Source: Candidatus Micrarchaeota archaeon (GTDB taxonomy: Archaea; Micrarchaeota; Micrarchaeia; Micrarchaeales; CABMGC01). Taken from it: a stretch of DNA of 64,000 nt. The translations under genes were made by a program, and so were the position numbers. The first letter of the stretch is position 1. The number at the start of each line of letters is the position of its first letter. A model generated the notes under the pieces. The model did not search any database. It had not been told where the DNA came from and saw only the letters and a program-made list of their open reading frames with translations. This document shows positions 1 through 64,000 of the stretch, piece after piece. The stretch lies in the NCBI GenBank assembly GCA_021803425.1, contig JAJZLN010000020.1:3924-67923 (forward strand). The letters are read 5' to 3'.

Positions 1-174
1 GGAGGCATAATAGCCGCGCCTTGGTGTGGAAGCGGAGAGTGCGAGCTTAAGATAAAGGAAGAGAATGGAACAAAGATAACAAACATACCGCTTCAGCAAG
101 AGGAACACGGAGGCGAATGCGTGTACTGTGGCAAAAAATCGGAATACACTGCAAACTTCGCAAAATCATATTAA
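1..174 (+). CDS. proS: Prolyl-tRNA synthetase, C-terminal fragment (5' end lies outside the window)
   Basis: Frame 1 is open from the window edge to TAA at 172-174. It reads ..APWCGSGECELKIKEENGTKITNIPL..GGECVYCGKKSEYTANFAKSY*, a Cys-pair C-terminal domain with the ..FAKSY tail typical of archaeal-type ProRS. Confidence 0.7.
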   Translation, partial: GGIIAAPWCGSGECELKIKEENGTKITNIPLQQEEHGGECVYCGKKSEYTANFAKSY

Positions 175-372
175 ATATTGTCAGAGACTCTCTTTTTCAT
201 CACAAGTCAGAAATACCTCATCTCATCATTCAATCATATTACACAGCTTATAATTTAAATTGAGACCTAAATATCGGATTGTTTGAAATTGGCGAGATAA
301 GGGTTGTCTGGACTGGTACGCGGAAAACAATGACAAGCCGTTTATTAATCAGGACATTTACCATGAACAAAA

Positions 373-445
373 TAGTCCCAGCCAGATTCGAACTGGCGTA
401 CGCGGGTCCAAAGCCCGCGGTCCTTGGCCGCTAGACGATGGGACT
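373..445 (-). tRNA. tRNA-Gln (anticodon TTG), 73 nt, no intron
   Basis: The reverse complement folds as a cloverleaf. Acceptor AGTCCCA/TGGGACT plus discriminator A; D stem GTCT/GGAC; anticodon stem GCGGG/CCCGC with loop CTTTGGA; T arm GCCAG-TTCGAAT-CTGGC. Confidence 0.9.
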
Positions 446-482
446 ATAAACATACTTTATCCAAGAAACCTAAAAATACATA

Positions 483-1235
483 TCATGGGCCTGCTGCTGC
501 GCGCAAATTGCCTATAACGCCGAAATCCATGATTTCTCTTTCGCCTAAGCACAGCGCCCTCATATTGTTTATGTCTATAAAAGACCTAAAAAATGGCACA
601 ATATCACTAACATCCTGGGTATTAACTCCAACTCCCTCAGCAAAATAGTTCATCGCAGGCAAAACTATCGCCTCTTGTCCTTTTTTCGTCTTGCCATAAA
701 GAAAGCAGTGCAGCTTCTCTTTTACACCCACTTTATTGTAAAGGGTTATTGCAGGATGCAGATGGCCCATAACAATAAGTTTGTACAGTTTCTCCCTGGG
801 CATTCCGTCACCGTGGAAAAATAATCTGCTGTTTTCAAGCATTTCGCATGAAAATGTCTCGATTCCTATCCTGTTTTTTACCCTATCCACAAAATTGTCG
901 TGGTTGCCTTTTATCAGGGTAATTCTGCCCAGCTCAAGCTCGGATTTCAAGTAATCAACAAGCTCGCGTAGTTCTTTAAATTCCTCAATGTGGACTTTGG
1001 AAAACTCGTTTTTTATATCCCCATCTATTATCAGCCTGTCCGCCTTCGTTTCATTTACAGCGTGAGTCAATATCCTTTTTATGTTTTTTAAGTTTACTTT
1101 TGGTATGAAATTGCCCTTCTCTGCCATGACGCCCTCATAACCAAGATGCAAATCAGAACATACCAACGCATTCATGCTTTTTATGAATAACACCGGATAG
1201 CCTTCAACTATGCAAAGATCTTCTGTAATCTTCAT
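483..1235 (-). CDS. Metallophosphoesterase (calcineurin-like), partner of the upstream Lhr-type helicase
   Basis: 250-aa ORF with metallophosphoesterase motifs CSDLHLG (DxH), IIDGDIKNEF (GD), IKGNHDNF (GNHD) and MGHLHP (GH). Its ATG overlaps the helicase stop by 4 nt, implying one operon. Confidence 0.8.
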   Translation of the reverse strand: MKITEDLCIVEGYPVLFIKSMNALVCSDLHLGYEGVMAEKGNFIPKVNLKNIKRILTHAVNETKADRLIIDGDIKNEFSKVHIEEFKELRELVDYLKSELELGRITLIKGNHDNFVDRVKNRIGIETFSCEMLENSRLFFHGDGMPREKLYKLIVMGHLHPAITLYNKVGVKEKLHCFLYGKTKKGQEAIVLPAMNYFAEGVGVNTQDVSDIVPFFRSFIDINNMRALCLGEREIMDFGVIGNLRAAAGP

Positions 1236-3877
1236 TTTTTCACACCACGTATCCTTTTCATTACCTCCTTATGCAGCTCCCTGAGATGCCTTCTCCTGTC
1301 ATGCATCATTATGACATCGGCTTCCCCGAACGTCATCATCATATGTGAAAATGGCGAAGGCACTGGCGTATCTATTATCTTATAAACGATATCCTTGCTT
1401 ATCAGTGACTTTATTATCGTTCCGGCCCTCGGCAGATCCATAATGTCTTCGAGTATCTCCCTATAGGTTTCCTTAAGTATAGGAAAATCGCCTCCGATTT
1501 CCTCCACAGCTTTCAGCATCAGCTGGGAGCTTACCTGCTGCTTCCTCACACTTATTTTATATCCAACATAGTTTCTTAGCACCATGAAAGACCTAGCAGC
1601 GCAGTACCTGAACCTTCTTTTCATCATCTCTGTCCTTCTTATGTTGTTTTTCAGTAGCTCTGCTGCATCAATGCCTTCAAAAGATCCGATTATGGACTCT
1701 ATGTCGCTTTTTTTAAGCTTCAGGTCGGCTCCAGTTGCAAGGACAAAACCAATATCCCCTACATTTATGCTTACATCTGCACCATATTTATCCGAAATAG
1801 TTATTGCAAATATCCTAGAAATTGCATCATTTATCCTCCGGCCATAAAGGGAGTGAAATATTATAAGATTCCTTTTGCCCTCCTCATCGAACACCTTTTC
1901 TATAAGCATTGCCTTATGGTTTGGCACAAAATTTGCAAACAATATCTGTTCGGCAAAATAATTGAATGCAGAATTCCTTGAATTGTCATCCATAGGCATG
2001 CGCTCCAATATGCTTCCCTTCCAGTTTTTCCTCGTAAACACCTGTCTGTACCCTGAGTTATTTTTTATCAATTCTGAGCTTCTGACCTCAGTATCGAACG
2101 ATTCCCTGAATTTGCCTATTTCTATAGCCAATTCATATGTCAATGGAAGCTGTTCGGAAAACCACGGGGGTATGGTCGGAATTTGTCCCGGAGCCTCTGT
2201 TACATGGCATGTCATGATGCGTGAATACTCAAACCGGTATGGCTTGCCGCCCAACACAAATATGTCCCCTGGCTTAAGCCTGGTAAGGAACTCCTCCTGT
2301 ATGCTGCCTATCCATTTATTCCCTGGGGCCATCACATTTATCGACACTTCATCAGGTATTGTCCCTAAATTAAGGAAATAAATGAGCCTTGAGCTGCCCT
2401 TTCCATAAAATTTGCCATTTTTTTCATCATACACTATCTTCGCGTACACTCGCCTGTTTTCGAGTTCAACATACTCTCCGGACAGGTATCTAAGTACCGA
2501 TATAAAATCTTCTTTAGGCAGTGTTCGGTATGCATACGTTCTTCTGACAAGGTCAAATGCAGAATCAATATCCCATTTCTTGGTTTGTGACATGCCTACA
2601 ATATGCTGGGATAAAACATCGAGAGCGTTCTTTGGCGTGGTGAATGAATCCAATCTTCTCCTCATGGCAGCGTCAAGCATTACAGAACATTCTATTAGAT
2701 CATCCCTATTAGTCACTATCACTTCCCCCTTTGCAACATCATTGAAGCTGTGGCCACTTCTTCCGATTCTCTGCACAACCCTGGACACGCTCTTCGGCGA
2801 ACCCAACTGCACTACGTTGTCTATAGTACCTATATCTATCCCAAGCTCAAGGCTTGTGGAAGAAACTGCACACTTTAACTTGCCTTTCTTAAGCATGTCT
2901 TCAACACCGAGCCGCATCTCACGGGATAGTGATCCATGGTGGGCTGCGATATCTTCGTTATAGCCAAACTTCTTGGTTAGATTGTATACGACTCTTTCCG
3001 TACCACTTCGCGTATTAGTAAATACAATGGTGGTCCTGTTTTCCTTTATTATCCGGTTTATCATCTGATATATTGAATCCTCAATCCTGGAATCTTTGGC
3101 GTTTATTATGTCCCTCACAGGGCATATGGCAGTAAAATCCATTCTTTTTTCCCATGTTGCGTCTATAATATAACAGTCTCTTTCAGTATCTTTTGAGTAT
3201 CCGACAAGAAATCTTGCGGCATTGTCAAGAGGAGACAGGGTTGCCCCTAACCCTATCCTAACAAAACCATGCCCGATCAAGTCTTCCAGCCTTTCTATTG
3301 AAAGAGAAAGATGCACTCCCCTTTTGTTGTTGGCAAGTTCATGCAACTCATCGATAATGACATACTTAACACTACCTAAATTTTGTAAAAATCTTTCTGA
3401 ATTTATAATTATTGCAAGACTTTCTGGAGTAGTTACAAGTATATTTGGAGGGTGCTTGATGTGCTGCTGCCTAACCTTCGCAGTAGTGTCTCCCGTTCTT
3501 ATACCAACAGATATCTTTTTTATAGGTATTGTTATGTCTGAATATATCTCATCTATTGGTGCAATAAGATTCTGATATATGTCGTTATTCAACGCTCTTA
3601 ATGGAGATACATATATGCAATATACCTTCTCCTCTAATTTGCCAGAGAATGCCAAGTTCATAAGGTCGCTGAGTATTGATGTGAAAGCAGAAAACGTCTT
3701 TCCACTTCCCGTAGGCGCCGTAATAAGGACGCTCTTGTTGTCACTTATCAACTTAAGTGCATATTTCTGCGGAGGGGTAAGCTCCTTGTACTTAGACTCA
3801 AACCACTTTCTTACGAATATGTTTAAGCGTCCAAGGCTCTCTTCCTTGCTGTATGGCTCCTTGATATATTCTATCAC
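1232..3877 (-). CDS. Lhr-family SF2 ATP-dependent helicase (paralog 1)
   Basis: 881-aa ORF with motif I APTGSGKT, motif II IIDELHEL and motif VI QRIGRSGH. A long C-terminal extension is characteristic of Lhr-like (DEAD/DEAH plus DEAD-associated) helicases. Confidence 0.9.
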   Translation of the reverse strand: MIEYIKEPYSKEESLGRLNIFVRKWFESKYKELTPPQKYALKLISDNKSVLITAPTGSGKTFSAFTSILSDLMNLAFSGKLEEKVYCIYVSPLRALNNDIYQNLIAPIDEIYSDITIPIKKISVGIRTGDTTAKVRQQHIKHPPNILVTTPESLAIIINSERFLQNLGSVKYVIIDELHELANNKRGVHLSLSIERLEDLIGHGFVRIGLGATLSPLDNAARFLVGYSKDTERDCYIIDATWEKRMDFTAICPVRDIINAKDSRIEDSIYQMINRIIKENRTTIVFTNTRSGTERVVYNLTKKFGYNEDIAAHHGSLSREMRLGVEDMLKKGKLKCAVSSTSLELGIDIGTIDNVVQLGSPKSVSRVVQRIGRSGHSFNDVAKGEVIVTNRDDLIECSVMLDAAMRRRLDSFTTPKNALDVLSQHIVGMSQTKKWDIDSAFDLVRRTYAYRTLPKEDFISVLRYLSGEYVELENRRVYAKIVYDEKNGKFYGKGSSRLIYFLNLGTIPDEVSINVMAPGNKWIGSIQEEFLTRLKPGDIFVLGGKPYRFEYSRIMTCHVTEAPGQIPTIPPWFSEQLPLTYELAIEIGKFRESFDTEVRSSELIKNNSGYRQVFTRKNWKGSILERMPMDDNSRNSAFNYFAEQILFANFVPNHKAMLIEKVFDEEGKRNLIIFHSLYGRRINDAISRIFAITISDKYGADVSINVGDIGFVLATGADLKLKKSDIESIIGSFEGIDAAELLKNNIRRTEMMKRRFRYCAARSFMVLRNYVGYKISVRKQQVSSQLMLKAVEEIGGDFPILKETYREILEDIMDLPRAGTIIKSLISKDIVYKIIDTPVPSPFSHMMMTFGEADVIMMHDRRRHLRELHKEVMKRIRGVKK

Positions 3878-3940
3878 GGCAATCTCCTAGAAAACGTATA
3901 AATAACTGCTCTTTGCAATCATAAAACCAAACTGATAGGT

Positions 3941-4204
3941 ATGGCAAAGAAAAATTCATCTAAACTTGTGTCATTTAATAGGACGCAGGAAATATATAAG
4001 CTTTTGGAGAAAGGCATAATAGAGAGCGAGGCTCTCATGAATGGATCAGTGGATAGGCCAGAAGATGATGCGCATCTAAGTGATCTTTTGAGCAGCACAT
4101 CTAAGATCACGCATCCGATGAGAACCAAACAGATCCATAAAACAAAACACAAAACTACAAAGAACAAAAAGCACTCAAAACCGAAGCCAAGGAAAAGAAA
4201 ATAG
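3941..4204 (+). CDS. Hypothetical small protein with Lys-rich C-terminal tail
   Basis: 87-aa ORF divergent from the helicase gene. No recognisable domain; the C-terminus is KTKHKTTKNKKHSKPKPRKRK. It competes with an antisense ORF (3919-4167), so coding status is uncertain. Confidence 0.35.
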   Translation: MAKKNSSKLVSFNRTQEIYKLLEKGIIESEALMNGSVDRPEDDAHLSDLLSSTSKITHPMRTKQIHKTKHKTTKNKKHSKPKPRKRK

Positions 4205-4295
4205 ATTTATGAAGCCATGGGCGAAAAACCCGCCATTCTGAATGTTGGCCAGGTTCCAATATGGTAATAAATGACACACGCCAAGAGGCAATACA

Positions 4296-4781
4296 ATGAA
4301 AATTAAAACAAAGAGCAAGGAACCTCGGAACGTTTTTGCGGTAGTGAAAGAGATGAGAGCCACTTTCACAGAATCGAAAGAAATTGGAACGCTTCTCAAT
4401 CTGGAAGAACTGCCAAAATTCATCTCTGAGGGAGGAATAAAACTGCTTGAAAATACGGATCATTATAGGGAACGTGGGTGGGTAAGCTTCTTTATCGAAG
4501 TTGTAGGAACGAATATGCATGGTTTTTTTAGATTCAACACTGAAGGAAAAACAGTTGACAAAATGTTTATACCGATATCCAAAAACGAATATTTCAAGCT
4601 TCCTTTCAATGAGAGAGCGCGTTTCTGGAGAGGAATCCTGCCTTTGTCAGTGGAATTAGGCCGCAGTCCGGACTTCAACGGCTGGAGACTTGGAATAGGC
4701 GGCGTAAAGTCAGATGTTGTTGCGCCCGTAGTAGTCGTAAAACAACAGCATAATGAAGTAAGCCTACTTAGAAAGCCATGA
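4296..4781 (+). CDS. Hypothetical protein
   Basis: 161-aa ORF with ordinary soluble-protein composition and no motif I recognise. Antisense ORFs on the minus strand look spurious (Cys/Phe/Ser-rich). Confidence 0.5.
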   Translation: MKIKTKSKEPRNVFAVVKEMRATFTESKEIGTLLNLEELPKFISEGGIKLLENTDHYRERGWVSFFIEVVGTNMHGFFRFNTEGKTVDKMFIPISKNEYFKLPFNERARFWRGILPLSVELGRSPDFNGWRLGIGGVKSDVVAPVVVVKQQHNEVSLLRKP

Positions 4782-4916
4782 ATATTTGGCACAAATATGA
4801 TTTTGGAGTTTCCATGGAAACGTGTAGGCGGAGTTAAATTTACCGGTTTGAGGAACTGGGATGGAAGACTTGGAAATTGCTGGTTAAGATCTGCGCATAT
4901 TTTGACACGCTTAGAT

Positions 4917-6110
4917 CTATTCTCCGCGTTTCCCTATTGAAAGCCGTACTCCTCCTTGGCTTCGCGTAATTGTTATGTCAAGTCCGTCACTTCCAAGCAT
5001 TTTTCTCAGCTCTTCATACGTGTATGACCCTATATCACTATTGGCGTCCTTGTCCTTTAGTATTTCACTTCTCTTCTGCATCAAGAAATCTTTTTTTATC
5101 GTGGCATATGTCAACCCTAGCTTAGGCACCTCCGCGGCATACATATCGTCAACTCCGCGTTCTATTGGCTTATATCCTTCACTTTGATATATGAATGGGA
5201 ATACTGCAGAAAATTCCGCTTTTATCTCGGTTATGAGTTTATCAACTTTGTCCTGATTCCCTGCAACTACAAAATCATCTCCGTTCAGAAATCCGACAAA
5301 CACGTCAGATCCCCATTCCTTTACCTTCTCCTGCAGAAGCTGCGACACAAGCCGCAGTATGGTAACACCAGAGTCAGTTCCGAAGCGCTGCGCAAATTCA
5401 GCGAGCCCATCAACTCTCAGCCTACCAAGTTCATATTCATCATTATTTTCATTTACTATCTTTTCCACCGCTTCAGATATCCTGTCTTCATTTGGCAAAT
5501 CGACAAGAGGATCGAACTTCTTGCCCTTCTTTTTCAAGAATATTGTAACAAGGCTTCTAAGTTCAACAGGATCGAAAGGCTTTCTTATATAATAATCCGC
5601 ACCGTACTTTATACCTTTGAATCTGTTTGATGTAGGATCCATGGCACTTACTATTATCACTATTATATCGCTTAGATTAGATGTTTTTTTGATGGTCTGG
5701 CATATCTCAAGCCCATCCATACCTGGCAACATTAGGTCAAGTATGACAAGATCCGGCTTTTCGCCTTTTATCTTGGCCATTGCTTCGCTCCCATCATAAA
5801 GCTGTGTTATCTCAAATCCCTTGCCAATGCTTAACCCCATCAGCTTGTTGATGTTCTTGTCATCCTCCACTATCAATATTCTCCTCAAAGAATCTTCGCT
5901 CTGCAAACCGTAATATGTCAATATTCCGCCGCTATTTCTAGACGCTATTGCATTAGCAGCTTCAAGCTCTTTGAGATTGTTCTTCAGCTCATCCTCTTTT
6001 ATACTCAAAGATGAAGCAAAACTTTTCAGCTCGTTGTAAGTTACCTGCTGCCTATCATTTATCATTGATATTATATCGGATTTTATGTCAATAATAGAGC
6101 CCATAACCAT
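4917..6110 (-). CDS. Response regulator: wHTH-like N-terminus, receiver domain, degenerate GGDEF-like C-terminal domain
   Basis: 397 aa. The receiver domain reads RILIVEDDKNINKL.., PDLVILDLMLPGMDG (phospho-acceptor Asp context) and YIRKPF. The C-terminal ~150 aa follows the GGDEF-fold pattern (DPLVDLPNE.., LRVDGLAEF, RFGTDSGVTIL, VGFLNGDDFVV), with NGDDF in place of GG(D/E)EF. Confidence 0.8.
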   Translation of the reverse strand: MVMGSIIDIKSDIISMINDRQQVTYNELKSFASSLSIKEDELKNNLKELEAANAIASRNSGGILTYYGLQSEDSLRRILIVEDDKNINKLMGLSIGKGFEITQLYDGSEAMAKIKGEKPDLVILDLMLPGMDGLEICQTIKKTSNLSDIIVIIVSAMDPTSNRFKGIKYGADYYIRKPFDPVELRSLVTIFLKKKGKKFDPLVDLPNEDRISEAVEKIVNENNDEYELGRLRVDGLAEFAQRFGTDSGVTILRLVSQLLQEKVKEWGSDVFVGFLNGDDFVVAGNQDKVDKLITEIKAEFSAVFPFIYQSEGYKPIERGVDDMYAAEVPKLGLTYATIKKDFLMQKRSEILKDKDANSDIGSYTYEELRKMLGSDGLDITITRSQGGVRLSIGKRGE

Positions 6111-6250
6111 CGCCTGATTACAATTGCTTTAGAAAGTAATAAATACATTCTTTCTTTGAACCCACAATCATGTACAACTAAAAATTCGGACTAAACAGGA
6201 AATACAAAACAAACATAAGTTATAAAAGCTATTCCATCGGATTTTATATT

Positions 6251-7249
6251 GTGCATTTAATGGCATTCAATAAAAAGCGGGGTTTCGCAAAAAAACTTAT
6301 GGTTGTCGTAATCGTAGCGATAGTGATCATAATAGCCGGAGCGCTCATGCTGAACGGAACTCCTACGGTATCCTCGCTTACTACAGTATCCATTATACGT
6401 AATTCAAGCTATAATTTTTATCTTCCTGGAGCCAGCGATTTGTTCTCAATATATCTCATATCTAGTTCGCCATCATCTACAACGCTCTATTTTGGAAAGG
6501 CGCCGATACTGAATAACAACATAGGAGTCGTACAACTAGGTGAAGGCCAGAGCGCAAACATAAGCCTAAATGGCGATAGTAATGCAGACCTGCAGATATC
6601 GGTAATCGCATCAAGCTTAAAATCGGCAACACTTTCGCTTTCATATATACCAAGCACAATAGGGATAAAACAAAGCTCTATTGTCAAATCGCTCAATAAT
6701 TTCAACTCAAGCTATCAGCAAACCCAAACTTCTATTCAAACTACAGTTGCGCAGCAATCGAATACACAGCAGCAAACATCCACAACCACCGTTGCAGTTA
6801 CCACAATACCGCAGGAGACAGCATCGCAGCTGGCGATAACTGCAGCTAACCAAACTTATTTAGGAAAATTAATGTCAGGATATAACCAAATTTATGTGCG
6901 GGAAGCATCGCTCTGCACGCCTTCTGCGTATAATACATCCTTCCTGGAAGCCAACCATTATCCTCCTTCAGGCCCATATACATATTCAAATGCAAGCGTT
7001 GTTGTGCCGAGATATATAACTGCAAATGCAACATTAGTATCAGGTGATACTTACAATGCAACGTATACTGCAGCATCTCTTTCAGGCAAATCTACAATAC
7101 TTATATTCACATTCAACAACAATACAAAAGCCGTGACAAGTTACACATTCAAAGGAGATTTCCTGGACCTTTCGTATAATGAAGCCCTCCAGCAGTACCA
7201 ATCAATGAACTTATCTTCAGGAGGGGACTGCTCCGCTTATATACCTTGA
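6251..7249 (+). CDS. Membrane-anchored or secreted Ser/Thr/Gln-rich protein, hypothetical
   Basis: 332-aa ORF. The N-terminus has basic residues then a hydrophobic helix (KKLMVVVIVAIVIIIAGALML). A low-complexity Q/T linker (QQTQTSIQTTVAQQSNTQQQTSTTT) and many N-x-S/T sequons are present. The ORF track starts at GTG 6251; ATG 6260 is an alternative start. Confidence 0.6.
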   Translation: MHLMAFNKKRGFAKKLMVVVIVAIVIIIAGALMLNGTPTVSSLTTVSIIRNSSYNFYLPGASDLFSIYLISSSPSSTTLYFGKAPILNNNIGVVQLGEGQSANISLNGDSNADLQISVIASSLKSATLSLSYIPSTIGIKQSSIVKSLNNFNSSYQQTQTSIQTTVAQQSNTQQQTSTTTVAVTTIPQETASQLAITAANQTYLGKLMSGYNQIYVREASLCTPSAYNTSFLEANHYPPSGPYTYSNASVVVPRYITANATLVSGDTYNATYTAASLSGKSTILIFTFNNNTKAVTSYTFKGDFLDLSYNEALQQYQSMNLSSGGDCSAYIP

Positions 7250-9498
7250 TGCTCGCTTTTGTTGTATTTTAGGGTCCTATCCCTGACCTTCGGATTAATT
7301 GGCAGCGTAAACCAGAAAACGCATCCCTTTCCCAATTCCGAATCAACATTTATCCTGCCTCCATGAAGATTTACTATCTCCTTTGCTATTGAAAGCCCCA
7401 ATCCGGTTCCGGAGCCTTCCTGTTTTACAAGGCCCCTCCTGAGTTGGTAGAATTTCTTGAATATCTTAGGCTTGTCTTCTTTTGCTATTCCTATCCCCGT
7501 ATCTGAAACTTCTATTCTAACACCGCGTGATCCGCCTGTTTTTTTCATGATGTGGATTTTTATGCTGCCAGTTTCGGTGAATTTCAGCGAATTGCCTATG
7601 AGGTTGGAAAACACCTGGATCAGCCGATTTGGATCTGCAGTAATTTCGGGAACGTCATAATCAACTATCCATAAAAATTCGAGATTTTTATTTTTGCATG
7701 CCTCCTCCAGAGATTTTATGCTTGGATTCTCCTTTATTTCATTGAAGTTTACCCGCTGAAAATCAAGTTTGACTATGCCTGATGACAATTTTGCAACATC
7801 AAGTATCTGTTTGACCAACAGAAGGAACCTTTCAGATTCGTCATGGATTATTTGTATGTAGTCTATCTGTTCCTTGGTAAGATTTGAAGAGTAATCGGTA
7901 AGGATTATTTTTGAAAAACCCATTATATTAGTTATTGGGGTTTTGAGATCATGGGATATATTGTATATGAATTGGGATTTCAAATCGCTTTCAGTCCTGA
8001 GTTTTTCCACATCTCTTATGGCTTTATCAAGTTCCTCGTTCAGCAATTCAAGTTTTTCTTTAGTTGCAAGCTCCTTATTCATTATTATGAACTTTATTAC
8101 CTTTCCCTTCTCGTCCTTTATGGATTTTATTGTTTGTACGCAGTGCATGCTCCCGTGCGTCTTGTAATCAACAAGATTAACATATACATCACTTATATAG
8201 CCATTTGTTTTGGCAATGGATAATGATGCTGAAAGCTTATTCTGGCTCTCGGAATCCGCGCATATGGAATATATTGACATCCCTACAATCCCTCTTTCAA
8301 GCTTGAAAAGAGATCCGGCAGCAGTATTGTATGAAATTATATATCCGGAACCATCGGCTTCTATAATTGGCTCATTTGATAAGCTTAACACATCTTCGGT
8401 TATAGTCTCTGCGCTGCCAACAAAGCTCTCATAATCCTTAGACGCTATGCAATAAATTTGATTCCCGCTCTTATATGAAAGCATCTTGCCTGAAAATTCT
8501 GCACCTCCGCCAAAATCAAATTTTAGTTTATTGTAATGTTTCTGCTCTGCTGTTGCCTTGAGTAGATTCTTTGCATTAAGTGGTTCAACAATGAAATCGG
8601 ACAGCTTCTTTCCCACCAATATGTCATTCCTTATCCCAAAAAGTTCAAGAGAGCTCCTGCTTGACCATAATATATTAGTATCATCGTCAAGTATCAAGAA
8701 TGTTTCACTGTCAGTATTGTCCAGAAACTGCAGCTTAGACCACGCTTCCTTTGTAGCGCTTATATCATTAGCGAGCAAATGCAAAAGATTATCATTTATC
8801 TTGCTTGGAGAAAGTTCGAATATCCTATCGCTGCCGTGTGCTTTCAGCTCTATGGACATTCCTTTCTTTAGCTTTGCAAAATTCGCTTCGCTGATTTCAA
8901 ATATCTCAGATATGTTGGATCCAAGGATATCCTTCTGTGAGATATCAAATAGATTCAATGCGGGCTTGTTGGCCTTGGCGATGCGTCCTTCTGAGTCTAT
9001 AAGCAACTGTGGAAGACGGTTATTGAATGAGGCATCGAAATAGCGTGCTATGTTTAAGCTTTTGTCGCGCTCATATTTTGATCCCAGTTCACTGCACGTC
9101 ACTGCAGAAGCAATTGATAGCATATTAATCTTGTCTTCGCCAAATCCTTCATTGGTTTTGGAGAGGAGGGTTATAGTGCCGAAATGCCTTCCATCCTTAG
9201 ACATGGGAATTATCGCACAGCTCCTGAACCCATTATTGTAATATTTTATTAGTTCCGGAAATGCGGAATAGTCGCTAAGCTCATTATCCACATATGGCTT
9301 TCCGGTATTCAATACCACCTCTTCAGCAGCAACTATTACAGAGCTGGGAGAATACTCCTTGACTATGATTTCATCAATTGAAAGCAACGCCTTTAGATAA
9401 TCGCCAAATTTATACAGAAGATCTCTATAGCTTGAAGATTTAGTACTTATTCCAAGAGTTTCAATTACAATATTATCGTTTGAAGCGGACGTAAGCAT
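7237..9498 (-). CDS. Cytoplasmic sensor histidine kinase (GAF-like plus PAS-like repeats, HisKA, HATPase_c)
   Basis: 753 aa with no obvious TM helix. H-box ISHDLKTPITNIMGF, N-box FSNLIGNSLKFT, G1 VSDTGIGI, G2 EGSGTGLGLSIAKEIV. The 3' end overlaps the convergent gene 6251-7249 by 13 nt. Confidence 0.9.
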   Translation of the reverse strand: MLTSASNDNIVIETLGISTKSSSYRDLLYKFGDYLKALLSIDEIIVKEYSPSSVIVAAEEVVLNTGKPYVDNELSDYSAFPELIKYYNNGFRSCAIIPMSKDGRHFGTITLLSKTNEGFGEDKINMLSIASAVTCSELGSKYERDKSLNIARYFDASFNNRLPQLLIDSEGRIAKANKPALNLFDISQKDILGSNISEIFEISEANFAKLKKGMSIELKAHGSDRIFELSPSKINDNLLHLLANDISATKEAWSKLQFLDNTDSETFLILDDDTNILWSSRSSLELFGIRNDILVGKKLSDFIVEPLNAKNLLKATAEQKHYNKLKFDFGGGAEFSGKMLSYKSGNQIYCIASKDYESFVGSAETITEDVLSLSNEPIIEADGSGYIISYNTAAGSLFKLERGIVGMSIYSICADSESQNKLSASLSIAKTNGYISDVYVNLVDYKTHGSMHCVQTIKSIKDEKGKVIKFIIMNKELATKEKLELLNEELDKAIRDVEKLRTESDLKSQFIYNISHDLKTPITNIMGFSKIILTDYSSNLTKEQIDYIQIIHDESERFLLLVKQILDVAKLSSGIVKLDFQRVNFNEIKENPSIKSLEEACKNKNLEFLWIVDYDVPEITADPNRLIQVFSNLIGNSLKFTETGSIKIHIMKKTGGSRGVRIEVSDTGIGIAKEDKPKIFKKFYQLRRGLVKQEGSGTGLGLSIAKEIVNLHGGRINVDSELGKGCVFWFTLPINPKVRDRTLKYNKSEHQGI

Positions 9499-9760
9499 CT
9501 ACCAAATACCATTTATGTTGAAAACATGAGTGACATACTCCAGCCAATAAACTGCGTGGGATTTTCTGCTAGGAGTCGTTAAAACGAATCTTTGCTTCCT
9601 TGGATGATATTCCAAAAATTTGTATTCTGTTTTCACGATTACCGCAATTATTATGCTATTAAGTTTTATATGTCTCTTGTTATCGCATACGTTTTTATAT
9701 TACCAACAAGCAATGTTGATTTACCGCCATGATTTTATAAAATTTATTGCGTAGTATATA

Positions 9761-10429
9761 GTGCTGATTATGAAAATAGAAAAGATATCCGAAGGGATAT
9801 TCAAAGTAGACGGAAGGCTTGCAACTATTAATTTGACTCCGGATTCAAAGGTGTATGGAGAAGAGCTAATAGAAGTAGAAGGAATACAGTATAGATCGTG
9901 GAATCCATACAGAAGCAAACTTGCAGCGGCAATAAGCAAGGGGCTCACGAATATCCATATGAAGCCAAAGAGCCATATACTGTATTTAGGCGCAGCCACA
10001 GGTACAACAAGCAGTCACCTAAGCGACATAGTTGGAAAAGATGGGATAATATACTGCATAGAGATAGCAGAACGCAGTATGAGAGATCTATTGAAGGTTT
10101 GTGAAAAAAGAAGCAACATGCTGCCCGTATTGCAAGATGCAAGAAAAATCGAATCTTATTCTGAAGAAGTAGGACAAGTGGACATAATATATCAAGACGT
10201 AGCGGCAAGAGACCAGGATATAATACTGCTCAGAAATTCGGATATGCTTAAGAAAGGAGGGTATGCATACGTTGCAATAAAATCACAGAGCATAGATGTA
10301 TCCAGAGATCCGAAACTAGTTTATAGAGAGTTTCTTGACTCCATATCAGGAAAATTTGATGTTTTAGAAAAATTGGATTTATCTCCTTACGACCAAATGC
10401 ACCTCTTTGTTGCCCTGAGAAAAAAATGA
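9761..10429 (+). CDS. flpA: Fibrillarin (C/D box sRNP rRNA/tRNA 2'-O-methyltransferase)
   Basis: 222-aa ORF with YRSWNPYRSKLAAAI, the SAM-binding motif ILYLGAATGTTSSHLSDIV, and IYQDVA. ATG at 9770 (MKIEKISEG..) is the more likely start than GTG 9761. Confidence 0.92.
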   Translation: MLIMKIEKISEGIFKVDGRLATINLTPDSKVYGEELIEVEGIQYRSWNPYRSKLAAAISKGLTNIHMKPKSHILYLGAATGTTSSHLSDIVGKDGIIYCIEIAERSMRDLLKVCEKRSNMLPVLQDARKIESYSEEVGQVDIIYQDVAARDQDIILLRNSDMLKKGGYAYVAIKSQSIDVSRDPKLVYREFLDSISGKFDVLEKLDLSPYDQMHLFVALRKK

Positions 10430-10593
10430 CGGTTGCAGTTTTATAAAGTTGCTTGAAGACGTAGGCTGTTTCCTAGAGCATTATTCCGGAATAGGTATCT
10501 TATTTAGAGTGCTTGTGCCTTCAGTGGAATGCGGCACATTAGGGCTTATTGCCGCGTACAAATAATTAAAACCTATTTGGTGTATATAGTACC

Positions 10594-11448
10594 ATGGACA
10601 TTTCCAGATATCTCAAGGAAATAGATAATATACAAAATTCAGATTTGTTGTGCAGATGTTGCGGGGCGAAAGTCGCAGTGTTGTCTAATGCTTCTGAATC
10701 GATATGCAATTTCTGTGAGGCTTTTGTAACATATGACCATGCAAATGTCGTCCATGGCTCAAGGGAAATAGAAAAAAATTTGTTAGGGATGCAGAATGCG
10801 GTAGCTGATGGCAAATGGGAAGAGGGAGTGCAATATGCAGACGCACTTGCCGCTACAAAAGAGCCGCACTTCCTTTTTGGTGCATCGGCATTTTACAGAT
10901 ACTTTTCAGACCGCATATACAATGGCATAGACTATTCGCTGCCAGGATTCATGTACAGTAATTCAGAAAAAAGAAGTGATGAATACAATAAAAACAAATT
11001 CAACGCAATGGCAAACATCTCAAAGTCGAAAGAATTCCTGTTCAAAGCGATAAAGATAATGAATGGTACTGCATCCCAAGACCCAGAGATTATTTTCCTT
11101 CATTTCATGTCAGAAATTAAACTTAAGAGGAATGTACTCTCGAAAAAATTGCTGAATGATATAAAAGGGTCAAAAACCCCAGACCAGATAAAAAGTTATT
11201 CTGAAATGGTTTACGGAGTTGCCACAGGAGACAGACAATCAGAAAAATATATCTCGGATTCTATATCTAAGGGGATAGCAAATTCCATTTATTACCTGTC
11301 AAAGTACCTTGCATCAAATAAACGGGAAATAGAGGCTTCGATAATTTTGCTTACTGAATTTGTCAAAAAAACAAATATGCCAATGGCATATTTTGATATC
11401 ATCTCCCTTAAGGCCGTAGGCAACGCGTCCTATCTTGAGGTATATTAA
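10594..11448 (+). CDS. Hypothetical protein with N-terminal zinc-ribbon-like CxxC..CxxC
   Basis: 284-aa ORF with CRCCGAKVAVLSNASESICNFC near the N-terminus and a helical remainder. Its stop overlaps the GH15 start by 1 nt (TAATG). Confidence 0.6.
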   Translation: MDISRYLKEIDNIQNSDLLCRCCGAKVAVLSNASESICNFCEAFVTYDHANVVHGSREIEKNLLGMQNAVADGKWEEGVQYADALAATKEPHFLFGASAFYRYFSDRIYNGIDYSLPGFMYSNSEKRSDEYNKNKFNAMANISKSKEFLFKAIKIMNGTASQDPEIIFLHFMSEIKLKRNVLSKKLLNDIKGSKTPDQIKSYSEMVYGVATGDRQSEKYISDSISKGIANSIYYLSKYLASNKREIEASIILLTEFVKKTNMPMAYFDIISLKAVGNASYLEVY

Positions 11449-13205
11449 TGCAAAAAAGCAATGAGCACATATTCCTGTCGAACTCGATGACTTCTGCCCT
11501 TGAATCTAACGGAGAGATTGATTGGTTTCCATGTCCAAGATTTGATTCTGACTCCATATTTTCCAAAATATTAGGAGATGATAGAGCAGGTTACTTTTCA
11601 ATAAAACCCAAATTAGATTACACCCTGCACACTTCTTATGTAGGCAATAGTCTTGCAGTATTGAATACCTTTGAAACCAAAAAGGGAAGATTAAAGCTCA
11701 TTGACTTCATCCCTCTCGGAATGCCTGCAATAATGCGCATATTTGATTCAGAAATCCCATTCACTGTGGATGTAAAACCAGTATTCCGTTATGGATCTAT
11801 AAAGGCGGAAGTGAGCAAGGAAACAAATGGATTTACGTTCAGAAATCCAAAAGCAGAGGATTCTTTGGAGATAGGCATAAAGGGAAAATATTCTGAAGAC
11901 AAAGAGGGAAGAATAACTGTTGAGAAAGGACGGGGGCATGTTTTTGCATTGTATTCAAAGAATTCCAGATATGGTTTATTTGGCTCTGGAGGTTCAGTTT
12001 TTGGGCACCCAAATGAAGCTTATGAATCAATGATAAAATATTGGAATATGCAAATTTCGATGGCAAGAAGCGTGTCAACGTTCAAAAAAGCTTACCAGAG
12101 GTCCATAGCTACAATCCTCGGACTCATGTATCTGCCTTCTGGCGCAGTGATAGCCGCCTCTTCTGCATCTCTGCCGGAAATAATTGGCGGATTGAGGAAC
12201 TGGGACTATAGATATGTATGGATACGCGACGCTTCATATGCTGCAAATTCGCTCTCAAAAGCAGGATTATTTTCAAAATCCAGAAGAATTCTTAATTTCA
12301 TGATAAGTGTGGTGGACCCTTCTTCAAAAACTTTCAATCACCCACTTTATTCAGTAGACGGCACAGCGCCAGCTCCTGAAGAGACGCTGTCTTGGCTAGC
12401 AGGCAACAGGAATTCAAAGCCCGTCAGGATAGGCAACGATGCATATATCCAAATGCAGAAAGATATAGAAGGCGCATTTATGGATGCGCTGTATGTTTAT
12501 ACCGTTAATTCCAAGGACACAGTGCTTGCCCAAGAAAGCTGGTGGGTGGTCGAATCGATAGCAAGATGGGTAACTTCTTCATGGAAGGATAAGAGCATAA
12601 GTTTGTGGGAAGAAAGATCCGAACAGAAACATTATGTCCATACAAAATTAATGGATTATGTGTCATTGGATAGGGCATCAAAACTTGCAAAAATATTGGA
12701 CAAGCAAGATTTTACGTATAAATGGGACAAGATTAAATCTGCAATAAAAAATGATTTTCTAAAAAATGGCTTCTTGACCAAGAGGGGTGCTTTTGTTAAT
12801 TATTACGGTTCGGAATCCCTTGACGCATCTCTTCTGTGTCTGCCCTTATATGATGCCATAGATATTTCAGACAAAAGATTCCTTTCTACATTATCACAAA
12901 TAGAAGCTGAACTTTCTGTGGATGAAGGGTTGCTTTTAAGGTATAAATCTGATTTCGCAGGTGACGTAGTGCACCCATTTACCCTTTTATCCACATGGCT
13001 TGCAAGAGTATATATAAAATTGGGAGAGCTTGACAAAGCCAAGCACATAATAAACATCCTGATTGATAATTCTACCAGCCAGTACCTAATGTCTGAGCAC
13101 GTTGACCACATATTGAATGAATCTAGGGGGAATTTTCCGCAACTGTTTCCACATGCAGGACTTGTTGAAGCAATAATAGACTATGAGGACAAGAAAATAT
13201 CCTAG
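11448..13205 (+). CDS. Glycoside hydrolase family 15 (glucoamylase/trehalase-like)
   Basis: 585 aa. GH15 signature region LRNWDYRYVWIRDASYAANSL, plus a later WEERSEQKHYVHTKLM segment typical of the (alpha/alpha)6 catalytic domain. Confidence 0.88.
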   Translation: MQKSNEHIFLSNSMTSALESNGEIDWFPCPRFDSDSIFSKILGDDRAGYFSIKPKLDYTLHTSYVGNSLAVLNTFETKKGRLKLIDFIPLGMPAIMRIFDSEIPFTVDVKPVFRYGSIKAEVSKETNGFTFRNPKAEDSLEIGIKGKYSEDKEGRITVEKGRGHVFALYSKNSRYGLFGSGGSVFGHPNEAYESMIKYWNMQISMARSVSTFKKAYQRSIATILGLMYLPSGAVIAASSASLPEIIGGLRNWDYRYVWIRDASYAANSLSKAGLFSKSRRILNFMISVVDPSSKTFNHPLYSVDGTAPAPEETLSWLAGNRNSKPVRIGNDAYIQMQKDIEGAFMDALYVYTVNSKDTVLAQESWWVVESIARWVTSSWKDKSISLWEERSEQKHYVHTKLMDYVSLDRASKLAKILDKQDFTYKWDKIKSAIKNDFLKNGFLTKRGAFVNYYGSESLDASLLCLPLYDAIDISDKRFLSTLSQIEAELSVDEGLLLRYKSDFAGDVVHPFTLLSTWLARVYIKLGELDKAKHIINILIDNSTSQYLMSEHVDHILNESRGNFPQLFPHAGLVEAIIDYEDKKIS

Positions 13206-13215
13206 CCAGTAGGCC

Positions 13216-14655
13216 TTATCCTTTCACTACTGCAATAGGCACATTCCTTGCAACAGCCTTGGCAATACCAGCATTGCCAACAGTCTTCACCACTTCATCA
13301 ACATCTTTATATGTCCACTCAGCTTCTTCGCTTACTAATTTTTTTGTCCTTATCCTTATGCTTATGTTTTTATTACTCAGGGAATTGAAAGTTTTTGATG
13401 CTGGTATCTCTCTTAGCGCTTGGTGCCTTGACATTACTCTTCCAGCGCCATGGCATGCAGACCCAAAGGTTTCTTCCATTGCACCATCACTGCCGCATAA
13501 AACATAGCTTGCAGTACCCATGCTTCCCGGTATAAGAACAGGCTGGCCAACGCCCCGGTATTTTTTTGGTATTTCATCCCTTCCCGCAGCAAATGATCTT
13601 GTTGCGCCTTTACGGTGCACATATACCTTCCTCTTCTTTCCCATGACCATATGCTCTTCCAATTTGACTATATTATGTGACAGGTCATACAGTACATCCA
13701 TGCCCAAAGCGTCAGAACTCTTCTTAAACACATTTTCGAAACTTTTGCGGATTGAATTGGTGATTATTTGCTTATTAGTAAATGCGTAATTCACAGCGCA
13801 TTTCATTGCCCCCATATAATCATAAAATTCGTTGCTGCCCACATGCGCATACCCCAATTCAGGATCAGGAAGTACTATATTGTGCTTCTTCTGATACTCA
13901 AGCAATATCTTCAGATAATCACTGCATATTTGATGGCCAAATCCGCGTGACCCCGTATGAACCATTATAACTATTTGGCCTTTGTACAGCCCATATGCTT
14001 TTGCAGTTTTGTCGTCTAATATGCTTTCAACCTTTTGTATTTCAAGAAAATGGTTTCCTGCACCAAGCGTCCCTAGCTCGTTGAGCCCTCTAGATCTAGC
14101 TTCCTTGCTTACTTTGGAAAAATCAGCGCCTGACATGCCCCCGTTTTCTTCTATTCTTTCTATATCTTCATCGATACCAAAGCCCTTCTCGATTATATAT
14201 GGCACTCCGTGCTCGGCTATTTTTTGCAAGTCTTTTTGAGAAAGGCCTAAATTCATTCTGCTCCCGACACCACTTGGGACATTCTTGAACAGCTCATCCA
14301 ATATGTTTTCTACGTTTACACGTAATTCTGCTTCTTCGATATTGGTCTTGATAAGCCTTACAGAGCAATTTATATCAAACCCAACAGCGCCAGGAGAGAC
14401 TATGCCATTTTCTGCATCCGACGCCATTACGCCGCCTATAGGGAATCCGTATCCTTCATGTCCATCAGGCATGACCATGACATTGCCGACAAGGCCCGGA
14501 AGCTTTGCGGCGTTTGACGCCTGAATAAGCGTCTTGTCAAGTTTCATCTTTTCGATCATTTGCTTGTTAGAATAAATGACTACATCAGTATTCATACCTG
14601 GAAATGCTTGTTTCTGTACCATAAACTTATTATCATTGATTATTTCTATCTCCAT
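13216..14655 (-). CDS. rtcB: RNA-splicing ligase RtcB (3'-phosphate/5'-hydroxyl RNA ligase)
   Basis: 479 aa with PDGHEGYGFPIGGV, GAGNHFLEIQ, HTGSRGFGHQ and ACHGAGR. No intein is evident. Confidence 0.95.
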   Translation of the reverse strand: MEIEIINDNKFMVQKQAFPGMNTDVVIYSNKQMIEKMKLDKTLIQASNAAKLPGLVGNVMVMPDGHEGYGFPIGGVMASDAENGIVSPGAVGFDINCSVRLIKTNIEEAELRVNVENILDELFKNVPSGVGSRMNLGLSQKDLQKIAEHGVPYIIEKGFGIDEDIERIEENGGMSGADFSKVSKEARSRGLNELGTLGAGNHFLEIQKVESILDDKTAKAYGLYKGQIVIMVHTGSRGFGHQICSDYLKILLEYQKKHNIVLPDPELGYAHVGSNEFYDYMGAMKCAVNYAFTNKQIITNSIRKSFENVFKKSSDALGMDVLYDLSHNIVKLEEHMVMGKKRKVYVHRKGATRSFAAGRDEIPKKYRGVGQPVLIPGSMGTASYVLCGSDGAMEETFGSACHGAGRVMSRHQALREIPASKTFNSLSNKNISIRIRTKKLVSEEAEWTYKDVDEVVKTVGNAGIAKAVARNVPIAVVKG

Positions 14656-14737
14656 GAAAAATGCCGCAAAACCAAAAGGTAAAGTATTATATATGAGTTA
14701 ATGTTATTATAAGTATACCTGTATTTCAGGTATCACA

Positions 14738-14750
14738 CTTTAAATATAAT
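14738..14750 (+). promoter_or_regulatory. Candidate TATA box for tRNA-Leu
   Basis: CTTTAAATATAAT is centred about 27 nt upstream of the tRNA 5' end at 14772, the spacing expected for archaeal promoters. Confidence 0.4.
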
Positions 14751-14771
14751 ATGTTATAATTACTACGTGTT

Positions 14772-14869
14772 GCAGGGATGGCGGAGCCTGGTCAAACGCG
14801 ATGGACTCAAGATCCATTGGCTTAGGCCTACGAGAGTTCAAAAAACCTGAACAAATCTCTCTCCCTGCA
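14772..14869 (+). tRNA. tRNA-Leu (anticodon CAA), 98 nt, with a 13-nt insertion (candidate intron) inside the T-loop
   Basis: Acceptor GCAGGGA/TCCCTGC plus A; anticodon stem ATGGA/TCCAT with loop CTCAAGA; long variable arm TGGCTTAGGCCTAC. T stem GAGAG (14832-14836)/CTCTC (14857-14861) encloses 20 nt (TTCAAAAAACCTGAACAAAT) instead of the 7-nt TTCAAAT. Confidence 0.8.
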
Positions 14870-14889
14870 TCACTAAAATAAGTGATAGA

Positions 14890-15657
14890 ATGTCTATGAA
14901 ACAAAAAAATAGGGGCAAGTCATTGAAGAAACCAGAGAAGAGGAGGGCGTCAAAAAATGTTTCAAGAATTGCAAAGAAAAGGCCGAGATCGAAGCCGTTA
15001 AGGAGGGCAAAGGCAGCAATAAAATTCAGAGACCAAATAATGTTTGATATAGAGCATTATCCACAGACTGAGGAGTTTACAAGTTCTGCGGCATGCGCCA
15101 TGATGGTGCTGAACCACATAAAACCTGAATTCAAAATGAAAAAGGAGGAAGAGTACAGCATATGGCAAGAGGCCGTCAATGGAAGCATATGGCATGGCTC
15201 CAAATACGGGCTCGCATACTCCATAGCCAAAAGGGGCGCAAAAGTAAAGATACTGAGCAACACTAAGGATGAGGGATACGACAAGAAGCTTGCAGTATAC
15301 GAAAATGTTAACATAGATACACTTATTGCATCATTCAATGAAATAAAAGAAAAGGCATTGAATATGAAAGTTGAGGAGGAATATAGAAATAATCTTTCGA
15401 TAAACGCAATAAAGAAAGCGCTATCTTCGAACCAGATACCGATAGTTTTGATAGATGCAAATGCACTTAATCCATATCTCGATTCATCGCCGCACTGGGT
15501 GCTAGTAAAGGGATATGACAAGGATGCATTTTACATAAATGACCCGTATTCTGACAGCACAGTAACGCTTGATCATGATGCATTCAAATCAGCTTTGGGA
15601 TTCGACAATAATTTCCACTTCATTCTCACAAACGTTAAGTCACAGAAGAAAAAGTAA
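14890..15657 (+). CDS. Peptidase C39-like (papain-fold) protein with Lys/Arg-rich N-terminal extension
   Basis: 255-aa ORF. The core from MFDIEHYPQTEEFTSSAACAMMVL (candidate nucleophile Cys) to SSPHWVLVKGYD..FYINDP (candidate His/Asp) resembles C39-like peptidase domains. The first ~50 aa are almost pure K/R, so an internal start at MFDIEH is possible. Confidence 0.55.
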   Translation: MSMKQKNRGKSLKKPEKRRASKNVSRIAKKRPRSKPLRRAKAAIKFRDQIMFDIEHYPQTEEFTSSAACAMMVLNHIKPEFKMKKEEEYSIWQEAVNGSIWHGSKYGLAYSIAKRGAKVKILSNTKDEGYDKKLAVYENVNIDTLIASFNEIKEKALNMKVEEEYRNNLSINAIKKALSSNQIPIVLIDANALNPYLDSSPHWVLVKGYDKDAFYINDPYSDSTVTLDHDAFKSALGFDNNFHFILTNVKSQKKK

Positions 15658-15756
15658 TTCCATAGCATTATCCAAGAAAGTCGGATGTCACTCGCCTGGT
15701 TTGAACCAAGAGTGAAACTGTATGCGACGTTTGATAATTTCAACGGATTTCGGAAG

Positions 15757-15771
15757 GTTTTTAAATTTATT
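15757..15771 (+). promoter_or_regulatory. Candidate TATA box for 5S rRNA
   Basis: GTTTTTAAATTTATT lies about 20-28 nt upstream of the inferred 5S 5' end. Confidence 0.35.
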
Positions 15772-15785
15772 CTGATTAAAAGTGA

Positions 15786-15904
15786 ATGTCAAACGGCCAT
15801 AGGAGCAGGGAAACGCCCGAACACATACCGAACTCGGAAGCTAAGACTGCTCACGACACGAAATACTGCCCTAACCGGTGGAAAAGCGTGTTGCTGTTTG
15901 GCAT
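15786..15904 (+). rRNA. rrf: 5S ribosomal RNA (orphan, not linked to 16S/23S)
   Basis: Terminal helix ATGTCAAACGGC/GCTGTTTGGCAT. Conserved 5S core CCATAGGAGCAGGGAAACGCCCGAACACATACCGAACTCGGAAGCTAAGACTGCTC and ..ATACTGCCCTAACCGGTGGAAAAGCG. The 84-aa ORF 15685-15939 is therefore spurious. Confidence 0.88.
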
Positions 15905-16926
15905 TATTTTTGCCTCTTGAACAGATCCTCTATCGCTGAGCGCATTATTACCCCGTACTCGTTCTCAGGAACAAGGCCAGTATATGTTTCAAGCTGTGAC
16001 TTGGCCTTGTTGCCGTATTCCACAGCAATTGACCTTGCATAATCTATGCTTCCGTATTTAATTGCAGTTTCATTAAGAAATTGTATCTCATCCTCAGACT
16101 TTTCATCTCTCTTTTTCTTGTATATAGAATCAATCCTTTTTTTCTCAGCGTCGCTTGCGTTCTTATACGCATGAAGCATGATTAAGGTCAACTTGCCTTC
16201 ATATAGATCGCCAAACTTTTTCTTACCGAACACTTTTTCATCTGCGGTCATATCCAGTATGTCATCGACTATCTGGAATGCTATGCCTGCAGGCTCACCT
16301 ATGGACTTAAGCATATTCAGAACGCCTTCCGGTTGTGAAGCAACCATGGCACCGATCTGCATGGGCCCATACACCGAATAATAGCATGTCTTGCTTTGCA
16401 CTATGCGAAAATACAGCTCATCTGAAGCTTTACTAAGATCCCTTACATGGTATATGAAATTAGTTTCTATATACTGCCCTTCGACAGTGTACTCAAGCAT
16501 ATTATAAAATTTGTCGAATAGCTTGGCGCCTGCGTCTGCGCCTGCTGCGATCATATAATCCTTGAGCATTTTCCACATGGCGATGTGGGCGGCATCTCCG
16601 GCATTTATTGCTATTTCATTCCCATATATCTTATGAAGCGCTGGCTTGCCGCGCCTTAATTCAGAATTATCCTCTATGTCATCGTGTATGAGTATCCAGT
16701 CTTCCGAAAGCTGCATTGCCGCTGCAGGAAGCACTAACTTTTCGGAGCCAGTTCCAAACATCTCGCCGCTGAGCATGAGTAGGCCGGGACGCCTGTAGTT
16801 ACCCATCCTTTCGCTGTATTCCCTGACAGCTTTGTAGTGGTCAACGGGATCCTTAAGAGGTATATATTCCATTATCTTTGAATATATTAGCCTCCTGCGT
16901 GATTCTATGTATTCCTTAAAATCCAA
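15904..16926 (-). CDS. idsA: Polyprenyl (geranylgeranyl) diphosphate synthase
   Basis: 340 aa. First Asp-rich motif LIHDDIEDNSELRRGKP, second Asp-rich motif FQIVDDILD. Confidence 0.9.
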   Translation of the reverse strand: MDFKEYIESRRRLIYSKIMEYIPLKDPVDHYKAVREYSERMGNYRRPGLLMLSGEMFGTGSEKLVLPAAAMQLSEDWILIHDDIEDNSELRRGKPALHKIYGNEIAINAGDAAHIAMWKMLKDYMIAAGADAGAKLFDKFYNMLEYTVEGQYIETNFIYHVRDLSKASDELYFRIVQSKTCYYSVYGPMQIGAMVASQPEGVLNMLKSIGEPAGIAFQIVDDILDMTADEKVFGKKKFGDLYEGKLTLIMLHAYKNASDAEKKRIDSIYKKKRDEKSEDEIQFLNETAIKYGSIDYARSIAVEYGNKAKSQLETYTGLVPENEYGVIMRSAIEDLFKRQK

Positions 16927-16930
16927 AATA

Positions 16931-17692
16931 TCATCTTGAAGATTGCAGATTATACAAACAGTATCTCTTAAGCGGACATTTACTACATAAAGGTTTTGCT
17001 TTGCAGTAGTTTTTGCCCAATTCTACGAACTGAGCATGAAAATCCTTATAAAGGCCGATTTTAGGAGGGATTTTGGAAATGATCATGGACTGCAGTTCAT
17101 CATATTCAATATCGTCCTTGATTGCATATACTCTGCTCATTATCCTTTTTGTATATGCGTCTATAACAAATACCCTCTTTCCTGCCGCATAAAGGATTAT
17201 TGAATCTGCGGTCTCCTTGCCTATGCCATTCAAACTTAGGAGTTCCCCCCTGAGCGGCATTGTATTCTTTTTAAACATTCTGTTTAGTGAAGCGTATTTT
17301 TGCACTACATACTTGGATATATAACTTAGTCTTTTTGCCTTCTGCCTATAGTATCCCGAGGGTCTTATAAGCCCTTCAAGGTAGCTGGTTTCCATTTCGC
17401 TTATTTTTTTGATGCTGAGAGAGTCCGCACTTCTTAGGTTTGATATAGCACGCTCAACATTCTTCCATGATGTCTGCTGGGTTAGTATCGCCCCTATGAA
17501 TATCTCGTCTTTAGTATCTCCAGGCCACCAATTAAGGAATCCGAAATGCTGTCGCAATTTAGAATATAGGGATTTGACTGAAATTGTATCTTGCGTTGAC
17601 GCACCGATTACAGTTTTATCTCTCCGCTTTCCAGTTTTGAAATGATGTCCTTTGCGCTTATGCCTTCGCAGGTTATATTCATGCTTTTGCAT
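16931..17692 (-). CDS. Endonuclease III-related HhH-GPD family protein with 4Fe-4S cluster loop
   Basis: 253-aa ORF with FGFLNWWPGDTKDEIFIGAILTQQTSWKNVERA, the HhH region LLSLNGIGKETADSIILY, and C-terminal CKAKPLCSKCPLKRYC. The first 85 nt overlap the rpl11 3' end and encode only K/R/H-rich sequence, so the true start is probably further downstream (non-ATG). Confidence 0.8.
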   Translation of the reverse strand: MQKHEYNLRRHKRKGHHFKTGKRRDKTVIGASTQDTISVKSLYSKLRQHFGFLNWWPGDTKDEIFIGAILTQQTSWKNVERAISNLRSADSLSIKKISEMETSYLEGLIRPSGYYRQKAKRLSYISKYVVQKYASLNRMFKKNTMPLRGELLSLNGIGKETADSIILYAAGKRVFVIDAYTKRIMSRVYAIKDDIEYDELQSMIISKIPPKIGLYKDFHAQFVELGKNYCKAKPLCSKCPLKRYCLYNLQSSR

Positions 17693-18078
17693 GTGCCAAG
17701 CACCTGCTTTACCCTGGATTTCATTGAATTTCCGTATAGAGATGCTTCTTTCGACTCTGCAATTTTCTTTACCTGGTCTATGGTTATGTTGCCTGCGACC
17801 TCCTCCTTTGATTTTGCACCTTTCTGTATACCAAGTTCTTTGAGTATAAGCGCGCTAGTAGTAGGTGACCCCACCTCTATCCTGTACTCTTTTGTCTCTT
17901 TGTTTACAGTGACTTTTACAGGTATCTTTATTCCCTCAAACGCTTTTGTCTTTTCATTTATTTCATTGACTATATTGCCTGTGTTCACTCCAAGCGGCCC
18001 TAGAGCAGGTCCGAATGGAGGGCCTCCGCTTGCCTTCCCTCCCTCTATCAATCCGTTTACTACAACATCTGTCATCAA
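17608..18078 (-). CDS. rpl11: Ribosomal protein L11 (uL11)
   Basis: 156 aa with GGKASGGPPFGPALGPLGVN, the KIPVKVTV segment and a C-terminal domain. Confidence 0.93.
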   Translation of the reverse strand: MMTDVVVNGLIEGGKASGGPPFGPALGPLGVNTGNIVNEINEKTKAFEGIKIPVKVTVNKETKEYRIEVGSPTTSALILKELGIQKGAKSKEEVAGNITIDQVKKIAESKEASLYGNSMKSRVKQVLGTCKSMNITCEGISAKDIISKLESGEIKL

Positions 18079-18524
18079 ATCACTTGGTTTGCTTTTTGAA
18101 TTATACGGGCCATATTGGACTTTGTAGTCACTGGTATTGGCACAGCAACATCCATGAGCTCCACGGTTATTTCATCCTTTCCTGAATCAGTCTTTATTAC
18201 CTTGGCTTTATATCCCTTGAATGGGCCTCCAAAGAACTCTATTACATCGTTTATAGCTATCTGTTGAGTGGCCTGTTTTGAGGATAGCATCTTCTCAAGC
18301 TCAGATTCCTCTAGGGGCTTGGAGAGCATCCCCTTTACATGGGGTTCATTAAGTATCAGATCGCGGCATGCAATCTCAGAAGCGGCTTCTATCACAACGT
18401 ACCCTTTCATGCCGAATGGCATTATTATTGAATATATGTCATTTGCGCCTTTGGCGGCTTTGTTCTGTATTATGTCAGAAGTTATCTTCTCCTGGCTTGC
18501 AGTTACTCTTACTATGAAGTACAA
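18075..18524 (-). CDS. spt5: Transcription elongation factor Spt5 (NusG)
   Basis: 149 aa. NGN domain (YFIVRVTASQEK..GYVVIEA) and KOW motif (GPFKGYKAKVIKTDSGKDEITVEL). 4-nt overlap with rpl11. Confidence 0.9.
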   Translation of the reverse strand: MYFIVRVTASQEKITSDIIQNKAAKGANDIYSIIMPFGMKGYVVIEAASEIACRDLILNEPHVKGMLSKPLEESELEKMLSSKQATQQIAINDVIEFFGGPFKGYKAKVIKTDSGKDEITVELMDVAVPIPVTTKSNMARIIQKANQVI

Positions 18525-18561
18525 TTAATCACTTTTTAATATTATCCATTGATATTCTTTT

Positions 18562-19608
18562 ATGCTTGGAATTAAGGTACCTAAAAGGATGGCTGAAAAT
18601 GTGAGAAAATATCTCGCAAAGCGCAACCTAATAGATATTAATTACAGAATAATAAGCAATGACAAATTTATATACTTTCCCATAGGGATGGATGCCAGAG
18701 GCAATGCAAGTCTTTCGCGGATTATGAAATTGGCGTTTGCATCATTTGTGGAAAGGAGCTTTCCTGGATCCGGAAAGGGGATTAATTATAAAGACATGCT
18801 AAAGAATAAGCTTGGTAATGAAGAATACTCCAGTACCGTAAAAGGTTATGATCAGCTAGGCGATATAGCCATAATAGAGCCAAAAACGGATAAAGGAGGC
18901 AGGGCGCTTGCGAAGGCGCTTCTGGCCACAAAAAAGGATATACGTACTGTTCTGGCAAAAGGCGGACCCGTAAGTGGAAGGTATAGGACAAGAAGATATG
19001 TGTATATTGCAGGAAGAAAGAATTTCAGGGCACTGTACAAGGAAAACGGTTCACTGTTCGAATTTGACTTGAAGAAGTCGTTTTTTTCGACAAGGCTCGC
19101 CTATGAAAGGAACAGGATAAGCAAACTGGTAAAAGACGGAGAGTCCGTTTGCGTCATGTTTGCCGGAGTGGGGCCTTTTGCCATAGAAATCGCAAAGGCA
19201 AATAAACATGCGAATATAGTTGCAATAGAGCTTAACAAAAATGCATACAAGGACATGATGCATAACATAAAGCTGAATAAGGTGCTGAATGTTGTTGCAG
19301 AACTTGGAGATGTAAATAAAGTTGCGTCAAAATATGAAAGATTTGCAGACAGGATAGTGATGCCTCTTCCTAAAGACGCATATGGATTCCTAGATTCAGC
19401 CGCAAAGATGGCAAAAAAGAGGTGTATAGTGCATTACTATGCGTTTGGAAACAGGTCAAACGCGTATGAAGAGCATGTAAACGCCCTGAGAAGATTTTTT
19501 GTGGAGAGGGGGATAAAACTACGCGTTCTTTTTAAAAGGGTGGTTAGGCAATACTCTCCGAGCGAGATAGAGATTGTGGTGGATTTCCTGATTACCAAGC
19601 TGCAGTAA
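18562..19608 (+). CDS. trm5: tRNA (guanine37-N1)-methyltransferase, Trm5/Taw22 (Met-10+) family
   Basis: 348 aa with YDQLGDIAIIE, SAM-binding VMFAGVGPFAIEIAK, and a VMPLP motif. Confidence 0.85.
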   Translation: MLGIKVPKRMAENVRKYLAKRNLIDINYRIISNDKFIYFPIGMDARGNASLSRIMKLAFASFVERSFPGSGKGINYKDMLKNKLGNEEYSSTVKGYDQLGDIAIIEPKTDKGGRALAKALLATKKDIRTVLAKGGPVSGRYRTRRYVYIAGRKNFRALYKENGSLFEFDLKKSFFSTRLAYERNRISKLVKDGESVCVMFAGVGPFAIEIAKANKHANIVAIELNKNAYKDMMHNIKLNKVLNVVAELGDVNKVASKYERFADRIVMPLPKDAYGFLDSAAKMAKKRCIVHYYAFGNRSNAYEEHVNALRRFFVERGIKLRVLFKRVVRQYSPSEIEIVVDFLITKLQ

Positions 19609-19627
19609 GACTTCTGGGGTCTTTGCC

Positions 19628-19984
19628 TTATTTGTATATCGATCTGTATACGTTGTTGGTGTCGTCAGTTATAACTATGCATTCGCCTTCGCACTCTACA
19701 AGGCACGCTTGGCATAGAATGCATGATGGTCCGTTTACCGCTACAGATATTCCGCCGCTTCCTCCTTCGAATTTCTCGGCAAAATGATGGTGGCCGTCCT
19801 GCACATTTGCCCATTTTGCAGTCACCTCAGGAGTATGCTCTCCTTTCCACTGCACATCTGCAGGAGCGGCGTCTGCATTTACATTGGGGCTCGCTCTGTC
19901 GTGCATCTCAAATACAGCGACAGGACATACATCAAAACAGTGAGAACATCCGGTGCATTTTGGTTTTTCAACATATACCTGCAT
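19628..19984 (-). CDS. Dicluster-type 4Fe-4S ferredoxin with long internal insertion
   Basis: 118 aa. CTGCSHCFDVCP and CILCQACLVEC are separated by about 60 aa that include DGHHHF. Confidence 0.85.
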   Translation of the reverse strand: MQVYVEKPKCTGCSHCFDVCPVAVFEMHDRASPNVNADAAPADVQWKGEHTPEVTAKWANVQDGHHHFAEKFEGGSGGISVAVNGPSCILCQACLVECEGECIVITDDTNNVYRSIYK

Positions 19985-20044
19985 TTCATTACCAAATTAT
20001 ATTCATCAACAAATATTATATAAATTTTGCTTCAAGGCCGGTTG

Positions 20045-20157
20045 TTATGCATGCCGTAAATAATCTCCAGCAAAGGCTAGACAAGACCAAGTGCATGTCT
20101 GCACTACGGAATCATTATTGACCCATAATGCAAACAGCAATTTACGGCAATGCATAA
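20045..20157. repeat. Long-range inverted repeat in the rpl12/ferredoxin intergenic region
   Basis: TTATGCATGCCGTAAAT (20045-20061) is the reverse complement of ATTTACGGCAATGCATAA (20140-20157) apart from one extra A. The arms enclose about 78 nt. Confidence 0.6.
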
Positions 20158-20174
20158 GCTTGATATGCATTAGC

Positions 20175-20477
20175 TTAGCCAAAAAGGCTTGCTAGACCGC
20201 CAGCTGCCTGCTCTTCGCTTACTTTCTCCTCGGCCGGTTCCTCCTTTTTGGACGGCTTCCCTGCAGCAGGAGCTGCAGCAGCCGGAGCAGCTACTTGGAC
20301 GTTTTGTGCGTTCTTTATTACATCTTTTATATTCACTTCCTTCAATGAGGAAGATACAGACTTTGCCATAGCCTCGTCAGGAGTGAGTCCTGCCGCCTTT
20401 ACAACTTCTGCCAAGTTTTTTTCATTTATCTCCTTTCCAGCCGCGTCTAAGAGAAGCGCAGCATATATATACTCCAT
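20175..20477 (-). CDS. rpl12: Ribosomal stalk protein P1 (L12)
   Basis: 100 aa. MEYIYAALLL.. N-terminus, Ala/Pro hinge AAPAAAAPAAG, acidic tail ending GLASLFG. Confidence 0.92.
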   Translation of the reverse strand: MEYIYAALLLDAAGKEINEKNLAEVVKAAGLTPDEAMAKSVSSSLKEVNIKDVIKNAQNVQVAAPAAAAPAAGKPSKKEEPAEEKVSEEQAAGGLASLFG

Positions 20478-20492
20478 TTTTTCACCATTTCA

Positions 20493-21341
20493 TTAAGCGT
20501 CATTTTTAACAAGTTTATTGAGCCCTACAGCTTCCAGAACAGCCTTTGCAATAAGCTGCTCTGCTATCTCAGGTTCATATATTTTTGCTTCGAGGCCAAG
20601 GCCCAATGCAGACAAGTATGCATTCCTTATAAATGAGCTTGCATTGTACTTAGTTACAAAGCCTATTTGCAATGCCAATGCATTTGCCTGTGCAAAATTG
20701 CTTGCAATCTCAGAGGCAACGAACTGCGAATCTATCCTTAAAGCGGCTTCGCTGAAAAGAATGTTTTCATTTACCACTGCCTTCAGTTTTGTTCCGGTTT
20801 CAAAAGGCATTATCTCAAGCATCTTTAATGCTTTTGATACAGAAGTAGTTATCTTGTCACCTTTTTTGACCAGTACTTTAGATTTTGATATCACAACCTT
20901 TCCTTTCTGGATCTGAACATCTATTCCTGCGGATTTCAAATCCGTAACTGCCTGTCCAGGCGCAATTGCAGTCTCCCCTGACTCTATAATTATATCATTA
21001 GGCGATATCTGGTTGGGCTTCGCTGAAAGCTTCATCTTGTTTTCTGTTATTACCTTGTTTAACTCAGTTGGATCCTTATTTGAGAGTAGTATTACGAAAT
21101 TTCTGTCGGTATGGTTGTTCAGTCCAGAGAGCCTTGGATCGCTGTCAAACACCCGTGTAGCAAGGCTTTTCCTCATCACTACGAACTTTACATCGGGTTT
21201 CAGCTTATTCCTTATCCTTTGGACAAGCAGGTCTGGTACCGAATCTAGAGACATTATCCCTACCGTCTTATACCCCTTTACCTCTTTCTTTAGCTTGTTT
21301 ACAAATTCTATTTTTTGGGCTTTGAGCATCATGAATATCAC
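20493..21341 (-). CDS. rplP0: Ribosomal stalk protein P0 (uL10)
   Basis: 282 aa in the conserved position between L1 and P1. N-terminal uL10 domain (KIEFVNKLKKEVKGYKTVGIMSLDSVP). Confidence 0.9.
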   Translation of the reverse strand: MIFMMLKAQKIEFVNKLKKEVKGYKTVGIMSLDSVPDLLVQRIRNKLKPDVKFVVMRKSLATRVFDSDPRLSGLNNHTDRNFVILLSNKDPTELNKVITENKMKLSAKPNQISPNDIIIESGETAIAPGQAVTDLKSAGIDVQIQKGKVVISKSKVLVKKGDKITTSVSKALKMLEIMPFETGTKLKAVVNENILFSEAALRIDSQFVASEIASNFAQANALALQIGFVTKYNASSFIRNAYLSALGLGLEAKIYEPEIAEQLIAKAVLEAVGLNKLVKNDA

Positions 21342-21970
21342 ATTATTTTAAGTGGTTTTGACATTGTGAGTTTTACATATGCAGACTTGATATGGTTGCT
21401 GCCTACCTTTTTAGTGACTCCGGCCATTACCTCTCTTACATTTTCATATATCTTATTCGCTTCCATCTCCTCGTTGCCAACTATGCAATGAACTGTGGGA
21501 AGGTTCTTGCCCCTGCTCTTCAGGCTTATGCTTTTGTTAAGCTCTCCGGCCAGTGCTGCAAGATTCACATTGCCAATTAGAGGTCTGGGCATCTTGTTTC
21601 TCGGACCGAGAAACTGACCGAGATTTTTTGCAACGACAGGCATAAGGTTAGGCGGTGCAATAAGTTCATAATCAAGTAAGGAATTAAGCCTTGCAGTATC
21701 CTTAGCTATCTTTTCAATCTCATCGGCCTCTATGACGTCCACGCCGCTCTTCCTCGCCTGCTCCGATATGTTCCTATCTGAAGAGAATATCGCAACCTTA
21801 TTCGATTTGCCCTTGCCGTGCGGGAGTATTACATTCAAATTCAATCTGTTGTCCTGTTTTGTAAAGTCTATGCCCTTGAAATTCACGGCTAACTCTACCG
21901 TCTGCTTGAATTTCCTCTTTCCTTTGTTTTCAGCAATGAACTTGCTGAATGCTTCTATATCTTCTGCCAT
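21338..21970 (-). CDS. rpl1: Ribosomal protein L1 (uL1)
   Basis: The ORF track extends to 22033, but MAEDIEAFSKFIAEN at ATG 21970 is preceded by GGAGGG 5 nt upstream (SD-like). The body contains FKQTVELAVNFKGIDF and PRNKMPRP. 4-nt overlap with the P0 start. Confidence 0.92.
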   Translation of the reverse strand: MAEDIEAFSKFIAENKGKRKFKQTVELAVNFKGIDFTKQDNRLNLNVILPHGKGKSNKVAIFSSDRNISEQARKSGVDVIEADEIEKIAKDTARLNSLLDYELIAPPNLMPVVAKNLGQFLGPRNKMPRPLIGNVNLAALAGELNKSISLKSRGKNLPTVHCIVGNEEMEANKIYENVREVMAGVTKKVGSNHIKSAYVKLTMSKPLKIM

Positions 21971-22185
21971 TTTATCCCTCCTGCAAAAATGCAGTAGTTG
22001 CGGGAAAACAAGTATACCTAGATTGTCACACATTAATATAAAAATCTTGCTATGGAAGGCCTTTTGGACAAATTCGTCCGCGCTTATTACGAAAGGGTTG
22101 CTTCCTGCAGCGATGCTGCCAAACGGGGACGGCTACTAAAACACCGCCGAAGCATCAAAGGATTACGATGTGGATGCATGTTTTC

Positions 22186-24021
22186 TTATGTCCTGCCTTC
22201 CTTGTTTTCATTATACTTGAATTTATATCTTAAATAAAATATTATTGAATATAGTATCATTATTGCAAGCACAAAAAAGGCTATTAGTACAAACAGTATA
22301 TTCTGTGCATTACGCGACAGTATTGCTATGATTGAAGAACCCTGCACTTTGAAAGTAACTCTGCATGTTGAAGAATTTACTGAAAAAGGAGTTACAGGAT
22401 ACCATGTCTTGTTCTTATAGGTAAATGGCGCAATATTGTTTGATGGAATCCCACACGGATACTTATAAGCCACGTCTATAGGTATGCTTGATGAAGTCGA
22501 GCTTACATTTACAATTGTAGCGCTGATTATCGTATAATTTGAAGGGCTTTGGGGAGAGGACAGCGTTACGTTTTTAACTATTACTTTCATCCTTGTATTG
22601 TCTGACGAATTTGAGAAGAACGACAGCACAGCGCCAGTATTGCTGAAATTTATAAGCGAAGGATGGGCATTTGATACTGTTATGTTTTGTACGGTCAGAT
22701 TTGGTGGCGCAAGGACATTGAGAGACACGCTTTGCGAGTATGCGGTATAATTATTGTTGCCTTTGTTCTGAAATGAAAATGAGTAAAATCCGGCAGATAC
22801 TTTGCCTGTCCAGTGTATCACTGAATCGGTCTTCCCATACAGTGCTCCGTTGACATAAAGCGACCATGCGCTCTGGTTGCCTATCGTCGTTGTTCCGGTG
22901 AATGTTATGTTCATGTCTGTGCCGGAAGATGCCACTCCGGGATTTCCTGAAACTGAAGATGAAAGAGATGCTGGTAATATAATTAGGGTATTTGATCCCT
23001 GATTGATAGAATAAGGTATAGATGTCCCATAATCAGTTGCATGCACTCCGATTTTGTACGTTCCTGCAGGAGGCAATTCTATGATTTTTGAATAAGGAGT
23101 GGTGTTTTTTACTGAAAGGCTTGAAGAAGACCCATTAAATAGCCATAAATACGCGAACGTGCCGCTGCCTCCTGACACAGACGCGCTTACCAATGCGCTG
23201 CTTCCGTAATTAAGGACGTTGGTTGCGGTAGCATATGTAGAATAGATATCAAGTCTTGAATATGGGTGTGGAAATACCGTAATATTTAATTCGGGTGATG
23301 TCAGTTCTTCCGGAGTTGTTGAATTATCATGTATGGAAACCCTGACATGCAACGGCACAATACTGAAGCTTGAGTTGGGCAGGAATATGAGCTTGTTTGT
23401 ATTTAATGCAAAACTGGATATTATTGAATTTGTAATGCGGTTTGATATTATGAAATTATATGCATACGGCGGCGTGCCTCCGTTTTCGTACGATATTATG
23501 GATATAGACTGGCCCATATCCAGAATCGGGTCGGTTATAATTAAGGCAGGAGTTGAAAGGGCAGGATTTATTTTTATGTAGGATGTGGTGTTGGCATTTA
23601 CGCCATTGCTGTCCGATATGTGGGATTTTATGGAGAGGACGCCATATATCGTATTCTGACCAAAAGACGCATTTTTTGTTGTATTGTTTGATATGAATGA
23701 TATGTTTGTGCTTGAATTCGGATGTATTGTTAGAAAAGCGTAGGCTAAGCCGTTTATAGGCATGAACTCGGTGGACATATTTGATGGTGAAGTAGGCAAA
23801 GGGGGCTTTGGTGGCAGCCATGACCAAATAATAGAATATGGGGGAATTCCTCCACTGATAAGCATATTTACGGTAGAATATTGGCCTACATCAATAATGT
23901 TGTTTGAAGCGGACAACGTATTTGAATTTACTGTGATAGTATATGCATTTGCATAGCCAGAAAGCACCAGGATAATTGCGCATGCTACTGCAATGCGTCT
24001 GAAAGGTTTGGGATATTGCAT
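22186..24021 (-). CDS. Membrane-anchored surface protein (611 aa), smallest member of the three-gene paralog family
   Basis: Signal peptide (..VLSGYANA/YT) followed by repeated Ig-like modules with SGGxPPYxxxW motifs. The shared module ..NITFTGTTTIGNQSAWSLYVNGALYGKTDSVIHW.. is present. A C-terminal domain is homologous to that of 42713-46189 (..YKYPCGIPSNNIAPF..). It ends in a C-terminal TM helix and a basic tail. Confidence 0.78.
   Translation of the reverse strand: MQYPKPFRRIAVACAIILVLSGYANAYTITVNSNTLSASNNIIDVGQYSTVNMLISGGIPPYSIIWSWLPPKPPLPTSPSNMSTEFMPINGLAYAFLTIHPNSSTNISFISNNTTKNASFGQNTIYGVLSIKSHISDSNGVNANTTSYIKINPALSTPALIITDPILDMGQSISIISYENGGTPPYAYNFIISNRITNSIISSFALNTNKLIFLPNSSFSIVPLHVRVSIHDNSTTPEELTSPELNITVFPHPYSRLDIYSTYATATNVLNYGSSALVSASVSGGSGTFAYLWLFNGSSSSLSVKNTTPYSKIIELPPAGTYKIGVHATDYGTSIPYSINQGSNTLIILPASLSSSVSGNPGVASSGTDMNITFTGTTTIGNQSAWSLYVNGALYGKTDSVIHWTGKVSAGFYSFSFQNKGNNNYTAYSQSVSLNVLAPPNLTVQNITVSNAHPSLINFSNTGAVLSFFSNSSDNTRMKVIVKNVTLSSPQSPSNYTIISATIVNVSSTSSSIPIDVAYKYPCGIPSNNIAPFTYKNKTWYPVTPFSVNSSTCRVTFKVQGSSIIAILSRNAQNILFVLIAFFVLAIMILYSIIFYLRYKFKYNENKEGRT
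22786..22950 (-). repeat. Third, more diverged copy of the conserved surface-protein module
   Basis: Shares exact runs ATCACTGAATCGGTCTT and CGACCATGCGCTCTGGTTGCCTATCGTCG with 36208-36377 and 43475-43645. Confidence 0.7.
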
Positions 24022-24047
24022 ATTTTATAAGCCCCGTTTAGCATTAA

Positions 24048-24407
24048 TCAAAGCAGCTTAAGTGCGCCAGTAAGAAGGTCTATGTCCTCTCCCTTCCACG
24101 GACCTATTCCAAGCGCTGTGAATGTCCCTCTTGGAAGCTGTGTGAGCCCGGCATCGCTTACGAGCGCGCATGGTATCCCTTTATACTTGAAGGCTTCTGC
24201 AAGCCTTTGCATCTTCTCGCCGTTTTCTATCTTTAAAACTATCTTCTTCTCTCCGCTCTCAAGCCAGCTGGCGGCTATGCCTTTGTTTGATTTGACAGTT
24301 TCAAGATAGCTCATTAAAGAAGCGTGTGCGCCTTGAGCGACGGTCTTCCCTTTGCCCATATCTATATCGCTTCTTATTATTATTACCTGCTTCAATTCCC
24401 CTTCCAT
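24048..24407 (-). CDS. pth2: Peptidyl-tRNA hydrolase, archaeal type (Pth2)
   Basis: 119 aa with KQVIIIRSDIDMGKGKTVAQGAHAS and DAGLTQLPRGTFTALGIGP. Confidence 0.92.
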   Translation of the reverse strand: MEGELKQVIIIRSDIDMGKGKTVAQGAHASLMSYLETVKSNKGIAASWLESGEKKIVLKIENGEKMQRLAEAFKYKGIPCALVSDAGLTQLPRGTFTALGIGPWKGEDIDLLTGALKLL

Positions 24408-24658
24408 TAGATCATTTTAAGCTTTCTCTTGGCTTTTTCTATCTCATTTCGTGCCTTGTCTATGTGAAGCATTACGATGTCAAGATTTTCAATGAGCCCG
24501 TATTCCATATCGCTCTTTGATCTATTGCTTATGCTGCTGAGGCGCTTGCCTATTGAAGATATGTACCTTTTATGTTCTCTAAGCTCTTTGGACATTTTAT
24601 TAAGCATGGAGTAATCTTTTACGAGCTCTTTGGCGCCATTATTTTGTTGTTTGGACAT
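24407..24658 (-). CDS. Hypothetical small coiled-coil protein
   Basis: 83-aa ORF whose stop overlaps the pth2 start by 1 nt. Helical, charged composition; no recognised motif. Confidence 0.5.
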   Translation of the reverse strand: MSKQQNNGAKELVKDYSMLNKMSKELREHKRYISSIGKRLSSISNRSKSDMEYGLIENLDIVMLHIDKARNEIEKAKRKLKMI

Positions 24659-24729
24659 GACATGTACCTAAACGTTGACTTTATTGTATTACTGAAGATA
24701 TTTATTGCTTACACTGAATAGTATATAGT

Positions 24730-25893
24730 ATGACGATTCCTTCTGAAAACCGCGGATTGACGCTCATAAACGAGCTTATTTCTAGCTATTACAGGGGAGC
24801 CAAGGACATCGCCCCTGATAGAATAACAGAGCGTGAATTTGGGGTAGGCAACTTTGATGTGAAGATATCACAAAGGCACATGTCATTCAGAAATGAGGAT
24901 GAACTTAAGAGGTATCTGTCACTCAACTCTGTGCCTTACGTTTCAGCATCTTCAGCATATTACAGATTCCCTTCGGGGAGGCCTATGGAGAAAAAAGGCT
25001 GGAAAGGCTCTGAGCTTGTATTCGACCTGGATGTTACAGATATGGATCTTTCATGCCAGCTAAAGCATGGAAAGTCGTGGATATGCAGGGACTGCCTGGA
25101 TGCCGTAAGAAACGAGACAATAAAACTTGTTTACGGTTTCCTGATGCCTGACTTTGGTTTTTCAGATAATATGATAGAAGTAAACTTCAGCGGAAACCGC
25201 GGATACCATGTACATGTGAAGGAAAAGGACATTCTTGAGCTGGGCCCTGACGCAAGACGGGAGATAAGCAATTACATATCAGGCTCCGGGGTGGATTTTG
25301 TTGAAATGTTTCCTACTGCAGGAAGAAAGGGGGAACGGCTAGTCGGCCCGAAACCGTCAGACAGAGGATGGAGGGGAAAAATTGCAAAGAATTTCCTGGA
25401 GAGGCTGGATTCCGGAATCGATTCGCTTGCAGAAACAGGCATGGACAGACAAATTGCCGGAAGGCTTTATAGAAAAAGGAGCTTGGTGCAGCTGGGAATA
25501 AACAATGGAAACTGGGACATGGTTTATGTAAAGAACAAGTCGGACTTCTGGAAAGGAATAATAGAGAGGCAGGCAGTAACACAGAGCGATAAGATAGACA
25601 GAAATGTAACAAATGACCCTACGCACCTGCTCAGGCTGCCCAATTCCATACACGGAAGCACGGGCCTTATAGCTAAGAAATTAAAATCGCCAAAGGAGCT
25701 CTACAGCTTTGAACCTATGAAAAGGGCCATAGCATTCAGGGAAGGATTCATGAAGATCAGGGCGCATACTGATCATGAGTTGCTTATGAACGGCCAGAAA
25801 TTCGGGCCGTATGCAGGTGAAATAAAAGTGCCAACATATGTGGGTGTGTACCTTTTTCTCAAGGGGCTTGCAGAAATAATAAGCTTTAATTAG
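24730..25893 (+). CDS. priS: DNA primase small (catalytic) subunit PriS
   Basis: 387 aa. Catalytic ELVFDLDVTD and NFSGNRGYHVHV, a Cys pair (CQLKHGKSWICRDC), and LLRLPNSIHGSTG. Confidence 0.9.
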   Translation: MTIPSENRGLTLINELISSYYRGAKDIAPDRITEREFGVGNFDVKISQRHMSFRNEDELKRYLSLNSVPYVSASSAYYRFPSGRPMEKKGWKGSELVFDLDVTDMDLSCQLKHGKSWICRDCLDAVRNETIKLVYGFLMPDFGFSDNMIEVNFSGNRGYHVHVKEKDILELGPDARREISNYISGSGVDFVEMFPTAGRKGERLVGPKPSDRGWRGKIAKNFLERLDSGIDSLAETGMDRQIAGRLYRKRSLVQLGINNGNWDMVYVKNKSDFWKGIIERQAVTQSDKIDRNVTNDPTHLLRLPNSIHGSTGLIAKKLKSPKELYSFEPMKRAIAFREGFMKIRAHTDHELLMNGQKFGPYAGEIKVPTYVGVYLFLKGLAEIISFN

Positions 25894-25932
25894 TTTTTCC
25901 TTCATACAAATTATGCTTATTGTAGTGAATTT

Positions 25933-26448
25933 ATGGGAGCTTACAAACAAATAGCATTGACACTAAGGAATGAGTATAAGACACGGCCGGACCAGCTTAA
26001 GTCAAGGCTCATTAAATGGAGGGAAGACCCTTCTATAGTAAAGGTAGCCGCACCCACAAACCTTTCGAGGGCAAGGACACTCGGATACAAGGCAAAGCAA
26101 GGGATCATAATAGCAAGAGTAAGGATAAGGAAAGGACTTAGGAAAAGGGAGAAACAGAGAGGCGGCAGAAAGCCTTCGAAGAGCGGAAGGTTCTTTGCAC
26201 ATGGCAAGTCATTCCAGGCAATGGCTGAAGAGCGGGCAGCAAGGAAATTCGCAAATTGTGAAGTGGTAAATTCTTATTATGTAGGCGAGGACGGTTCGTA
26301 CAAATTTTTTGAGGCGATACTTGCGGACAGAAACCATCCTGCAGTGAATTCTGACAGTTTTTATAGAGGGATATTGAACAGAAAGGCAAGGGCATTCAGA
26401 GCCCTGACACATTCGGGACTAAGGCACAGAGATTCAGTACAGAAGTGA
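25933..26448 (+). CDS. rpl15e: Ribosomal protein L15e (eL15)
   Basis: 171 aa with MGAYKQIALTLRNEY.., RPSRLDRAR-like NLSRARTLGYKAKQGIIIARVRIRKG, and a basic core. Confidence 0.93.
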   Translation: MGAYKQIALTLRNEYKTRPDQLKSRLIKWREDPSIVKVAAPTNLSRARTLGYKAKQGIIIARVRIRKGLRKREKQRGGRKPSKSGRFFAHGKSFQAMAEERAARKFANCEVVNSYYVGEDGSYKFFEAILADRNHPAVNSDSFYRGILNRKARAFRALTHSGLRHRDSVQK

Positions 26449-26675
26449 TTGCCATGCCAAAGGCCGAACTACACGTAGAATTAGAAAACCCCAGGAACTA
26501 TTTCAAAATAATTGGTGGGGAAAAATTCAGGGACAGCAAGGTAAAGATAAGGACCCAGGGAAACAAAATTACGGTGCAAATAGACTCCGGCACCCCGAAG
26601 GCTCTTATATCGTCGCTTGGAAGCATGATCAAGCAGATAAGGATAATAGAGCAGACCAGCGAGCTTGTTGAATAA
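26445..26675 (+). CDS. pcc1: Putative KEOPS subunit Pcc1-like protein
   Basis: 76 aa. The pattern AELHVELENP...SKVKIRTQGNKITVQIDSGTPKALISSLGSMIKQIRIIEQ parallels archaeal Pcc1 (..L.G..L.I.I.A.D..ALR...NS.LR.I). 4-nt overlap with rpl15e. Confidence 0.55.
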   Translation: MIAMPKAELHVELENPRNYFKIIGGEKFRDSKVKIRTQGNKITVQIDSGTPKALISSLGSMIKQIRIIEQTSELVE

Positions 26676-26740
26676 TATACCTCTCTCTTTTTAATTTTGA
26701 TTTGATATGTCTTTAGCGGCAACATGCAAAATACCATATC

Positions 26741-27796
26741 ATGCAGCGCAGATTCCGCAGCAGAGGCGATATAATGAGAATTATAAGATTCAACGGCGTA
26801 AGCAACTCCCTTAAGCTTGAACCAGAATCCGTGGAAGACCTTTACGTGCTTGCAATAATAATATCAAAAAATGATGCAGTAGAGTCAAAAACTTCTCGTC
26901 GCTTCAGGCCAACGGAGGGAGACAAGGGCGAACAGAAGGACGTGATAATAAAGATATCCGTAGAGAGCTCTGAAATAGACAAGAATTCCGGAAGGCTGCG
27001 GCTGCTCGGCAAAATACTTTCGGGAAAGCCTGAAGAATTTGTGACTCTCGGCAGCTATCATACCCTGAACATAGGTGCAGGAGACATAATAGACATACAG
27101 AAAGAGGAGTGGAAGGAGTATGTCCTGAAGAGAATAAAGCAGGCAGTGGTAGAATCAAGGAAGCCGAGGCTTGGGATAGTGGTGCTTGATGACGAAAAAG
27201 CGCTTGTATCATACATAAAGGGCTATGGAATAGAAATAATCTCTGAACTTTACAGCAGGCTAAGCAAGAGGATGAAGGAAAAGGATTACCAGAAACAGCG
27301 CGATGAATACTTCAAAGACGTGATAAATTCGATAAACAACATGAATGTGGATATTGTAGTTGTCGCAGGCCCGGGATTCACCAAGGATGACATAAAAAAA
27401 TATATGTCTGACATGGGCATAGAAATTTCAAAGCAGATTGCGTATTGCCCTGCAAGCGATGCCGAAAGATCGGGCATACGCGAAGTGATGCAGAGCCCTG
27501 TTGTTGGAAAGATCCTGGAGAATGAGCATGTCAAGAAGGAATTTGAATACCTGAATAGGCTGCTCAATGGAATGCGCTCTGGGACCGCATGCCATGGGAT
27601 GGACGACGTGATCAGAAGGCTGGAGAAGGGAGGCATATCGATAATATTGGTCAACGACAACATGATAAATGAGGCAAGCACAAAAGACCTGCTGGACAAG
27701 GCAGACAAGACGGGGGTAAAGATAGAGATATTCAGTTCCGATGATGATGCGGGGGTGCAGCTTAGAAACCTAGGCGGCATAGCCGGCATAGTCTAG
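26741..27796 (+). CDS. pelA: Pelota (mRNA surveillance, aRF1-like)
   Basis: 351-aa ORF. The likely true start is ATG 26774 (MRIIRFNG..LKLEPESVEDLYVL). Central and C-terminal eRF1-like domains are present (VVAGPGFTKDD.., ACHGMDDV). Confidence 0.92.
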   Translation: MQRRFRSRGDIMRIIRFNGVSNSLKLEPESVEDLYVLAIIISKNDAVESKTSRRFRPTEGDKGEQKDVIIKISVESSEIDKNSGRLRLLGKILSGKPEEFVTLGSYHTLNIGAGDIIDIQKEEWKEYVLKRIKQAVVESRKPRLGIVVLDDEKALVSYIKGYGIEIISELYSRLSKRMKEKDYQKQRDEYFKDVINSINNMNVDIVVVAGPGFTKDDIKKYMSDMGIEISKQIAYCPASDAERSGIREVMQSPVVGKILENEHVKKEFEYLNRLLNGMRSGTACHGMDDVIRRLEKGGISIILVNDNMINEASTKDLLDKADKTGVKIEIFSSDDDAGVQLRNLGGIAGIV

Positions 27797-27867
27797 GATC
27801 AGGAGACAACAGCTTTTTGTCTGCATAAAGAAAAATAACGGCAAACAAATAGGTTTATTAGAATTAA

Positions 27868-28728
27868 TTGGTAATTCAGCATATGGACAAAGCAAAAGAC
27901 AGAATGAAACTCCAATCTTCAATAGAATTTCTTACAGTATACGGATTCTCAATTGCAGTGATTTCTATAGTCATAGTGATAATTTTCTATTTAGCCACAC
28001 CATATACAAATGCGATTCCTAACCAGTGCATTGGATACGGCGTGCTGTGCAGCGGGTCAACATATATATCCAACACAATGACCAATACGGCGAACGTGAT
28101 ACTTTATCTGTCAAATTCAGGAAGCTCTCCGGCAAATATAATAAGCGCTAATGTGGTTATAAACGGGAGGACATACGGACCCGGACCCTGCTTCAATGCA
28201 TCAGGCTCGGTGAGCACGGCATACAGCGGAAATAATTTTGTGGTGCCTGGAGGTCCAGTTACATGTATAATAGCCGTGAATCCGTCGAGTGGAATTGGAG
28301 CGGTAGTGCGAGGCGAGTTTACCATAGATTCGTATACATGCAATTCTGCAATCCAGCAATTCTCGGCGGCAAACTGTTTGTTTGTGCCGTCAGGGGAATC
28401 TGGGACATTTTCATCTGCATCCCAGGAAAGTTCAGCCATATATTATCATGTGACTGTGGCTGATAGTCCGGTGGGATGGGGATACGAGGGGGTCTCGGAC
28501 AGCCAAACGGGATATACATGCGAGCAACCAAACCAATTGTGCACATATGACATAGCTGCGGGCACTGTAATTACAATAAATGCATATGATATTGTCAATT
28601 CAAATCACATTTTCTCGCGATGGGAATGTACAGGCGCATGCGGAGGATATTCTGGAACATCAAGCAGCGCGACATTCACATTGAATGGAGATATTACTGA
28701 GACTGCGGTATTCGTCGAATCAAGTTGA
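27868..28728 (+). CDS. Pilin-like protein with class III (type IV prepilin-like) signal peptide
   Basis: The N-terminus ..MKLQSSIEFLTVYGFSIAVISIVIVIIFYL fits the archaeal QxSxE class III signal motif followed by a hydrophobic helix. Possible starts are TTG 27868, ATG 27883 and ATG 27904. The C-terminal ~90 aa (YHVTVADSP..GTVITINAYD..HIFSRWECTG..ATFTLNGDITETAVF) resembles InlB B-repeat-like beta modules. Confidence 0.7.
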   Translation: MVIQHMDKAKDRMKLQSSIEFLTVYGFSIAVISIVIVIIFYLATPYTNAIPNQCIGYGVLCSGSTYISNTMTNTANVILYLSNSGSSPANIISANVVINGRTYGPGPCFNASGSVSTAYSGNNFVVPGGPVTCIIAVNPSSGIGAVVRGEFTIDSYTCNSAIQQFSAANCLFVPSGESGTFSSASQESSAIYYHVTVADSPVGWGYEGVSDSQTGYTCEQPNQLCTYDIAAGTVITINAYDIVNSNHIFSRWECTGACGGYSGTSSSATFTLNGDITETAVFVESS

Positions 28729-28760
28729 AGCCGCTATCAGGCATTTTTTGAACCGTTTTT

Positions 28761-29546
28761 GTGATTTTAATGTATTTCAAAAGCAAGAAGTCGCTTGGAC
28801 AGGTATTTTTGATTACTGAGAGCATTGCCGAAAAGGAAGCTGTTCATGCTGCAGGAAAGACAGTGATAGAGATAGGGCCTGGACTGGGGATACTGACACG
28901 AAAGCTTTGCGAAAACGCAAAAAAGGTAGTGGCTGTTGAAAAAGACAGGGATCTGTACGAGATGCTCAAGAATGAGATTCACTCAAAAAATCTTGTTCTT
29001 ATAAACAATGATTTTTTCGACATTTCTGCATCAAGGACAGGCATTGAAAAGGCAGACATAATGATCTCGAATATACCTTATAATCTGTCTGGAAAGGTTA
29101 TAGGGTGGCTGGCAAAGAATAATATGCAGGCAGTATTGTGCCTCCAAAAGGAGTTTGTAGACCACATGCTAGCGAAGCCAGACACACATGATTACTCCAA
29201 ACTCAGCGTGATAAGCGCGTTGTTCTTCAGGGTGACGAAGATAATGAACGTTCCAAAAGGAAATTTCAGGCCGGTACCTAAAGTGGATTCTGTGATAATT
29301 TACATGAAGCCCTTAAAAGCTAGGATATCCGAGAGGCTGGTATGGATGATCGGACTTTTGATGCAGCACAAAAAGAAGACAGTGAGGAATGCGATAATCG
29401 ACTCGAGAAAATATCTAGGGATGGAGAAGGATGAAATAATAAGCGTGGCCAACTCTGTATATATGTCGGATAAGAAGGTGTTTAAGCTTGCCCCAGAAGA
29501 GATATTAAAGATTGCAGAATACCTTGACCATGCAATCGCGGCCTAA
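28761..29546 (+). CDS. ksgA: 16S rRNA (adenine-N6,N6)-dimethyltransferase KsgA/Dim1
   Basis: 261 aa with SLGQVFLI, SAM-binding VIEIGPGLGILT, and the catalytic ISNIPYNLS. Confidence 0.9.
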   Translation: MILMYFKSKKSLGQVFLITESIAEKEAVHAAGKTVIEIGPGLGILTRKLCENAKKVVAVEKDRDLYEMLKNEIHSKNLVLINNDFFDISASRTGIEKADIMISNIPYNLSGKVIGWLAKNNMQAVLCLQKEFVDHMLAKPDTHDYSKLSVISALFFRVTKIMNVPKGNFRPVPKVDSVIIYMKPLKARISERLVWMIGLLMQHKKKTVRNAIIDSRKYLGMEKDEIISVANSVYMSDKKVFKLAPEEILKIAEYLDHAIAA

Positions 29547-30199
29547 AATGAATATTTGGGCTCACCTTCCTCCTTAAGGATTATGCCGTTCTTGACATTT
29601 GCAAGGAATTTTTGCTCTGCTTCTTTTGAACCTGCCTTTCCAAGCAGCGCTTTGTAGTGTATAGGCGCAACTTTTTCTGCTTTTATTGAATGTGCAGCCT
29701 CTATTACTTCATCAACACCCATGACATATGTGCCCCCCATCGGAAGCATTGCAAGGCCAGTAACTATCTTCTTCATTTCATTTATGAAATCCGTGTCTCC
29801 GGCATGATACACCTTGATGCCGTTTACGTCCAATATGTATCCTACCCAGCCATTTTCCTTGGGATGATAATGAATCCTGTTTTCTACTTTATTGTATGCA
29901 GGAACAGTGTTGAATTCAATTCCATTGAATGAATAGTGCCTGTTTGGCTCAACGCCAACCACATCCCCTACAGGCACCTTCCCGATGCTGTCCTTGGGAA
30001 CAAAGACCCCTGTTTTGCGGTCCGCAATTCTGGCAATGTCTTTCTCGCTGAGATGATCGAAATGGGGATGAGTTATTAGTATAATATCTGCATGCGCGCT
30101 TGCCGCGCCCAGATTGAACGGATCTATGTAAACATTCTTGCCATTGAGGGTTAACAGAAAGCTTGCGTGCCCGTTCCATTTCAAGAAACTTAAGTCCAT
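29543..30199 (-). CDS. Metallo-beta-lactamase fold hydrolase
   Basis: 218 aa with ILITHPHFDH (HxHxDH) and later YHAGDT. Convergent 4-nt overlap with ksgA. Confidence 0.85.
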   Translation of the reverse strand: MDLSFLKWNGHASFLLTLNGKNVYIDPFNLGAASAHADIILITHPHFDHLSEKDIARIADRKTGVFVPKDSIGKVPVGDVVGVEPNRHYSFNGIEFNTVPAYNKVENRIHYHPKENGWVGYILDVNGIKVYHAGDTDFINEMKKIVTGLAMLPMGGTYVMGVDEVIEAAHSIKAEKVAPIHYKALLGKAGSKEAEQKFLANVKNGIILKEEGEPKYSF

Positions 30200-30257
30200 A
30201 ATCTGTATTTGACAACTTAATTTAAATTCTTTTTGTGCGTTTTGGTCATGTAATATA

Positions 30258-30851
30258 CAGCATGGTAAATCCTACGCCCAATGCTGCAAATGGCATATTT
30301 AACAACTAATAGCGGGAAATCCCACACCATTAATGAGTGGGATGACAGCTAGAGCGAAAATATTACATAAGTGTATATTCATATAATAGGTATTACAAAA
30401 AGATATGATAGTGCAGAAACAAGTGTCCATTTCATGGGATACCATTTCGTATGGTGTCCTAGGTATAGACGCAAGGTTCTGACACCAAAGATAGAAAAGA
30501 GGTTGAAGAAATTGATAAACGATAAGGCAAAAGATTTGGATTGCAAGGTAATTGCACTTGAAGTAATGCCAGACCACGTTCATTTATTCATTCAAGGTAA
30601 ACCCATTTTGACTCCAAACTATATAATAGGGCAGATAAAAAGATATACTTCACATTGCATGCGTGAGGAATTTCCCGAACTAAAAACAAGATTGCCTACG
30701 CTTTGGTCAAGGAGTTATTTCGTATCTACACATGGTCATGTTTCAGATTCATTGATAAAAAGATATATTGCAGAACAGAAGGGATTGTAATATGGAATCA
30801 AAAAAGGCATATAAATTAGAATCTATCAAGTTGAAAACATGGAAACCATGA
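30258..30851 (+). mobile_element. IS200/IS605-family element, tnpA only, probably truncated on the right (boundaries uncertain)
   Basis: Two hairpins lie upstream of tnpA: CAGCATGG..CCAATGCTG (30258-30288) and ATCCCAC-n11-GTGGGAT (30319-30343), as expected for the sub-terminal hairpins of this family. One nt after the tnpA stop, a 19-codon ORF (30792-30851, MESKKAYKLESIKLKTWKP*) may be a tnpB N-terminal remnant. Confidence 0.55.
30371..30790 (+). CDS. tnpA: IS200/IS605 family Y1 (HUH) transposase TnpA
   Basis: 139 aa with YHFVWCPRYRRKVL, HUH motif MPDHVHLFI, and a C-terminal helix carrying the catalytic Tyr region (SRSYFVSTHGHVS..IKRYIAEQ). Confidence 0.9.
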   Translation: MYIHIIGITKRYDSAETSVHFMGYHFVWCPRYRRKVLTPKIEKRLKKLINDKAKDLDCKVIALEVMPDHVHLFIQGKPILTPNYIIGQIKRYTSHCMREEFPELKTRLPTLWSRSYFVSTHGHVSDSLIKRYIAEQKGL

Positions 30852-31738
30852 GGGTTGTGGGTTGCTCTGCAAGCAATGGCATCGATATTACTTTGTCAAA
30901 GGTGCTTGGTGTTGACCTTGTAAAGGCGGAGCTGACAAGATTCCCTGACGGTGAGATAAAGGTCAAGGTGCCTGAATTCAAGGAAAAAATAGCAGTGATC
31001 GTTCAATCTACTTATTTTCCCCAGGAAAAAAACCTTTTTGAGTTGGTGCTTGCCGCACAGGCGCTGAAAGGCAAGCACATTATTGCGATAATTCCTTATA
31101 TTGCATATGCAAGGCAAAACAGGAGCTTCAGTCCTGGGGAAGCGGTGAGCATAAATTCAGTTCTTGATATTATAGAATGTGCAGGAATTAAGGAGCTAAT
31201 TACTGTAAACCCGCATAAAAGCGAACCGTTGATGCGCTTTAACGGAAAAATAGGGATTGTGGATGCTGCCGGAACACTTGCCAAGAAAATTGGCGGAAAT
31301 TTTGATAATCCGACTATAATAGCTCCTGATAAGGGAGGAATTGGAATTGCAAAAAAAGCAGCATCTGTAATGAAATGTGACTACACATACATAGAAAAAC
31401 ATAGGAACATATACGGATCGGTGAGCATAAAGAAGACCCACGGAGGCAACTTCAGGGGAAATGACATAATTATATTCGATGATGTAATAAGCACAGGGGG
31501 GACTGTAGAGCAGGCAGCAAGATTTGCATATGACCATGGAGCAAAATCTGTGTCTGTTGCAGCAATACACCTAGTAATGGTAAAGGGAGCGTATGAAAAA
31601 TTACAGAGCTCCGGAATACAAAAGATCTTTGGAACCAATACAGTACCATTTGACAGGGCGGATACAATAGATATTGCTTCGGATATTGCTTCCAGAATAA
31701 ATAAAATAGGGACGAAAGGAGTTTCTAAAGAGAAATAA
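30839..31738 (+). CDS. prs: Ribose-phosphate pyrophosphokinase (PRPP synthetase)
   Basis: 299 aa with FPDGEIKV, PYIAYARQNR and the PRPP-binding loop IIFDDVISTGGT. The second Met (30848, MRVVGCSASNG) is an equally plausible start. Confidence 0.9.
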   Translation: METMRVVGCSASNGIDITLSKVLGVDLVKAELTRFPDGEIKVKVPEFKEKIAVIVQSTYFPQEKNLFELVLAAQALKGKHIIAIIPYIAYARQNRSFSPGEAVSINSVLDIIECAGIKELITVNPHKSEPLMRFNGKIGIVDAAGTLAKKIGGNFDNPTIIAPDKGGIGIAKKAASVMKCDYTYIEKHRNIYGSVSIKKTHGGNFRGNDIIIFDDVISTGGTVEQAARFAYDHGAKSVSVAAIHLVMVKGAYEKLQSSGIQKIFGTNTVPFDRADTIDIASDIASRINKIGTKGVSKEK

Positions 31739-33434
31739 AGTACATTTCATCCTTTTTATCGAGCTTGAAGAAGCCTATCCTTTCAAATTGGACTATGGAT
31801 CCCTCACTAAGCCTTGTTGCATGTTTTTCTACATACGCATCATTCACTACAAGGCTTTTTTCATTGAATAATTCGCCGTCCATTAGATTGCCGATACTCG
31901 CTATTCTGCATTTGATCAGGTTGTTTTCTGCTATCCACTGTATTGCAGATCCGGATTTCTCTTCCGAATATTCGGCTTTTATTACATTTCCGGTGTTTTT
32001 TATAACCACCGAAAATGCGTCTTTAAGTCTTATTATTGAACCTTCCCTAAATTTTGTTGCATCATCCCTCTCAATGAAAAACTTTTTGCCCATTTTGTAG
32101 CTCCTCTGGCCAAGATTCTGCGAAGGATGATTCTTCAATATTACCTTGTCTATGCCGAGATTTTCTATGTCAATCTCTATTGGGTCCTTCAAGGCAAACA
32201 GCCTTTTTGCCTTCTGGTCTATTTCTTTTCTGTTGTATGAAAGAAGCATGTTTATATCGACACTGCTCTCATTCTTGCTCATTCCGAAGCGCAATACAAA
32301 TTCCCTTATGGCATCGGGGGTTATTCCTCTTCTCCTAAGTCCAGCGATTGTCACGAGTCTTGGGTCATCATAACCGCCTATTTTGCCTTGCCTTATAAGC
32401 TCGTTAAGCTTTCTCTTTGAAGTGAGGTTATTAGATATTTCAAGCCTCGCCATGCTGTGTATAATCGGCTTTCTCAAGGAAAGTGAGTTTAATATGCAAT
32501 TGAAAAGCTCGTCCCGGAGTTCATACTCCTTGCTCCTTATTACGTCGGTTATGCCTTTAATCGAATCCATTACCGGAGTATTAAAATTATATGTGGGCCA
32601 CACCCGGTACTTGTCTCCTTGTCGGTAATGCGTGCTTGATTTTATCCTGAAAAGAATAGGATCTCTCATCGTGGTATTAAGAGACTGCATATCGCCATTT
32701 AATCTCAACGTTGCTTCATTTTCGGCAAACTCTCCTATAAGCATCCTTTTCCACAGTTCGCTGTTCTGATTGGATGTCTGCTTCTTGTGGCGGCATATTT
32801 CACCTTTTTCCCTGCCAAGTCCAGCTTCTTCTGCACTGCACATACATACATATGCATTGCCTTTTGATATCATCATGTCTGCGTATTTGTACATTTGCTC
32901 TATATGGTCGCTGGCATAATACTCTTCACTGAACCTTATGCCAAGCCAGTCAAGGTCTTTTTTTATTGCGTCTACAAACTCCTGCTTTTCAGAATCGGGA
33001 TTGGTGTCATCAAAGTATAAAACGAGGCTGCCTTTATAGATCCTTGAAAACTCGCTTTCAAGAAACGCTGCTTTTGCATGGCCTATATGCATGAAGCCGT
33101 TTGGCTCTGGAGGAAACCGTGTTTTGAAATTCCCCTGAACCGCACCTTCGAGATTCATATTAGGCTTTGATGTCCTCTCGAGCTTTATCTTAGCCTCAGT
33201 CCTAAACTCGTTTGAATACTTTGAATATTCTGTTTCAAGCGAATCCTTGCTCATTAGATTGACTTTCAAAACGACTTCTCTTACTTCGTTTGATAGGGAT
33301 TTTATGTCTTTTCGCAGTTCTGGGTACTGTGATATTACTTTATTGCAAACTGCACTCTCGCTTGCCTTTCCATAATCCATTGCATTCTTAACGGCATACT
33401 TCATTATTGCTGCGATTATGTCACTTTGCGGCAT
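31725..33434 (-). CDS. gltX: Glutamyl-tRNA synthetase (archaeal type)
   Basis: 569 aa with RFPPEPNGFMHIGHAKAA (HIGH) and a class I catalytic core, plus a C-terminal anticodon-binding beta-barrel. The 3' end overlaps the prs 3' end by 14 nt (convergent). Confidence 0.93.
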   Translation of the reverse strand: MPQSDIIAAIMKYAVKNAMDYGKASESAVCNKVISQYPELRKDIKSLSNEVREVVLKVNLMSKDSLETEYSKYSNEFRTEAKIKLERTSKPNMNLEGAVQGNFKTRFPPEPNGFMHIGHAKAAFLESEFSRIYKGSLVLYFDDTNPDSEKQEFVDAIKKDLDWLGIRFSEEYYASDHIEQMYKYADMMISKGNAYVCMCSAEEAGLGREKGEICRHKKQTSNQNSELWKRMLIGEFAENEATLRLNGDMQSLNTTMRDPILFRIKSSTHYRQGDKYRVWPTYNFNTPVMDSIKGITDVIRSKEYELRDELFNCILNSLSLRKPIIHSMARLEISNNLTSKRKLNELIRQGKIGGYDDPRLVTIAGLRRRGITPDAIREFVLRFGMSKNESSVDINMLLSYNRKEIDQKAKRLFALKDPIEIDIENLGIDKVILKNHPSQNLGQRSYKMGKKFFIERDDATKFREGSIIRLKDAFSVVIKNTGNVIKAEYSEEKSGSAIQWIAENNLIKCRIASIGNLMDGELFNEKSLVVNDAYVEKHATRLSEGSIVQFERIGFFKLDKKDEMYFISL

Positions 33435-33440
33435 AGTTTT

Positions 33441-34058
33441 CTACCTCAGTAAAACCACACTAATAGGCCCGTATATAGTGCCGTTAGCATCAATAAGGGA
33501 GGATACCCTCACATTTAGCCTTGTTCCTATGGTGCGGTTGATCTGTGACGAAAAGGATATGTTCCTTTCACTCTGGGTCAATGGTATCTGAACGCTCTGT
33601 GAGCCTACCTCCATATTGAGAATTGGCGGAAGCTCCATGTACGCAGTGCCGTATGTTGCGGTGCAGTTCTTCTCGTCTGAATTTAGCTTTCCTGTTATAT
33701 ATTGGTATATTTTGTATGCACTCATATTGCCAGGGGCAACAAACGTTCCGCCGCCCGAAGTGTAAAAATTAAGCACAGAATTATTATCTTCAAGTTGAGC
33801 GGAATAGGAGGATATCGCATTAGACGCAAGTAACTGGACTGTTTTGTTTTTGCATGTTAAATTGAAAACAAGAGGACCGCCATATCCTGTTACCACGGCA
33901 TTAGTAATAGACTGCGCGTAGGCTGTCTGCGGTTGTGATGTTGCCTGAGGCTGCTGTGAATTATACGTAGTGAGCGAAATATACGAACTTAGGAATATAA
34001 GTGCAATGAATATTGCAAGGGCAAGTTCCGATATCCTTTTTTTATCCATAGAAATCAT
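33441..34058 (-). CDS. Hypothetical N-terminally anchored extracellular protein
   Basis: 205 aa. KKRISELALAIFIALIFLSSYISL hydrophobic anchor, a Q/P/T linker, then a Cys-pair-containing domain with N-x-S/T sequons. Confidence 0.55.
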   Translation of the reverse strand: MISMDKKRISELALAIFIALIFLSSYISLTTYNSQQPQATSQPQTAYAQSITNAVVTGYGGPLVFNLTCKNKTVQLLASNAISSYSAQLEDNNSVLNFYTSGGGTFVAPGNMSAYKIYQYITGKLNSDEKNCTATYGTAYMELPPILNMEVGSQSVQIPLTQSERNISFSSQINRTIGTRLNVRVSSLIDANGTIYGPISVVLLR

Positions 34059-34106
34059 AAGATTTATTAATTGTGATTAATGTAAGATAAATAGATTATA
34101 TATTAA

Positions 34107-34820
34107 TTGCTATTTGGTGGAATAATGCCTTTTAACGATGGAGATTTTGTAAAGGTTGACTATACTGCGCGGAGGTCTTCGGACAGGAGCCTGGTTTATA
34201 CGACGCTGGAGAAGATTGCAAGGGAGGAAGGTGCATATGATGCAGAAACGAAATACTCGCCGCAACTGGTGGTTCTTGGCAAAGATAGCGCTTTGAAGGG
34301 AGTCGAGAATGCGGTAAAGATAATGTCTGTGGGGGAGGAAAAGACGGTAGACATGGAACCTAAAGACACATTCGGAGAGAGGGATGATTCACTTGTAAAT
34401 GTCATGCATCTTTCGGACTTCAGGAAAAAGGATATTAATCCGCAGCCAGGAATGAGGCTAGATGTTGACGGAAGAGTGGCTATAATAAAGAGCGTAAACT
34501 CGGGAAGAGTGGTCGTTGACATGAATCATCCGTTGGCAGGGGAAAAGTTGACATATAATATAAAAGTGGTTGAAAAGGTAGAGACTGATGACAAAAAGGT
34601 GGCGGCTCTCTCAGAGCATTATTCCTTAAAGCCAGATTCTGTTGCGGTCAATGGAGGCGTTGCAAAGGTGGTCTTTGGACCTAAAGTAAAAAAAGACAGT
34701 AATTATCTTATAAGTAAGGCTTCATTTTCAGAGGCCATATTCAGGTACATGAATGGCATAAACAAAGTAGTGTTCGAAGAAGAATATGAAAGGGAGAAAC
34801 CTGAAACTGAAAAGAAGTAA
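34107..34820 (+). CDS. FKBP-type peptidyl-prolyl cis-trans isomerase (SlyD-like, with IF insert)
   Basis: 237 aa with GDFVKVDYTAR.., ALKGVENAVKIMSVGEEK, and DMNHPLAGEKLTYNIKVVEK. Confidence 0.85.
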   Translation: MLFGGIMPFNDGDFVKVDYTARRSSDRSLVYTTLEKIAREEGAYDAETKYSPQLVVLGKDSALKGVENAVKIMSVGEEKTVDMEPKDTFGERDDSLVNVMHLSDFRKKDINPQPGMRLDVDGRVAIIKSVNSGRVVVDMNHPLAGEKLTYNIKVVEKVETDDKKVAALSEHYSLKPDSVAVNGGVAKVVFGPKVKKDSNYLISKASFSEAIFRYMNGINKVVFEEEYEREKPETEKK

Positions 34821-34849
34821 AACCAGTATAATCCAGCGGATGATGGTCT

Positions 34850-35041
34850 TTAATCATTGATGTTTATTGCGTACGTGCCATTTACCTTGAATCCCAGCTT
34901 TTTGGCAATCTCTGATTTCTCAACATTTAATATGACTATATGGCCGTTCCACTTTGTGGTAAGGTTTGATGCTCCGCATAGCGGGCATATGTTTCCTTGG
35001 GCTATTATTAGTTTGCATGTCCTGCATGCCGATTCTGCCAT
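34850..35041 (-). CDS. spt4: Transcription elongation factor Spt4 (RpoE'')
   Basis: 63 aa. Zinc ribbon CRTCKLI..CPLCG followed by WNGHIVILNVEKSEIAKKLGF..GTYAI. Confidence 0.87.
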   Translation of the reverse strand: MAESACRTCKLIIAQGNICPLCGASNLTTKWNGHIVILNVEKSEIAKKLGFKVNGTYAININD

Positions 35042-35049
35042 ATTTTCAC

Positions 35050-35634
35050 CTATTTCCTTCCTCTCCTAGGCCTTTGATGTTGCCTATCCTTCTTGATTTC
35101 CTTGAGCCACTCTGGCTTTCCTAAGCCGTCAGGCCTCATTGTAAGTGCTATCTTTGCCTCGTTTATGGCGCCTTTAAAGCTTATTGAGGATACCTTTGCA
35201 TATACTATGTCTCCTTTTTTGAGGCTCTTGCCGGAATTCCTTGAAACGAAGGCACTGGACTTCTTGTCATAACTTATGAAATCGCTGGCTATTTGGGACA
35301 GATGTACTAGACCGTCTATGGGACCGAGTCTCACAAAGCATCCAAAGTCTGCAAGCTCGGACACCTCGCCGACCACCACTTCCTCTATGTCAAGATTGAA
35401 TACCAGTATGTCGAACTTCAGGCTGTGATGTGTTGAAGGGTCTCCGGGCATTATTAATCCATCGCTTATGTCCCTTGCATTGAATACTGCAACTATTATT
35501 CCAAGCTCCCTGTCAAGAGTCCTCTCATACTTGGATCTGAGCACTTCAAGCGCAGTTTTCTCTATGTCCTGCCCAAAATAGCTTGGTTTTATGCTTATCG
35601 TATCCTCTATAGTATGTATATAGTACAAAATCAT
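35050..35634 (-). CDS. rpoE: RNA polymerase subunit Rpo7 (RpoE')
   Basis: 194 aa. N-terminal Rpb7-like domain and an S1 domain (GEVSELADFGCFVRLGPIDGLVHLSQI). Located immediately upstream of spt4, as in other archaea. Confidence 0.9.
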   Translation of the reverse strand: MILYYIHTIEDTISIKPSYFGQDIEKTALEVLRSKYERTLDRELGIIVAVFNARDISDGLIMPGDPSTHHSLKFDILVFNLDIEEVVVGEVSELADFGCFVRLGPIDGLVHLSQIASDFISYDKKSSAFVSRNSGKSLKKGDIVYAKVSSISFKGAINEAKIALTMRPDGLGKPEWLKEIKKDRQHQRPRRGRK

Positions 35635-35681
35635 GCACCATTAGAAGCTTTAGTGATAAATTATTGCTAGAGCAAGATATA

Positions 35682-38600
35682 TTAGCGTTTCTCTTCAAGC
35701 GCTCTCATCTCTTCGTCTATATCATTCTTCATTTTTTTGAATTTTGATATGAAGAATATTTTGTATATAATGTATAAAATTATTATTATCAGCAGTATGA
35801 GAAAGGTCTTGAATGATACTATTATGGAATAGATTCTGCTTGAAGTTATCCTGCTTATTATAGAATTGCTTGGTATCGTGGTTGGACTGATTGCGTTTAC
35901 AGGAGTTATTAGAGGGACTATATTAGATGACGCCTGCGACGGCGGTTTGCCAGGAAGGCCCCCAGAAGACGAGGATCCAGAAGATGAGGATTGCACAGTG
36001 GTTGTTTGAGGAACAATTGACGTTGTTGATACTGAGGATGTAGAGGATGTGGTAGAAATGGTGGTTGTTGAAGTTTTAGGAGCAGATGTGGTAGGAGGCA
36101 ATACTGCAGTGCCTCCTGTGCCGCCGCTGTTTATTGACTGTACATTAAGCGTTGTGCCTGCAGTAAGGTTTGTATAATTGGAATTGCCGGGATTCTTGAA
36201 CAAGAACGAATATGTGCCAGGGGAGCCCTGCTCAGTCCAGTGCATCACTGAATCGGTCTTTCCGAAGAGCGCTCCGTTGACGTAAAGCGACCATGCGCTC
36301 TGGTTGCCTATCGTCGGGGTGCCGGTGAATGTTATGTTCACCGCTGAATAGAAGCCTGCAGAGCCGGGATTTCCTGAAATCGTAACTTTGAGCGGGCCTT
36401 GTTCCACATCAATGGTATTGGCAACAATTATCCTTGAAGTGCCCAATATGCTTACAAGTCCGGTATTATAACCTGAAACATAAGCGAACGTATTTGTTGG
36501 ATTGAAGGCTATCTGGAACGGCCCGCTGCTCCCGAAGCCAGGTATTGTATTCACTACCTGATTCGTTATGGAATTTATTACACTTACTGTATCTCCTCCA
36601 TAAAAATCGTCTACATATAAGTAATTGCCGTTGAATGCCATGGTTGTAGATCCTGTTCCAGTGCTTATCTGGTTTGGAAGCAGTGTGCAAGTAGCAACAT
36701 CTATTACACCTATTGTCGAATGGGGAGACGCAGGAAGTGAAACATACGCATAAGTGCCGCTTGGATTGAATGTTATAAATGCTGGCGCAGAGCCAAGGCT
36801 GATAGTATTAATCACAGTGTTAGTCGCAACATTTATCACGTTTACGGTGTTGCTTGAATGATCAGCGACATATGCTATATTTCCATTCGGGGCGAATGCC
36901 ACTCCTTCAGGAGCTGAACCGGATACAATAGTATTGATAACGGTATTTGTTGCGGTATTTATCACGCTTACTGTGTTGCTTTCATAATTTGTAACATAAA
37001 GTATTGAGCCTGAAGGATTGAATGCCAGATCAAATGGAAAATTGCCCACGCCTATCGTATTTACCACGGTGTTCGTTGCAACATCTATAACGCTTACAGC
37101 GTTGCTAGGTGAAGTTATAGAACCGGTGTCTAAAACATATGCAAGAAGATTGTTTGCGGGGCTGAAAGCGACACCAAAGGAATTTGATATTATAGGTATG
37201 GAGTTGACTATGCTGTTTGTATCAGAGTCTATCACGCTGACAGTATTTTCTCCATAGTTAGTGACATATGCTACCGGAAGCGAAGGGTTGAATGCAACGC
37301 TGGCTGGCTGCGGAGTTGCTATCGAATTTACAATCACATCCGGCTCAGAAGAGGTCATGTTTCCTATTATAGTCCATAATCCGAATACAGTATTGGAGGC
37401 GCTCATTGTGTTTGCAGGATACTTTACCCCGTTGAATGAGAATACCAATGAATTGTATGAAGTCTCATTTACCAGAAGACTGAATTCCCCGCTGTCTGCA
37501 GAAGGCATTGGTATTGCCTGTGTAAGCGAATTAAGTGAAGAGATCGGGCTTTCCGTATTTATGAAGCTCCATATCCAGTTCCCAGTGTATGGCGGTATTC
37601 CGCCGGATATCGGCACGCTGAAGTTTGATACCTGCCCGTAAGTTATCGTGGAATTTGATTCGGTGTCAGGGCAGTTCTGGGATATAGGATCGATTGCATT
37701 TATCACGCAGTACGTAGCAACTGTCGCAGTTGGCATTACATTGTTTGGAGGATCGTACCTCAGCACAAAGCTGTTCCAGTATGTTATACCCACATCTGAA
37801 TAAACATTCAGAAGATCATCACCAATTATGCCTAAGTAATTGCCCGTTGATGGAGGGCTTTGTATAGTTATTGATGAGCCTATAGGAGGGCCAAATACAC
37901 CCAGCGGCAAAGAATTCCTGCCTATAAAAGCAGTCATTGTGGAGCCTGACAGCAGGACATCGTATTTGTACCAGGTATGTGAAACTGTAGTATCATTACC
38001 AGAAAAGATAAGATTATAGCCCTGCGCCCATACGCTGGTTGAATCAAAACCTGACGGGAAGAATCCGCCCCGGGTATCCAACCTTGCAAACTGGCCACCT
38101 CCCAGAGAGTTTGCCAATACATACACGTCGCCAAGTCCGGCGTTGTTTGTGCCGTAATTTCCGTAACTATACACCCAGAACGTAAGTATCTCATTCGAAT
38201 TGAAATTTGGGACTGAGGTATATGCATAATCCCCTTCTACAGAATTTGCAAAGAATGCGTTTGATGCACCAAACTCGCTTCCGTACTGTGGCGCCGGCGT
38301 GCTGCCTACCTCGTTCGAAGCAACCTCATTCGTAGTCCAGCCGCTGAAAGAGGTTGGATTAATGTTATAGTATATAAATACATTAGCGCCATCATCGTAC
38401 TGCCCGTATGTAGAGCTGAGCTGCGGTGCTTCGCCTACAGTCTGGCCGTTGAAGAAGTTCTGGGACTGCAACCCGAATCCCAGGTATATCACTGAATTTG
38501 AACTTGGAGGCAGTCCTTGAGGAAGTTTTAGCCAGTATGTGGTGTTAGTTACAGTATTTGAATTTCCGGATTCAAGCCAGCTGTTTATCACATTTCCGTT

Positions 38601-38837
38601 AGGATAGAAGAATTCCACATTCTGGAGGTTGCCTGCTTCGTATGGCGCGTATGCAAGGCTGTTTACATTTACCATCTGCTGGAATGAGTTTGCTGTTGCA
38701 GCGTCTTGATAGTTTGATATGCCTATTGGGACACAGTATACAACATTTGCAGGCACCGAGCCGCAGTATGATGCGCTTGCGCTTTTTAAAAATAGCAAGA
38801 GAATGATTGTTGCTGTTATGTAATGCTTGAAGCCCAT
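35682..38837 (-). CDS. Giant modular surface protein (1051 aa): signal peptide, DUF2341/LamG-like region, Ig-like module, YVTN beta-propeller repeats, conserved module, Ser/Thr stalk, TM anchor
   Basis: Signal peptide ..FLKSASA/SY. The N-terminal region follows the DUF2341-like pattern (NVEFFYPNGNVINSWLE...TYWLKLPQGLPPSSNSVIYLGFG). The Ig-like module carries SGGIPPYTGNWIW. About 7-8 repeats of ~40 aa match the YVTN type (e.g. LAYVTNYGENTVSVIDSDTNSIVNSI, ILYVTNYESNTVSVINTATNTVINTI). The module NITFTGTPTIGNQSAWSLYVNGALFGKTDSVMHW follows. It ends in poly-S/T, a hydrophobic helix and a charged tail. Confidence 0.85.
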   Translation of the reverse strand: MGFKHYITATIILLLFLKSASASYCGSVPANVVYCVPIGISNYQDAATANSFQQMVNVNSLAYAPYEAGNLQNVEFFYPNGNVINSWLESGNSNTVTNTTYWLKLPQGLPPSSNSVIYLGFGLQSQNFFNGQTVGEAPQLSSTYGQYDDGANVFIYYNINPTSFSGWTTNEVASNEVGSTPAPQYGSEFGASNAFFANSVEGDYAYTSVPNFNSNEILTFWVYSYGNYGTNNAGLGDVYVLANSLGGGQFARLDTRGGFFPSGFDSTSVWAQGYNLIFSGNDTTVSHTWYKYDVLLSGSTMTAFIGRNSLPLGVFGPPIGSSITIQSPPSTGNYLGIIGDDLLNVYSDVGITYWNSFVLRYDPPNNVMPTATVATYCVINAIDPISQNCPDTESNSTITYGQVSNFSVPISGGIPPYTGNWIWSFINTESPISSLNSLTQAIPMPSADSGEFSLLVNETSYNSLVFSFNGVKYPANTMSASNTVFGLWTIIGNMTSSEPDVIVNSIATPQPASVAFNPSLPVAYVTNYGENTVSVIDSDTNSIVNSIPIISNSFGVAFSPANNLLAYVLDTGSITSPSNAVSVIDVATNTVVNTIGVGNFPFDLAFNPSGSILYVTNYESNTVSVINTATNTVINTIVSGSAPEGVAFAPNGNIAYVADHSSNTVNVINVATNTVINTISLGSAPAFITFNPSGTYAYVSLPASPHSTIGVIDVATCTLLPNQISTGTGSTTMAFNGNYLYVDDFYGGDTVSVINSITNQVVNTIPGFGSSGPFQIAFNPTNTFAYVSGYNTGLVSILGTSRIIVANTIDVEQGPLKVTISGNPGSAGFYSAVNITFTGTPTIGNQSAWSLYVNGALFGKTDSVMHWTEQGSPGTYSFLFKNPGNSNYTNLTAGTTLNVQSINSGGTGGTAVLPPTTSAPKTSTTTISTTSSTSSVSTTSIVPQTTTVQSSSSGSSSSGGLPGKPPSQASSNIVPLITPVNAISPTTIPSNSIISRITSSRIYSIIVSFKTFLILLIIIILYIIYKIFFISKFKKMKNDIDEEMRALEEKR
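36208..36377 (-). repeat. Conserved ~170-bp tract shared with 43475-43645 (about 93% identical by eye) and 22786-22950
   Basis: By-eye alignment shows about 11 mismatches in ~170 nt. Exact runs include GAGCCCTGCTCAGTCCAGTGCATCACTGAATCGGTCTTTCCGAAGAGCGC and CCGTTGACGTAAAGCGACCATGCGCTCTGGTTGCCTATCGTCGG. Confidence 0.85.
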
Positions 38838-38919
38838 GCTTTGTCCTTATAATTAAAACTTTAAATATCTTTTTATGTAAGCCACCCACCCATAAATAGT
38901 ATAGGCTTCCTTGTCGAGA

Positions 38920-39534
38920 TTAGGTGACTTTAGCCGAGAACCTTGCAATTCTCTGTATCAGGAATCTGGGCTCGTACTCTGATGAGGCATTATATACTAT
39001 CCATACATATCCTGACAGGCTTGTCCCTATTGCATTTGAAGCTAAGATGGACCCTACTTCATTGGGTTGTGTAGTGGCCGGATAAAATATCCATCCATCA
39101 CCTACATCAAGGGTTACAGAGTTTGTATTACCGTCTAATTCAGCCACTATTCCGTTGTTTGGAGGAAAAGTATAACCAGGGCTTTCCTGTATACTAAAAG
39201 GATAAGGCACTTGTGTTTGAAAAAATCCAATGTTTGTTGTATTCTGTGGTGTAATCCCAACTATAACATTGTATGTACCTGCACCGGCAGCCTGGCCTAC
39301 AGTGAACGTAAGCACGGCGAGCGTATTTGCAGGGGTGCCGGAAGGGAGTATGTTTGTGAGAGTAATGTTGGTGCAGAGAAATTCGGATTCAGGTATGCAG
39401 CTCGTTCCGAGATTGTTGTTGCTGAAAACTCCGAGAGAGAAGAGCGCGATCAGCACGATCGCGATTATGAGTATCGCCCACCCATACGTCATCAGGTACT
39501 CCATCGCGCTCTGGAGCTTTGATATATTGGACAT
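38920..39534 (-). CDS. Pilin-like protein with class III signal peptide
   Basis: 204 aa. MSNISKLQSAMEYLMTYGWAILIIAIVLIALF has a short basic leader, Q at the putative +1 position, Glu at +5 and a hydrophobic helix. It lies directly upstream of the 1051-aa surface protein on the same strand. Confidence 0.75.
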   Translation of the reverse strand: MSNISKLQSAMEYLMTYGWAILIIAIVLIALFSLGVFSNNNLGTSCIPESEFLCTNITLTNILPSGTPANTLAVLTFTVGQAAGAGTYNVIVGITPQNTTNIGFFQTQVPYPFSIQESPGYTFPPNNGIVAELDGNTNSVTLDVGDGWIFYPATTQPNEVGSILASNAIGTSLSGYVWIVYNASSEYEPRFLIQRIARFSAKVT

Positions 39535-39541
39535 ATATAGT

Positions 39542-39904
39542 TTACCTAAGCTTTCCGCCTATTGATATTGAATAGGTGTTTATTTTCATGCTTTTAAGCC
39601 TTATCTTTAATTTGTAGTCATTTGTGCATACATTTCCGTATTTGGCAGCCGCAGAGATTATCCAGTTATCAACAAAGCCCGAGTTTGGATCTGTTGTAGG
39701 ATTATGCATCTTTATTGCGGCTTCTGCTGATTTTGCATATTTCCTATACTTTGAATACCTTTTAGCAAGCAATCCAATCTCCCTAAGTATACCTTTTGAT
39801 ATTACTGGCTTGTAGCCAAGTTGTTCTTCTACCGAATTGAATACATCTATCCCCTTTGAGAAGCCGAATATTATTGAACTTGTATCGACGATTATGTTAT
39901 CCAT
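39542..39904 (-). CDS. PIN-domain protein, Fcf1/COG1412-like
   Basis: 120 aa with IIVDTSSIIF (first acidic residue), ISKGILREIGLLAK, VDNWIISAAAKYGN and VCTNDYKLKIRLK. This matches the conserved archaeal Fcf1-like PIN pattern rather than a VapC with an adjacent antitoxin. Confidence 0.75.
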   Translation of the reverse strand: MDNIIVDTSSIIFGFSKGIDVFNSVEEQLGYKPVISKGILREIGLLAKRYSKYRKYAKSAEAAIKMHNPTTDPNSGFVDNWIISAAAKYGNVCTNDYKLKIRLKSMKINTYSISIGGKLR

Positions 39905-39964
39905 GAAATCTGTATAGTATATTGTTCAATAATATATTAGATTTTTGCATGTTTTGTGCAGTGA

Positions 39965-40576
39965 TTGAGGATATGGTATCGATTTATTAATTTAAGTAGG
40001 ATATTCTGTAATATGAGCGTGTTCAGTTACATCAATGCAGAATCTTTTAGACTTGCGGACACAGTAGCAAATCCAGCACTTAATATGATCATGAAATATT
40101 GGGCAGAAAGCTTCTATGTCATTCTGCTTGCACTTCTTGCCTATCTTTACATCAAGAAGGATGAAAATATATTCCCGTACGCCATTTCCGTGGTAGTGCT
40201 TTATGGGATAGGGGAAATTATAAAATTAATAGTAATGGAGCCAAGGCCGTGCGCTAACCCCGATTTTTCCTGGATAAACCAAGTGGGTTGCGAGTCCGGA
40301 TATTCGTTCCCTTCCAACCATGCTACTGTACTGACAGGGCTGTTCATATTTTTCAACAATTATAAGTATGTAAGAGCGGCTTACATAATATGGGTGGTAA
40401 TAGTGTTGTTCGGTAGGATATATTTAGGGCAGCATTATATGACTGACGTCATTGTTGGAGCCATAATAAGCATTGCTTTCTGCTACATGATGCATAAATA
40501 CAGAAAGAGGATTGACTTGATAAGCAAAAAGATACTTGTTGTATTCTCCCCTGTAACTGGCCTTATTGGTATTTGA
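39965..40576 (+). CDS. PAP2-family membrane phosphatase
   Basis: 203-aa ORF with KLIVMEPRP (KxxxxxxRP), SFPSNHAT (PSGH-like) and GRIYLGQHYMTDVIVG (SRxxxxxHxxxD-like), plus several TM helices. ATG 40010 is a likelier start than TTG 39965. Confidence 0.85.
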   Translation: MRIWYRFINLSRIFCNMSVFSYINAESFRLADTVANPALNMIMKYWAESFYVILLALLAYLYIKKDENIFPYAISVVVLYGIGEIIKLIVMEPRPCANPDFSWINQVGCESGYSFPSNHATVLTGLFIFFNNYKYVRAAYIIWVVIVLFGRIYLGQHYMTDVIVGAIISIAFCYMMHKYRKRIDLISKKILVVFSPVTGLIGI

Positions 40577-40972
40577 ATGAGCATAGAAAGAGTCCTTGGT
40601 AAAAACAGCACAATAACAGTAGTGGGGCTGTCAAGGGACGAGACAAAATACAGCCATATTGTGGCAAAATTCATGCAGAGAGTCGGATATAGGATAATAC
40701 CTGTTAATCCGACTGCGGATGTGATACTTGGAGAAAAGGTGTACAAAAGCCTGCTTGAAATACCTGAAAATCCAGGGATAGTTGATGTGTTCAGGCCAAG
40801 TGAAGAGGCATTTGGTATAGCAAAACAGGCTGCTGAAAAAGGTGCGAATGCCGTATGGCTGCAGGAAGGAATTATAAACGAGGAAGCAAAGAAGTACGCG
40901 GAAGCTAAAGGAATTGAATTTGTACAGGATAAATGCATAATGAAGGAATACTTAAGAATTCATGGTGATTGA
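40577..40972 (+). CDS. CoA-binding domain protein (YccU/YneT-like)
   Basis: 131 aa with ITVVGLSRDETKYSHIVAKFM..GYRIIPVNP...YKSLLEIPE..DVFRP. The start codon directly abuts the PAP2 stop. Confidence 0.85.
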   Translation: MSIERVLGKNSTITVVGLSRDETKYSHIVAKFMQRVGYRIIPVNPTADVILGEKVYKSLLEIPENPGIVDVFRPSEEAFGIAKQAAEKGANAVWLQEGIINEEAKKYAEAKGIEFVQDKCIMKEYLRIHGD

Positions 40973-41378
40973 TTTGGATTTGGACATTTATGCTGAGGAG
41001 CTCATATACAATTATGAGCATCCAAAAAACAAGGGAGTAATTGAGCATCCCAGCACGCAGTCGAGCGAAGAGAACATATCGTGTGGGGACAGGATAACTG
41101 TGTATTTAAAGATAGAGAAAGATAAGGTAAGCGACATAAAATTTGAAGGGTCCGGATGCGTGATATCAATGGGCACATCAAACATACTTGTCGGGTTCTT
41201 GAAGGGAAAGACGCTTGCAGAAATAGAGAATTTGGATAAAAACAAGCTTATAGAGATTATTAACATCGACCCAGGACCGGTTAGGATGCACTGCGCAACT
41301 CTTTCCTTGAGAGCAATCAGGAAAGCAGTGCTTGGTTACGAAAATAAGCCAATAGACGCGCAGACAAAGGAACTGTAG
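40962..41378 (+). CDS. NifU/IscU/SufU-like Fe-S cluster scaffold protein
   Basis: 138 aa with NYEHPKNKG, CGDRITVYLKIE, FEGSGCVISMGTSN and RMHCATLSLRAIRKAV (three conserved Cys). 11-nt overlap with the upstream gene. Confidence 0.85.
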   Translation: MVIDLDLDIYAEELIYNYEHPKNKGVIEHPSTQSSEENISCGDRITVYLKIEKDKVSDIKFEGSGCVISMGTSNILVGFLKGKTLAEIENLDKNKLIEIINIDPGPVRMHCATLSLRAIRKAVLGYENKPIDAQTKEL

Positions 41379-41605
41379 GAAACCCAGGCGCTTTTGCCGA
41401 ATCGGATATGAAGTTTATATTGACTTTGCTTAAGCTGGTAGGAAACATCACAGGAAAGCCAGCAGTAATGCTTTATTTATTTCGATGGTAGATTTTCTGC
41501 GCTTTTTTCCTATCTAGCAGGATATCGCTGAAAACTTAATAAAAGGATTTTCTGCAAAGCCGAGTTTTGTCGGACTTCTGCCCATTTGCAAACACCAATA
41601 CTTAG

Positions 41606-42019
41606 CTATGCTATGATCTGCTTTACTTCTTTTATGAAATCAGAAATATCTGAAGTATCGTGTGACTGTCCAAAAGACTCCTTTTCATAGCTGGAATCTG
41701 CATATGCATGTATCAGCAAATTCCTTAAAGTCCTCCTCTCCCTTACTTTGTTTATCGCTTTTTTGCTGAATTTGCCCTCGAACCTATCTATCAGTGAAGA
41801 ATCATCACCACTTAGCCCAAGCTCAAGCCCCTTGTCGAGAAATGCAAGGATATCTAGCTCCACGTCGCTCACCAACTGCAGGTTCCTCTCAACCGCGCTC
41901 TTTAGCATCATATCGGAATCCTTATACGTATCAATGCTATGTGGAGCCATGGAGTCAAGGCGCTTTGCATAAAGCGTAAGATCTGACAGCTTACTCATTA
42001 TTCTTTCTTTGTCAAACAT
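41606..42019 (-). CDS. HEPN-domain (DUF86) toxin of a HEPN/MNT pair
   Basis: 137 aa with the R-x4-H-x-Y motif in RRTLRNLLIHAY. 8-nt overlap with the upstream nucleotidyltransferase gene. Confidence 0.8.
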   Translation of the reverse strand: MFDKERIMSKLSDLTLYAKRLDSMAPHSIDTYKDSDMMLKSAVERNLQLVSDVELDILAFLDKGLELGLSGDDSSLIDRFEGKFSKKAINKVRERRTLRNLLIHAYADSSYEKESFGQSHDTSDISDFIKEVKQIIA

Positions 42020-42530
42020 TTACCAACCCATTCATGATGTTGAACCTGTATTTATAATCAGACCATCTTTTCATTATGTCTACGCTGTAATCATACAATC
42101 TGCTGCTATCCTTCACATACACTATTTTTGCTTCATTGAGCAGACGACTCTGCGCCAAAAGCGGAAGATCATTAAGTATTGAAATGTCAAAGCGTATGTC
42201 CAGCATGCCTATTTGTGAATATTTATTGAGCTCTTCAAACGAACTGCCCTTGTCATCTATCAAAATAGCAATGTCGATGTCCCTGTAGCTCGCATCTTTC
42301 CTTGTATAGCTTCCAAATAAAAGAACAGCAATTACATGCCTGTCCTTCTCGGCCTCTTTTATTATCGCATGGATCCTGCTCTTTATTGTATCCTGCATCC
42401 TGAGCCATTGCACTATTGCTTCTTCCACTGCCTTGCTTATTGAGCCCCTGCCATAGCCAAACCTCTCCATCGCAGTCTCCCTAAGCTTCGCGTCGACGTT
42501 ATCAGCTATATAAATCTTTGTTTCTGCCAT
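42012..42530 (-). CDS. Minimal nucleotidyltransferase (MNT) antitoxin with N-terminal ribbon-helix-helix-like segment
   Basis: 172 aa. The N-terminal ~45 aa (KIYIADNVDAKLRETAMERFGYGRGSISKAVEEAIVQWL) looks CopG/RHH-like. The NTase motif is LLFGSYTRKDASYRDIDIAILI (GS..x..DxD). Confidence 0.8.
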   Translation of the reverse strand: MAETKIYIADNVDAKLRETAMERFGYGRGSISKAVEEAIVQWLRMQDTIKSRIHAIIKEAEKDRHVIAVLLFGSYTRKDASYRDIDIAILIDDKGSSFEELNKYSQIGMLDIRFDISILNDLPLLAQSRLLNEAKIVYVKDSSRLYDYSVDIMKRWSDYKYRFNIMNGLVNV

Positions 42531-42562
42531 ATTAATATCTTTAGGGATAAAGATATTTATAT

Positions 42563-42583
42563 ATTTCTATAGGTCATAGAAAT
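42563..42583 (-). promoter_or_regulatory. Candidate operator (perfect 8-bp inverted repeat) at the MNT/HEPN promoter
   Basis: ATTTCTAT-AGGTC-ATAGAAAT lies 33-53 nt upstream of the MNT ATG (42530). On the coding strand it abuts an ATATATAAATA TATA-like element. Confidence 0.45.
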
Positions 42584-42712
42584 GAAGTCAGAGAGCCCAG
42601 CAGTATAATAAAAAAGAAACAATCTAGATTATTAATGGAAATATAAAGAAAAGATTAAATGCCTAAACAAAGGAACTGTAGACTATAACATTAACTTTAT
42701 TTGAGAGCGGAT

Positions 42713-45700
42713 TTATGATCCTAGCCTTGGCCTCTTGTTTTTAAGCATGTACAGGACTGCAATGATTATTATTATGATGATTATGATTACTGCGATAAGC
42801 AACACACTCGATGTTGAAGATGGAGTCGGCTGAGCAGCGGCAGTTGTAGGAAGCAACGTAGACACTGCTGAAGCGTTTGAAGGCGTTTTTGGCGCAGTAT
42901 GGTTCTGCTCCATTATTGCTACAACGGGATCTGCAGGCATGCTGAATGAGACTGTGCATGATGTTGCATTCACAGTGAACGGAGATATTGCGTCCCACGT
43001 ACCGTTCTCGAGAATGAAAGGCCTTATGTTTGCTGCAGGTATATTGCAAGGATAGCTGTATTTTACGTTTATGTGATTAACTACTGTCGCATTGGATGTG
43101 ATGTTCGTAGCTGAAAGCTTTGTGAAGCCGATGAGGGCGTTCGGAGAGAGCGCAGTAACGTTTATTGCAAGCAGCTTTGCTGTTGAATTTGAGGAGCTGT
43201 TCGATACAAGCTCAATCGTGACTCCTGTGTTGCTGAAGTTTATCTGCTGCGATGCTCCATGCGTCAAGTTAACTGTCTGATTGAGCGAAGTTGATGGAGG
43301 CACTGTAGTTACCACTGTTGATGGCGTGGTAGTTGGAGCAGTTGTAGGTTGAGTCGTTGGAGGAGGGGATGAAGATGAGACTGCAGATCCTCCGGTGCCG
43401 AGCGATCCGACCTTCAGCGTGGACGTAAGCGATGATGAGGTGTAGTTTGCGTTTCCGGGATTGGTGAATGTGAATGAATATGTGCCGGGTGAGCCCTGCT
43501 CAGTCCAGTGCATCACTGAATCGGTCTTTCCGAAGAGCGCCCCGTTGACGTAAAGCGACCATGCGCTCTGGTTGCCTATCGTCGGAGTTCCGGTGAATGT
43601 TATATTCACCGCAGAATAGAAGCCTGCGAAGCCGGGGTTGCCTGATGAAGTCGCAGACAGCAAATCGTTCGATTCTACTACCACGGTGTTTGTCACCTGC
43701 GGCACTGAATAATAGATTGTGGTTCCGGTGTCAGTGACTATCACATTGAATACGTAGTTTCCAGGTATTGTGTTTGAATTTAGCGTATTTGTCGATGAAA
43801 GAGTCGATGGTGAAACTGTGTTTTGCGCCTCTGCGTTGTTGAGCGTGAATGCGTATATGAAATTGCCAGTTCCGCTTCCTCCTGTGACTGCTGCCGTAGT
43901 GATTACAGAGTTTCCGTAAAGTATTGAGTTTGTGACGATTCCTGATCCTGTCTGAACGGTGAGGGAAACAACTGGAGTTGAATATGCGACTATTTGCGAA
44001 GAATGGAGAGAGTTCATTGTAACAGAAATAGATGCATGATCAGAAACGAATACGTTTGACACAAGCGTGTTTCCTGCATTTCCCGTTGCCTGCCAAAGGA
44101 ATGAGTTCGATGATGTAAGCATGTTAGCCACCTGTATGTTAGTAATGCTGTTGTATACGATGAAGTTGTAGGTGTATGGAAGCGTACCTCCAGTATCGTA
44201 TGCTGCGAAATTTACGTATTGTCCTGTGTCTACGAGCGTGTTGGATGCGGAGATTGTCGGGGTCTGAAGCACTGAATTGACTGTGATTGTGGATGTATGC
44301 AACGAGTTCACTGTCACTGAAGTTGATGCGCTGTCCGTTACGAATACGTTTGCCACAATTGTGTTTCCTGCAGATCCCGTTGCCTGCCAGAGGAATGAGT
44401 TCGATGATGTAAGCATGTTTGCGACCTGTATGTTAGTAATGCTGTTGTATACGATGAAGTTGTAGGTGTATGGAAGCGTACCTCCAGTCTCGTATGCTGC
44501 GAAATTTACGTATTGTCCCGCATCTACGAGCGTGTTGGATGCGGAGATTGTCGGAGTTGATAAGTCCGGATTTACTTCTATGGTATTTGATATTGAATTG
44601 GAGACGAATGGAGTTGAGGTGCCGGTGTCTGTTGCAATGATGTTGAATGTCTGGGCTCCCTGAACAGGTATGTTGGAACCGAAGGTTATCGTTCCTGAAA
44701 ATCCGGCAGGCTCTATGATCGTATTTACTACAGTGCCTCCATTCATCAGGTTTACAGTAAACGGACCGGTGCCTCCGGAAAGAATGGTGTTGTATGTTAC
44801 GTATTGTCCAGAATCAAGCATCACATTGGACGGAAGAGGCGTGGTCGAAGAGGGGGCAGGATCTATCGTTATAGTGTTGGACAGTGTCACGGTGTTGCTT
44901 CCATAATAGTAAAGGTTGGTGCCGTTGTCCTGAGCAAACCCGTAGAGTGTCCATTGACCATAGATTGTATTTTGACCTGTACTTTCAGAATATGTAATTC
45001 CATTGAATGTATATGTTAAAGTGTTGCTGCTTACTGCGTCTGTTGTTAATTGCGTTAAACCTGAAGACGGAATTTCCTGCAACGATGTTTCAGGGAGATT
45101 CCCAATTAGGTATACTTGATCTGGGGCAGCTGAAATATATGCAAAAGCGCCAGAGGGGTTGAAAGCCACACCATTTGGATTAGTATTACTTATAGTAATT
45201 GTTTGACTCACGGTATTTGTGGCCACATCAATTACATTTACCTCACCTGCATTGAGTGTTACGTAGGCGAGGGTGCCGGAAGGATTGAAGGCTACATCTA
45301 TTGGAGAAGAACCTACAAAGATTGTATTGACTACTGTATTTGATGATAGTTGAATTACGCTTGCTGTGCTGCCACCTTGGTTTATAACATAGGCGAGGGT
45401 GCCAGAAGGATTTATTGCTAAAGCGTATGGATTAGAACCTACATTGATGGTATTTACTACTGCATTTGAAGCCACATTTATTACACTTACTTCGTTGTTG
45501 TAATAGTTTGTGAAATATACTAACGTGCCGGAAGGATTGAAGGCTACGCCATAAGAAGGAGCACCTACATTAATGGTATTTACCACTGTGTTTGTAGCTA
45601 CATCAATTACATTTACTAGGTTAGTATTATACGACCCAGTATATACTAGAGTGCCGGAAGGATTGAAGGCTAAGTCTCCTTGAACATTTTGTAGGATAGT

Positions 45701-46189
45701 ATTAATTACTGTGTTTGTAGCAAGGTCAATTACGTTTACTGTACCTAATTGCGAAGAGACGTATGCAAGGGTGCCAGAAGGATTGACGGCTAGGCCATCA
45801 GGCTTCGTTTCATAGATAGTATTTACCACACTATTTGTAGCAACATTTATTACGTCCAATTCATATGAGCCAGGAGCAAGAACATAGGCGAGGGTGCCGA
45901 AAGAATTGAAGGCTACGGTACTTGGAGTAGAACCTATAGTAATGGAATTCAAAACATTATTATTTACTTCATTTGAAGTTATCCAGCTCCACTGCCCGGA
46001 ATACGGACCTCCGGATCCGCCGCTCACTGCGGTGTTCGCGACGGATATCTGGCCGACGTCTATTATCGTGTTGGAAATAGTAAAAGAATTGTATGCCGCA
46101 GAGAACTGCGCTGCATGCGAATAGCTCGAAAATACCAGGAACGAGAAAAGGGCAAGGAGCGAGAACCGAATGTAGCTGTAAGAATCCAT
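42713..46189 (-). CDS. Giant modular surface protein (1158 aa): signal peptide, Ig-like module, YVTN beta-propeller repeats, multiple Ig-like modules, conserved module, Ser/Thr/Pro linker, C-terminal domain, TM anchor
   Basis: Signal peptide ..FSSYSHA/AQ. About 7 repeats of the type AFNPSGTLAYV..xxVxVIDVATNTVVNTI are present. Ig-like modules carry GGT(L)PYTYNF and GGTGPFTVN motifs. The module NITFTGTPTIGNQSAWSLYVNGALFGKTDSVMHW is present. The C-terminal domain is shared with 22186-24021 (..VKYSYPCNIPAANIRPF..). It ends in an Ile-rich TM helix and a KNKRPRLGS tail. Confidence 0.85.
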   Translation of the reverse strand: MDSYSYIRFSLLALFSFLVFSSYSHAAQFSAAYNSFTISNTIIDVGQISVANTAVSGGSGGPYSGQWSWITSNEVNNNVLNSITIGSTPSTVAFNSFGTLAYVLAPGSYELDVINVATNSVVNTIYETKPDGLAVNPSGTLAYVSSQLGTVNVIDLATNTVINTILQNVQGDLAFNPSGTLVYTGSYNTNLVNVIDVATNTVVNTINVGAPSYGVAFNPSGTLVYFTNYYNNEVSVINVASNAVVNTINVGSNPYALAINPSGTLAYVINQGGSTASVIQLSSNTVVNTIFVGSSPIDVAFNPSGTLAYVTLNAGEVNVIDVATNTVSQTITISNTNPNGVAFNPSGAFAYISAAPDQVYLIGNLPETSLQEIPSSGLTQLTTDAVSSNTLTYTFNGITYSESTGQNTIYGQWTLYGFAQDNGTNLYYYGSNTVTLSNTITIDPAPSSTTPLPSNVMLDSGQYVTYNTILSGGTGPFTVNLMNGGTVVNTIIEPAGFSGTITFGSNIPVQGAQTFNIIATDTGTSTPFVSNSISNTIEVNPDLSTPTISASNTLVDAGQYVNFAAYETGGTLPYTYNFIVYNSITNIQVANMLTSSNSFLWQATGSAGNTIVANVFVTDSASTSVTVNSLHTSTITVNSVLQTPTISASNTLVDTGQYVNFAAYDTGGTLPYTYNFIVYNSITNIQVANMLTSSNSFLWQATGNAGNTLVSNVFVSDHASISVTMNSLHSSQIVAYSTPVVSLTVQTGSGIVTNSILYGNSVITTAAVTGGSGTGNFIYAFTLNNAEAQNTVSPSTLSSTNTLNSNTIPGNYVFNVIVTDTGTTIYYSVPQVTNTVVVESNDLLSATSSGNPGFAGFYSAVNITFTGTPTIGNQSAWSLYVNGALFGKTDSVMHWTEQGSPGTYSFTFTNPGNANYTSSSLTSTLKVGSLGTGGSAVSSSSPPPTTQPTTAPTTTPSTVVTTVPPSTSLNQTVNLTHGASQQINFSNTGVTIELVSNSSSNSTAKLLAINVTALSPNALIGFTKLSATNITSNATVVNHINVKYSYPCNIPAANIRPFILENGTWDAISPFTVNATSCTVSFSMPADPVVAIMEQNHTAPKTPSNASAVSTLLPTTAAAQPTPSSTSSVLLIAVIIIIIIIIIAVLYMLKNKRPRLGS
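43475..43645 (-). repeat. Conserved ~170-bp tract, copy in the 1158-aa gene
   Basis: See 36208-36377. It corresponds to roughly aa 849-906 of the protein. Confidence 0.85.
43970..44557 (-). repeat. In-frame tandem duplication, 2 x 294 bp (98 aa), inside the 1158-aa gene
   Basis: Protein aa 545-642 and 643-740 both begin TPTISASNTLVD(A/T)GQYVNFAAY(E/D)TGGTLPYTYNFIVYNSITNIQVANMLTSSNSFLWQATG. The first ~60 aa differ at 2 positions and the distal third is more diverged. DNA copies are 44264-44557 and 43970-44263. Confidence 0.9.
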
Positions 46190-46393
46190 ATTTGATCTGC
46201 ATTCCTTTGTTTTATAATATTAATAAACGTTGCCCACCCTCCGCAAAATATCCTCAAATAAACGCATTTCATGCAGAAATTAGGGGGGCGCAGAACACCC
46301 AAAGCTGAACTGAATATAGTCTTTGACATTCAGGAACGGTTTTGCAACGAGATACTGGACCGCCGAAGCGCTGATGAATGATTTACAGTGATT

Positions 46394-46819
46394 TCATTCG
46401 TCTTCTGGGAGGTCTGAAGATTCTTCTTCAGGCACATCCCCCTTTCCTATTACCTCTATCTTGCCGTACTTGCCCGTTGAAAGCTGCGGATTCCCCTTGA
46501 ACTCGCCAACATATCCTTTTGATATCTTTACCTTGTCTCCGACATTCACAGATTCGATGTCCTTTCCCCACAGGGATAGCGTTATCGTGCCTGTATCGTC
46601 TTTGAGCACTGCACTTGCAACATTGAGCCTTTTTCCGTATTTTGTTATGACTTCTCTTGGTTCCTGCTTCTCTACAACAGTCGCTTCAAGTTCCACGTCA
46701 GAGGATCCTGCTTTAAGGTCACTTATATTCATATTATCACTGATTTCGAAATTATATGCTTCATAAACTATATTAATCTTAACCTTGGAAAAGGCACTGC
46801 CGGAGCCAGACAGGATCAT
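46394..46819 (-). CDS. OB-fold single-stranded DNA-binding protein (short RPA/SSB-like) with acidic C-terminal tail
   Basis: 141-aa ORF. The OB-fold pattern is VELEATVVEKQEPREVITKYGKRLNVASAVLKDDTGTITLSLWGKDI..GDKVKISKGYV and the tail is EEESSDLPEDE. The internal Met at 46732 (MNISDLKAG) is an alternative start. Confidence 0.65.
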   Translation of the reverse strand: MILSGSGSAFSKVKINIVYEAYNFEISDNMNISDLKAGSSDVELEATVVEKQEPREVITKYGKRLNVASAVLKDDTGTITLSLWGKDIESVNVGDKVKISKGYVGEFKGNPQLSTGKYGKIEVIGKGDVPEEESSDLPEDE

Positions 46820-47142
46820 GCAGTTTTATATGCATTGGAGCAAAAATCAAGCAGTTTTCTTATAGTGCCAGACACCTTGATTGAATATAACCCTATGCTT
46901 TTGCCGTCAAGCTTTTTTATGAATGAAAGGGCAAGTATTATGTCGCCTTCGTGGCCCCTGTTTACGCGCATTATGAAAACTGATTCATTGAATTGGAGCA
47001 TGATTTTCGGGGAGGCAATCGAATATCCTATCTCGCCTATCTCCTTTTTTATTGCGTTGGATATTTGCAACGCATTCTTCATCGGACTTGTTGCTTCGGA
47101 TGACTCTATAAGCAAATACCTGTTTTTGTACTTAGTTATCAT
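46816..47142 (-). CDS. rnp2: RNase P protein component 2 (Pop5)
   Basis: 108 aa. KYKNRYLLIESSE.. and ..IMRVNRGHEGDIILALSFIKKLDGKSIGLYSIKVSGTIRKL parallel archaeal Pop5 (RYI.F.., ..VRC.R..V...R.AL.LV....G....I.TLGVSGTIKRL). Confidence 0.82.
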   Translation of the reverse strand: MITKYKNRYLLIESSEATSPMKNALQISNAIKKEIGEIGYSIASPKIMLQFNESVFIMRVNRGHEGDIILALSFIKKLDGKSIGLYSIKVSGTIRKLLDFCSNAYKTA

Positions 47143-47630
47143 ATCTCGTCGACCTTGAGCAGTTCTATTATGCTGTTGCCTTTGGTTATGAATCTTGAAA
47201 GCTCATCAAGCTGCACCCTGGAAAGGAGCTGCTCTTTTGAGCTAGCGAGCGACACAATCCTTACCTTCGCCTTTAACTTATGTGCTGCAACGGCAATCTT
47301 CCTGGCTTTCGCCGCGGCATAATTCCTGTCCGTTCTTTCATCAATGATTTCAGAAGCGGGTATAAATAAGATCTTGTCCGAATCGGCTATCTTCTCTATG
47401 GCATTTTTATTTAGTTCAAAACCCGCAAATATTGCGCCTGCAACGCTGCTTTCCCTTATTGCAGATATTATGGTTCCTGGATTTTCGCTGCGGATTATTG
47501 ATGGGATTTGGGGACCTGGCATTTTGGATGCGATAGCTATGTCAGTGCCTTCAACAAGCGCCTTGGAGAACCCGAGCCTTTTGAAAAGCGCATCATCAGC
47601 ATTGAAACGCACTATGTCTGCATATCTCAT
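47139..47630 (-). CDS. rnp3: RNase P protein component 3 (Rpp30), unusually short
   Basis: 163 aa. The position upstream of pop5 is conserved. The C-terminal half (RNYAAAKARKIAVAAHKLKAKVRIVSLASSKEQLLSRVQLDELSRFI) matches the Rpp30 pattern (..L.......KY.V..FLTS.A....D.R.P.DL..L). Confidence 0.65.
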   Translation of the reverse strand: MRYADIVRFNADDALFKRLGFSKALVEGTDIAIASKMPGPQIPSIIRSENPGTIISAIRESSVAGAIFAGFELNKNAIEKIADSDKILFIPASEIIDERTDRNYAAAKARKIAVAAHKLKAKVRIVSLASSKEQLLSRVQLDELSRFITKGNSIIELLKVDEI

Positions 47631-48619
47631 GCCATCCTCTCCTTCAGCTCATTAATTAGCCTGCTTATAGCAGTATTTATGTTTTCCTTTGCAGGGCCGT
47701 ATGCGCCTGCAGCACACGGATGGCCTCCGCCGTTGCCATTCAGTTCGCTGCCTGCCCGCTGCATGATTGCACCAAGATGTATGCCCAACTTTTTATCAAG
47801 ATTGGGCTGCATCCTTGATGATATTGAAGCTTCATTCTCCTTTACGGACCAGAAAACGGCTATGTCAGCGCCTATATTCAACGCCATTTCGGCAACGCTG
47901 TTTGGATGGGATGCGGATTTGCCATACACAAGGACATATTTTCCCACCTCTTCCACCGTTGCCGTTTTTATATCGAGAATAGACAGATATCTTATGTTCT
48001 CAGGTATATTTTTCCCCGACTCAGCGACAAGATCCTGATACCTTTTGCCTGATAGCGGGATAAGTTCGGACATCTGCATGAAGGTGTGTGGAGTGGCATT
48101 CCTAAGCCCCGCAGAGTCAGCTATTATCCCGTACAGAAGAGTCAGAGCAATCTTCCTGCCAATATTCACATTCAGGCATTTTAGCACATCGTATATTATG
48201 CTTGAAGTAGAATTGTATTCCTCGGAATTGAAGATGCTTGAATTTAGCGGGATTGACTTTGGGGCTATATGGTGGTCTATGAACAGAATCTCGCTTTTGC
48301 TTGATAATATGGTTTCCTTGAAATTGGAGAGGGAATTCAGGGTGTTTGCATCGAGGACTATCACCGCGCTGCCGTTCCTTATGGATTTTTTGATGCGCTT
48401 GCCGTAGTAGAGCCTGCTTACCATGTTCTGCGCGTTCCTTGTTATGAAATCAGGAGTAGCTATATCCGCATCTGCCAGGTATTCCGACAGCGCGAGAGCT
48501 GAAGCGACGCTGTCCCTGTCGCCTACAGAATGGAAGGTTATGGTCACGCTTTTATCTTTATAGTTTTTGATTATGCCACAGAGCCTTGGAAGGTCGAGGA
48601 ATTCATCCACTCCGCTCAC
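47627..48619 (-). CDS. DHH/DHHA1 family phosphoesterase (NrnA/RecJ-like)
   Basis: 330 aa with ITFHSVGDRDSVASALAL (motif I/II), VIVLDAN, FIDHHI (DHH) and GGGHPCAAG (DHHA1). Confidence 0.85.
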   Translation of the reverse strand: MSGVDEFLDLPRLCGIIKNYKDKSVTITFHSVGDRDSVASALALSEYLADADIATPDFITRNAQNMVSRLYYGKRIKKSIRNGSAVIVLDANTLNSLSNFKETILSSKSEILFIDHHIAPKSIPLNSSIFNSEEYNSTSSIIYDVLKCLNVNIGRKIALTLLYGIIADSAGLRNATPHTFMQMSELIPLSGKRYQDLVAESGKNIPENIRYLSILDIKTATVEEVGKYVLVYGKSASHPNSVAEMALNIGADIAVFWSVKENEASISSRMQPNLDKKLGIHLGAIMQRAGSELNGNGGGHPCAAGAYGPAKENINTAISRLINELKERMA

Positions 48620-48984
48620 TCGATTCCCTGCTGAGATCCTTGTGCCGATTTATATATCTGGGTTATCTTCTCGCTTAAGGCTTTCTCCCTTGCCTTTATG
48701 TCGTTGTATTGCTTGGTTACGGACTGGATTCTTGTGTTGGAAAGCTCCACCCTATCCTTCACGTCGCTTGACGCCTTGTCCTTGGTCGTTTCCACTATGA
48801 CTCCTCCGACGCTGATATATACCTTTCCTGTCGACTTCTCCAGCTCTGACGACGCCCTCTCAAGCTCGGATTTTTGCGCCTTAAGCTGCTCAAGCTGTAT
48901 TGCGTACAGCCTGAGCTGCTCCTGTACCGACTGATAGTCCTTTATCATTTTTTCTATATCTTGCGGATTTTGCTGGTCTGGCAT
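48616..48984 (-). CDS. pfdB: Prefoldin beta subunit
   Basis: The ORF track extends to 49065, but its N-terminal 27 aa are implausible (SFCKYIIYLYLW). The start is taken at ATG 48984 (MPDQQNPQDIEKMIKDYQSVQEQLR..). It has the coiled coil, beta hairpin (GKVYISVGGVIVE), coiled coil layout. Confidence 0.85.
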   Translation of the reverse strand: MPDQQNPQDIEKMIKDYQSVQEQLRLYAIQLEQLKAQKSELERASSELEKSTGKVYISVGGVIVETTKDKASSDVKDRVELSNTRIQSVTKQYNDIKAREKALSEKITQIYKSAQGSQQGIE

Positions 48985-49125
48985 AAAATCATCCAAAAAT
49001 GGCTTATTATTTTTCCACAGATAAAGATATATAATGTATTTGCAAAAGGATATGCTGCCCGACATGGGTTTTTAAATTTTCAGCGTACTAGAATATGCAG
49101 CAAGCATTTGCATTTCTTGAGGCCT

Positions 49126-49596
49126 ATGGAAATCAATGAAGCGTCGCTTATAGAGAATGAGGTCACGGTAAGGAATCTGAGGCTTACCGATGAGGTGCTG
49201 CAGACGAAGAGATCTGAAATAAGGTGGCTTGCACTGGCCCTTGGCATAATAAATCCAGGCGAATCAAGGTTGAGCTCTCTGGCAGTGCTTGATGCGCTGA
49301 TCTACTTCCAGTTTGTGAAGCTGGCAGATCCGACTGTAAAGGAGCTGACAGAATACATCAAGGCAAACTGGGAGGAGATAAACGAGAAAACGCTCAGATA
49401 TCATCTCCTCAGGATGAAGAATATGGGATTCATAGCAAACTCTTCGGGCAGATTTTATTTCAAGCCGCCGCAGACCGGGAACAGGTACGACCCTGACAAT
49501 TGGGCCATGCATATATTTGAATCTAACTATACAGATATAGCAAGCAAGATAAGCAAAGTAATAAAAGACGTGAAATCTAAATCAGTGATTGGATGA
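49126..49596 (+). CDS. Putative winged-helix DNA-binding protein
   Basis: The start is taken at ATG 49126 (MEINEAS..), because the upstream part of ORF 48874-49596 is antisense to pfdB. The wHTH-like segment is VKELTEYIKANWEEINEKTLRYHLLRMKNMGFIANSSGRFYF. The stop overlaps the next gene's ATG by 4 nt. Confidence 0.55.
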   Translation: MEINEASLIENEVTVRNLRLTDEVLQTKRSEIRWLALALGIINPGESRLSSLAVLDALIYFQFVKLADPTVKELTEYIKANWEEINEKTLRYHLLRMKNMGFIANSSGRFYFKPPQTGNRYDPDNWAMHIFESNYTDIASKISKVIKDVKSKSVIG

Positions 49597-51218
49597 AAAT
49601 AAAAGAAAGATATTTGTGGGCATTATTTGTGGCGGCGGTCCTGATAGCTGCAGCATACTTCAGGTTCTATTACCAGCCGGGATTGTACATGAAGGTAGTT
49701 ATGTATAAGCAGAGCGCAGTCATATTCCCCTATCAATCGGTTTCTGTGCCGATAAACATCACCAACACAGGTTCAGCTGAAATAGACAACATGAGCTTTG
49801 GATTATACCTTAACGGAAATAGCACGCAAATATACAAGGTGATACTGCCTGCTGGAAGGAGCGTGACCGTATTTTATAATTTCACCCCGGCGCACAGCGG
49901 AATTTACAACATATCGTTCATGGCTGACCCAAACAACTTCTATAATATACAGGATAGGCAGGAGGCGCACTCTTATGTTGACCTTGCAGTTTCAAACAGC
50001 ATACCCGCAAAACCGTATGAATACTTCAGCGACAACGGACTTATTGGAGAGAACAATGCAAGCATGACTCCGTTTGGGTACGAGGTAGCGCTTGCACTGT
50101 ACGAAAACCGCACCGAGGGAATAACCTCCGCAAGCACCGTATCAACGGGCCTGCTTGCACCGAGCAGCTCCGCACTGCTCAACAGTGAAATAATATACCC
50201 TGCAATGTACGTTTATTCAAAATACATTGGAGACGTCGCCGTGGCTAGCGGCTACTATAAAAATTACACGCTGGTGTCCATGTGGATAAAAGGGCTCCTC
50301 ACGCCGAGCGCAATACAGGACATAGCCGTTGGAAAAGGATTGAACACGACAATAAGGAATAATGTCAGCATAATAAAACTGGGTGGAAACGCCACTCTGT
50401 GCAGCTTCTATGCGGGGGGATGGCTGCAAAACCTTGCACTTATACCTAATAACCCAAATGAGAAAAGTGGAAGCTGCTACTCGGCGCTCTCGGTAGATAA
50501 TGGCAGCTTCAAGAACAACAGCCCATATTACATGCTCAAAACAAGCAATTATTCAATATTTGATTATTCAGGTTCGTTTGGCAACCTGAGCTATGCCGGA
50601 TCGTTGGCGGGAATCAACGGGACGATATATTATGAAAGCATTCTCAGGGGACCGAATCTCAGCAATGAATGCACCGGGCAAATATTCAACATCAGCAATA
50701 GCTCATACTGCAGCTCAAGATATATCGAACCGGGAAACACGCTGCTCACCGAAAGCGGAAGGCTCGTCGGAAACTACAGCTTAAACGTATGGACGCTATC
50801 GAACATTACTGACTTTGCGAGGTCTTACAACCAGGGGCTCGGGCTCCTTGGAAGCTATAATGCAATAGGCAACAGAATAAGATTTGTTTCGGTATACGCA
50901 AACTCGTGCTCGCTGGAAGGCAATCTCACGTGCTTTAATGAAAGCTTCAATTATAACAAACTTTCATTGATGGTACACAATGGGAATGTCGCACCTGTTA
51001 CACTGACGGGCATACAGTGCTACAATTCCGGAAGCGCGGTGGAGAAGACGCTTGGAATCACGCTTCATGAAGGTGAAAACGCAAGCATATCCACAGAATG
51101 CTACTCTAACGGCACCGTAATATCCGGATACCCTATAGGATTGGGGCTTATACTGCGGCTTAATTACACAGAATATGGGAGACCGATGTCTGCTCTAGGA
51201 TATACTTATATACCATGA
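49593..51218 (+). CDS. N-terminally anchored extracellular protein with CARDB-like domain
   Basis: 541 aa with TM helix LWALFVAAVLIAAAYF. The CARDB-like pattern is SVSVPINITNTGSAEIDNMSFGLYLNGN..VILPAGRSVTVFYNFTPAHSGIYNISFMADPNN. The rest is Cys- and N-x-S/T-rich. Confidence 0.7.
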   Translation: MKIKERYLWALFVAAVLIAAAYFRFYYQPGLYMKVVMYKQSAVIFPYQSVSVPINITNTGSAEIDNMSFGLYLNGNSTQIYKVILPAGRSVTVFYNFTPAHSGIYNISFMADPNNFYNIQDRQEAHSYVDLAVSNSIPAKPYEYFSDNGLIGENNASMTPFGYEVALALYENRTEGITSASTVSTGLLAPSSSALLNSEIIYPAMYVYSKYIGDVAVASGYYKNYTLVSMWIKGLLTPSAIQDIAVGKGLNTTIRNNVSIIKLGGNATLCSFYAGGWLQNLALIPNNPNEKSGSCYSALSVDNGSFKNNSPYYMLKTSNYSIFDYSGSFGNLSYAGSLAGINGTIYYESILRGPNLSNECTGQIFNISNSSYCSSRYIEPGNTLLTESGRLVGNYSLNVWTLSNITDFARSYNQGLGLLGSYNAIGNRIRFVSVYANSCSLEGNLTCFNESFNYNKLSLMVHNGNVAPVTLTGIQCYNSGSAVEKTLGITLHEGENASISTECYSNGTVISGYPIGLGLILRLNYTEYGRPMSALGYTYIP

Positions 51219-51234
51219 TGCAACTGTCACGCTT

Positions 51235-53988
51235 ATGACTCCTTACGAATTGTTCCTCACAAGATTCAAAGATTTTACAGAGGTGCAGAAACTTGTTATA
51301 GGCCCGCTTGAGGAGGGCTCGAACTGCATGATAACCGCACCGACAGGAAGCGGGAAGACCGAGGCGGCGTTATTGCCCGTATTCAACAGGATTGTAAAAT
51401 CAAAATCAAATGGAGGTATAATTGCAATATACATAACCCCTCTTCGGGCGCTTAACAGGGACCTGATAAAAAGACTGGAGTGGATGGGATCGGAGCTGGG
51501 GATAGCGTTTGCGGTAAGGCATGGGGACACCTCACAGAGCGAAAGAAGGAAGCAGTCAAAATCCCCACCGCAGCTGCTCATAACTACGCCGGAGACGATA
51601 CAAAACATACTGCTGTCGAAGCGACTGCGGAGCTCGCTGAAAAACCTGAAGACGGTGATAGTAGATGAACTGCACGAATTATATTGCAACAAGAGGGGCG
51701 CGCAGCTCTCGGTGGCCCTTGAAAGGATCGAGGAGCTTTCAGGAGAATACCAGAGGATAGGTATCAGCGCCACCATAGGCGACCTTGATGAGGCATCCAG
51801 ATTCATGTTCGGGGCGCGCAAATTCAAAATAATATCGTCGAAAATAGAAAAGAAGCTGGACATAGACATAGAGATGCCGACCAAGCCTCCTGCGGATGAC
51901 AAGGAGTTCAGGATGCAGTTTGGGCTTGACGTGAAAGCCTATGCAAGGCTTATGAGGGTAGGAGAGCTCATAAGGGATTCAAAAGCTACTCTTGTATTCG
52001 CCAATACGCGGCAGGCAGTGGAATCTGTTGGGAGCAAGCTCTTATACATGAACAAAAGTCACGGATTCGGGAGCATAGGGATACACCACGGCTCCATAGA
52101 CAAGAATGAGAGGGTTGTGACGGAGAACATGTTTAAGTCCGGATCAATCAAGGCACTCATAGCCACAAGCTCGCTTGAGCTCGGAATAGATATAGGGCAG
52201 ATAGACCTTGTAGTGCAATACGGATCTCCAAGGCAGGCTGCAAGGCTTGTGCAAAGAGTTGGAAGGGGAGGGCATAGCCTTGACAAATTATCCAGAGGAA
52301 AGGTAATAACACATGATGAGCTTGACTGTCTTGAAGCTGCGGCTGTAGCAGAATCTGCGCTGTCGATGAAACTTGAAAAGAACCCGGTGGAGAAGAACGC
52401 TCTTGGAGTTCTTGCAAACCAGATATGCGCAATGTCACTGGAGTACGGCAGCATGGAACTCGGTGCGATGGCCGCGATAATACGCAGATCCTATGTCTAC
52501 GAGAGTCTGACGGATACGGAACTCGGCAGGGTGCTGAAGCTCGCTTCAGAATTGAAGCTGATAAGACATGACGGTTCCAAAATCTACGCGGGACCCAGGG
52601 CTAGAAAATATTTCATAGGAGCGATAAGCGTGATACCGGACACGGTAAAATTTGTTGTGAAAGACGCAATGGAGAATAAGATAATATCCACTCTTGATGA
52701 AGAATTCGTGTCCAATTATATTGAAGAGGGATCGGTATTCATAACCAAGGGGCTGCCATGGAAGACCATAAGCGTAGAGGAAAATATGATACTGGTTGAA
52801 TCGTGCGACGATGTAAGCGCGTCGGTTCCGGACTGGGACGGCGAGGACATACCGGTATCGATGAAGATAGCGGAAAAGGTGTGGTCATATCTCAGCCATG
52901 ATGCAAATATGGAAAAGCCGGGCTTGGAGAGGAATGCTGCGGAGGCTGTATCAAGATTCATAAAATCGAACAGGAATTATTTCATACCAAGTGAGGACAG
53001 GGTGCAGATAGAGGAGTTGGAGAACTCCGATATAGCGTACCTGCCTTTGGGCAAGAAAGCGAACGAATTTTTGGCACGGTGCCTTTCGATAATTGCATCG
53101 TCGTACGCAGGCGGAAAGGTGAATGCGAAGGCAACGCCTTATTCCGTAATACTGGATTACAGCGACGTTGTGAAAAGGCCGGACGCAAGGAGCATATTCG
53201 ATGCCCTGAAAAACATGGACGTTGAAGGAAGATATTTTATCTCGGATTCTGACATTTTCAGGTATAAATTCATACAGTCGGCGAGGCTCTTCGGCGCCAT
53301 TGACAAAGGAGCAACTGTCACAAGGAGCATGGCAAACCGCATAATAGAGTTTTATGCGGACTCTCCGATATCGGACGAGACGTTTAGGGACCTTTACAAG
53401 AACTATTTCGACATCGACGTGGTAAAGGCATTTATGGGAAAACTCAGGGAAGGGAGGATTTCCGTGGAGATATGCAAAAAAAGCCGGTCGCCAGTAGCGA
53501 TGCTCATGCTGAATTCAGTTTACAAGTACGGGGAGCTGCTGTCAAATCAGGGGGGCGATAGGATAGCGGAAAGGATGTTTGAAAAATTCGAAGGACGCAG
53601 TGTTAAGATGCTCTGCACATATTGCTCTCATGTATTTAATGAAAAGATTGCACTTGACAGGGAGGCCAAAATATACTGCCACTCATGCAGAAGCCCGATG
53701 ATAGTTAATTATGATGAAAAATATGAAGCGCTTGTAAGGAAAAGGATATCCGGCAAGACGATGAACAGAAATGATGCAGATTTGTATAAAAGGATGATGC
53801 GTGAAGTGGGCCTTGTCGACGCTTACGGAGGGAGGGCAATAGCGGCATTGTCTGTATACGGCATCGGGATTGAAACTGCTGCAAGATTGCTGAAGTACAT
53901 AAGAAGCGATTACAGGTTGTTCTTTGCGGACATAACAGAAGCGCAGAAAAATTTCATAAAAAACAAGAAATTCTGGAAGATCGACTGA
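51235..53988 (+). CDS. Lhr-family SF2 ATP-dependent helicase (paralog 2) with C-terminal zinc-ribbon region
   Basis: 917 aa with motif I APTGSGKT, motif II VVDELHEL and motif VI QRVGRGGH. C-terminal CTYCSHV...CHSCRSP. Confidence 0.9.
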   Translation: MTPYELFLTRFKDFTEVQKLVIGPLEEGSNCMITAPTGSGKTEAALLPVFNRIVKSKSNGGIIAIYITPLRALNRDLIKRLEWMGSELGIAFAVRHGDTSQSERRKQSKSPPQLLITTPETIQNILLSKRLRSSLKNLKTVIVDELHELYCNKRGAQLSVALERIEELSGEYQRIGISATIGDLDEASRFMFGARKFKIISSKIEKKLDIDIEMPTKPPADDKEFRMQFGLDVKAYARLMRVGELIRDSKATLVFANTRQAVESVGSKLLYMNKSHGFGSIGIHHGSIDKNERVVTENMFKSGSIKALIATSSLELGIDIGQIDLVVQYGSPRQAARLVQRVGRGGHSLDKLSRGKVITHDELDCLEAAAVAESALSMKLEKNPVEKNALGVLANQICAMSLEYGSMELGAMAAIIRRSYVYESLTDTELGRVLKLASELKLIRHDGSKIYAGPRARKYFIGAISVIPDTVKFVVKDAMENKIISTLDEEFVSNYIEEGSVFITKGLPWKTISVEENMILVESCDDVSASVPDWDGEDIPVSMKIAEKVWSYLSHDANMEKPGLERNAAEAVSRFIKSNRNYFIPSEDRVQIEELENSDIAYLPLGKKANEFLARCLSIIASSYAGGKVNAKATPYSVILDYSDVVKRPDARSIFDALKNMDVEGRYFISDSDIFRYKFIQSARLFGAIDKGATVTRSMANRIIEFYADSPISDETFRDLYKNYFDIDVVKAFMGKLREGRISVEICKKSRSPVAMLMLNSVYKYGELLSNQGGDRIAERMFEKFEGRSVKMLCTYCSHVFNEKIALDREAKIYCHSCRSPMIVNYDEKYEALVRKRISGKTMNRNDADLYKRMMREVGLVDAYGGRAIAALSVYGIGIETAARLLKYIRSDYRLFFADITEAQKNFIKNKKFWKID

Positions 53989-53993
53989 TATCC

Positions 53994-56399
53994 CTACTGC
54001 GCTTCGTCAAGCACTATCGCGTCTACTATCTGAGTGCCAGGGCCGAGGTGCATCAGCCTTACGCCGCTTGCAGCCCTTCCGGTGACCCTGATCTCGTTTG
54101 TGGGAAATGTGATTGATATGCCCATGGAATTAATGAGCACCACATTCTCGGGCCCTTTTATAAACAACGATTTTACTACGTTGCCCGTCTTTTCGTTTAC
54201 CCTGAGGTTAATGACTCCCCCTCCGCCTCTCTTCTGTTCCCTGTATTCGCTCGCTTCTGTTATTTTACCATATCCTTTCTCTGTGACTGCAAGGATGCTG
54301 CCTGACTCATTCGTAGATATTATGTTGCTTGAGGAGTCTCCTTCGTGAAGCCTTATGCCCCTGACGCCCATGGCATTCCTTCCGGTGTACCTGAGATCTG
54401 ATTCCTTGAACTTTATGGACTTGCCCTTCTTCGTAGATATTATAAGGTATTTTTCATTGGAGCATACTATCACGTCCTCGATCCTGTCATCTTCAACGAG
54501 ATTTAGTGCACGTATGCCATTTGACCTTGGCTTTGAAAACAGCTCGGCTCTTACTTTCTTCACCATGCCTTTTGATGTAAGGAAAATCAGTTTCGAATTT
54601 GAGAAAACGCCGACATTCAGTATATTAATTATCTTTTCTTCCTTTACATCTACAAGATTAACTATCGCCTTGCCTTCCGAATACCTCCCGCCTTCTGGTA
54701 TATTATACGCCTTGACCCAATACGCCCTGCCTTTGTTTGTTATGCCTATGATAAAATCCTTGTTGTTGCATGTGAGCACCTGCTTCACATAGTCGCCTTC
54801 CTTAAGATTTATTGATATTATTCCCTTGCCTCCCCTGCCCTGCTCCTTATAGTTGCTTATCGCAAGCCTCTTCACATAGCCACTGTTTGTGAGTATTACG
54901 GTTACCTTTTCGTTGCTTATCATATCCTCGTCAAGGATCTTATCTTCTTCCTCTGAAAATACTATTTCCGTCCTTCTTGGGGTGCCGAATCTTTTTTTGA
55001 TATCGGCAGTCTCTTCCTTTATTATGTTATTTATCGCCTGCGGGCTCCCTATCACCTCTGAGTAATATTTTATGCTCTTTGCAAGCTCGTCCTTCTCTGC
55101 TGCAAGCGTGTTGTTTTCAAGATGAGTAAGCCTGCTCAGCTTCATCTCCAGTATTGCATTGGACTGCTTCTCTGAAAGCCCGAATCCGGTGATGAGCTTC
55201 TGCCGTGCTTCGCCTATTTCAGAGCTTGATTTTATCATTGAAATTATGCGGTCTATGTTTTCTATGGCTATAAGCAGCCCTTCAACTATATGTAGCCTGT
55301 TCTTTGCAATCTCAAGCTCGTACCTGCTCCTCCTGAGAATTACCTCGACCCTATGCGCCAGAAAAGTATCCATTATCTGGAGAAGATTCAGGCTCTTGAG
55401 GCTCTTGCCTATCACTGCAAGATTTATCAAGGGGAACGTCACCTGCAGCTGCGTATACTTATAGAGCATGTTTAGGATCTGTTCTCCGCTGCTGCCTTCC
55501 CTAAAGTCTATGATTATCCTTATTCCCTGTTTGTCGCTTTCATCCCTTATGTCTTTTAGACCTACAATCTTTTTGTCCTTGGCGAGCTCTGCCATGGTCT
55601 GCATCAGGGTCGACTTGTTGACATTATACGGTATCTCAGTTATTATTATCCTTCTATTCTTCTCGTCGGTAGCCGCCTTTGCCTTGATTGTCAGCTGGCC
55701 CCGCCCGTATTTATACCCGTTATAGGCATTCTGCGACATCACGGCAATGCCTCCAGTAGGAAAGTCTGGGCCCTGTATTATCTTAAGAAGATCTTCAGCC
55801 GTGCATCCCTGATTGTCTATTTTATGTATAATTGCATCGCATATCTCGGAAAGATTATGTGGAGGCATGCTCGTTGCGACCCCGACAGCTATGCCCATTG
55901 CTCCGTTGACAAGCAAATTGGGTATCTTTGACGGCATCACTACAGGCTCGCTTTCGGTGTTATCGAAATTAGGGATGAAATCGACCGTACCTTTGTCCAA
56001 GTCATCAAGCATCGCTTCGGCAAACTTCGTAAGCCTCACTTCAGTATACCTTTGCGCCGCTGGCGGATCCCCATCTATTGATCCCATATTTCCCTGGCCT
56101 TCCACAAGAAGATTGCGCATCGAAAAATCCTGCGCCATGCGCACCAATGCGTCATATACGGCCATGTCGCCATGCGGATGATATTTTCCGAGAGTTTCTC
56201 CGACGATCCTCGCGCTTTTCTTGGTTGGCTGATCATGCGTATTTTTGAGCCCGTGCATTGCATACAGTATCCTTCTCTGGACGGGCTTCAAGCCGTCCCT
56301 TGCGTCGGGTATTGCCCTGCTTATTATGACGCTCATTGCATAGGCTATGTAACTTGACTGGAGCTCTTCTTCAAGTGAAATTGGAAATATTTCTTGCAT
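53994..56399 (-). CDS. gyrA: DNA gyrase subunit A
   Basis: 801 aa with [14 protein letters not shown], the active-site region [10 protein letters not shown], and C-terminal beta-pinwheel repeats. No intein is evident. Confidence 0.95.
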
Positions 56400-56416
56400 A
56401 TTAGTGCCCCATTATT

Positions 56417-58330
56417 TCATATATCGAGGGATTTGACCTGTTCCGCATGCTCGTGCAGGAATTTTCGCCTTGGAAGGACTTCTATGCCCATGAGTATCTT
56501 GAATAATTCCTCCGCCCTCTGGGAGTCGGATATTGTTATTTTCTTTAACCTCCTGTTTTCCGGATTCATTGTCGTTTCCCAGAGCTGCGTCTCGTTCATT
56601 TCTCCAAGGCCCTTATATCTTTGCAGGCTGTCCAGCTCGCCTAGTTCGGCGCGCTTCAGTTCGAGATCCTCATCGCTGTAGCAATAATATGTGGACTTGC
56701 CTTTCGTAATCTTGTAAAGCGGCGGCATTGCTGCATACACATTTCCGTTCTCTATTATTTTCTTCATGTACCTGTAGAAAAACGTGAGCAGGAGGGTGCG
56801 TATATGGCTGCCATCAACATCCGCATCTGTCATTATTATTATCTTATTGTACCTGAGGCCTTCTATATTGAATGACTCGTTTATACCAGTGCCGAACGCC
56901 GTTATCAGGGTCTTGATCTCGGCATTGTCGAATATCTTTTCAAGGCTGGCTTTTTCCACATTAAGTATCTTTCCTCTTAATGGCAATATGGCCTGCGTAT
57001 TTTTATCGCGGCCCTGCTTGCTTGAGCCGCCTGCGCTCTGCCCTTCCACTATGAAAAGCTCTGCTTTCTCAGGATCATCTATTATGCAGTCCGCAAGCTT
57101 GCCCGGAAGAACCGCGCTGTCGAATATTGATTTCTTCCTTGCCATCTCCCTCGCTTTTTTTGCGCTCTCCCTGGCATTCGCAGCAGACATTATCTTTTCA
57201 ACTATTGATCTCGATTCCTGTGGGTGCTCTTCCAAGTACCTTGAAAGAAAAGAATATACAATTCCCTCGACAGCGCTTTTTACGTAAACATTGCCAAGTT
57301 TGCCTTTCGTCTGCCCCTCGAATTCAGGATTCTGCATTAAAATGCTCAGCACTGCAGTAAGCCCCTCCCTAGTATCCTCGCCGGTTATCCTGACTTGTGA
57401 TTTTGAGTTCATCTTATTCTTGTCGATATAATTTAATATCGCCCTAGTAACTGCGGCATGGAATCCTGTAAGGTGCGTGCCGCCTTCCCAGGTCTTTATG
57501 TTGTTCACGAACGCCTCGGTCTTCTCTTCGTATGAGTCAGTATACTGGATCGCAAATTCGATCATCATGTTGTCTGCCTGTTTCTTTGAATGCATCACTT
57601 CGGTTATCGGAGTGGCTTCTTTGTTTATGAATTTTATGAAATCGCGGATGCCGTTGGCTGACTCGAATGTTTCTTCTTCATGCGCCCCAAATCTGTCATC
57701 AACAAATATTATTTTAAGTCCAGGATTGAGGAAGGAAGTGTATCTTATCCTATCCTTCAGCAATGTGGAATCGAATGTAGACACGCTGAAAATCTCGTTG
57801 TCCGGCTTAAATCTGATTGTGGTGCCGGTCTCTTGCGAATCTCCTACAATCTCAAGACCGGATGACGGAAGACCTTTGCTGAAGCTCTGTTTGTACACAT
57901 GTCCATGCTTTCTCACCGTAACCTCAGTATACTTGGATAGGGCATTGACTACCGTAAGGCCCACGCCATGTAGGCCTCCTGACACTTTGTATACATCATT
58001 ATTGAATTTGGCTCCTTTATGGAGGGTTGTCATTATCACCTCCAAAGCGCTCTTTTGGTACTTGTCCATCATGCCGACGGGGATGCCCCTGCCATCGTCG
58101 CTGACTTCGGCAATGTCGCCGTCAGCATCCTGAAAAAGAGACACCTTTATTGTCTTGCAAAAGCCTGCTGCAGCTTCATCAACTGCATTATCTATTATTT
58201 CATAGAGAAGATGTATCACTCCTGAAGCTCCGGTGGAGCCGATATACATTGACGGTCTTTTCCTTATGCCCTGCGCACCTTCAAGCACTATGATTTTTGA
58301 GGCGTTATATTCGTCAGTCTCGGTTTCCAT
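56417..58330 (-). CDS. gyrB: DNA gyrase subunit B
   Basis: 637 aa with GLHHLVYEIIDN-like VIHLLYEIIDNAVDE, GGLHGVG, Toprim EGQSAGGS and MTDADVDGSHI. Confidence 0.95.
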   Translation of the reverse strand: METETDEYNASKIIVLEGAQGIRKRPSMYIGSTGASGVIHLLYEIIDNAVDEAAAGFCKTIKVSLFQDADGDIAEVSDDGRGIPVGMMDKYQKSALEVIMTTLHKGAKFNNDVYKVSGGLHGVGLTVVNALSKYTEVTVRKHGHVYKQSFSKGLPSSGLEIVGDSQETGTTIRFKPDNEIFSVSTFDSTLLKDRIRYTSFLNPGLKIIFVDDRFGAHEEETFESANGIRDFIKFINKEATPITEVMHSKKQADNMMIEFAIQYTDSYEEKTEAFVNNIKTWEGGTHLTGFHAAVTRAILNYIDKNKMNSKSQVRITGEDTREGLTAVLSILMQNPEFEGQTKGKLGNVYVKSAVEGIVYSFLSRYLEEHPQESRSIVEKIMSAANARESAKKAREMARKKSIFDSAVLPGKLADCIIDDPEKAELFIVEGQSAGGSSKQGRDKNTQAILPLRGKILNVEKASLEKIFDNAEIKTLITAFGTGINESFNIEGLRYNKIIIMTDADVDGSHIRTLLLTFFYRYMKKIIENGNVYAAMPPLYKITKGKSTYYCYSDEDLELKRAELGELDSLQRYKGLGEMNETQLWETTMNPENRRLKKITISDSQRAEELFKILMGIEVLPRRKFLHEHAEQVKSLDI

Positions 58331-58452
58331 GTAAATCGTTGTAAATAGTCATTATACCTGTGTTTTAAAGAAATATAAACCTTCTCGGGCAGATTTGTCG
58401 TCGCAAATATTACGACGATAGAGTGCGGTTGGTAACCTAAATAATAGTTTCT

Positions 58453-59811
58453 GTGCATATATTAAAATGCATTGTAGTGAGGGCTGTGGAGAAGGAAAAA
58501 ATCATAATAATAGGTGCTGCAGGAAGGGACTTCCATACATTTAACGTATTATTTAGGGGGGATGCAGAAAAGGAGGTTGTGGCTTTTACCGCAGCGCAAA
58601 TACCGTACATATCAGACAGGATATATCCTCCGGAGCTAAGTGGAAAATTTTATCCTGAAGGCATAAAGATATATGATGAAAAGGAGCTTGCGCATCTGAT
58701 AAAGAAGAATAAGGTTGAAAAATCTGTTTTGGCGTACAGCGACCTCCCTTACCAAACAGTGATGGAAAAGGCAAGCCTAGTTAATTCCCTAGGTTCTGAC
58801 TTTGAGCTTATCGCACAGGAAAAAACCATGATAAAATCGACAAAGCCCGTAATAGGAATATGCGGAGTCAGAACTGGAGTGGGCAAAAGCCAGACAGCGC
58901 GATACGTATCGAAACTTGTGAAGAAATCCGGGTTAAATGCAGTAATAATAAGGCACCCCATGCCGTATGGGGTGTTGAAAGAGCAGATAGTGCAGAAATT
59001 CACAAAACTCTCCGACCTTGACAAGTATAATACTACGATAGAGGAAAGGGAGGACTACGAACCCCATATAAAAAACGGGTTCACGTTATTTGCGGGCGTA
59101 GATTATGAAAGGATACTAAGGATGGCCGAAAAAGAGGCCGATTTGATAATATGGGATGGCGGTAACAACGATGCACCATTCATAAAAACGGATCTCCTCA
59201 TAGTAGTTGCGGATCCGTTAAGGGCCGGGAACGAACTTACGTATTATCCCGGAGCCACTGTGGCCAGAATGGCGGATATGCTGCTGATAAACAAGGTAAA
59301 TTCTGCAAAACCAGAGGATGTTGAAAGAGTAAATGCCGCATTGAACAGCATAAATGGAAGGGCGGATATAGTGCTCTGTGATTCTATAATAAGCGTGGAC
59401 AATCCGCGGATAATAAAAAACAGCAGGGCGCTTCTTGTCGAAGACGGCCCCACCATAACCCATGGAAACATGAAATTTGGAGCGGCTACCATAGCCGCAG
59501 AGCAATATGGGGCATCTTCCATAGTAAACGCAAAGAAATATGCCGTGGGCACGATAAAAGACACCTTTTTGAAATATCCGTCACTGGATGCGGAGCTGCC
59601 AGCCATGGGCTACAGCGTAAAACAGATAAAAGACCTTGAAGCGACAGTGAATGCGGCGGATTGCGACATAGTGATATCGGCGACTCCGACAGACCTCAGA
59701 AGACTGATAAACGTTGACAAGCCGATAGTGCAGGTATATTATGAACTTTCGCCGAAAAGCGCGGCGCTTGACAGGAAAATAGAAGGATTTATAAAAAAGG
59801 CAAAGAAATAA
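58453..59811 (+). CDS. COG2403-family P-loop protein (annotated in databases as GTPase or cyclic 2,3-diphosphoglycerate synthetase-like)
   Basis: 452 aa with IIIIGAAGRDFHTFN, the P-loop ICGVRTGVGKSQT, IRHPMPYG and IIWDGGNND. Confidence 0.7.
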   Translation: MHILKCIVVRAVEKEKIIIIGAAGRDFHTFNVLFRGDAEKEVVAFTAAQIPYISDRIYPPELSGKFYPEGIKIYDEKELAHLIKKNKVEKSVLAYSDLPYQTVMEKASLVNSLGSDFELIAQEKTMIKSTKPVIGICGVRTGVGKSQTARYVSKLVKKSGLNAVIIRHPMPYGVLKEQIVQKFTKLSDLDKYNTTIEEREDYEPHIKNGFTLFAGVDYERILRMAEKEADLIIWDGGNNDAPFIKTDLLIVVADPLRAGNELTYYPGATVARMADMLLINKVNSAKPEDVERVNAALNSINGRADIVLCDSIISVDNPRIIKNSRALLVEDGPTITHGNMKFGAATIAAEQYGASSIVNAKKYAVGTIKDTFLKYPSLDAELPAMGYSVKQIKDLEATVNAADCDIVISATPTDLRRLINVDKPIVQVYYELSPKSAALDRKIEGFIKKAKK

Positions 59812-59831
59812 TATTGTGCCACAGTACTTAT

Positions 59832-59906
59832 GGACCCGTAACTCAGCTTGGTCAGAGTGGCTGGCTCTTAACCAGCAAGTCGAGGGTTCAAATCCCTCCG
59901 GGTCCG
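59832..59906 (+). tRNA. tRNA-Lys (anticodon CTT), 75 nt
   Basis: Acceptor GGACCCG/CGGGTCC plus G; anticodon stem GCTGG/CCAGC with loop CTCTTAA; T arm GAGGG-TTCAAAT-CCCTC. Confidence 0.92.
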
Positions 59907-59983
59907 TTGATCTTCATTCAATGGCATACTGGCAGTAAAGCATACGAAATTAGGCATTATGCAAATATTTTTAACGGAGTGCT

Positions 59984-61231
59984 ATGTTGTTTGGATTAGG
60001 CAAAGGCAAGTCGGAAGATGTCGATATCGGAAAGGTTTCGGGGGTAGTTGGTACTTTATTCAATGAAAAAATACGGATGCTGTACGTTGCGGCATCCAAA
60101 CTGCTGGGGCAGATTGAGGATGCAAAGAATCATTTTATCAGGTCATGCGAGAGATTTGACCTGCTTTCCGCAGATCCCGATCTTGAGGACGAGTACTTTA
60201 CAAAAGCAAGCACAGTGGTGAATCAGAAAAAAGTATATGTGTCCGCACTGAAAAGGATTGTATTGGTTGACGCAGATGCCAGGCCAAACGAACCTAAAGA
60301 CTATTACTTTTACAAACGCAGGCTGGCAGAAGCGGAAGACATGATAGGCAACATTCTCAAGACAAATGCGAATTTCAGGCAGGTCGTATATTCATACTCC
60401 AGGTATCTTGAGCATTTTAAACAGGATTTCGCATACCTGGAATCCGCAGTAAAATCGCTGCGCGCCGAGATAGAGCGTATGGATCCGGATGTAAATGAAT
60501 ATGAGGCAATATTGTTTGGAGTGGATGAACTGGCTTCATTGGTTTATGAACGATACGCGCTGAATGCGGAGCAAAAAAAGCTCTCGGCGCTCCAGGAAAC
60601 CGGGAAAACAGAGGGAAGGGACAGAATATTGAAATTAATTGCTGAAAAGAAGAAAGAGATAGATGCTGCTGAAGAAAAGATGCGTGATGCAAATTCCGGA
60701 ATAATAAACACCTTAAATTCCATAAGCAAAGCTGCAAGAAGATACGATTATAGTTCCCTGAACAAGATAAAAATAGAGGATTACATAAGAGATCCGGAGA
60801 AAATGCTGGTAAAAAATGATGGTTACGGAGACATGTATTCGCAGATGAGATCGCTGTACAAGAGCGTAGAGGATGGGAGCATTGCGTTGAAGAACAGGAA
60901 CGAGGCGCTGCGGGCATTAAAATCAATACTTGACGGGAAAATTGCGGAATATCTTGGGCAGATAAAGTTGCTTGAACCAAGAATAAGCTACCTTAAGTTG
61001 GAACTAGGGGAGCTTGAATCAAATGGCAGGGAGATTGAGGCTGTTGAGAATATCAACATAGATAAGGAAAAAAGGCTATTGGAGGTTAAGAAAAGGGCTG
61101 TTGATCTGGAGAACATGCTCGAACCCAAGAAAAGAGACATTGAAACAAGAATATACGGTGCATACAAAAAGAGACTTAGCATAAAGCTTGGGGAAACTGC
61201 GAACACGGTTACCCCATTCCAAAAGGATTGA
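59984..61231 (+). CDS. Hypothetical long coiled-coil protein
   Basis: 415 aa. Almost entirely helical, charged heptad-like sequence. The N-terminus is MLFGLGKGKSEDVDIGK. No enzymatic motif recognised. Confidence 0.6.
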   Translation: MLFGLGKGKSEDVDIGKVSGVVGTLFNEKIRMLYVAASKLLGQIEDAKNHFIRSCERFDLLSADPDLEDEYFTKASTVVNQKKVYVSALKRIVLVDADARPNEPKDYYFYKRRLAEAEDMIGNILKTNANFRQVVYSYSRYLEHFKQDFAYLESAVKSLRAEIERMDPDVNEYEAILFGVDELASLVYERYALNAEQKKLSALQETGKTEGRDRILKLIAEKKKEIDAAEEKMRDANSGIINTLNSISKAARRYDYSSLNKIKIEDYIRDPEKMLVKNDGYGDMYSQMRSLYKSVEDGSIALKNRNEALRALKSILDGKIAEYLGQIKLLEPRISYLKLELGELESNGREIEAVENINIDKEKRLLEVKKRAVDLENMLEPKKRDIETRIYGAYKKRLSIKLGETANTVTPFQKD

Positions 61232-61426
61232 ACCAGGAAAGCTGCCGGCAGGAGCGAATTTGCCCGAAATACAAACCAGCATTATGCGGTTGCCCCATAC
61301 TATGGTTCGATGTGGCCCTATGTTGTCGTTGTAAAGGTATCAGAACAACAGCGATAATTGTAATAATGGTAAAAATAAAAAGCTTATATATGAGTTATGC
61401 TGTAATACTACCACAACACGGATAAG

Positions 61427-62158
61427 GTGGATATCTTGCAATCAAAAAGTAAAAAGCGCGTATTGAAGGGAAAAGAGCACAAGAGGGCAGGCAAACATGC
61501 GAATAATAAAGCGAGACTTGCTGCAGGAAGGCATTTGAAAAAGCATGCGGCAAAGAAATCCAGCCACAGGTCGCCTAGCAGAACAAGAGAAAAATATAAT
61601 GCTTTTTTGGGAAAACAGAGGGAAGAGGCCTCACGGCGCGAAGAAATGCTTTCTAATATAAGCAAGATAAGCAACAGCGTGGAGAATAAGATGCTGTTGA
61701 AGTATATAAGCACGAATGTGGGCAGCAGATCCGGAGATATTTTGAGGGCGTTGATAAAAGAACCTAAAACTGACGATGACATAGCAAACATATTGTCGGT
61801 AAAAGTTAATGATGTAAGGAGAATGCTGAACGTGATGAACGGCTACAGCATAGTGAAATACGAAGTGAACAAGGACAGCAAAGGGTGGCTGGTGTTTAAA
61901 TGGAGGATAGATAGGGAGAGGCTTGAGGACTTTGTTGGAGAGCTTGAAAAAGTCCCGCTGCAAGAGGACAGGCAACTTCCCAGCGAATGCAACGATTTTT
62001 TCATATGCAAGAAGTGCTATCCTGAACAAAAAACGGTGCTTCCCTTTGACTCGGCTTACGAATCAGACTTCAGCTGCGGAAGCTGTGGAAAGCCCTATGC
62101 AATGTTGAATAAAGAAGAAACTATTGCTTTGTTCAACGAAACAGTAACTGAAGATTAA
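61427..62158 (+). CDS. tfe: Transcription factor E (TFE alpha) with possible Lys/Arg-rich N-terminal extension
   Basis: The winged helix is DILRALIKEPKTDDDIANILSVKVNDVRRMLNVMNGYSIVKYE..GWLVFKWRI and the zinc ribbon is FFICKKC....FSCGSCG. From ATG 61646 the protein is 170 aa, typical for TFE. The ORF track's GTG 61427 adds 73 K/R-rich residues. Confidence 0.85.
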   Translation: MDILQSKSKKRVLKGKEHKRAGKHANNKARLAAGRHLKKHAAKKSSHRSPSRTREKYNAFLGKQREEASRREEMLSNISKISNSVENKMLLKYISTNVGSRSGDILRALIKEPKTDDDIANILSVKVNDVRRMLNVMNGYSIVKYEVNKDSKGWLVFKWRIDRERLEDFVGELEKVPLQEDRQLPSECNDFFICKKCYPEQKTVLPFDSAYESDFSCGSCGKPYAMLNKEETIALFNETVTED

Positions 62159-62207
62159 TCTGCAGCGCGCTGCATGCATTATCCCGATAGTCTGCGCTAT
62201 CCGTGCT

Positions 62208-62223
62208 TTAGTTATTATATTTT
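62208..62223 (+). promoter_or_regulatory. Candidate TATA box for initiator tRNA
   Basis: TTTAGTTATTATATTT is centred about 28 nt upstream of the tRNA 5' end (62244). Confidence 0.4.
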
Positions 62224-62243
62224 CTCTTTCTTATAGATTTCGA

Positions 62244-62318
62244 AGCGAGGTAGGGTAGCATGGAGTGCCCGCCGGGCTCATAACCCGGAGATCGGTGGTT
62301 CAAATCCACCTCTCGCTA
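62244..62318 (+). tRNA. tRNA-Met (anticodon CAT), initiator type, 75 nt
   Basis: Acceptor AGCGAGG/TCTCGCT (A1:U72) plus A. Anticodon stem CCGGG/CCCGG has three G:C pairs next to loop CTCATAA. T arm GGTGG-TTCAAAT-CCACC. Confidence 0.88.
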
Positions 62319-62374
62319 TAAGCACAACTGCTTGAAGAACTATCTTATTTCATCCTCTTTTTTATAGAGCTGTG

Positions 62375-62598
62375 TCATAAAAAGCGCATCTTGCCTTTTC
62401 TGGCTTCTTCTTTGCATGTATTAACTATCACATCCAAATCTACTTTGAGGTGACTTGATATGTCATCGTAAGACGTTCTTTTTTTGCTTTAAGATAGCCA
62501 ATTACTTCTGCTCTTTGCAATTGGTATTCAATGCTCTTTTTCTTCTGCATATGTCCCTTCCCAATGCTTCTTCGCCTTGTTGTTTTCTTTTTAGACAT
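62375..62598 (-). pseudogene. Small basic HTH-like ORF interrupted at an A7 run (frameshifted gene or slippery site)
   Basis: Minus-strand ATG at 62598 gives MSKKKTTRRRSIGKGHMQKKKSIEYQLQRAEVIGYLKAKKERLTMTYQVTSK* (stop at 62440-62442). A -1 shift at GCA-AAA-AAA-G (T7 on plus strand, 62479-62485) instead continues ..KAKKRTSYDDISSHLKVDLDVIVNTCKEEARKGKMRFL* to 62375. Confidence 0.3.
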
Positions 62599-62868
62599 GC
62601 ATTGACCTTTTATCTTTTTTATGTTTTATATTTTCAATAGAAATTTTATTATGCTTGACGCAGATGCATGTAGAGAGATTTCCTAGCCAATGTCGACTGC
62701 ATCAGATCGTCCGGCAAAGTGCACACGAGCCCTACAAGGACCAGGAACACCCTTCACTTCCACTATTCGCATTGTTTTATTATATTATACATTAATTTTT
62801 GCTTTTAATATATAATATAATGTTTACAGAGTATCAAGTAATAGTGGAATTGCACCCTGGTTAGACTT

Positions 62869-63333
62869 ATGGAAAGCGAAATAACTGTAAGCAACCTTTC
62901 GTCTGTGTTGAAGAACGAACAAAAAACTGGAGAGATAAGCTCCCTCACTCCAGACTTCTATATGAATATACGATCCAAAATAAAAAACATTGAAGTCAAC
63001 AGCGACGAATATAAAAACCTGTCCAAGCTTATGAACGCAATCAAAGAAAAGCGCATTCAAAAACTGCTTGTATACATAGCCTATAACAAGGATGTGCCCA
63101 AGCCTCTCCCGGCAGAAGAAGAAGATTTATATATTCAAATAAAGAAGATATTAACTGACAACTCTCCGGAACAAAAACACGTGAGGATCAAAATAACACA
63201 TTCCATACCGCAGATAGTAACATCAACGGGCAGCAAGATAGGGCCGTTCGAGCAAAACGAGATAATAAGAACGGATAACATATCGGACGTGAAATACCTG
63301 GTCGAAAACAAAATTGGAGAATTGATTGAATAG
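62869..63333 (+). CDS. Putative GINS subunit (Gins51/Gins15-like)
   Basis: 154 aa. N-terminal helical A-domain pattern (LSSVLKNEQKTGEISSLTPDFYMNIRSKI...KEKRIQKLLVYIA) and C-terminal small beta B-domain (IPQIVTSTGSKIGPFEQNEIIRTDNISDVKYLVENKIGELI). Confidence 0.55.
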   Translation: MESEITVSNLSSVLKNEQKTGEISSLTPDFYMNIRSKIKNIEVNSDEYKNLSKLMNAIKEKRIQKLLVYIAYNKDVPKPLPAEEEDLYIQIKKILTDNSPEQKHVRIKITHSIPQIVTSTGSKIGPFEQNEIIRTDNISDVKYLVENKIGELIE

Positions 63334-63624
63334 ATGATGCGCATGAAAATAGACAAAGAGATAATGTCATACTGCAAGTATTGTAAGAAGCATACGAAAA
63401 ATGTTGTGAGAAATTACAACAAAAAATCGCAGCGAGGGCTAAGCCTCGGTACGCGAAGGCACAATCGGGCCATAAAAGGTTATGTGGGAAGCATAGAGCC
63501 GAAGATACATCCAAAGAAGCTGGGCAAAAAACAGAAGGTCATACTTGAATGCACCGAATGCAAGAAGCACAGCGAGAGAGTATTTGGGATGCGGACAAAG
63601 AAAAAAATAGAGATCGGAAGGTAA
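63334..63624 (+). CDS. rpl44e: Ribosomal protein L44e (eL42)
   Basis: 96 aa. Zinc ribbon CKYCKKHT...CTECKK with a basic core (GYVGSIEPKIHPKKLGKKQKV). The start directly follows the upstream stop. Confidence 0.92.
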   Translation: MMRMKIDKEIMSYCKYCKKHTKNVVRNYNKKSQRGLSLGTRRHNRAIKGYVGSIEPKIHPKKLGKKQKVILECTECKKHSERVFGMRTKKKIEIGR

Positions 63625-63628
63625 TCCT

Positions 63629-64000
63629 TTGATAGTCCAAAAAGAGTTCCCCGATGAAGGGGAGTTCGTAATAATCAAAATAACGAAGATAATGCCCCAT
63701 GGCGCATACTGCAAACTGACCGAATTCAACATAGACGCGTACCTGCCCATATCCGAGGTCTCATCGGGCTGGATAAAGAACATACACGAATTCATAAAAG
63801 AAGGGCAGCAGGACGTTGCAAAGGTAATTTTCGTAGACAGATCAAAGAGGTCTGTCGACATTTCGCTAAAGAAGGCAACAAGCAAAAACAAGAAGGACAA
63901 GACAACCGAATTCAGCCTTGAAAAGCGTGCTGAAGGCATATTCAACAAAGCAATAGAGAATTCCAAAAACCAGGAGAAGAAGCACCTCATAATTCAGGAG
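63629..64000 (+). CDS. eif2a: Translation initiation factor aIF2 alpha, N-terminal fragment (3' end outside the window)
   Basis: The frame is open from TTG 63629 to the window end and is not in the ORF track because no stop is reached. S1 domain: FPDEGEFVIIKITKIMPHGAYCKLTEFNIDAYLPISEVSSGWIKNIHEFIKEGQQDVAKVIFVDRSKRSVDISLK. Confidence 0.85.
   Translation, partial: MIVQKEFPDEGEFVIIKITKIMPHGAYCKLTEFNIDAYLPISEVSSGWIKNIHEFIKEGQQDVAKVIFVDRSKRSVDISLKKATSKNKKDKTTEFSLEKRAEGIFNKAIENSKNQEKKHLIIQE

Follow-up and report, generated by a model that had tools for sequence, protein, structure and literature searches.

The closest described relatives of the gene analysed here are response regulators of Micrarchaeota. 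In their 2018 census, Galperin et al. gave ARMAN orthologs the architecture wHTH-REC-GGDEF with the GGDEF domain inactivated, the entries being UNLARM2_0239 (ARMAN-2), BK997_02000 (ARMAN-1) and JJ59_05330, 'WspR-like', and found one response regulator and one or two histidine kinases in the Micrarchaeota genomes covered (PMC5847659). The family received a one-line annotation only, with contamination left open, and the Mia14 ortholog was labelled 'wHTH-REC-bGlyc' (PMC5847659). Judged by its sequence, our gene is orthologous to the members of this family, from the same phylum, with the same architecture, a histidine kinase two genes away and no essential difference; the family was already catalogued in 2018 and is no new kind of system. 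An earlier note on this DNA, made from the sequence alone, had reckoned with the case that homologs might be common and already characterised in archaea; they are indeed common in Micrarchaeota and were annotated in 2018 (PMC5847659), but none has been characterised experimentally.

WspR (3bre, 3i5a), PleD (1w25, 2v0n) and DgcR (6zxb) likewise carry a REC domain directly N-terminal to a GGDEF fold, whereas they are active enzymes with a GG[D/E]EF signature, a metal-binding Asp, an Asn and an Asp that read the base and, in most cases, an RxxD motif, none of which is found in our protein, and they are without its N-terminal winged helix and C-terminal tail. Their working principle is phosphorylation-controlled oligomerisation. 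Since its catalytic residues have been lost, our protein resembles WspR and PleD in architecture but appears not to be a functional member of their type. A bacterial REC-GGDEF(-EAL) subfamily of the pattern 'NPLTxLPGN ... DxDxFKxxND ... FVGHIGGDDF' (for example Chloroflexota NOZ06155.1 and Thermodesulfobacterium MCD6548610.1) has the short REC-GGDEF linker and the DDF ending of the signature in common with our family, with REC identity of up to 46%, but keeps all catalytic and substrate-binding residues and has neither winged helix nor tail. CC3396 (GEDEF-EAL) and PA3258 (GGDDF-EAL), cited in PMC8835794, likewise have a GGDEF fold under selection without cyclase activity, and there the non-catalytic GGDEF serves as a regulatory or binding module (PMC8835794); it regulates an attached EAL domain in cells with c-di-GMP signalling, whereas our protein has no enzymatic partner domain. 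LtrR of Methanococcoides and FilR1 of Methanosaeta (PMC5847659) share the N-terminal winged helix and REC but have no GGDEF-like domain, and the winged helix of our protein, unlike theirs, is acidic.

Architecture of the response regulator

The window, meaning the whole stretch of 64,000 nucleotides that was analysed, contains the following features of the gene and its product:

4917..6110, minus strand: response regulator gene (ORF list; Pfam REC and sub-threshold GGDEF matches; 80 full-length orthologs)
5901..6089, minus strand: winged-helix domain, residues 8-70 (AF2 full-length model; weak wHTH profile matches)
5532..5885, minus strand: REC receiver domain, residues 76-193 (PF00072, E=1.5e-25)
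5736-5738, minus strand: phospho-acceptor D125 (ortholog alignment)
5046..5516, minus strand: degenerate GGDEF-like (palm) core, residues 199-355 (hhalign, family profile, Foldseek)
5271..5285, minus strand: NGDDF, counterpart of the GG[D/E]EF active-site hairpin (aligned to GGDDF/GGDEF/GGEEF)
4920..5045, minus strand: family-specific C-terminal tail, residues 356-397 (outside the hhalign/GGDEF alignments)

The reading frame encodes 397 aa, in the order N-terminal winged helix, intact REC receiver and C-terminal domain, the last a genuine though degenerate homolog of GGDEF; translation may in fact begin at the second ATG (6104), because a GGCGAT Shine-Dalgarno-like site lies directly upstream of it. 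The earlier note had read the protein as a receiver followed by a degenerate GGDEF-like domain and preceded by a wHTH-like segment, and each of these assignments held. The receiver scores 90 bits against PF00072 (cutoff 30.2, E=1.5e-25), its residues E82, D83, D125, S155 and K177 are intact and invariant in the ortholog alignment, and its model superposes on the receivers of PhoB, YycF and ArlR at 1.3-1.8 A. The C-terminal domain is matched to GGDEF by hhalign at 99.3% probability.

For the N-terminal segment, the AF2 topology and a consistent set of weak profile matches agree. DSSP of the AF2 model (residues 9-68, pLDDT 81-93) gives the winged-helix topology H1-S1-H2-H3-S2-S3, with the elements H9-20, E22-24, H25-34, H39-51, E55-60 and E63-68 in the full-length model. 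The wHTH profile matches are weak and consistent (CodY HTH at E=1.3e-3, TFE, BlaI/MecI, MCM WHD, TrmB, Penicillinase_R and MarR); the MCM WHD is among the best single Pfam matches and TFE among those from the PDB, and every match to a Pfam wHTH family fell below the curated threshold.

Fold and catalytic positions of the GGDEF-like domain

Four motifs that the earlier note had quoted as counterparts of GGDEF motifs were found where it had placed them, with DPLVDLPNE at residues 200-208, LRVDGLAEF at 231-239, RFGTDSGVTIL at 242-252 and VGFLNGDDFVV at 272-282. The same motif-by-motif correspondence was recovered by three independent alignments, namely a HMMER profile of the family run against the structures of DosC and V. 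cholerae GGEEF, Pfam PF00990 (positions 3-90) and hhalign against a bacterial GGDEF subfamily, the last covering 135 columns at a probability of 99.3% and E=2.8e-20. The window protein scored 18.6-20.3 bits against PF00990, below the cutoff of 23.8, and 15/25 family members matched that profile. As a single sequence the C-terminal module gave marginal matches only in the PDB, where the family profile was needed; the latter matched PDB diguanylate cyclases at E=2.7e-4 to 0.4 (best 6eib, E=2.7e-4), and, run against 1.84 billion proteins, it recovered genuine GGDEF proteins from E=5e-14. On these alignments the resemblance to GGDEF is far beyond chance.

Structure prediction, which the earlier note had suggested alongside profile searches, likewise returned a GGDEF fold and no unrelated one. 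The AF2 models (pLDDT 76 and 80) have the element order a0-b1-a1-a2-b2-b3-a3-b4-a4 and carry the signature on the b2-b3 hairpin, the top 28 Foldseek matches of the C-terminal module are all GGDEF, and the top fold matches of the full-length model are WspR, PleD and DgcR (E=8e-13 to 1e-10). The first 95-115 residues of the module superpose on GGDEF structures at 2.6-3.5 A and its second half is divergent. For this second half and for the tail, hhalign gave no alignment with canonical GGDEF domains, so the phosphate-binding Lys and Arg could not be placed. The tail is predicted by AF2 to form a helix and a beta-hairpin (H365-371, E379-384, E387-392), and its motif IGSYTYEELR..LG...LDITITR is well conserved across orthologs, among which the loop PFIYQSEGYKPIE, of low model confidence, is nearly invariant. 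Membership of the Cas10 palm or mCpol families was considered and rejected, weak Cas10 palm2 matches being obtained for 2/25 members and GGDEF always matching better.

The catalytic positions were compared across 81 orthologs. The first position of the signature is Asn in 64 and Asp in 16, the second Gly in 47, Ser in 24 and Ala in 10 (Ser or Ala thus in 34/81, 42%), and these are followed by Asp (73), Asp (80) and Phe (81); the [G/A/S]G[D/E]E[F/Y] motif is absent, the window protein having NGDDF with Asp in fourth place. Position 232, where strand b1 of an active cyclase carries the metal-binding Asp that opens DxDxFK, is Arg in 58 and Lys in 14 of the 81, and the transition-state Lys after DxDxF is replaced by A237. 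The guanine-reading Asn, which the earlier note had thought replaced, is indeed Ala (A240) in 79/81, and the guanine-reading Asp is Ile, Val or Met at position 249. Five residues upstream of the signature, many diguanylate cyclases have an allosteric RxxD I-site, a common but not obligatory feature; in the 81 orthologs it is absent, positions 267-270 being variable and non-matching (G/S, N/S/D/K, V/A/I/T). The acidic pair D278/D279 hardly varies within the core clade and is lost altogether from divergent family members; position 234 is Asp, Glu or Asn in 78/81 orthologs.

Diguanylate cyclase activity is therefore very unlikely, as the earlier note had suspected. In the alignment the decisive losses are those of the metal-binding Asp (Arg/Lys at 232), of both guanine-reading residues and of the first Gly. 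NGDDF by itself was rejected as proof of inactivity and is not the strongest argument, because the GGDDF enzyme GSU1937 is active, its GADDF version being dead (PMC8835794). A residual metal-dependent or ligand-dependent function is possible, since D278 and D279 show almost no variation within the core clade. The domain as a whole is under purifying selection comparable to that on the other domains of the protein, which argues that it is still functional.

Conservation, neighbouring genes and origin

Two neighbouring genes belong to the conserved setting:

7237..9498, minus strand: presumed cognate histidine kinase with GAF, three PAS, HisKA and HATPase_c domains (Pfam)
6251..7249, plus strand: ORF332, between the kinase and the response regulator, divergent from the latter and convergent with the former

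At least 80 genomes of Micrarchaeota encode a full-length ortholog of the regulator, with 63-79% identity, in a conserved syntenic neighbourhood that includes the soluble GAF-PAS histidine kinase, fibrillarin, Lhr and RtcB; taken whole, the regulator is conserved no less strongly than fibrillarin. Because this synteny recurs in 80 genomes the gene is archaeal, and bacterial contamination is ruled out. The kinase, which the earlier note had already described as a soluble PAS/GAF kinase on the same strand, has these domains by Pfam and no TM segment, is syntenic with the regulator in 59/80 related loci, answers to the single histidine kinase that the census gives for Micrarchaeota genomes (PMC5847659), and has a counterpart in a PAS kinase that directly adjoins the divergent family member P0040; its role as the partner of the regulator is presumed from the conserved synteny. 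ORF332 lies between the two in 64/80 loci, and combines an N-terminal TM anchor with 25% Ser+Thr and 11 N-x-S/T sequons; it has no match in Pfam.

Of the sequences outside the family, those of Chloroflexota and Thermodesulfobacterium come closest (E=1e-15 to 1e-8), with REC directly upstream of GGDEF in 60% of the outgroup matches. The closest of these bacterial proteins retain all catalytic residues, and some weakly match the Cas10 palm profile. The REC-GGDEF part thus appears to derive from a bacterial REC-GGDEF regulator of the subtype 'NPLTxLPGN ... FVGHIGGDDF', the nucleotide-binding and metal-binding residues of the GGDEF-like domain probably having been lost after the transfer.

A proposed phospho-switch and its alternatives

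We favour, at a probability of roughly 0.6, a phospho-switch in which the pseudo-cyclase domain is a dimerisation or regulatory scaffold and output is by the winged helix. The soluble GAF-PAS kinase would phosphorylate D125, and this phosphorylation, on the model of WspR, PleD and DgcR, would alter how the REC and GGDEF-like domains oligomerise. The GGDEF-like domain would make no c-di-GMP and would act in dimerisation or as a regulatory scaffold. The resulting rearrangement would govern the winged helix, which may act by binding either DNA or a protein partner; this is the least secure step.

The means of output is where the strongest alternative arises, namely that the winged helix binds no DNA and signals only through protein contacts made by the wing and the pseudo-GGDEF domain, with partners such as the transcription machinery, ORF332 or the kinase. 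The winged-helix domain is net acidic (mean charge -3.9 across orthologs), as is its helix 3 (mean charge -1.7, with conserved acidic residues E39, E/D40, E48 and E50), whose exposed residues are poorly conserved, and no basic or polar, conserved recognition helix was found in helix 3 of the orthologs. Such poor conservation and acidity would be atypical of a sequence-specific DNA reader. No variation is seen among the orthologs in the wing or at N18/Q21, which fits protein contacts, as do the matches to the MCM WHD and TFE and the census view that archaeal TCS signalling is mainly by protein-protein interaction (PMC5847659). Against this, an N-terminal wHTH joined to REC is the usual archaeal DNA-binding design, as in LtrR and FilR1 (PMC5847659); the domain does have three conserved basic residues, though no more, K43 and K/R44 where helix 3 begins and R58 within the wing, and helix 3 of the divergent relative P0057 is typically basic.

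The promoter of the regulator bears on the same question, and has one further feature:

6132..6154, no strand assigned: response regulator promoter element GAAAG-AATGTATTTATTA-CTTTC (conserved block in 80 upstream regions)

Laid out as a BRE-like sequence, TATA and then a downstream CTTTC, the element overlaps the TATA box of the regulator gene, is specific to regulator promoters and is the sole instance with an AT core in the 64 kb window. Its reading as a palindromic operator was rejected: the arms of GAAAG-N13-CTTTC do not covary (2.36 of 5 observed, 2.57 permuted), the spacer between them ranges from 8 to 13 nt, and the derived PWM finds mostly generic BRE/TATA-like sites in the window. 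The element is retained as a candidate regulatory site. Because the domain is acidic and the candidate operator is without arm covariation, DNA binding by the winged helix is insecure; a purely protein-mediated output is, on balance, a tentative alternative that we lean against.

It is unlikely that the degenerate domain is instead a receptor for a nucleotide or other ligand, integrating a metabolite signal with phosphorylation in the manner of degenerate GGDEF domains in certain bacterial GGDEF-EAL proteins. The near-invariance of D278/D279 in the core clade and the restriction of position 234 to D/E/N would suit such a role, the near-invariant, low-confidence PFIYQSEGYKPIE loop would fit a binding loop, and degenerate GGDEF domains have been discussed as binding domains (PMC8835794). 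The guanine-reading residues and the metal-binding Asp are nevertheless gone, there is no RxxD I-site, divergent family members are without the acidic pair, and these genomes have no other reported c-di-GMP component, the census giving them one histidine kinase and one response regulator (PMC5847659). We know of no c-di-GMP machinery in the Micrarchaeota lineage.

A more far-reaching version, which we regard as speculative and rather improbable, would make the protein a master switch of episymbiotic DPANN archaea, its pseudo-GGDEF domain, with the conserved DD pair, the Arg at the former metal site and the PFIYQSEGYKPIE loop, binding a nucleotide or host-derived ligand and the protein, with the kinase, controlling ORF332 as a surface glycoprotein; if true, a bacterial cyclase fold would here have been turned into a receptor of archaea.

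That the domain is an active nucleotidyl cyclase with a non-canonical site, producing a cyclic or linear oligonucleotide signal, is very improbable. GSU1937 demonstrates that a GGDDF enzyme can be active (PMC8835794), the DD pair is conserved in the core clade and the nearest bacterial relatives are catalytically intact, with some weak Cas10 palm matches; here, however, Arg/Lys stands in place of the metal-binding Asp and Ala in place of the transition-state Lys, the base-reading positions are hydrophobic and the first Gly is N/D, 42% of orthologs have S/A for the second Gly, a substitution lethal to the activity of GSU1937, and the acidic pair is missing from divergent members. To a GGDEF resemblance by chance, or a bacterial contaminant in an archaeal assembly, we give practically no weight, the Pfam score below the gathering threshold and the contamination left open by the census (PMC5847659) being outweighed by hhalign at E=2.8e-20, fold matches exclusively to GGDEF and 80 Micrarchaeota genomes with synteny to fibrillarin, Lhr and RtcB.

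To the annotation of 2018 these data add the archaeal provenance of the gene and its presence across many Micrarchaeota genomes, a description, residue by residue, of the catalytic positions that have been lost and those that have been kept, and the identification of a bacterial GGDDF-type source subfamily. Since c-di-GMP domains are, to our knowledge, essentially absent from archaea, a GGDEF-derived domain found phylum-wide is a clear case of bacterial-fold capture, in which a bacterial enzyme fold has been repurposed as a non-catalytic module and fixed across an archaeal phylum. Micrarchaeota genomes are very small. As they also have one response regulator and one or two histidine kinases in the census, this regulator is probably their main environmental or host-sensing switch, and its target would tell much about how the DPANN lifestyle is regulated.

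The regulator gene and its archaeal setting

The open reading frame (ORF) in the earlier note was described accurately, save that its strand, minus, had been omitted. It and the annotated features around it are as follows.

4917-6110, minus strand: response regulator (RR), ORF of 397 aa
7237-9498, minus strand: histidine kinase (HK) with GAF, three PAS, HisKA and HATPase_c, without a transmembrane segment
483-3877, minus strand: Lhr-type helicase (DEAD, Helicase_C, WH_Lhr, DEAD_assoc), then an overlapping calcineurin-like metallophosphoesterase
9761-10429: fibrillarin
11448-13205: GH15 glucoamylase/trehalase-like enzyme
13216-14655: RtcB ligase
Among 372-446, 59831-59907 and 62244-62318: tRNA-Gln, tRNA-Lys and tRNA-Met

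The receiver domain (REC) of RR spans residues 78-188 (Pfam, E = 1.5e-25) with its phospho-acceptor site, D125, intact, and HK is the PAS/GAF kinase previously reported on the same strand. Two in-frame ATGs, M1 and M3, lie at the RR start (window 6104-6110, minus strand). The second ATG (6104) may be the true start, giving a protein of 395 aa, because a conserved Shine-Dalgarno-like GGCGAT(C) abuts the first one and ortholog alignments begin at residue 3 or 8.

Scanning a single genome from each GTDB species yielded 340 relatives. Every one of the best 80 was full length, with 63-79% identity; the labels of about 70 of these 80 read Micrarchaeota, Micrarchaeia or Micrarchaeaceae, and those of the rest 'uncultured archaeon', 'archaeon', 'Candidatus Marsarchaeota' or, once, 'bacterium'. 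The gene order fibrillarin, HK, ORF332 (opposite strand), RR, small Lys-rich ORF, Lhr helicase, metallophosphoesterase was kept, with HK present in 59/80 of these best loci, ORF332 in 64/80, fibrillarin in 55/80 and Lhr in 51/80 (the helicase and metallophosphoesterase pair lying downstream of RR in 41-51), and neighbours were missing mostly where contigs end. In a divergent lineage, a PAS kinase directly adjoins RR. Across loci RR (63-79%) was more conserved than HK (34-60%) and at least equal to fibrillarin (56-69%). The housekeeping context (fibrillarin, GH15, RtcB, tRNAs) confirms an archaeal chromosome. Bacterial contamination as the source of such regulators had been left open by the 2018 census (Galperin et al. 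2018, PMC5847659); this distribution and conserved synteny settle the question, and RR is archaeal.

Pfam returned no match for ORF332, ORF161 or ORF87. ORF332 (6251-7249, plus strand), between HK and RR and divergent from the RR promoter, has an N-terminal transmembrane anchor, 25% Ser+Thr and 11 N-x-S/T sequons; it is a putative surface glycoprotein that the two-component system may control or share regulation with, and the ATG at 6260 may be its real start. ORF87 (3941-4204, plus strand), beside RR in 48/80 loci, encodes a small protein whose C-terminus is very rich in Lys (…KTKHKTTKNKKHSKPKPRKRK). Between it and RR lies ORF161 (4296-4781, plus strand); as none of the 80 related loci has an equivalent, and ORF87 follows RR within about 150 nt in relatives, this appears to be an insertion of some 0.5-0.7 kb peculiar to the window.

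Homology and probable bacterial source of the C-terminal module

The four motifs on which a degenerate GGDEF-like domain had been proposed after the receiver are present at residues 200-208, 231-239, 242-252 and 272-282, and the Pfam GGDEF match (residues 199-286, profile positions 3-90 of 161) is sub-threshold, at 18.6 bits vs a cutoff of 23.8. A database of 5.8 billion proteins contains only 26 close relatives of the C-terminal 203 residues, all metagenomic, and the two with taxon names are Micrarchaeota. When a family profile built from 25 of these modules was run against the PDB, diguanylate cyclases ranked top (V. cholerae GGEEF 6eib, E = 2.7e-4, then DosC, DgcB and SiaD), in register, with FvGflnsDDFvv opposite FCGRVGGEEFII. 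Individually, 15/25 members matched PF00990 (best E = 1.7e-5). An exhaustive hmmsearch against 1.84 billion representatives returned 1,224 matches, of which those outside the family span profile positions ~6-120, with E = 5e-14 at best; the ten non-family matches checked were all bona fide GGDEF proteins (Pfam E 1e-11 to 6e-19), mostly REC-GGDEF or REC-GGDEF-EAL. Profile-profile comparison with six of these ten (hhalign) gave 99.3% probability (E = 2.8e-20, 135 columns) from the DPLxDLP motif through strand b4.

Modelled by AlphaFold2 (pLDDT 76, pTM 0.72), the module has the element order a0-b1-a1-a2-b2-b3-a3-b4-a4. Its best 28 Foldseek matches in the PDB were all GGDEF domains, on which its first 95-115 residues superposed at 2.6-3.5 A, and the structures nearest to the full-length RR model (pLDDT 80) were the bacterial REC-GGDEF regulators WspR, PleD and DgcR (E = 8e-13 to 1e-10). 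These results establish that the module is homologous to GGDEF. Family-specific are its last ~65 residues, which form a helix and a beta-hairpin (IGSYTYEELR..LG...LDITITR). A loop, PFIYQSEGYKPIE.G (residues 305-319; window 5154-5198, minus strand), is nearly invariant in 81 orthologs and may serve in docking or ligand binding; residues 315-325 have pLDDT below 50.

The nearest relatives outside the family are bacterial (Chloroflexota, Thermodesulfobacterium, unclassified bacteria), a subtype marked by the motifs NPLTxLPGN, DxDxFKxxND, GD and FVGHIGGDDF and with no catalytic residue lost. REC lies directly upstream of GGDEF, with a similarly short linker, in 60% of outgroup matches, and REC identity reaches 46%. 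Most simply, a Micrarchaeota ancestor would have acquired a bacterial REC-GGDEF regulator, which was then fused to an N-terminal winged helix and whose active site decayed. Some outgroup proteins of this REC-GGDEF(-EAL) subtype (P0043-P0053) weakly match the Cas10/Cmr2 palm2 profile (E=1.6e-5), and in most of them Pfam spans only the first ~105 of 161 GGDEF positions.

Loss of catalytic residues

Catalytic positions were mapped via the DosC and hhalign alignments and residues were counted in 81 orthologs; the first Asp of DxDxFK we take to be the metal ligand, as is well known from the structures of PleD and WspR.

Catalytic positions in RR of the window and in 81 orthologs (residue and number of orthologs)
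Metal-binding Asp (first D of DxDxFK): R232; R58, K14
Lys of DxDxFK: A237; A71
Guanine-reading Asn: A240; A79
Guanine-reading Asp: V249; I61, V10, M9
Signature, first Gly: N276; N64, D16
Signature, second Gly: G277; G47, S24, A10
RxxD I-site: absent; variable, non-matching

The proposed replacement of the base-recognising Asn is thus borne out. Core-clade orthologs almost always keep the DD pair (D278 in 73/81, D279 in 80/81), which is gone from more divergent members (GESSF, GDSFF, GENAF, EENKF). The NGDDF signature alone was dropped as an argument for inactivity because GSU1937, a GGDDF enzyme, is active, its GADDF mutant being dead (PMC8835794). What argues for inactivity instead is that the contacts to metal, phosphate and base have gone together, which makes diguanylate cyclase activity, already doubted in the earlier note, very unlikely.

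Winged helix, promoter and output

The RR N-terminus is predicted to have canonical winged-helix topology (H9-20, E22-24, H25-34, H39-51, E55-60, E63-68; pLDDT 81-93 in the full-length model), and weak but consistent profile matches (CodY HTH at E = 1.3e-3, TFE, BlaI/MecI, MCM WHD, TrmB, MarR) likewise favour the wHTH-like segment first suggested. DNA binding is plausible by architecture, since the archaeal wHTH-REC regulators LtrR and FilR1 exist (PMC5847659), but not secure, because the winged helix is net acidic (mean charge -3.9), as is helix 3, with conserved E39, E/D40, E48 and E50. The invariant surface comprises the wing (A-I-A-S-R58-x-S-G-G-I-L-T-Y-Y) with N18 and Q21. A divergent winged-helix, REC, degenerate-GGDEF protein, P0057 (L081 312-1268, 318 aa; signature HVEENKF), is without the C-terminal tail; its helix 3 is typically basic (NRNRITVSKYLE) and it may represent a sister lineage retaining DNA binding.

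We searched for a DNA target in the conserved RR promoter block, AAAG-(AT-rich TATA core)-CTTTC, about 25 nt upstream of the GGCGATC ribosome-binding site.

6132-6154, RR promoter: block GAAAGAATGTATTTATTACTTTC (GAAAG-N13-CTTTC around a TATA-like core)

This is the sole AT-core instance within the 64 kb window. The block is specific to RR promoters: the strict pattern occurs in 16/79 of them and, among controls, only in one promoter of ORF87 and two of ORF332, which has its intergenic region in common with RR, and the leave-one-out PWM median is 15.7 bits vs 1.4-3.6 in most control promoters. A palindromic operator was not accepted, as the arms showed no covariation (2.36/5 positions complementary vs 2.57 in permuted pairs), the spacer varied from 8 to 13 nt and PWM matches elsewhere in the window were mostly generic promoter-like sites; we treat the block as a conserved promoter, a putative operator at most.

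In the mechanism we propose, the soluble GAF-PAS kinase would phosphorylate D125, reorganising REC-mediated oligomerisation as in WspR, PleD and DgcR; the GGDEF-derived domain, its catalysis lost, would be a dimerisation or regulatory scaffold, and the rearrangement would control the winged helix, which would bind DNA or protein. The nature of this output is the least secure part, and a purely protein-protein output, which overlaps with the proposed mechanism, is a lesser though real possibility. In the 81 orthologs the mean top-residue frequency of the GGDEF-like domain is 0.75, between those of the winged helix (0.70) and REC (0.85); the domain is under purifying selection comparable to the others and so has some function. 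That this function is reception of a ligand seems unlikely, and residual catalysis, given the contacts lost together, is highly improbable. Resemblance to GGDEF by chance, or contamination, can be dismissed.

The finding in the earlier note is therefore real and was correctly interpreted, but the family was already catalogued in 2018, and RR is an ortholog of the census wHTH-REC-GGDEF family, whose GGDEF domain the census already describes as inactivated. The census supplementary tables (PMC5847659) list UNLARM2_0239 as "wHTH-REC-GGDEF" and BK997_02000 and JJ59_05330 as "REC-GGDEF", with the kinase two genes away, and several Micrarchaeota genomes there have exactly 1 HK and 1 RR. Within one ortholog family, Tables S2/S3 label the ARMAN-2 protein 'wHTH-REC-GGDEF' and that of Ca. 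Micrarchaeota Mia14 (Mia14_0100) 'wHTH-REC-bGlyc', an annotation inconsistency. RR resembles WspR and PleD in architecture but, unlike them, lacks the functional features of an active diguanylate cyclase. A literature search on Micrarchaeota response regulators and histidine kinases turned up, besides the census, only an unrelated paper, and no experimental work on any family member. What is added here is the distribution across at least 80 Micrarchaeota genomes, proof that the gene is archaeal, a description of active-site decay residue by residue, a bacterial GGDDF-type source subfamily, and doubts on DNA binding.

Follow-up and report, generated by a model that had tools for sequence, protein, structure and literature searches.

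T-loop introns with relaxed bulge-helix-bulge (BHB) motifs were described in Micrarchaeota, in ARMAN-2, in 2011 (PMC3239211). For this organism, Candidatus Micrarchaeum acidiphilum, the published accounts give 56% of the tRNA genes as disrupted (PMC3239211, PMC3488258, PMC5829648, PMC6379350). The pre-tRNA-Cys(GCA) is reported to carry a relaxed hBH T-loop intron at position 59/60 (Fujishima et al. 2011, PMC3239211; Hirata et al. 2012, PMC3488258), and the pre-tRNA-Pro(GGG) is reported to carry T-loop introns at 53/54 and 59/60 (PMC3239211, PMC3488258). The three-unit ε2 EndA of ARMAN-2 is reported to cleave the relaxed hBH T-loop intron of pre-tRNA-Cys in vitro (PMC3239211, PMC3488258), and strict-specificity α4 or α′2 enzymes barely cleave such relaxed substrates (PMC3488258). 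Non-canonical BHB introns, at 53/54, 56/57, 59/60 and other positions, are also found in the tRNAs of Thermoproteales and Nanoarchaeum, where they are cut by (αβ)2 EndA (PMC4090602).

The gene considered here, a class II tRNA-Leu(CAA) gene in a 64-kb stretch of DNA from a Candidatus Micrarchaeota (DPANN) genome that was analyzed as a whole (the window), contains 13 additional nucleotides within its T-loop. An earlier note on this DNA had proposed a candidate non-canonical intron, and in its conservation, its motif and its predicted product the insert behaves as an endonuclease-spliced intron. We put the probability that it is a real intron of the archaeal protein splicing pathway, in a functional tRNA-Leu(CAA), at about 0.88 from the comparative sequence evidence.

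The insert resembles the ARMAN-2 Cys and Pro introns in belonging to the same phylum and in being short and inside the T-loop, with a motif that is formed on T-arm bases, a 3′ site in a 3-nt bulge and an inner helix that is weak or absent. It differs from them in the identity of the tRNA, in a junction that the BHB rule places at 58/59, one base upstream of 59/60, and in an outer helix that is formed by a slipped T stem, whereas in ARMAN-2 the T stem is in its normal register; cleavage in the window is predicted. ARMAN-2 itself may carry the same tRNA-Leu(CAA) intron, or may not. In the case of Thermoproteales and Nanoarchaeum, the likeness lies in splicing by EndA and RtcB and in the conservation of only those intron bases that form the motif, but the phylum and the endonuclease architecture are different, and whereas Thermoproteales introns often have the appearance of recent transposition from one tRNA to another, the intron in the window is a stable orthologous feature of one tRNA gene in many species. 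The canonical strict hBHBh′ intron at 37/38 has the same 3-4-3 geometry and is cut after the second bulge base, with the T stem and loop in the window standing in for those of the anticodon arm; the window intron differs in lying within the T-loop and in having h′ reduced to 1 bp.

Table 1. Coordinates of the tRNA-Leu(CAA) gene, its predicted splice motif and neighboring or related features (window positions unless a locus is named).
Feature	Coordinates	Strand	Basis or remark
RtcB, RNA ligase	13216-14655	-	Pfam RtcB 542.8 bits, whole profile; divergent, 116 nt from the tRNA gene
TATA-box-like archaeal element TTTAAATA	14739-14746	+	~26-33 nt upstream of the mature 5′ end; putative promoter
tRNA-Leu(CAA), class II	14772-14869	+	Rfam tRNA model, end-to-end match, 98 nt
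5′ exon, 70 nt (acceptor 5′ strand, D arm, anticodon arm, long variable arm, T-stem 5′ strand, T-loop 54-58)	14772-14841	+	Rfam tRNA match; pairing across 20 orthologues
Anticodon CAA	14808-14810	+	Read from the sequence; anticodon loop CUCAAGA
BHB outer helix h, 5′ strand GAGA	14832-14835	+	Minimum-free-energy fold; pairing in all orthologues
Central 4-bp helix H, exon strand G53 U54 U55 C56	14836-14839	+	Fold and orthologue pairing
5′ bulge/loop AAA	14840-14842	+	Predicted cut 14841/14842; geometry from the BHB rule
Intron, 13 nt, AAAACCUGAACAA, position 58/59	14842-14854	+	Junction set by the BHB cutting rule
Inner helix h′, single possible pair	A14843-U14848	+	Window intron
Central helix H, intron strand GAAC	14849-14852	+	Conserved; pairs with 14836-14839
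3′ bulge AAA	14853-14855	+	Predicted cut 14854/14855; bulge seen in minimum-free-energy fold
3′ exon, 15 nt	14855-14869	+	T-loop 59-60, T-stem 3′ strand, acceptor 3′ strand, discriminator A
BHB outer helix h, 3′ strand UCUC	14856-14859	+	Pairs with 14832-14835; T stem in slipped register
Integrase-associated coordinates, intron-less lineage	L025 10528-11751; L070 3387-4580 and 8797-9132; L053 1-186

The tRNA-Leu(CAA) gene and its insertion

The match to the Rfam tRNA model scores 45.9 bits against a gathering score of 29 and leaves 14 nt of the T-loop unaligned, and it is the only Rfam match within 14700-14950. The acceptor stem has 7 bp, the D arm is typical of archaeal tRNA-Leu, and the 3′ exon is without an encoded CCA. 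This match and the full pairing in orthologues bear out the earlier description of a class II tRNA-Leu(CAA) with all arms intact, and the coordinates given for the T-stem halves proved exact when re-read: GAGAG (14832-14836) and CTCTC (14857-14861) enclose 20 nt (TTCAAAAAACCTGAACAAAT), not 7. ARAGORN found three other tRNAs in the window and did not call the unedited gene. Deletion of 14842-14854 in silico, with which alone ARAGORN calls the window gene, yields an 85-nt sequence that is called tRNA-Leu(caa), with the T-loop UUCAAAU; as the earlier note had claimed, this is the T-loop of tRNA-Lys and tRNA-Met in the window, and the behavior with ARAGORN agrees with the intron that it had proposed. 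Precise removal of the insert restores a standard cloverleaf in the orthologues as well as in the window gene.

The failure of ARAGORN to call the unedited gene would also fit a decaying pseudogene or an assembly artefact, but this reading is exceedingly improbable, since the stems are intact, compensatory changes occur across species, the promoter box is conserved and the same architecture is found in 54 distinct genes. Indeed, in an alignment of 20 orthologous sequences (19 of them distinct) 100% of the cloverleaf pairs are formed, with compensatory changes at four of them (acceptor 7-66, one in the D stem and two in the anticodon stem), and neither the lost pairing nor the absence of conservation that would mark a tRNA pseudogene was found. 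A box of the TTTAAATA or TTTTAAT type lies at an equal distance upstream in all 20 genes (the window and 19 orthologous loci). The exact 98-nt sequence with the insert is found in three independent assemblies (ERZ27237460, GCA_027363095.1 and ERZ27237515), and because it is identical in all three, the sequencing error that the earlier note had named as a possible refutation is excluded. The conservation data thus effectively refute a pseudogene or artefact, and the intact stems, compensatory changes and conserved promoter box mark 14772-14869 as a functional tRNA-Leu(CAA) gene. A self-splicing group I or group II intron was also considered and was rejected, as the insert is 13 nt long and the catalytic core of such introns is hundreds of nucleotides.

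Several other features of the window were observed. A 5S rRNA gene (15789-15902, +; Rfam 62.2 bits) stands alone, outside an rRNA operon, ~900 nt downstream of the tRNA-Leu gene, and the segment 178-233 (-), which adjoins tRNA-Gln (372-446), has sub-threshold matches to archaeal C/D-box sRNAs (sR2, 37.7 bits against a gathering score of 42) and is a possible guide RNA gene. The protein-coding features include adjacent gyrB and gyrA genes for DNA gyrase (53994-58330, -) in a small archaeal genome; a response regulator (4917-6110, -) and a PAS/GAF histidine kinase (7237-9498, -) on the same strand and ~1.1 kb apart; two Lhr-type helicases (1232-3877, -, and 51235-53988, +); and two proteins of >1000 aa with weak β-propeller matches (35682-38837, -, and 42713-46189, -).

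Orthologues with and without the insertion

With RtcB used as an anchor, 24 loci were obtained from a species-representative genome collection, all of them MAGs, in which RtcB is 62-74% identical. Of these loci 23 are labelled Candidatus Micrarchaeota and one Marsarchaeota, which agrees with the DPANN/ARMAN-type setting that the earlier note had suggested. An exact 40-nt exon pattern gave 0 matches in the genome collection. A complete tRNA-Leu(CAA) gene is present in 19 of the RtcB-linked loci, and all 19 have an insertion at the identical T-loop site. In a metagenome collection, a pattern scan with the 5′ exon up to GAGTTCAA identified 54 further loci, 40 with the insertion and 14 without it. 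The 19 genome loci and the 40 insertion-bearing metagenome loci were pooled as 54 distinct insertion-bearing genes, and across these the insert is 11-23 nt long, with 12-15 nt commonest and 13 nt, the length in the window, being the mode. The earlier placement of 13 nt at the short end of described introns is thereby refined, as 13 nt is typical within its own T-loop intron family. The middle of the insert is variable, in contrast to the conserved 6-7 nt at its 3′ end, (U)GAACAA; the in-silico spliced sequences are exactly 85 nt long in all 43 distinct cases.

In the case of the insertion-free loci, ARAGORN called an 85-nt tRNA-Leu(caa) in each of the three that were run, the T-loop is UUCAAAU in all of the genes, and one insertion-free gene is only 2 nt apart from one spliced orthologue. 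The group is narrow, containing three sequence variants, and the best named matches of its GuaA are Micrarchaeota, at 86-88% identity.

The insert could instead be retained, giving a mature tRNA with an enlarged 20-nt T-loop, and in keeping with this it folds as a compact hairpin. However, its length ranges over 11-23 nt and its middle is free to vary, while the part that is conserved pairs with U54-C56, bases that need to be free in a working T-loop; the insert-free genes have the standard 7-nt loop, and splicing of T-loop introns is reported in the host phylum (PMC3239211). Retention is on these grounds very improbable, and removal as an intron is the reading that we follow below.

Two of the orthologous introns look like internal duplications: a 23-nt intron (locus L042, 30-137) holds a copy of the exon motif GTTCAAAG, and in an 18-nt intron (L048, 1800-1902) TGAACAA is followed by GAGCAA, repeating the intron 3′ end. 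In a related lineage, a 94-nt Rfam tRNA match that ARAGORN reports as 'tRNA-??? (tcca)' occurs at two loci (L030 11212-11305, -, and L049 7586-7679, -); this probably represents a further tRNA with an intron, which may be tRNA-Trp interrupted in the anticodon loop.

Downstream of tRNA-Leu(CAA), at a distance of 80-100 nt, three loci of the intron-less lineage encode a tyrosine (phage-type) integrase, and no such integrase was found beside the intron-bearing copies of this tRNA gene. In one of the three (L070), an 11-12-nt sequence repeated from the tRNA 3′ end (CTCCCCCTGCA, 8697-8708) precedes a second copy of the element, and this suggests tandem integrated elements with the acceptor 3′ strand as the att core. 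The idea that the intron serves as a guard against integrating elements was considered but is not supported, because the repeated att core comprises no more than the terminal 11-12 nt of the tRNA; these lie on the 3′ side of the intron, which would leave the core uninterrupted.

Geometry of the splice motif

The BHB cutting rule, known from the canonical 37/38 geometry with its anticodon-intron pair, places a cut in each 3-nt bulge, between its second and third bases. When folded to minimum free energy (-35.7 kcal/mol, z = -3.4), the 98-nt sequence shows the helix GUUCA/UGAAC (14836-14840 with 14848-14852) that had been noticed in the earlier reading, followed by a 3-nt AAA bulge and a 4-bp GAGA/UCUC helix. 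Numbered locally from 14772 as 1, the pairs of the central helix are G65-C81, U66-A80, U67-A79 and C68-G78, and those of the outer helix A64-U85, G63-C86, A62-U87 and G61-C88, with the 3′ bulge at A82-A84; on the 5′ side A69-A71 are unpaired and are followed by a possible pair A72-U77, and the cuts would fall at 70|71 and 83|84. The outer helix uses the T stem with its 3′ strand shifted by two bases, a slippage made possible by its (GA)n/(UC)n sequence, GAGAG/CUCUCUC. This register places the 3′ splice site in a true 3-nt bulge, and the cutting rule, the helix register and the bulge sizes agree with the required product, a T-loop of UUCAAAU. The earlier statement that no strict BHB could be drawn holds in part, in that the strict form is absent from the window gene, where the 5′ site has only a 1-bp h′, but a motif can be drawn when the T stem is slipped.

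All four pairs of the outer helix and all four of the central helix can form in 54/54 distinct genes. The intron strand of the central helix varies only to GAAU, GGAC and GAGC, all of which still pair through G-U; the invariant T-loop supplies the exon strand of this helix, which makes two-sided covariation impossible there. The 3′ bulge is AAA in 51 of the 54 genes and AUA or ACA in the remaining three. In orthologous introns of at least 14 nt, h′ has 2-5 bp and covaries, giving the strict 3-4-3 form; for example, the 21-nt intron of locus L010 has a 5-bp h′ in a strict 3-4-3 bulge-helix-bulge. The second h′ pair is formed in 25 of 30 longer introns (AU 11, GC 9, UA 3, CG 1, GU 1), compared with a mean of 15.2 when partners are shuffled, and none of 2000 shuffles reached 25. 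The shortest introns, among them that of the window with its single h′ pair, have an h′ of 0-1 bp and are assigned to the relaxed hBH form. Registers 0 and 3 score alike in raw h′ pair counts, owing to the A-rich flanks, so that a 5-bp central helix with a plain-loop 5′ site is also allowed; it is the covariation at the second h′ pair alone that favors the 3-nt 5′ bulge.

The junction was described as ambiguous in the earlier note, and this is correct: the run of A residues in the window makes the mature product identical for five junctions, 55/56 through 59/60. The exact position of 58/59 accordingly comes from the BHB rule, as the sequence by itself cannot fix it, and is to be read as predicted. 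The same intron and the same machinery could be combined with another junction, either 59/60 with the T stem in its normal register or 56/57, and such a choice would be served both by the five offsets that yield an identical mature sequence in the window and by the reported use of 59/60 as a T-loop position in ARMAN-2 (PMC3239211). However, with the normal register and a 3-nt bulge before U60, the intron bases AACA would face U54-A57 (UUCA) and form one pair only, and this model fails because the two cannot pair. In addition, cutting at 59/60 in the 21 orthologues whose 5′ bulge is AAU (20 genes) or AAC (one gene) would give the T-loops UUCAAUU or UUCAACU, in contrast to the UUCAAAU of the intron-less genes, whereas cutting at 58/59 gives 3-4-3 geometry in every one of the 54 genes. 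An ARMAN-2-type motif at 59/60 with the normal T stem as outer helix was not found in the window gene, and we regard any junction other than 58/59 as improbable.

Processing enzymes and the proposed splicing route

An RtcB-type 3′-phosphate RNA ligase is encoded in the window (Table 1). Of the 24 genome loci, 23 have rtcB and tRNA-Leu(CAA) head to head, and 12 metagenome loci have this arrangement too. The exact RtcB protein of the window is found on 13 contigs in public assemblies and the exact 98-nt tRNA on three of them. The conserved arrangement may reflect inherited gene order and not functional coupling, because other intron-bearing copies are not beside rtcB.

No EndA was detected in the window by Pfam on 28 of the 63 candidate ORFs taken protein by protein, among the best 25 families of a pooled Pfam scan of 55 ORFs, or by phmmer with the M. 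jannaschii EndA as query, the sequence of which was verified as PDB 1a79; no EndA homologue was detected in 533 kb of fetched loci of relatives. An EndA profile search returned 2288 homologues (E ≤ 1e-15), and the best 120 of these are nearly all 383-395 aa long, with many named Micrarchaeota by NCBI. By sequence, then, full-length three-unit ε-type EndA is abundant in Micrarchaeota MAGs, including sister genomes. One such protein (P0049) belongs to the project series of the window, being encoded in an ENA assembly of neighboring accession and in a DAH-prefixed TPA MAG, the window's own kind. It aligns end to end with the ARMAN-2 EndA (PDB 4FZ2, E = 3.5e-173; residues 10-387) and keeps K161, Y236, H251 and K282, i.e., the catalytic triad and K161. 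Searches for an EndA gene in an intron-carrying MAG reached only sister MAGs of the same projects, and the endonuclease step in the window genome is inferred.

A split EndA enzyme was considered as well, and was rejected. A first word-indexed protein search gave only 100-220-aa products because the EndA gene calls are truncated, and full-length forms were recovered by the profile search. Gene calls of this kind, in which an ε-type EndA gene is split, were observed at an N-run (L079 2414-3582) and at a frameshift in a long-read assembly (L080 2379-3555). In three of the four full-length EndA loci that were looked up, EndA is preceded by a TP_methylase-family gene.

In the proposed route, tRNA-Leu(CAA) would be transcribed from the upstream TTTAAATA box, giving a precursor in which the T arm is predicted to be unformed. 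G53-U54-U55-C56 would pair with the intron GAAC as a 4-bp central helix, below which the slipped 4-bp T stem GAGA/UCUC would stack across the 3-nt AAA bulge, and on the 5′ side a very short inner helix, of 1 bp in the window and 2-5 bp in longer relatives, would come after AAA. A broad-specificity endonuclease, expected to be the three-unit ε2 EndA typical of Micrarchaeota, would cut after the second base of each bulge to release AAAACCUGAACAA, and the exon halves would presumably be joined by the RtcB encoded next door. The T arm would then refold, with a GAGAG/CUCUC stem and the loop UUCAAAU. A more speculative extension, which we consider rather unlikely, is that the (GA)n/(UC)n T stem is under double selection, for the mature T arm and for the slipped outer helix in the precursor, such that splicing needs a programmed refolding, and that the head-to-head pairing with rtcB is a functional coupling of ligase and substrate through a shared promoter region and not mere gene order.

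The intron in the window belongs to the class already described for Micrarchaeota, and the features of a BHB intron that could be tested, namely restoration of the tRNA, the motif and the ligase, were all found. It is a well-supported addition to the known non-canonical archaeal tRNA introns, conserved in dozens of species, and leaves tRNA splicing as currently understood unchanged. ARAGORN called none of the interrupted copies on which it was run (the window and six related loci), and because they are missed, Micrarchaeota genomes may be scored as being without tRNA-Leu(CAA). The 54 variants of 11-23 nt form a natural mutagenesis series for the bases needed by a T-loop BHB motif and for the limit to which the inner helix can shrink, and the closely related intron-less Micrarchaeota lineage provides a clean comparison for intron gain or loss. 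It is this combination, a comparative series together with an intron-less sister lineage, that is the most useful aspect of the finding.

Follow-up and report, generated by a model that had tools for sequence, protein, structure and literature searches.

Architecture of gene A and its product

Gene A occupies positions 42713-46189 on the minus strand of the window, the whole 64,000-nucleotide stretch analysed here, which comes from a population, covered by many assemblies, of a tiny symbiotic Candidatus Micrarchaeota (DPANN) archaeon. Its reading frame is open across 1158 aa, as the initial annotation stated, and the annotation of an NCBI MAG includes the identical protein, P0001. Two paralogs lie in the same window, B (35682-38837, 1051 aa) and C (22186-24021, 611 aa). 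From N- to C-terminus, A comprises a signal peptide, a seven-bladed YVTN propeller, five Ig-like modules, a conserved module of ~87 aa (CM), an S/T/P stalk, a C-terminal beta-sandwich (CTD) and a TM anchor. The features, including the stretch termed here the M region, are:

46190-46300, minus strand: conserved 5' upstream cassette (putative promoter/5'UTR) that runs on into the signal-peptide codons; has a copy elsewhere
46112-46189, minus strand: signal peptide, residues 1-26; the N-terminus MDSYSYIRFSLLALFSFLVFSSYSHAAQ is hydrophobic, and residues 2-24 form a helix in the model
45962-46111, minus strand: Ig-like module 1, N-terminal half, residues 27-76, motif GGSGGPY; z=11.8 against the first half of C's first module
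45098-45961, minus strand: seven-bladed YVTN beta-propeller, residues 77-364, nested in Ig-like module 1; from TIGR02276, AlphaFold and Foldseek
44852-45097, minus strand: Ig-like module 1, C-terminal half, residues 365-446; z=8.4 against the second half of C's first module
44555-44851, minus strand: Ig-like module 2, residues 447-545, motif GGTGPF; z=8-9.5 against Ig3 and Ig4
44264-44554, minus strand: Ig-like module 3, residues 546-642, the first of two copies in a 294-bp tandem duplication (blastn)
43970-44263, minus strand: Ig-like module 4, residues 643-740, second copy of this duplication, with the head-exchange breakpoint at its 5' edge (44264), where collinearity sets in
43661-43969, minus strand: Ig-like module 5, residues 741-843, from model and alignment
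43400-43660, minus strand: CM, residues 844-930, Ig/FN3-like sandwich; its nucleotide island, 43452-43645, is common to B and C
43292-43399, minus strand: S/T/P stalk, residues 931-966 (pLDDT <50), holding the tail-exchange breakpoint at ~43353-43359
42899-43291, minus strand: CTD beta-sandwich, residues 967-1097, with an invariant Y-x-C...C pattern, from protein comparison
42713-42898, minus strand: second S/T/P stretch, TM anchor, basic tail KNKRPRLGS and stop codon, from sequence and model
43340-44560, minus strand: M region, a recombination-prone shared middle with clustered mismatches in mosaic blocks
36184-36377, minus strand: CM nucleotide island in B, from nucleotide comparison
22808-22952, minus strand: CM nucleotide island in C, from nucleotide comparison
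38838-42712: 3.9-kb block between A and B with pilin-like, PIN, PAP2, CoA-binding, NifU and HepT/MNT genes; Pfam labels taken from identical genes on related contigs

The YVTN blades noted initially are well supported: A scores 100.4 bits against TIGR02276 (YVTN repeats; cutoff 27.85) with five stretches above the cutoff, and its AlphaFold model places 28 strands, or seven blades, within residues 77-364 at a pLDDT of about 90. The top PDB match by Foldseek is 1L0Q (E=3e-23), and TM-scores against seven-bladed WD40/YncE targets are about 0.8-0.9. The propeller had been described as N-terminal; it does lie near the N-terminus, but is nested inside the first Ig-like module, because residues 27-76 and 365-446 align with the two halves of C's first module. 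About five Ig-like modules with GGxxPY motifs had been proposed, and we find five modules and four GGxxP[YF] motifs. The modules appear Ig-like as judged solely from predicted secondary structure and the 1L0Q match; no PKD family (Pfam PF00801/PF18911) was found at E<=0.1 in A, B or C. The Ig3 and Ig4 copies align by blastn over 254 bp at 90% identity, with a protein z of 47; this duplication, absent from the output of Tandem Repeats Finder, was detected by blastn.

The anticipated S/T/P linker and TM anchor are likewise present, with linkers at residues 916-978 and 1098-1129 and a TM segment at ~1126-1150. No PGF motif indicative of PGF-CTERM/archaeosortase anchoring occurs in the tail, ...SSVLLIAVIIIIIIIIIAVLYMLKNKRPRLGS, which also has no NCBIfam match. 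The signal peptide is probably of the Sec type, and A is predicted to be a C-terminally anchored, probably heavily glycosylated surface protein. No S-layer profile, including PF05123 (S_layer_N), was matched in A, B or C with Pfam or NCBIfam, and lack of a PF05123 match rules A out as the main S-layer protein. A has no DUF2341 (PF10102) match, in agreement with the initial annotation. The head of B, found in neither A nor C, reaches 16.5 bits (E=0.012) against that profile, below the 23.4-bit cutoff, and by sequence the DUF2341 label for it is only suggestive.

Relationship of A to B, C and the wider family

The proteins are, overall, similar far beyond chance (A-C E=7e-98; A-B E=2.5e-67). At the nucleotide level, the expected shared conserved module forms a sharply bounded island. 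Between A and B it extends over 194 bp at 90.7% identity (window 43452-43645 and 36184-36377), with 88-98% identity per 50 nt, embedded in otherwise unalignable DNA, and C shares 106-145 bp at 83-90%. The longest exact stretch common to A and B is 50 bp, in direct orientation.

The CTD of A is present in C (z=28) and absent from B (z=0.5). Its proposed restriction to A and C holds within the window but not beyond, as the domain is widespread in the wider family, with 203 homologue clusters and a position near the C-terminus in full-length members. No Pfam family matched the CTD. A scan of GTDB genomes located it in 18 loci of other Micrarchaeota/Marsarchaeota species (one record titled only 'bacterium'); the window's species was not among the loci found. 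All paralogs recovered are full-length ORFs that begin with signal peptides. A different tail is attached to B in contig L045 (1122 aa), the breakpoint falling at window 36208, at the end of CM. Among the proteins compared, the B tail is paired with B heads only, and no A/B hybrid was found. The exact A protein is a singleton among about 15 billion proteins. A look-up of the exact protein returned no record, and JGI metagenome scans with protein A and with the 50-mer common to A and B gave no match.

Gene order in the 3.9-kb block between A and B is constant in all contigs recovered via the MNT gene or gene B, three of which (L006, L046 and L047) stop short of one gene flanking the block. Its far edge is altered in one assembly only, GCA_027363095.1, with a breakpoint within the pilin-like gene. 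The neighbouring 204-aa pilin-like gene has no Pfam match; by eye only, its N-terminus MSNISKLQSAMEYLMTYGWAILIIAIVLIALF resembles a class III signal peptide.

Head and tail combinations within one population

The related sequences, short-read metagenome assemblies throughout, are ~99.95% identical to the window in the flanks and lose collinearity inside gene A. The breakpoints coincide with module boundaries, at 44264 (Ig3/Ig4) and ~43359 (directly after CM). Genes of the H2 type (L002, L003, L038-L041 and L047) are collinear with the window exactly from 44264, and L001/L028 and L029 part from it within the S/T/P stalk (~43353-43359). The window itself has the arrangement OB-H1-T2-MNT, in which head H1 is joined to tail T2, and this configuration has partial support in two more assemblies, L042 (with L049) and L043 (with L048). 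L029 has OB-H1-T3-Metallophos/Cdc6, and at least six assemblies have PGI-H2-T2-MNT. The reciprocal PGI-H2-T3-Metallophos/Cdc6, whose protein was located through cluster membership, lies on a 74-kb contig (P0274/L049). Each of the four head-tail combinations is thus represented by long contigs whose flanks are unique on either side. In the exchanges seen, the partners are paralogs at other chromosomal sites, and whole flanking regions move along with them. Most contigs end within the gene, and one end of L048 is a fold-back artefact. The suggestion that these genes form a shuffled domain family is more strongly supported than sequence alone allowed, because contigs of the same population combine heads and tails differently, with breakpoints at module boundaries.

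Variation is concentrated in the M region, which holds 90 of the 94 mismatches to L001 and 83 of the 89 to L002; outside it, L001 differs at 4 positions in 11.7 kb and L002 at 6 in 10.3 kb. The region contains 186 variable sites in mosaic blocks, with at least 18 recombination events (Rm), and its variant blocks are identical between contigs. Third codon positions account for about 77% of differences, each of the 12 substitution types is represented without an adenine bias, and synonymous changes outnumber non-synonymous ones by roughly 3-4:1, so that the exchanged middle segment gives no sign of diversifying selection. By its substitution pattern, the M region reads as a mosaic of old, mostly synonymous variants. 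The middle segment of the window carries alleles at 43714-43716 and 43718 that were unseen in every other sampled haplotype, and it is consequently not a simple splice of sampled sequences. A single crossover between the two genes of GCA_027363095.1 was ruled out, the three middle segments being roughly equidistant (46, 37 and 34 private/shared sites).

Discussion

Our results describe a family of predicted surface proteins that may be built from exchangeable units, namely a head (the signal peptide and the propeller inserted into an Ig module), a shared middle (Ig4-Ig5-CM) and a tail (the stalk, membrane-proximal sandwich and TM segment). A most likely uses its stalk to present the YVTN propeller and the Ig-like array in contacts with other cells or with the host. 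For the architecture, breakpoints, mosaic pattern and reciprocal gene that we observe, homologous recombination among paralogs at conserved segments is the best reading and a probable one. The shared middle would be kept ~90% nucleotide-identical among paralogs by purifying selection and gene conversion, and would at the same time offer paralogs at separate chromosomal sites the sequence needed for homologous recombination. The H1-T2 gene of the window would then be one product of a reciprocal exchange between H1-T3, beside Metallophos/Cdc6, and H2-T2, beside MNT/HepT. Such a reciprocal exchange would imply a chromosomal inversion, which we infer to be its geometry, with the joins taken as real in vivo events.

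Short-read repeat mis-resolution is a serious rival, less probable than recombination yet a distinct possibility. The family and its shared middle would be real, but H1-T2 and the other unusual joins would be wrong assembler paths through a repeat of co-occurring paralogs or strains, with no rearrangement in vivo. The breakpoints do fall in repeated segments, most contigs break inside the gene, and a wrongly resolved repeat with two entries and two exits yields exactly such 'reciprocal' pairs. Moreover, exact matches between sampled H1- and H2-type genes reach 185 bp (>k=141), and 270 bp in L048, the contig that terminates in a fold-back artefact; protein A was seen once only. Against this, the window's junction region has alleles that none of the sampled parents carries, and where a single crossover between those parents fits best, the interval measures only 14 bp (43752-43765), less than a de Bruijn join requires. 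Joins of the H1-like-T2 and H2-T3 kinds are also found repeatedly, in three assemblies whose middle haplotypes all differ. The reading frame is intact at every join, although homologous mis-joins would also keep the frame.

Two further mechanisms account poorly for the data. The initial annotation proposed that the direct repeats of A and B could delete or invert the block between them (38838-42712), and the 194-bp island with its 50-bp exact core, together with the role of CM as crossover point in other exchanges, lends this some plausibility. Direct orientation permits deletion but makes inversion geometrically impossible; no contig obtained by way of MNT, B or relatives of A shows either event, the block order is the same in all those found via MNT or B, A-type heads are in no protein joined to a B tail, and a deletion would remove NifU-like and other housekeeping-type genes. 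We therefore regard rearrangement by this route as very improbable. Targeted hypermutation of 43340-44560, for example by a diversity-generating retroelement (DGR), is less credible still. DGRs are common in DPANN archaea, and the variation here is extremely localised in an otherwise near-identical background, but the substitution spectrum, with its third-position excess, mostly synonymous changes, 12 substitution types and no adenine bias, contradicts a process of this kind. In addition, variant blocks are exactly common to several contigs, the region, at 1.1 kb, is far above a typical DGR variable repeat, and no template repeat was present among the repeats found.

Beyond recombination among paralogs as such, a more speculative and rather unlikely extension is that Ig4-Ig5-CM, above all the ~200-bp CM island, is kept as a dedicated recombination hinge for head and tail reassortment in episymbiotic DPANN. 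Taken jointly, this would have heads binding ligands or hosts, tails anchoring in the envelope, and each exchange inverting a chromosome segment with one end beside cdc6, as an archaeal counterpart of bacterial surface variation within one strain-level population.

In bacteria, surface-protein variation through recombination among paralogs occurs, for example, at Campylobacter fetus sap, where DNA inversion is used, and at Treponema tpr. The A family resembles these systems in that conserved segments of paralogous surface-protein genes appear to serve as crossover sites that yield new combinations. It differs in that neither a single expression site with silent cassettes nor a dedicated invertase was found, the copies all look complete with their own signal peptides, and the exchanged middle of A, evidently under purifying selection, is not itself a variable antigen. 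The promoterless or truncated donors of cassette-type antigenic variation were not seen among the paralogs, which are full-length, and the exchanges appear reciprocal.

The protein type is already known from Micrarchaeota. 'Ca. Mancarchaeum acidiphilum' Mia14 has strain-specific PKD/YVTN/CARDB surface proteins with a proposed role in host interaction (Golyshina et al. 2017, PMC5498576), and compared by description these share with A the phylum, the domain vocabulary, a very large secreted form and proposed host contact. That study covers the gene content of one genome, and we found in it no description of paralog head-tail exchange or population-level breakpoints. The Methanosarcina mazei surface-layer protein fragment 1L0Q combines a tandem YVTN beta-propeller with PKD domains (Jing et al. 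2002, as cited in PMC5498576); going by that citation, it and A are alike as archaeal extracellular proteins with a seven-bladed YVTN propeller followed by Ig-like/PKD-like sandwiches. In A, however, the propeller is nested in an Ig-like module and there is no Pfam PKD match, and A adds the lineage-specific CM, S/T/P stalks, membrane-proximal sandwich and C-terminal TM anchor. The main Micrarchaeota S-layer protein SLP_Mh, of the PF05123 type, is an abundant, glycosylated envelope protein (Gfrerer et al. bioRxiv 10.1101/2021.04.28.441871). A is likewise a predicted envelope protein of this phylum, but A, B and C, which match neither PF05123 nor another S-layer profile, would be accessory anchored proteins rather than lattice proteins.

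DPANN archaea live on the cells of a host, and the foremost candidates for recognising that host are their giant surface proteins. If the joins are real, the diversification of such proteins is visible in a single population in which ~99.95% identical genomes differ in head-tail pairing, exchange at domain boundaries would vary the surface between otherwise near-identical strains, and PCR or long reads could track the four junctions through time or from host to host. As a practical warning, Micrarchaeota MAG assemblies break, or may be mis-joined, at such genes. Upstream of A, synteny between the window and L032-L034 ends at 46302, and a 206-bp copy of the upstream cassette, 94% identical to window 46095-46300, terminates contig DAHXRX010000022, where it lies downstream of a gene for a CoA ligase.

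Architecture of a modular gene family

Three intact genes share modules in the window, all on the minus strand:

42713-46189 (-), gene A, 1158 open codons
35682-38837 (-), gene B, 1051 aa
22186-24021 (-), gene C, 611 aa

That these are real genes with common building blocks, as the initial annotation observed, is confirmed by their open reading frames, by the YVTN-repeat model TIGR02276, which A and B pass with 100 and 154 bits (cutoff 27.85), and by protein similarity well above chance (A-C, E=7e-98; A-B, E=2.5e-67). No Pfam or NCBIfam family matched C, and no fourth family member was found within the window. Charged residues are scarce and N, S and T abundant in all three proteins; A contains 1.1% K+R, 3.7% D+E and 16 N-X-S/T sequons. 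An NCBI MAG contig of 73 kb carries an annotated protein identical to A (P0001), and homologues are labelled Candidatus Micrarchaeota.

Domain layout of A by residue, from an AlphaFold2 model (34-sequence alignment input, mean pLDDT 75) and sequence comparisons
1-26, signal peptide
27-76, three strands with GGSGGPY motif
77-364, 7-bladed propeller, 28 strands (pLDDT ~90)
365-446, further strands
447-545, 546-642, 643-740 and 741-843, four more Ig-like modules
844-930, conserved module (CM)
931-966, S/T/P stalk, disordered
967-1097, C-terminal beta-sandwich (CTD), invariant Y-x-C...C pattern
after the CTD, second S/T/P stretch, TM helix (~1126-1150) and basic tail

The first Ig-like module of C is matched in two pieces, its first half by residues 27-76 (z=11.8) and its second by residues 365-446 (z=8.4). 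Because these halves flank the propeller, and given the strand order of the model, the propeller appears to be inserted into Ig-like module 1. It is therefore near the N-terminus as annotated, but would be nested in the first Ig module rather than strictly preceding the array; this split module and the four others make up the expected five or so. In B, the counterpart of this split module is nearly contiguous and lies ahead of the propeller, with a weakly supported candidate last strand after it (z=4.3). The head of B, which gives a sub-threshold DUF2341 match (16.5 bits), is missing from A, as had been noted, and also from C. Ig3 and Ig4 of A arose by recent tandem duplication of a 294-bp unit, the copies being 90% identical over 254 bp (protein z=47).

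The CTD is common to A and C (z=28) and lacking in B (z=0.5). The claim that A shares it only with C holds within the window but not beyond, where the CTD is present at 18 loci in genomes of further Micrarchaeota or Marsarchaeota (for one, the record title says just 'bacterium') and where 1.84 billion representatives yield 203 clusters homologous to CM plus CTD, which lies near the C-terminus of full-length homologues. Modelled separately from C (pLDDT 78), CM plus CTD gave generic Ig/FN3 matches only. Compared at the DNA level, as the initial annotation proposed, A and B are unalignable outside a sharp-edged island in the CM, 194 bp at 90.7% identity (43452-43645 vs 36184-36377). Taken 50 nt at a time, the two genes are 88-98% identical within the island and 20-56% beyond, 14 of 18 differences fall at third codon positions, and the longest exact stretch common to the two genes is 50 bp. 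C carries 106-145 bp of the island at 83-90%, and other family members carry the CM almost unaltered.

Exchange of heads and tails in gene A

The compared contigs, taken from multiple MAGs at NCBI and assemblies at ENA, are from the same population as the window. Outside one segment of A, contig L001 has 4 differences from the window over 11.7 kb and L002 has 6 over 10.3 kb; within 43340-44500 the counts rise to 90 and 83. Collinearity is lost inside gene A. Coming from the upstream side (OB-fold/Rpp14/DHH), L001/L028 and L029 follow the window as far as ~43353-43359, in the stalk directly after the CM (breakpoint 43359), and then continue into other tails and other downstream genes. Contigs L002, L003, L038-L041 and L047 match only from 44264, the Ig3/Ig4 boundary, and have a different head, with PGI, AhpC and PDH upstream of it. 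Heads are labelled H1 (OB side) and H2 (PGI side), and tails T1 (beta-CASP side), T2 (MNT side) and T3 (Metallophos/Cdc6 side). T1 and T3 share 91% protein identity, with divergence confined to about the last 20 codons.

Head-tail combinations
H1-T1, L028
H1-T3, L029, 1157 aa
H2-T2, 992 aa, at least six assemblies
H1-T2, this window only, singleton cluster
H2-T3, P0274, 996 aa

Residues 1-760 of P0274 show 98% identity to P0003 and the remainder is T3; its gene lies in the context PGI-[gene]-Metallophos-Cdc6-ParA on a 74-kb contig of GCA_027363075.1. In the same assembly L042, which begins within the gene, joins an H1-like Ig array to T2-MNT. In ERZ27237454, L043 joins an H1-linked middle haplotype to T2-MNT and L048 joins PGI-H2 to the beginning of a T3-like tail. 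Together with L029 and the window, these define two arrangements, each the reciprocal of the other: H1-T3 with H2-T2, and H1-T2 with H2-T3. The differing combinations across contigs of one population bear out the proposed shuffled domain family. Keeping both products of such an exchange on a circular chromosome would require the recombining copies to be inverted, so that the event was probably an inversion.

The segment of exchange is itself a mosaic. In this shared middle (~43340-44560, the Ig4-Ig5-CM region), 14 haplotypes carry 186 variable sites in 44264-43340 as blocks shared in varying combinations, and a four-gamete test on nine fully covered sequences gives at least 18 recombination events. 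About 77% of differences lie at third codon positions, every substitution type is present and synonymous codon changes outnumber non-synonymous ones roughly 3-4:1, a pattern that points to old, selectively constrained variants being reshuffled rather than to fresh mutations. The same three features rule out DGR-type mutagenesis of the segment. The window is identical to L029 as far down as 43752 and to L039 over 43642 to 43140.

All population evidence comes from short-read metagenome assemblies, in which a wrongly resolved repeat can give unusual head-tail joins. Reciprocal pairs exactly like those observed arise when a repeat that can be entered by two paths and left by two is so misresolved; identity is unbroken over 70-185 bp between the H1- and H2-type genes compared and over 270 bp between L048 and the H1-linked type, and most contigs end within the gene. 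Such an artefact is a serious but less likely source of the exchange. Three observations speak against artefact alone: the window carries at its junction, between the L029-like and L039-like stretches, alleles absent from all other haplotypes (43714-43716 and 43718), a single crossover between sampled parents fits best in an interval of just 14 bp (43752-43765), and the swapped configuration recurs in three assemblies with three different middle haplotypes. On balance we favour real recombination, with some reserve. The terminus of L048 (MEGAHIT; 10576-10780) is a fold-back assembly artefact that truncates P0009, being the reverse complement of adjacent upstream sequence and 99.5% identical to L029 11842-11638.

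B offers a sole instance of tail swap. In ERZ27237285, a 1122-aa variant (L045 4919-8287) joins the B head and CM to a CTD-containing tail almost identical to that of P0014/P0024, followed by genes of 181 aa and 88 aa and PriX in place of Rpb7/Spt4. The breakpoint, at window 36208, marks where the CM island of B ends on its 3' side. B's tail occurs with B heads only, and C is 611 aa in all three cluster members.

A toxin-antitoxin pair at 41606-42530 (-), made up of an MNT (Polbeta/NTP_transf_2, 172 aa) and a HepT-like protein (137 aa), lies directly downstream of A and accompanies T2 every time. T3 adjoins Metallophos, Cdc6/Orc1 and ParA genes (L029 12128-15345; L049 9012-12229), so one exchange partner may lie close to a replication origin. 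The conserved 5' cassette of A (upstream region and signal-peptide codons, 46095-46300) has a 94% copy at the end of L001 (17734-17938), after a CoA-ligase gene, indicating that another paralog begins there. L032-L034 carry ~520 bp extra between the OB gene and the cassette (L032 8519-9038), including a 77-aa remnant of the same CoA-ligase 3' end, which points to an earlier deletion between tandem paralogs.

Stability of the block between A and B

The initial annotation also predicted that repeats in A and B could delete or invert the 3.9-kb block between them (38838-42712), and this prediction is not supported. Gene order is identical in every contig recovered via the block's MNT gene or B, with L006, L046 and L047 ending short of one flanking gene, and no deletion is seen among them; inversion is impossible because the repeats are direct. 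The only variable edge is the 204-aa pilin-like gene at 38920-39534 (-). In GCA_027363095.1 a 209-aa allele (L003 16158-16787) is followed by the rpL3 operon instead of B; ahead of B, this assembly has HMG-CoA reductase and two tandem pilin paralogs of 205 and 204 aa (L005 8555-9918). Breakpoints fall in the near-identical N-terminal coding part; the 204-aa gene and the 209-aa allele share their first 47 residues and have 145 mismatches in 39000-39499, making this gene a second local hot spot. No Pfam family matched it, so the label 'pilin' derives solely from the N-terminal motif.

Relation to known systems and nearby features

The outcome in the A family resembles that of bacterial surface-gene recombination systems, which are defined by silent cassettes and diversifying selection on the exchanged segment; the A family differs in having neither. 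The protein type itself is already known: the top PDB match to the whole A model, 1L0Q (E=3e-23), is an archaeal YVTN-plus-PKD surface protein from Methanosarcina that represents the same type. For the Micrarchaeon Mia14, a role in host contact has been suggested for PKD/YVTN/CARDB surface proteins specific to that strain (PMC5498576). The lattice protein of Micrarchaeota belongs to the PF05123 type (bioRxiv 10.1101/2021.04.28.441871); A is neither that protein nor PGF-CTERM-anchored.

A 541-aa CARDB-domain protein (49593-51218 (+); PF07705 on collinear contigs), 3.4 kb from A, is a predicted surface protein and invariant among contigs seen. About 5 kb beyond B, an IS200/IS605-type Y1 transposase (PF01797, 118 aa; ~30434-30790 (+)) is annotated on collinear L004-L007, at the same position in all. 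The window also holds a 5S rRNA gene (15789-15902), tRNAs at 373-445, 59832-59906 and 62244-62318, and a 98-nt tRNA match (14772-14869) long enough for an intron.
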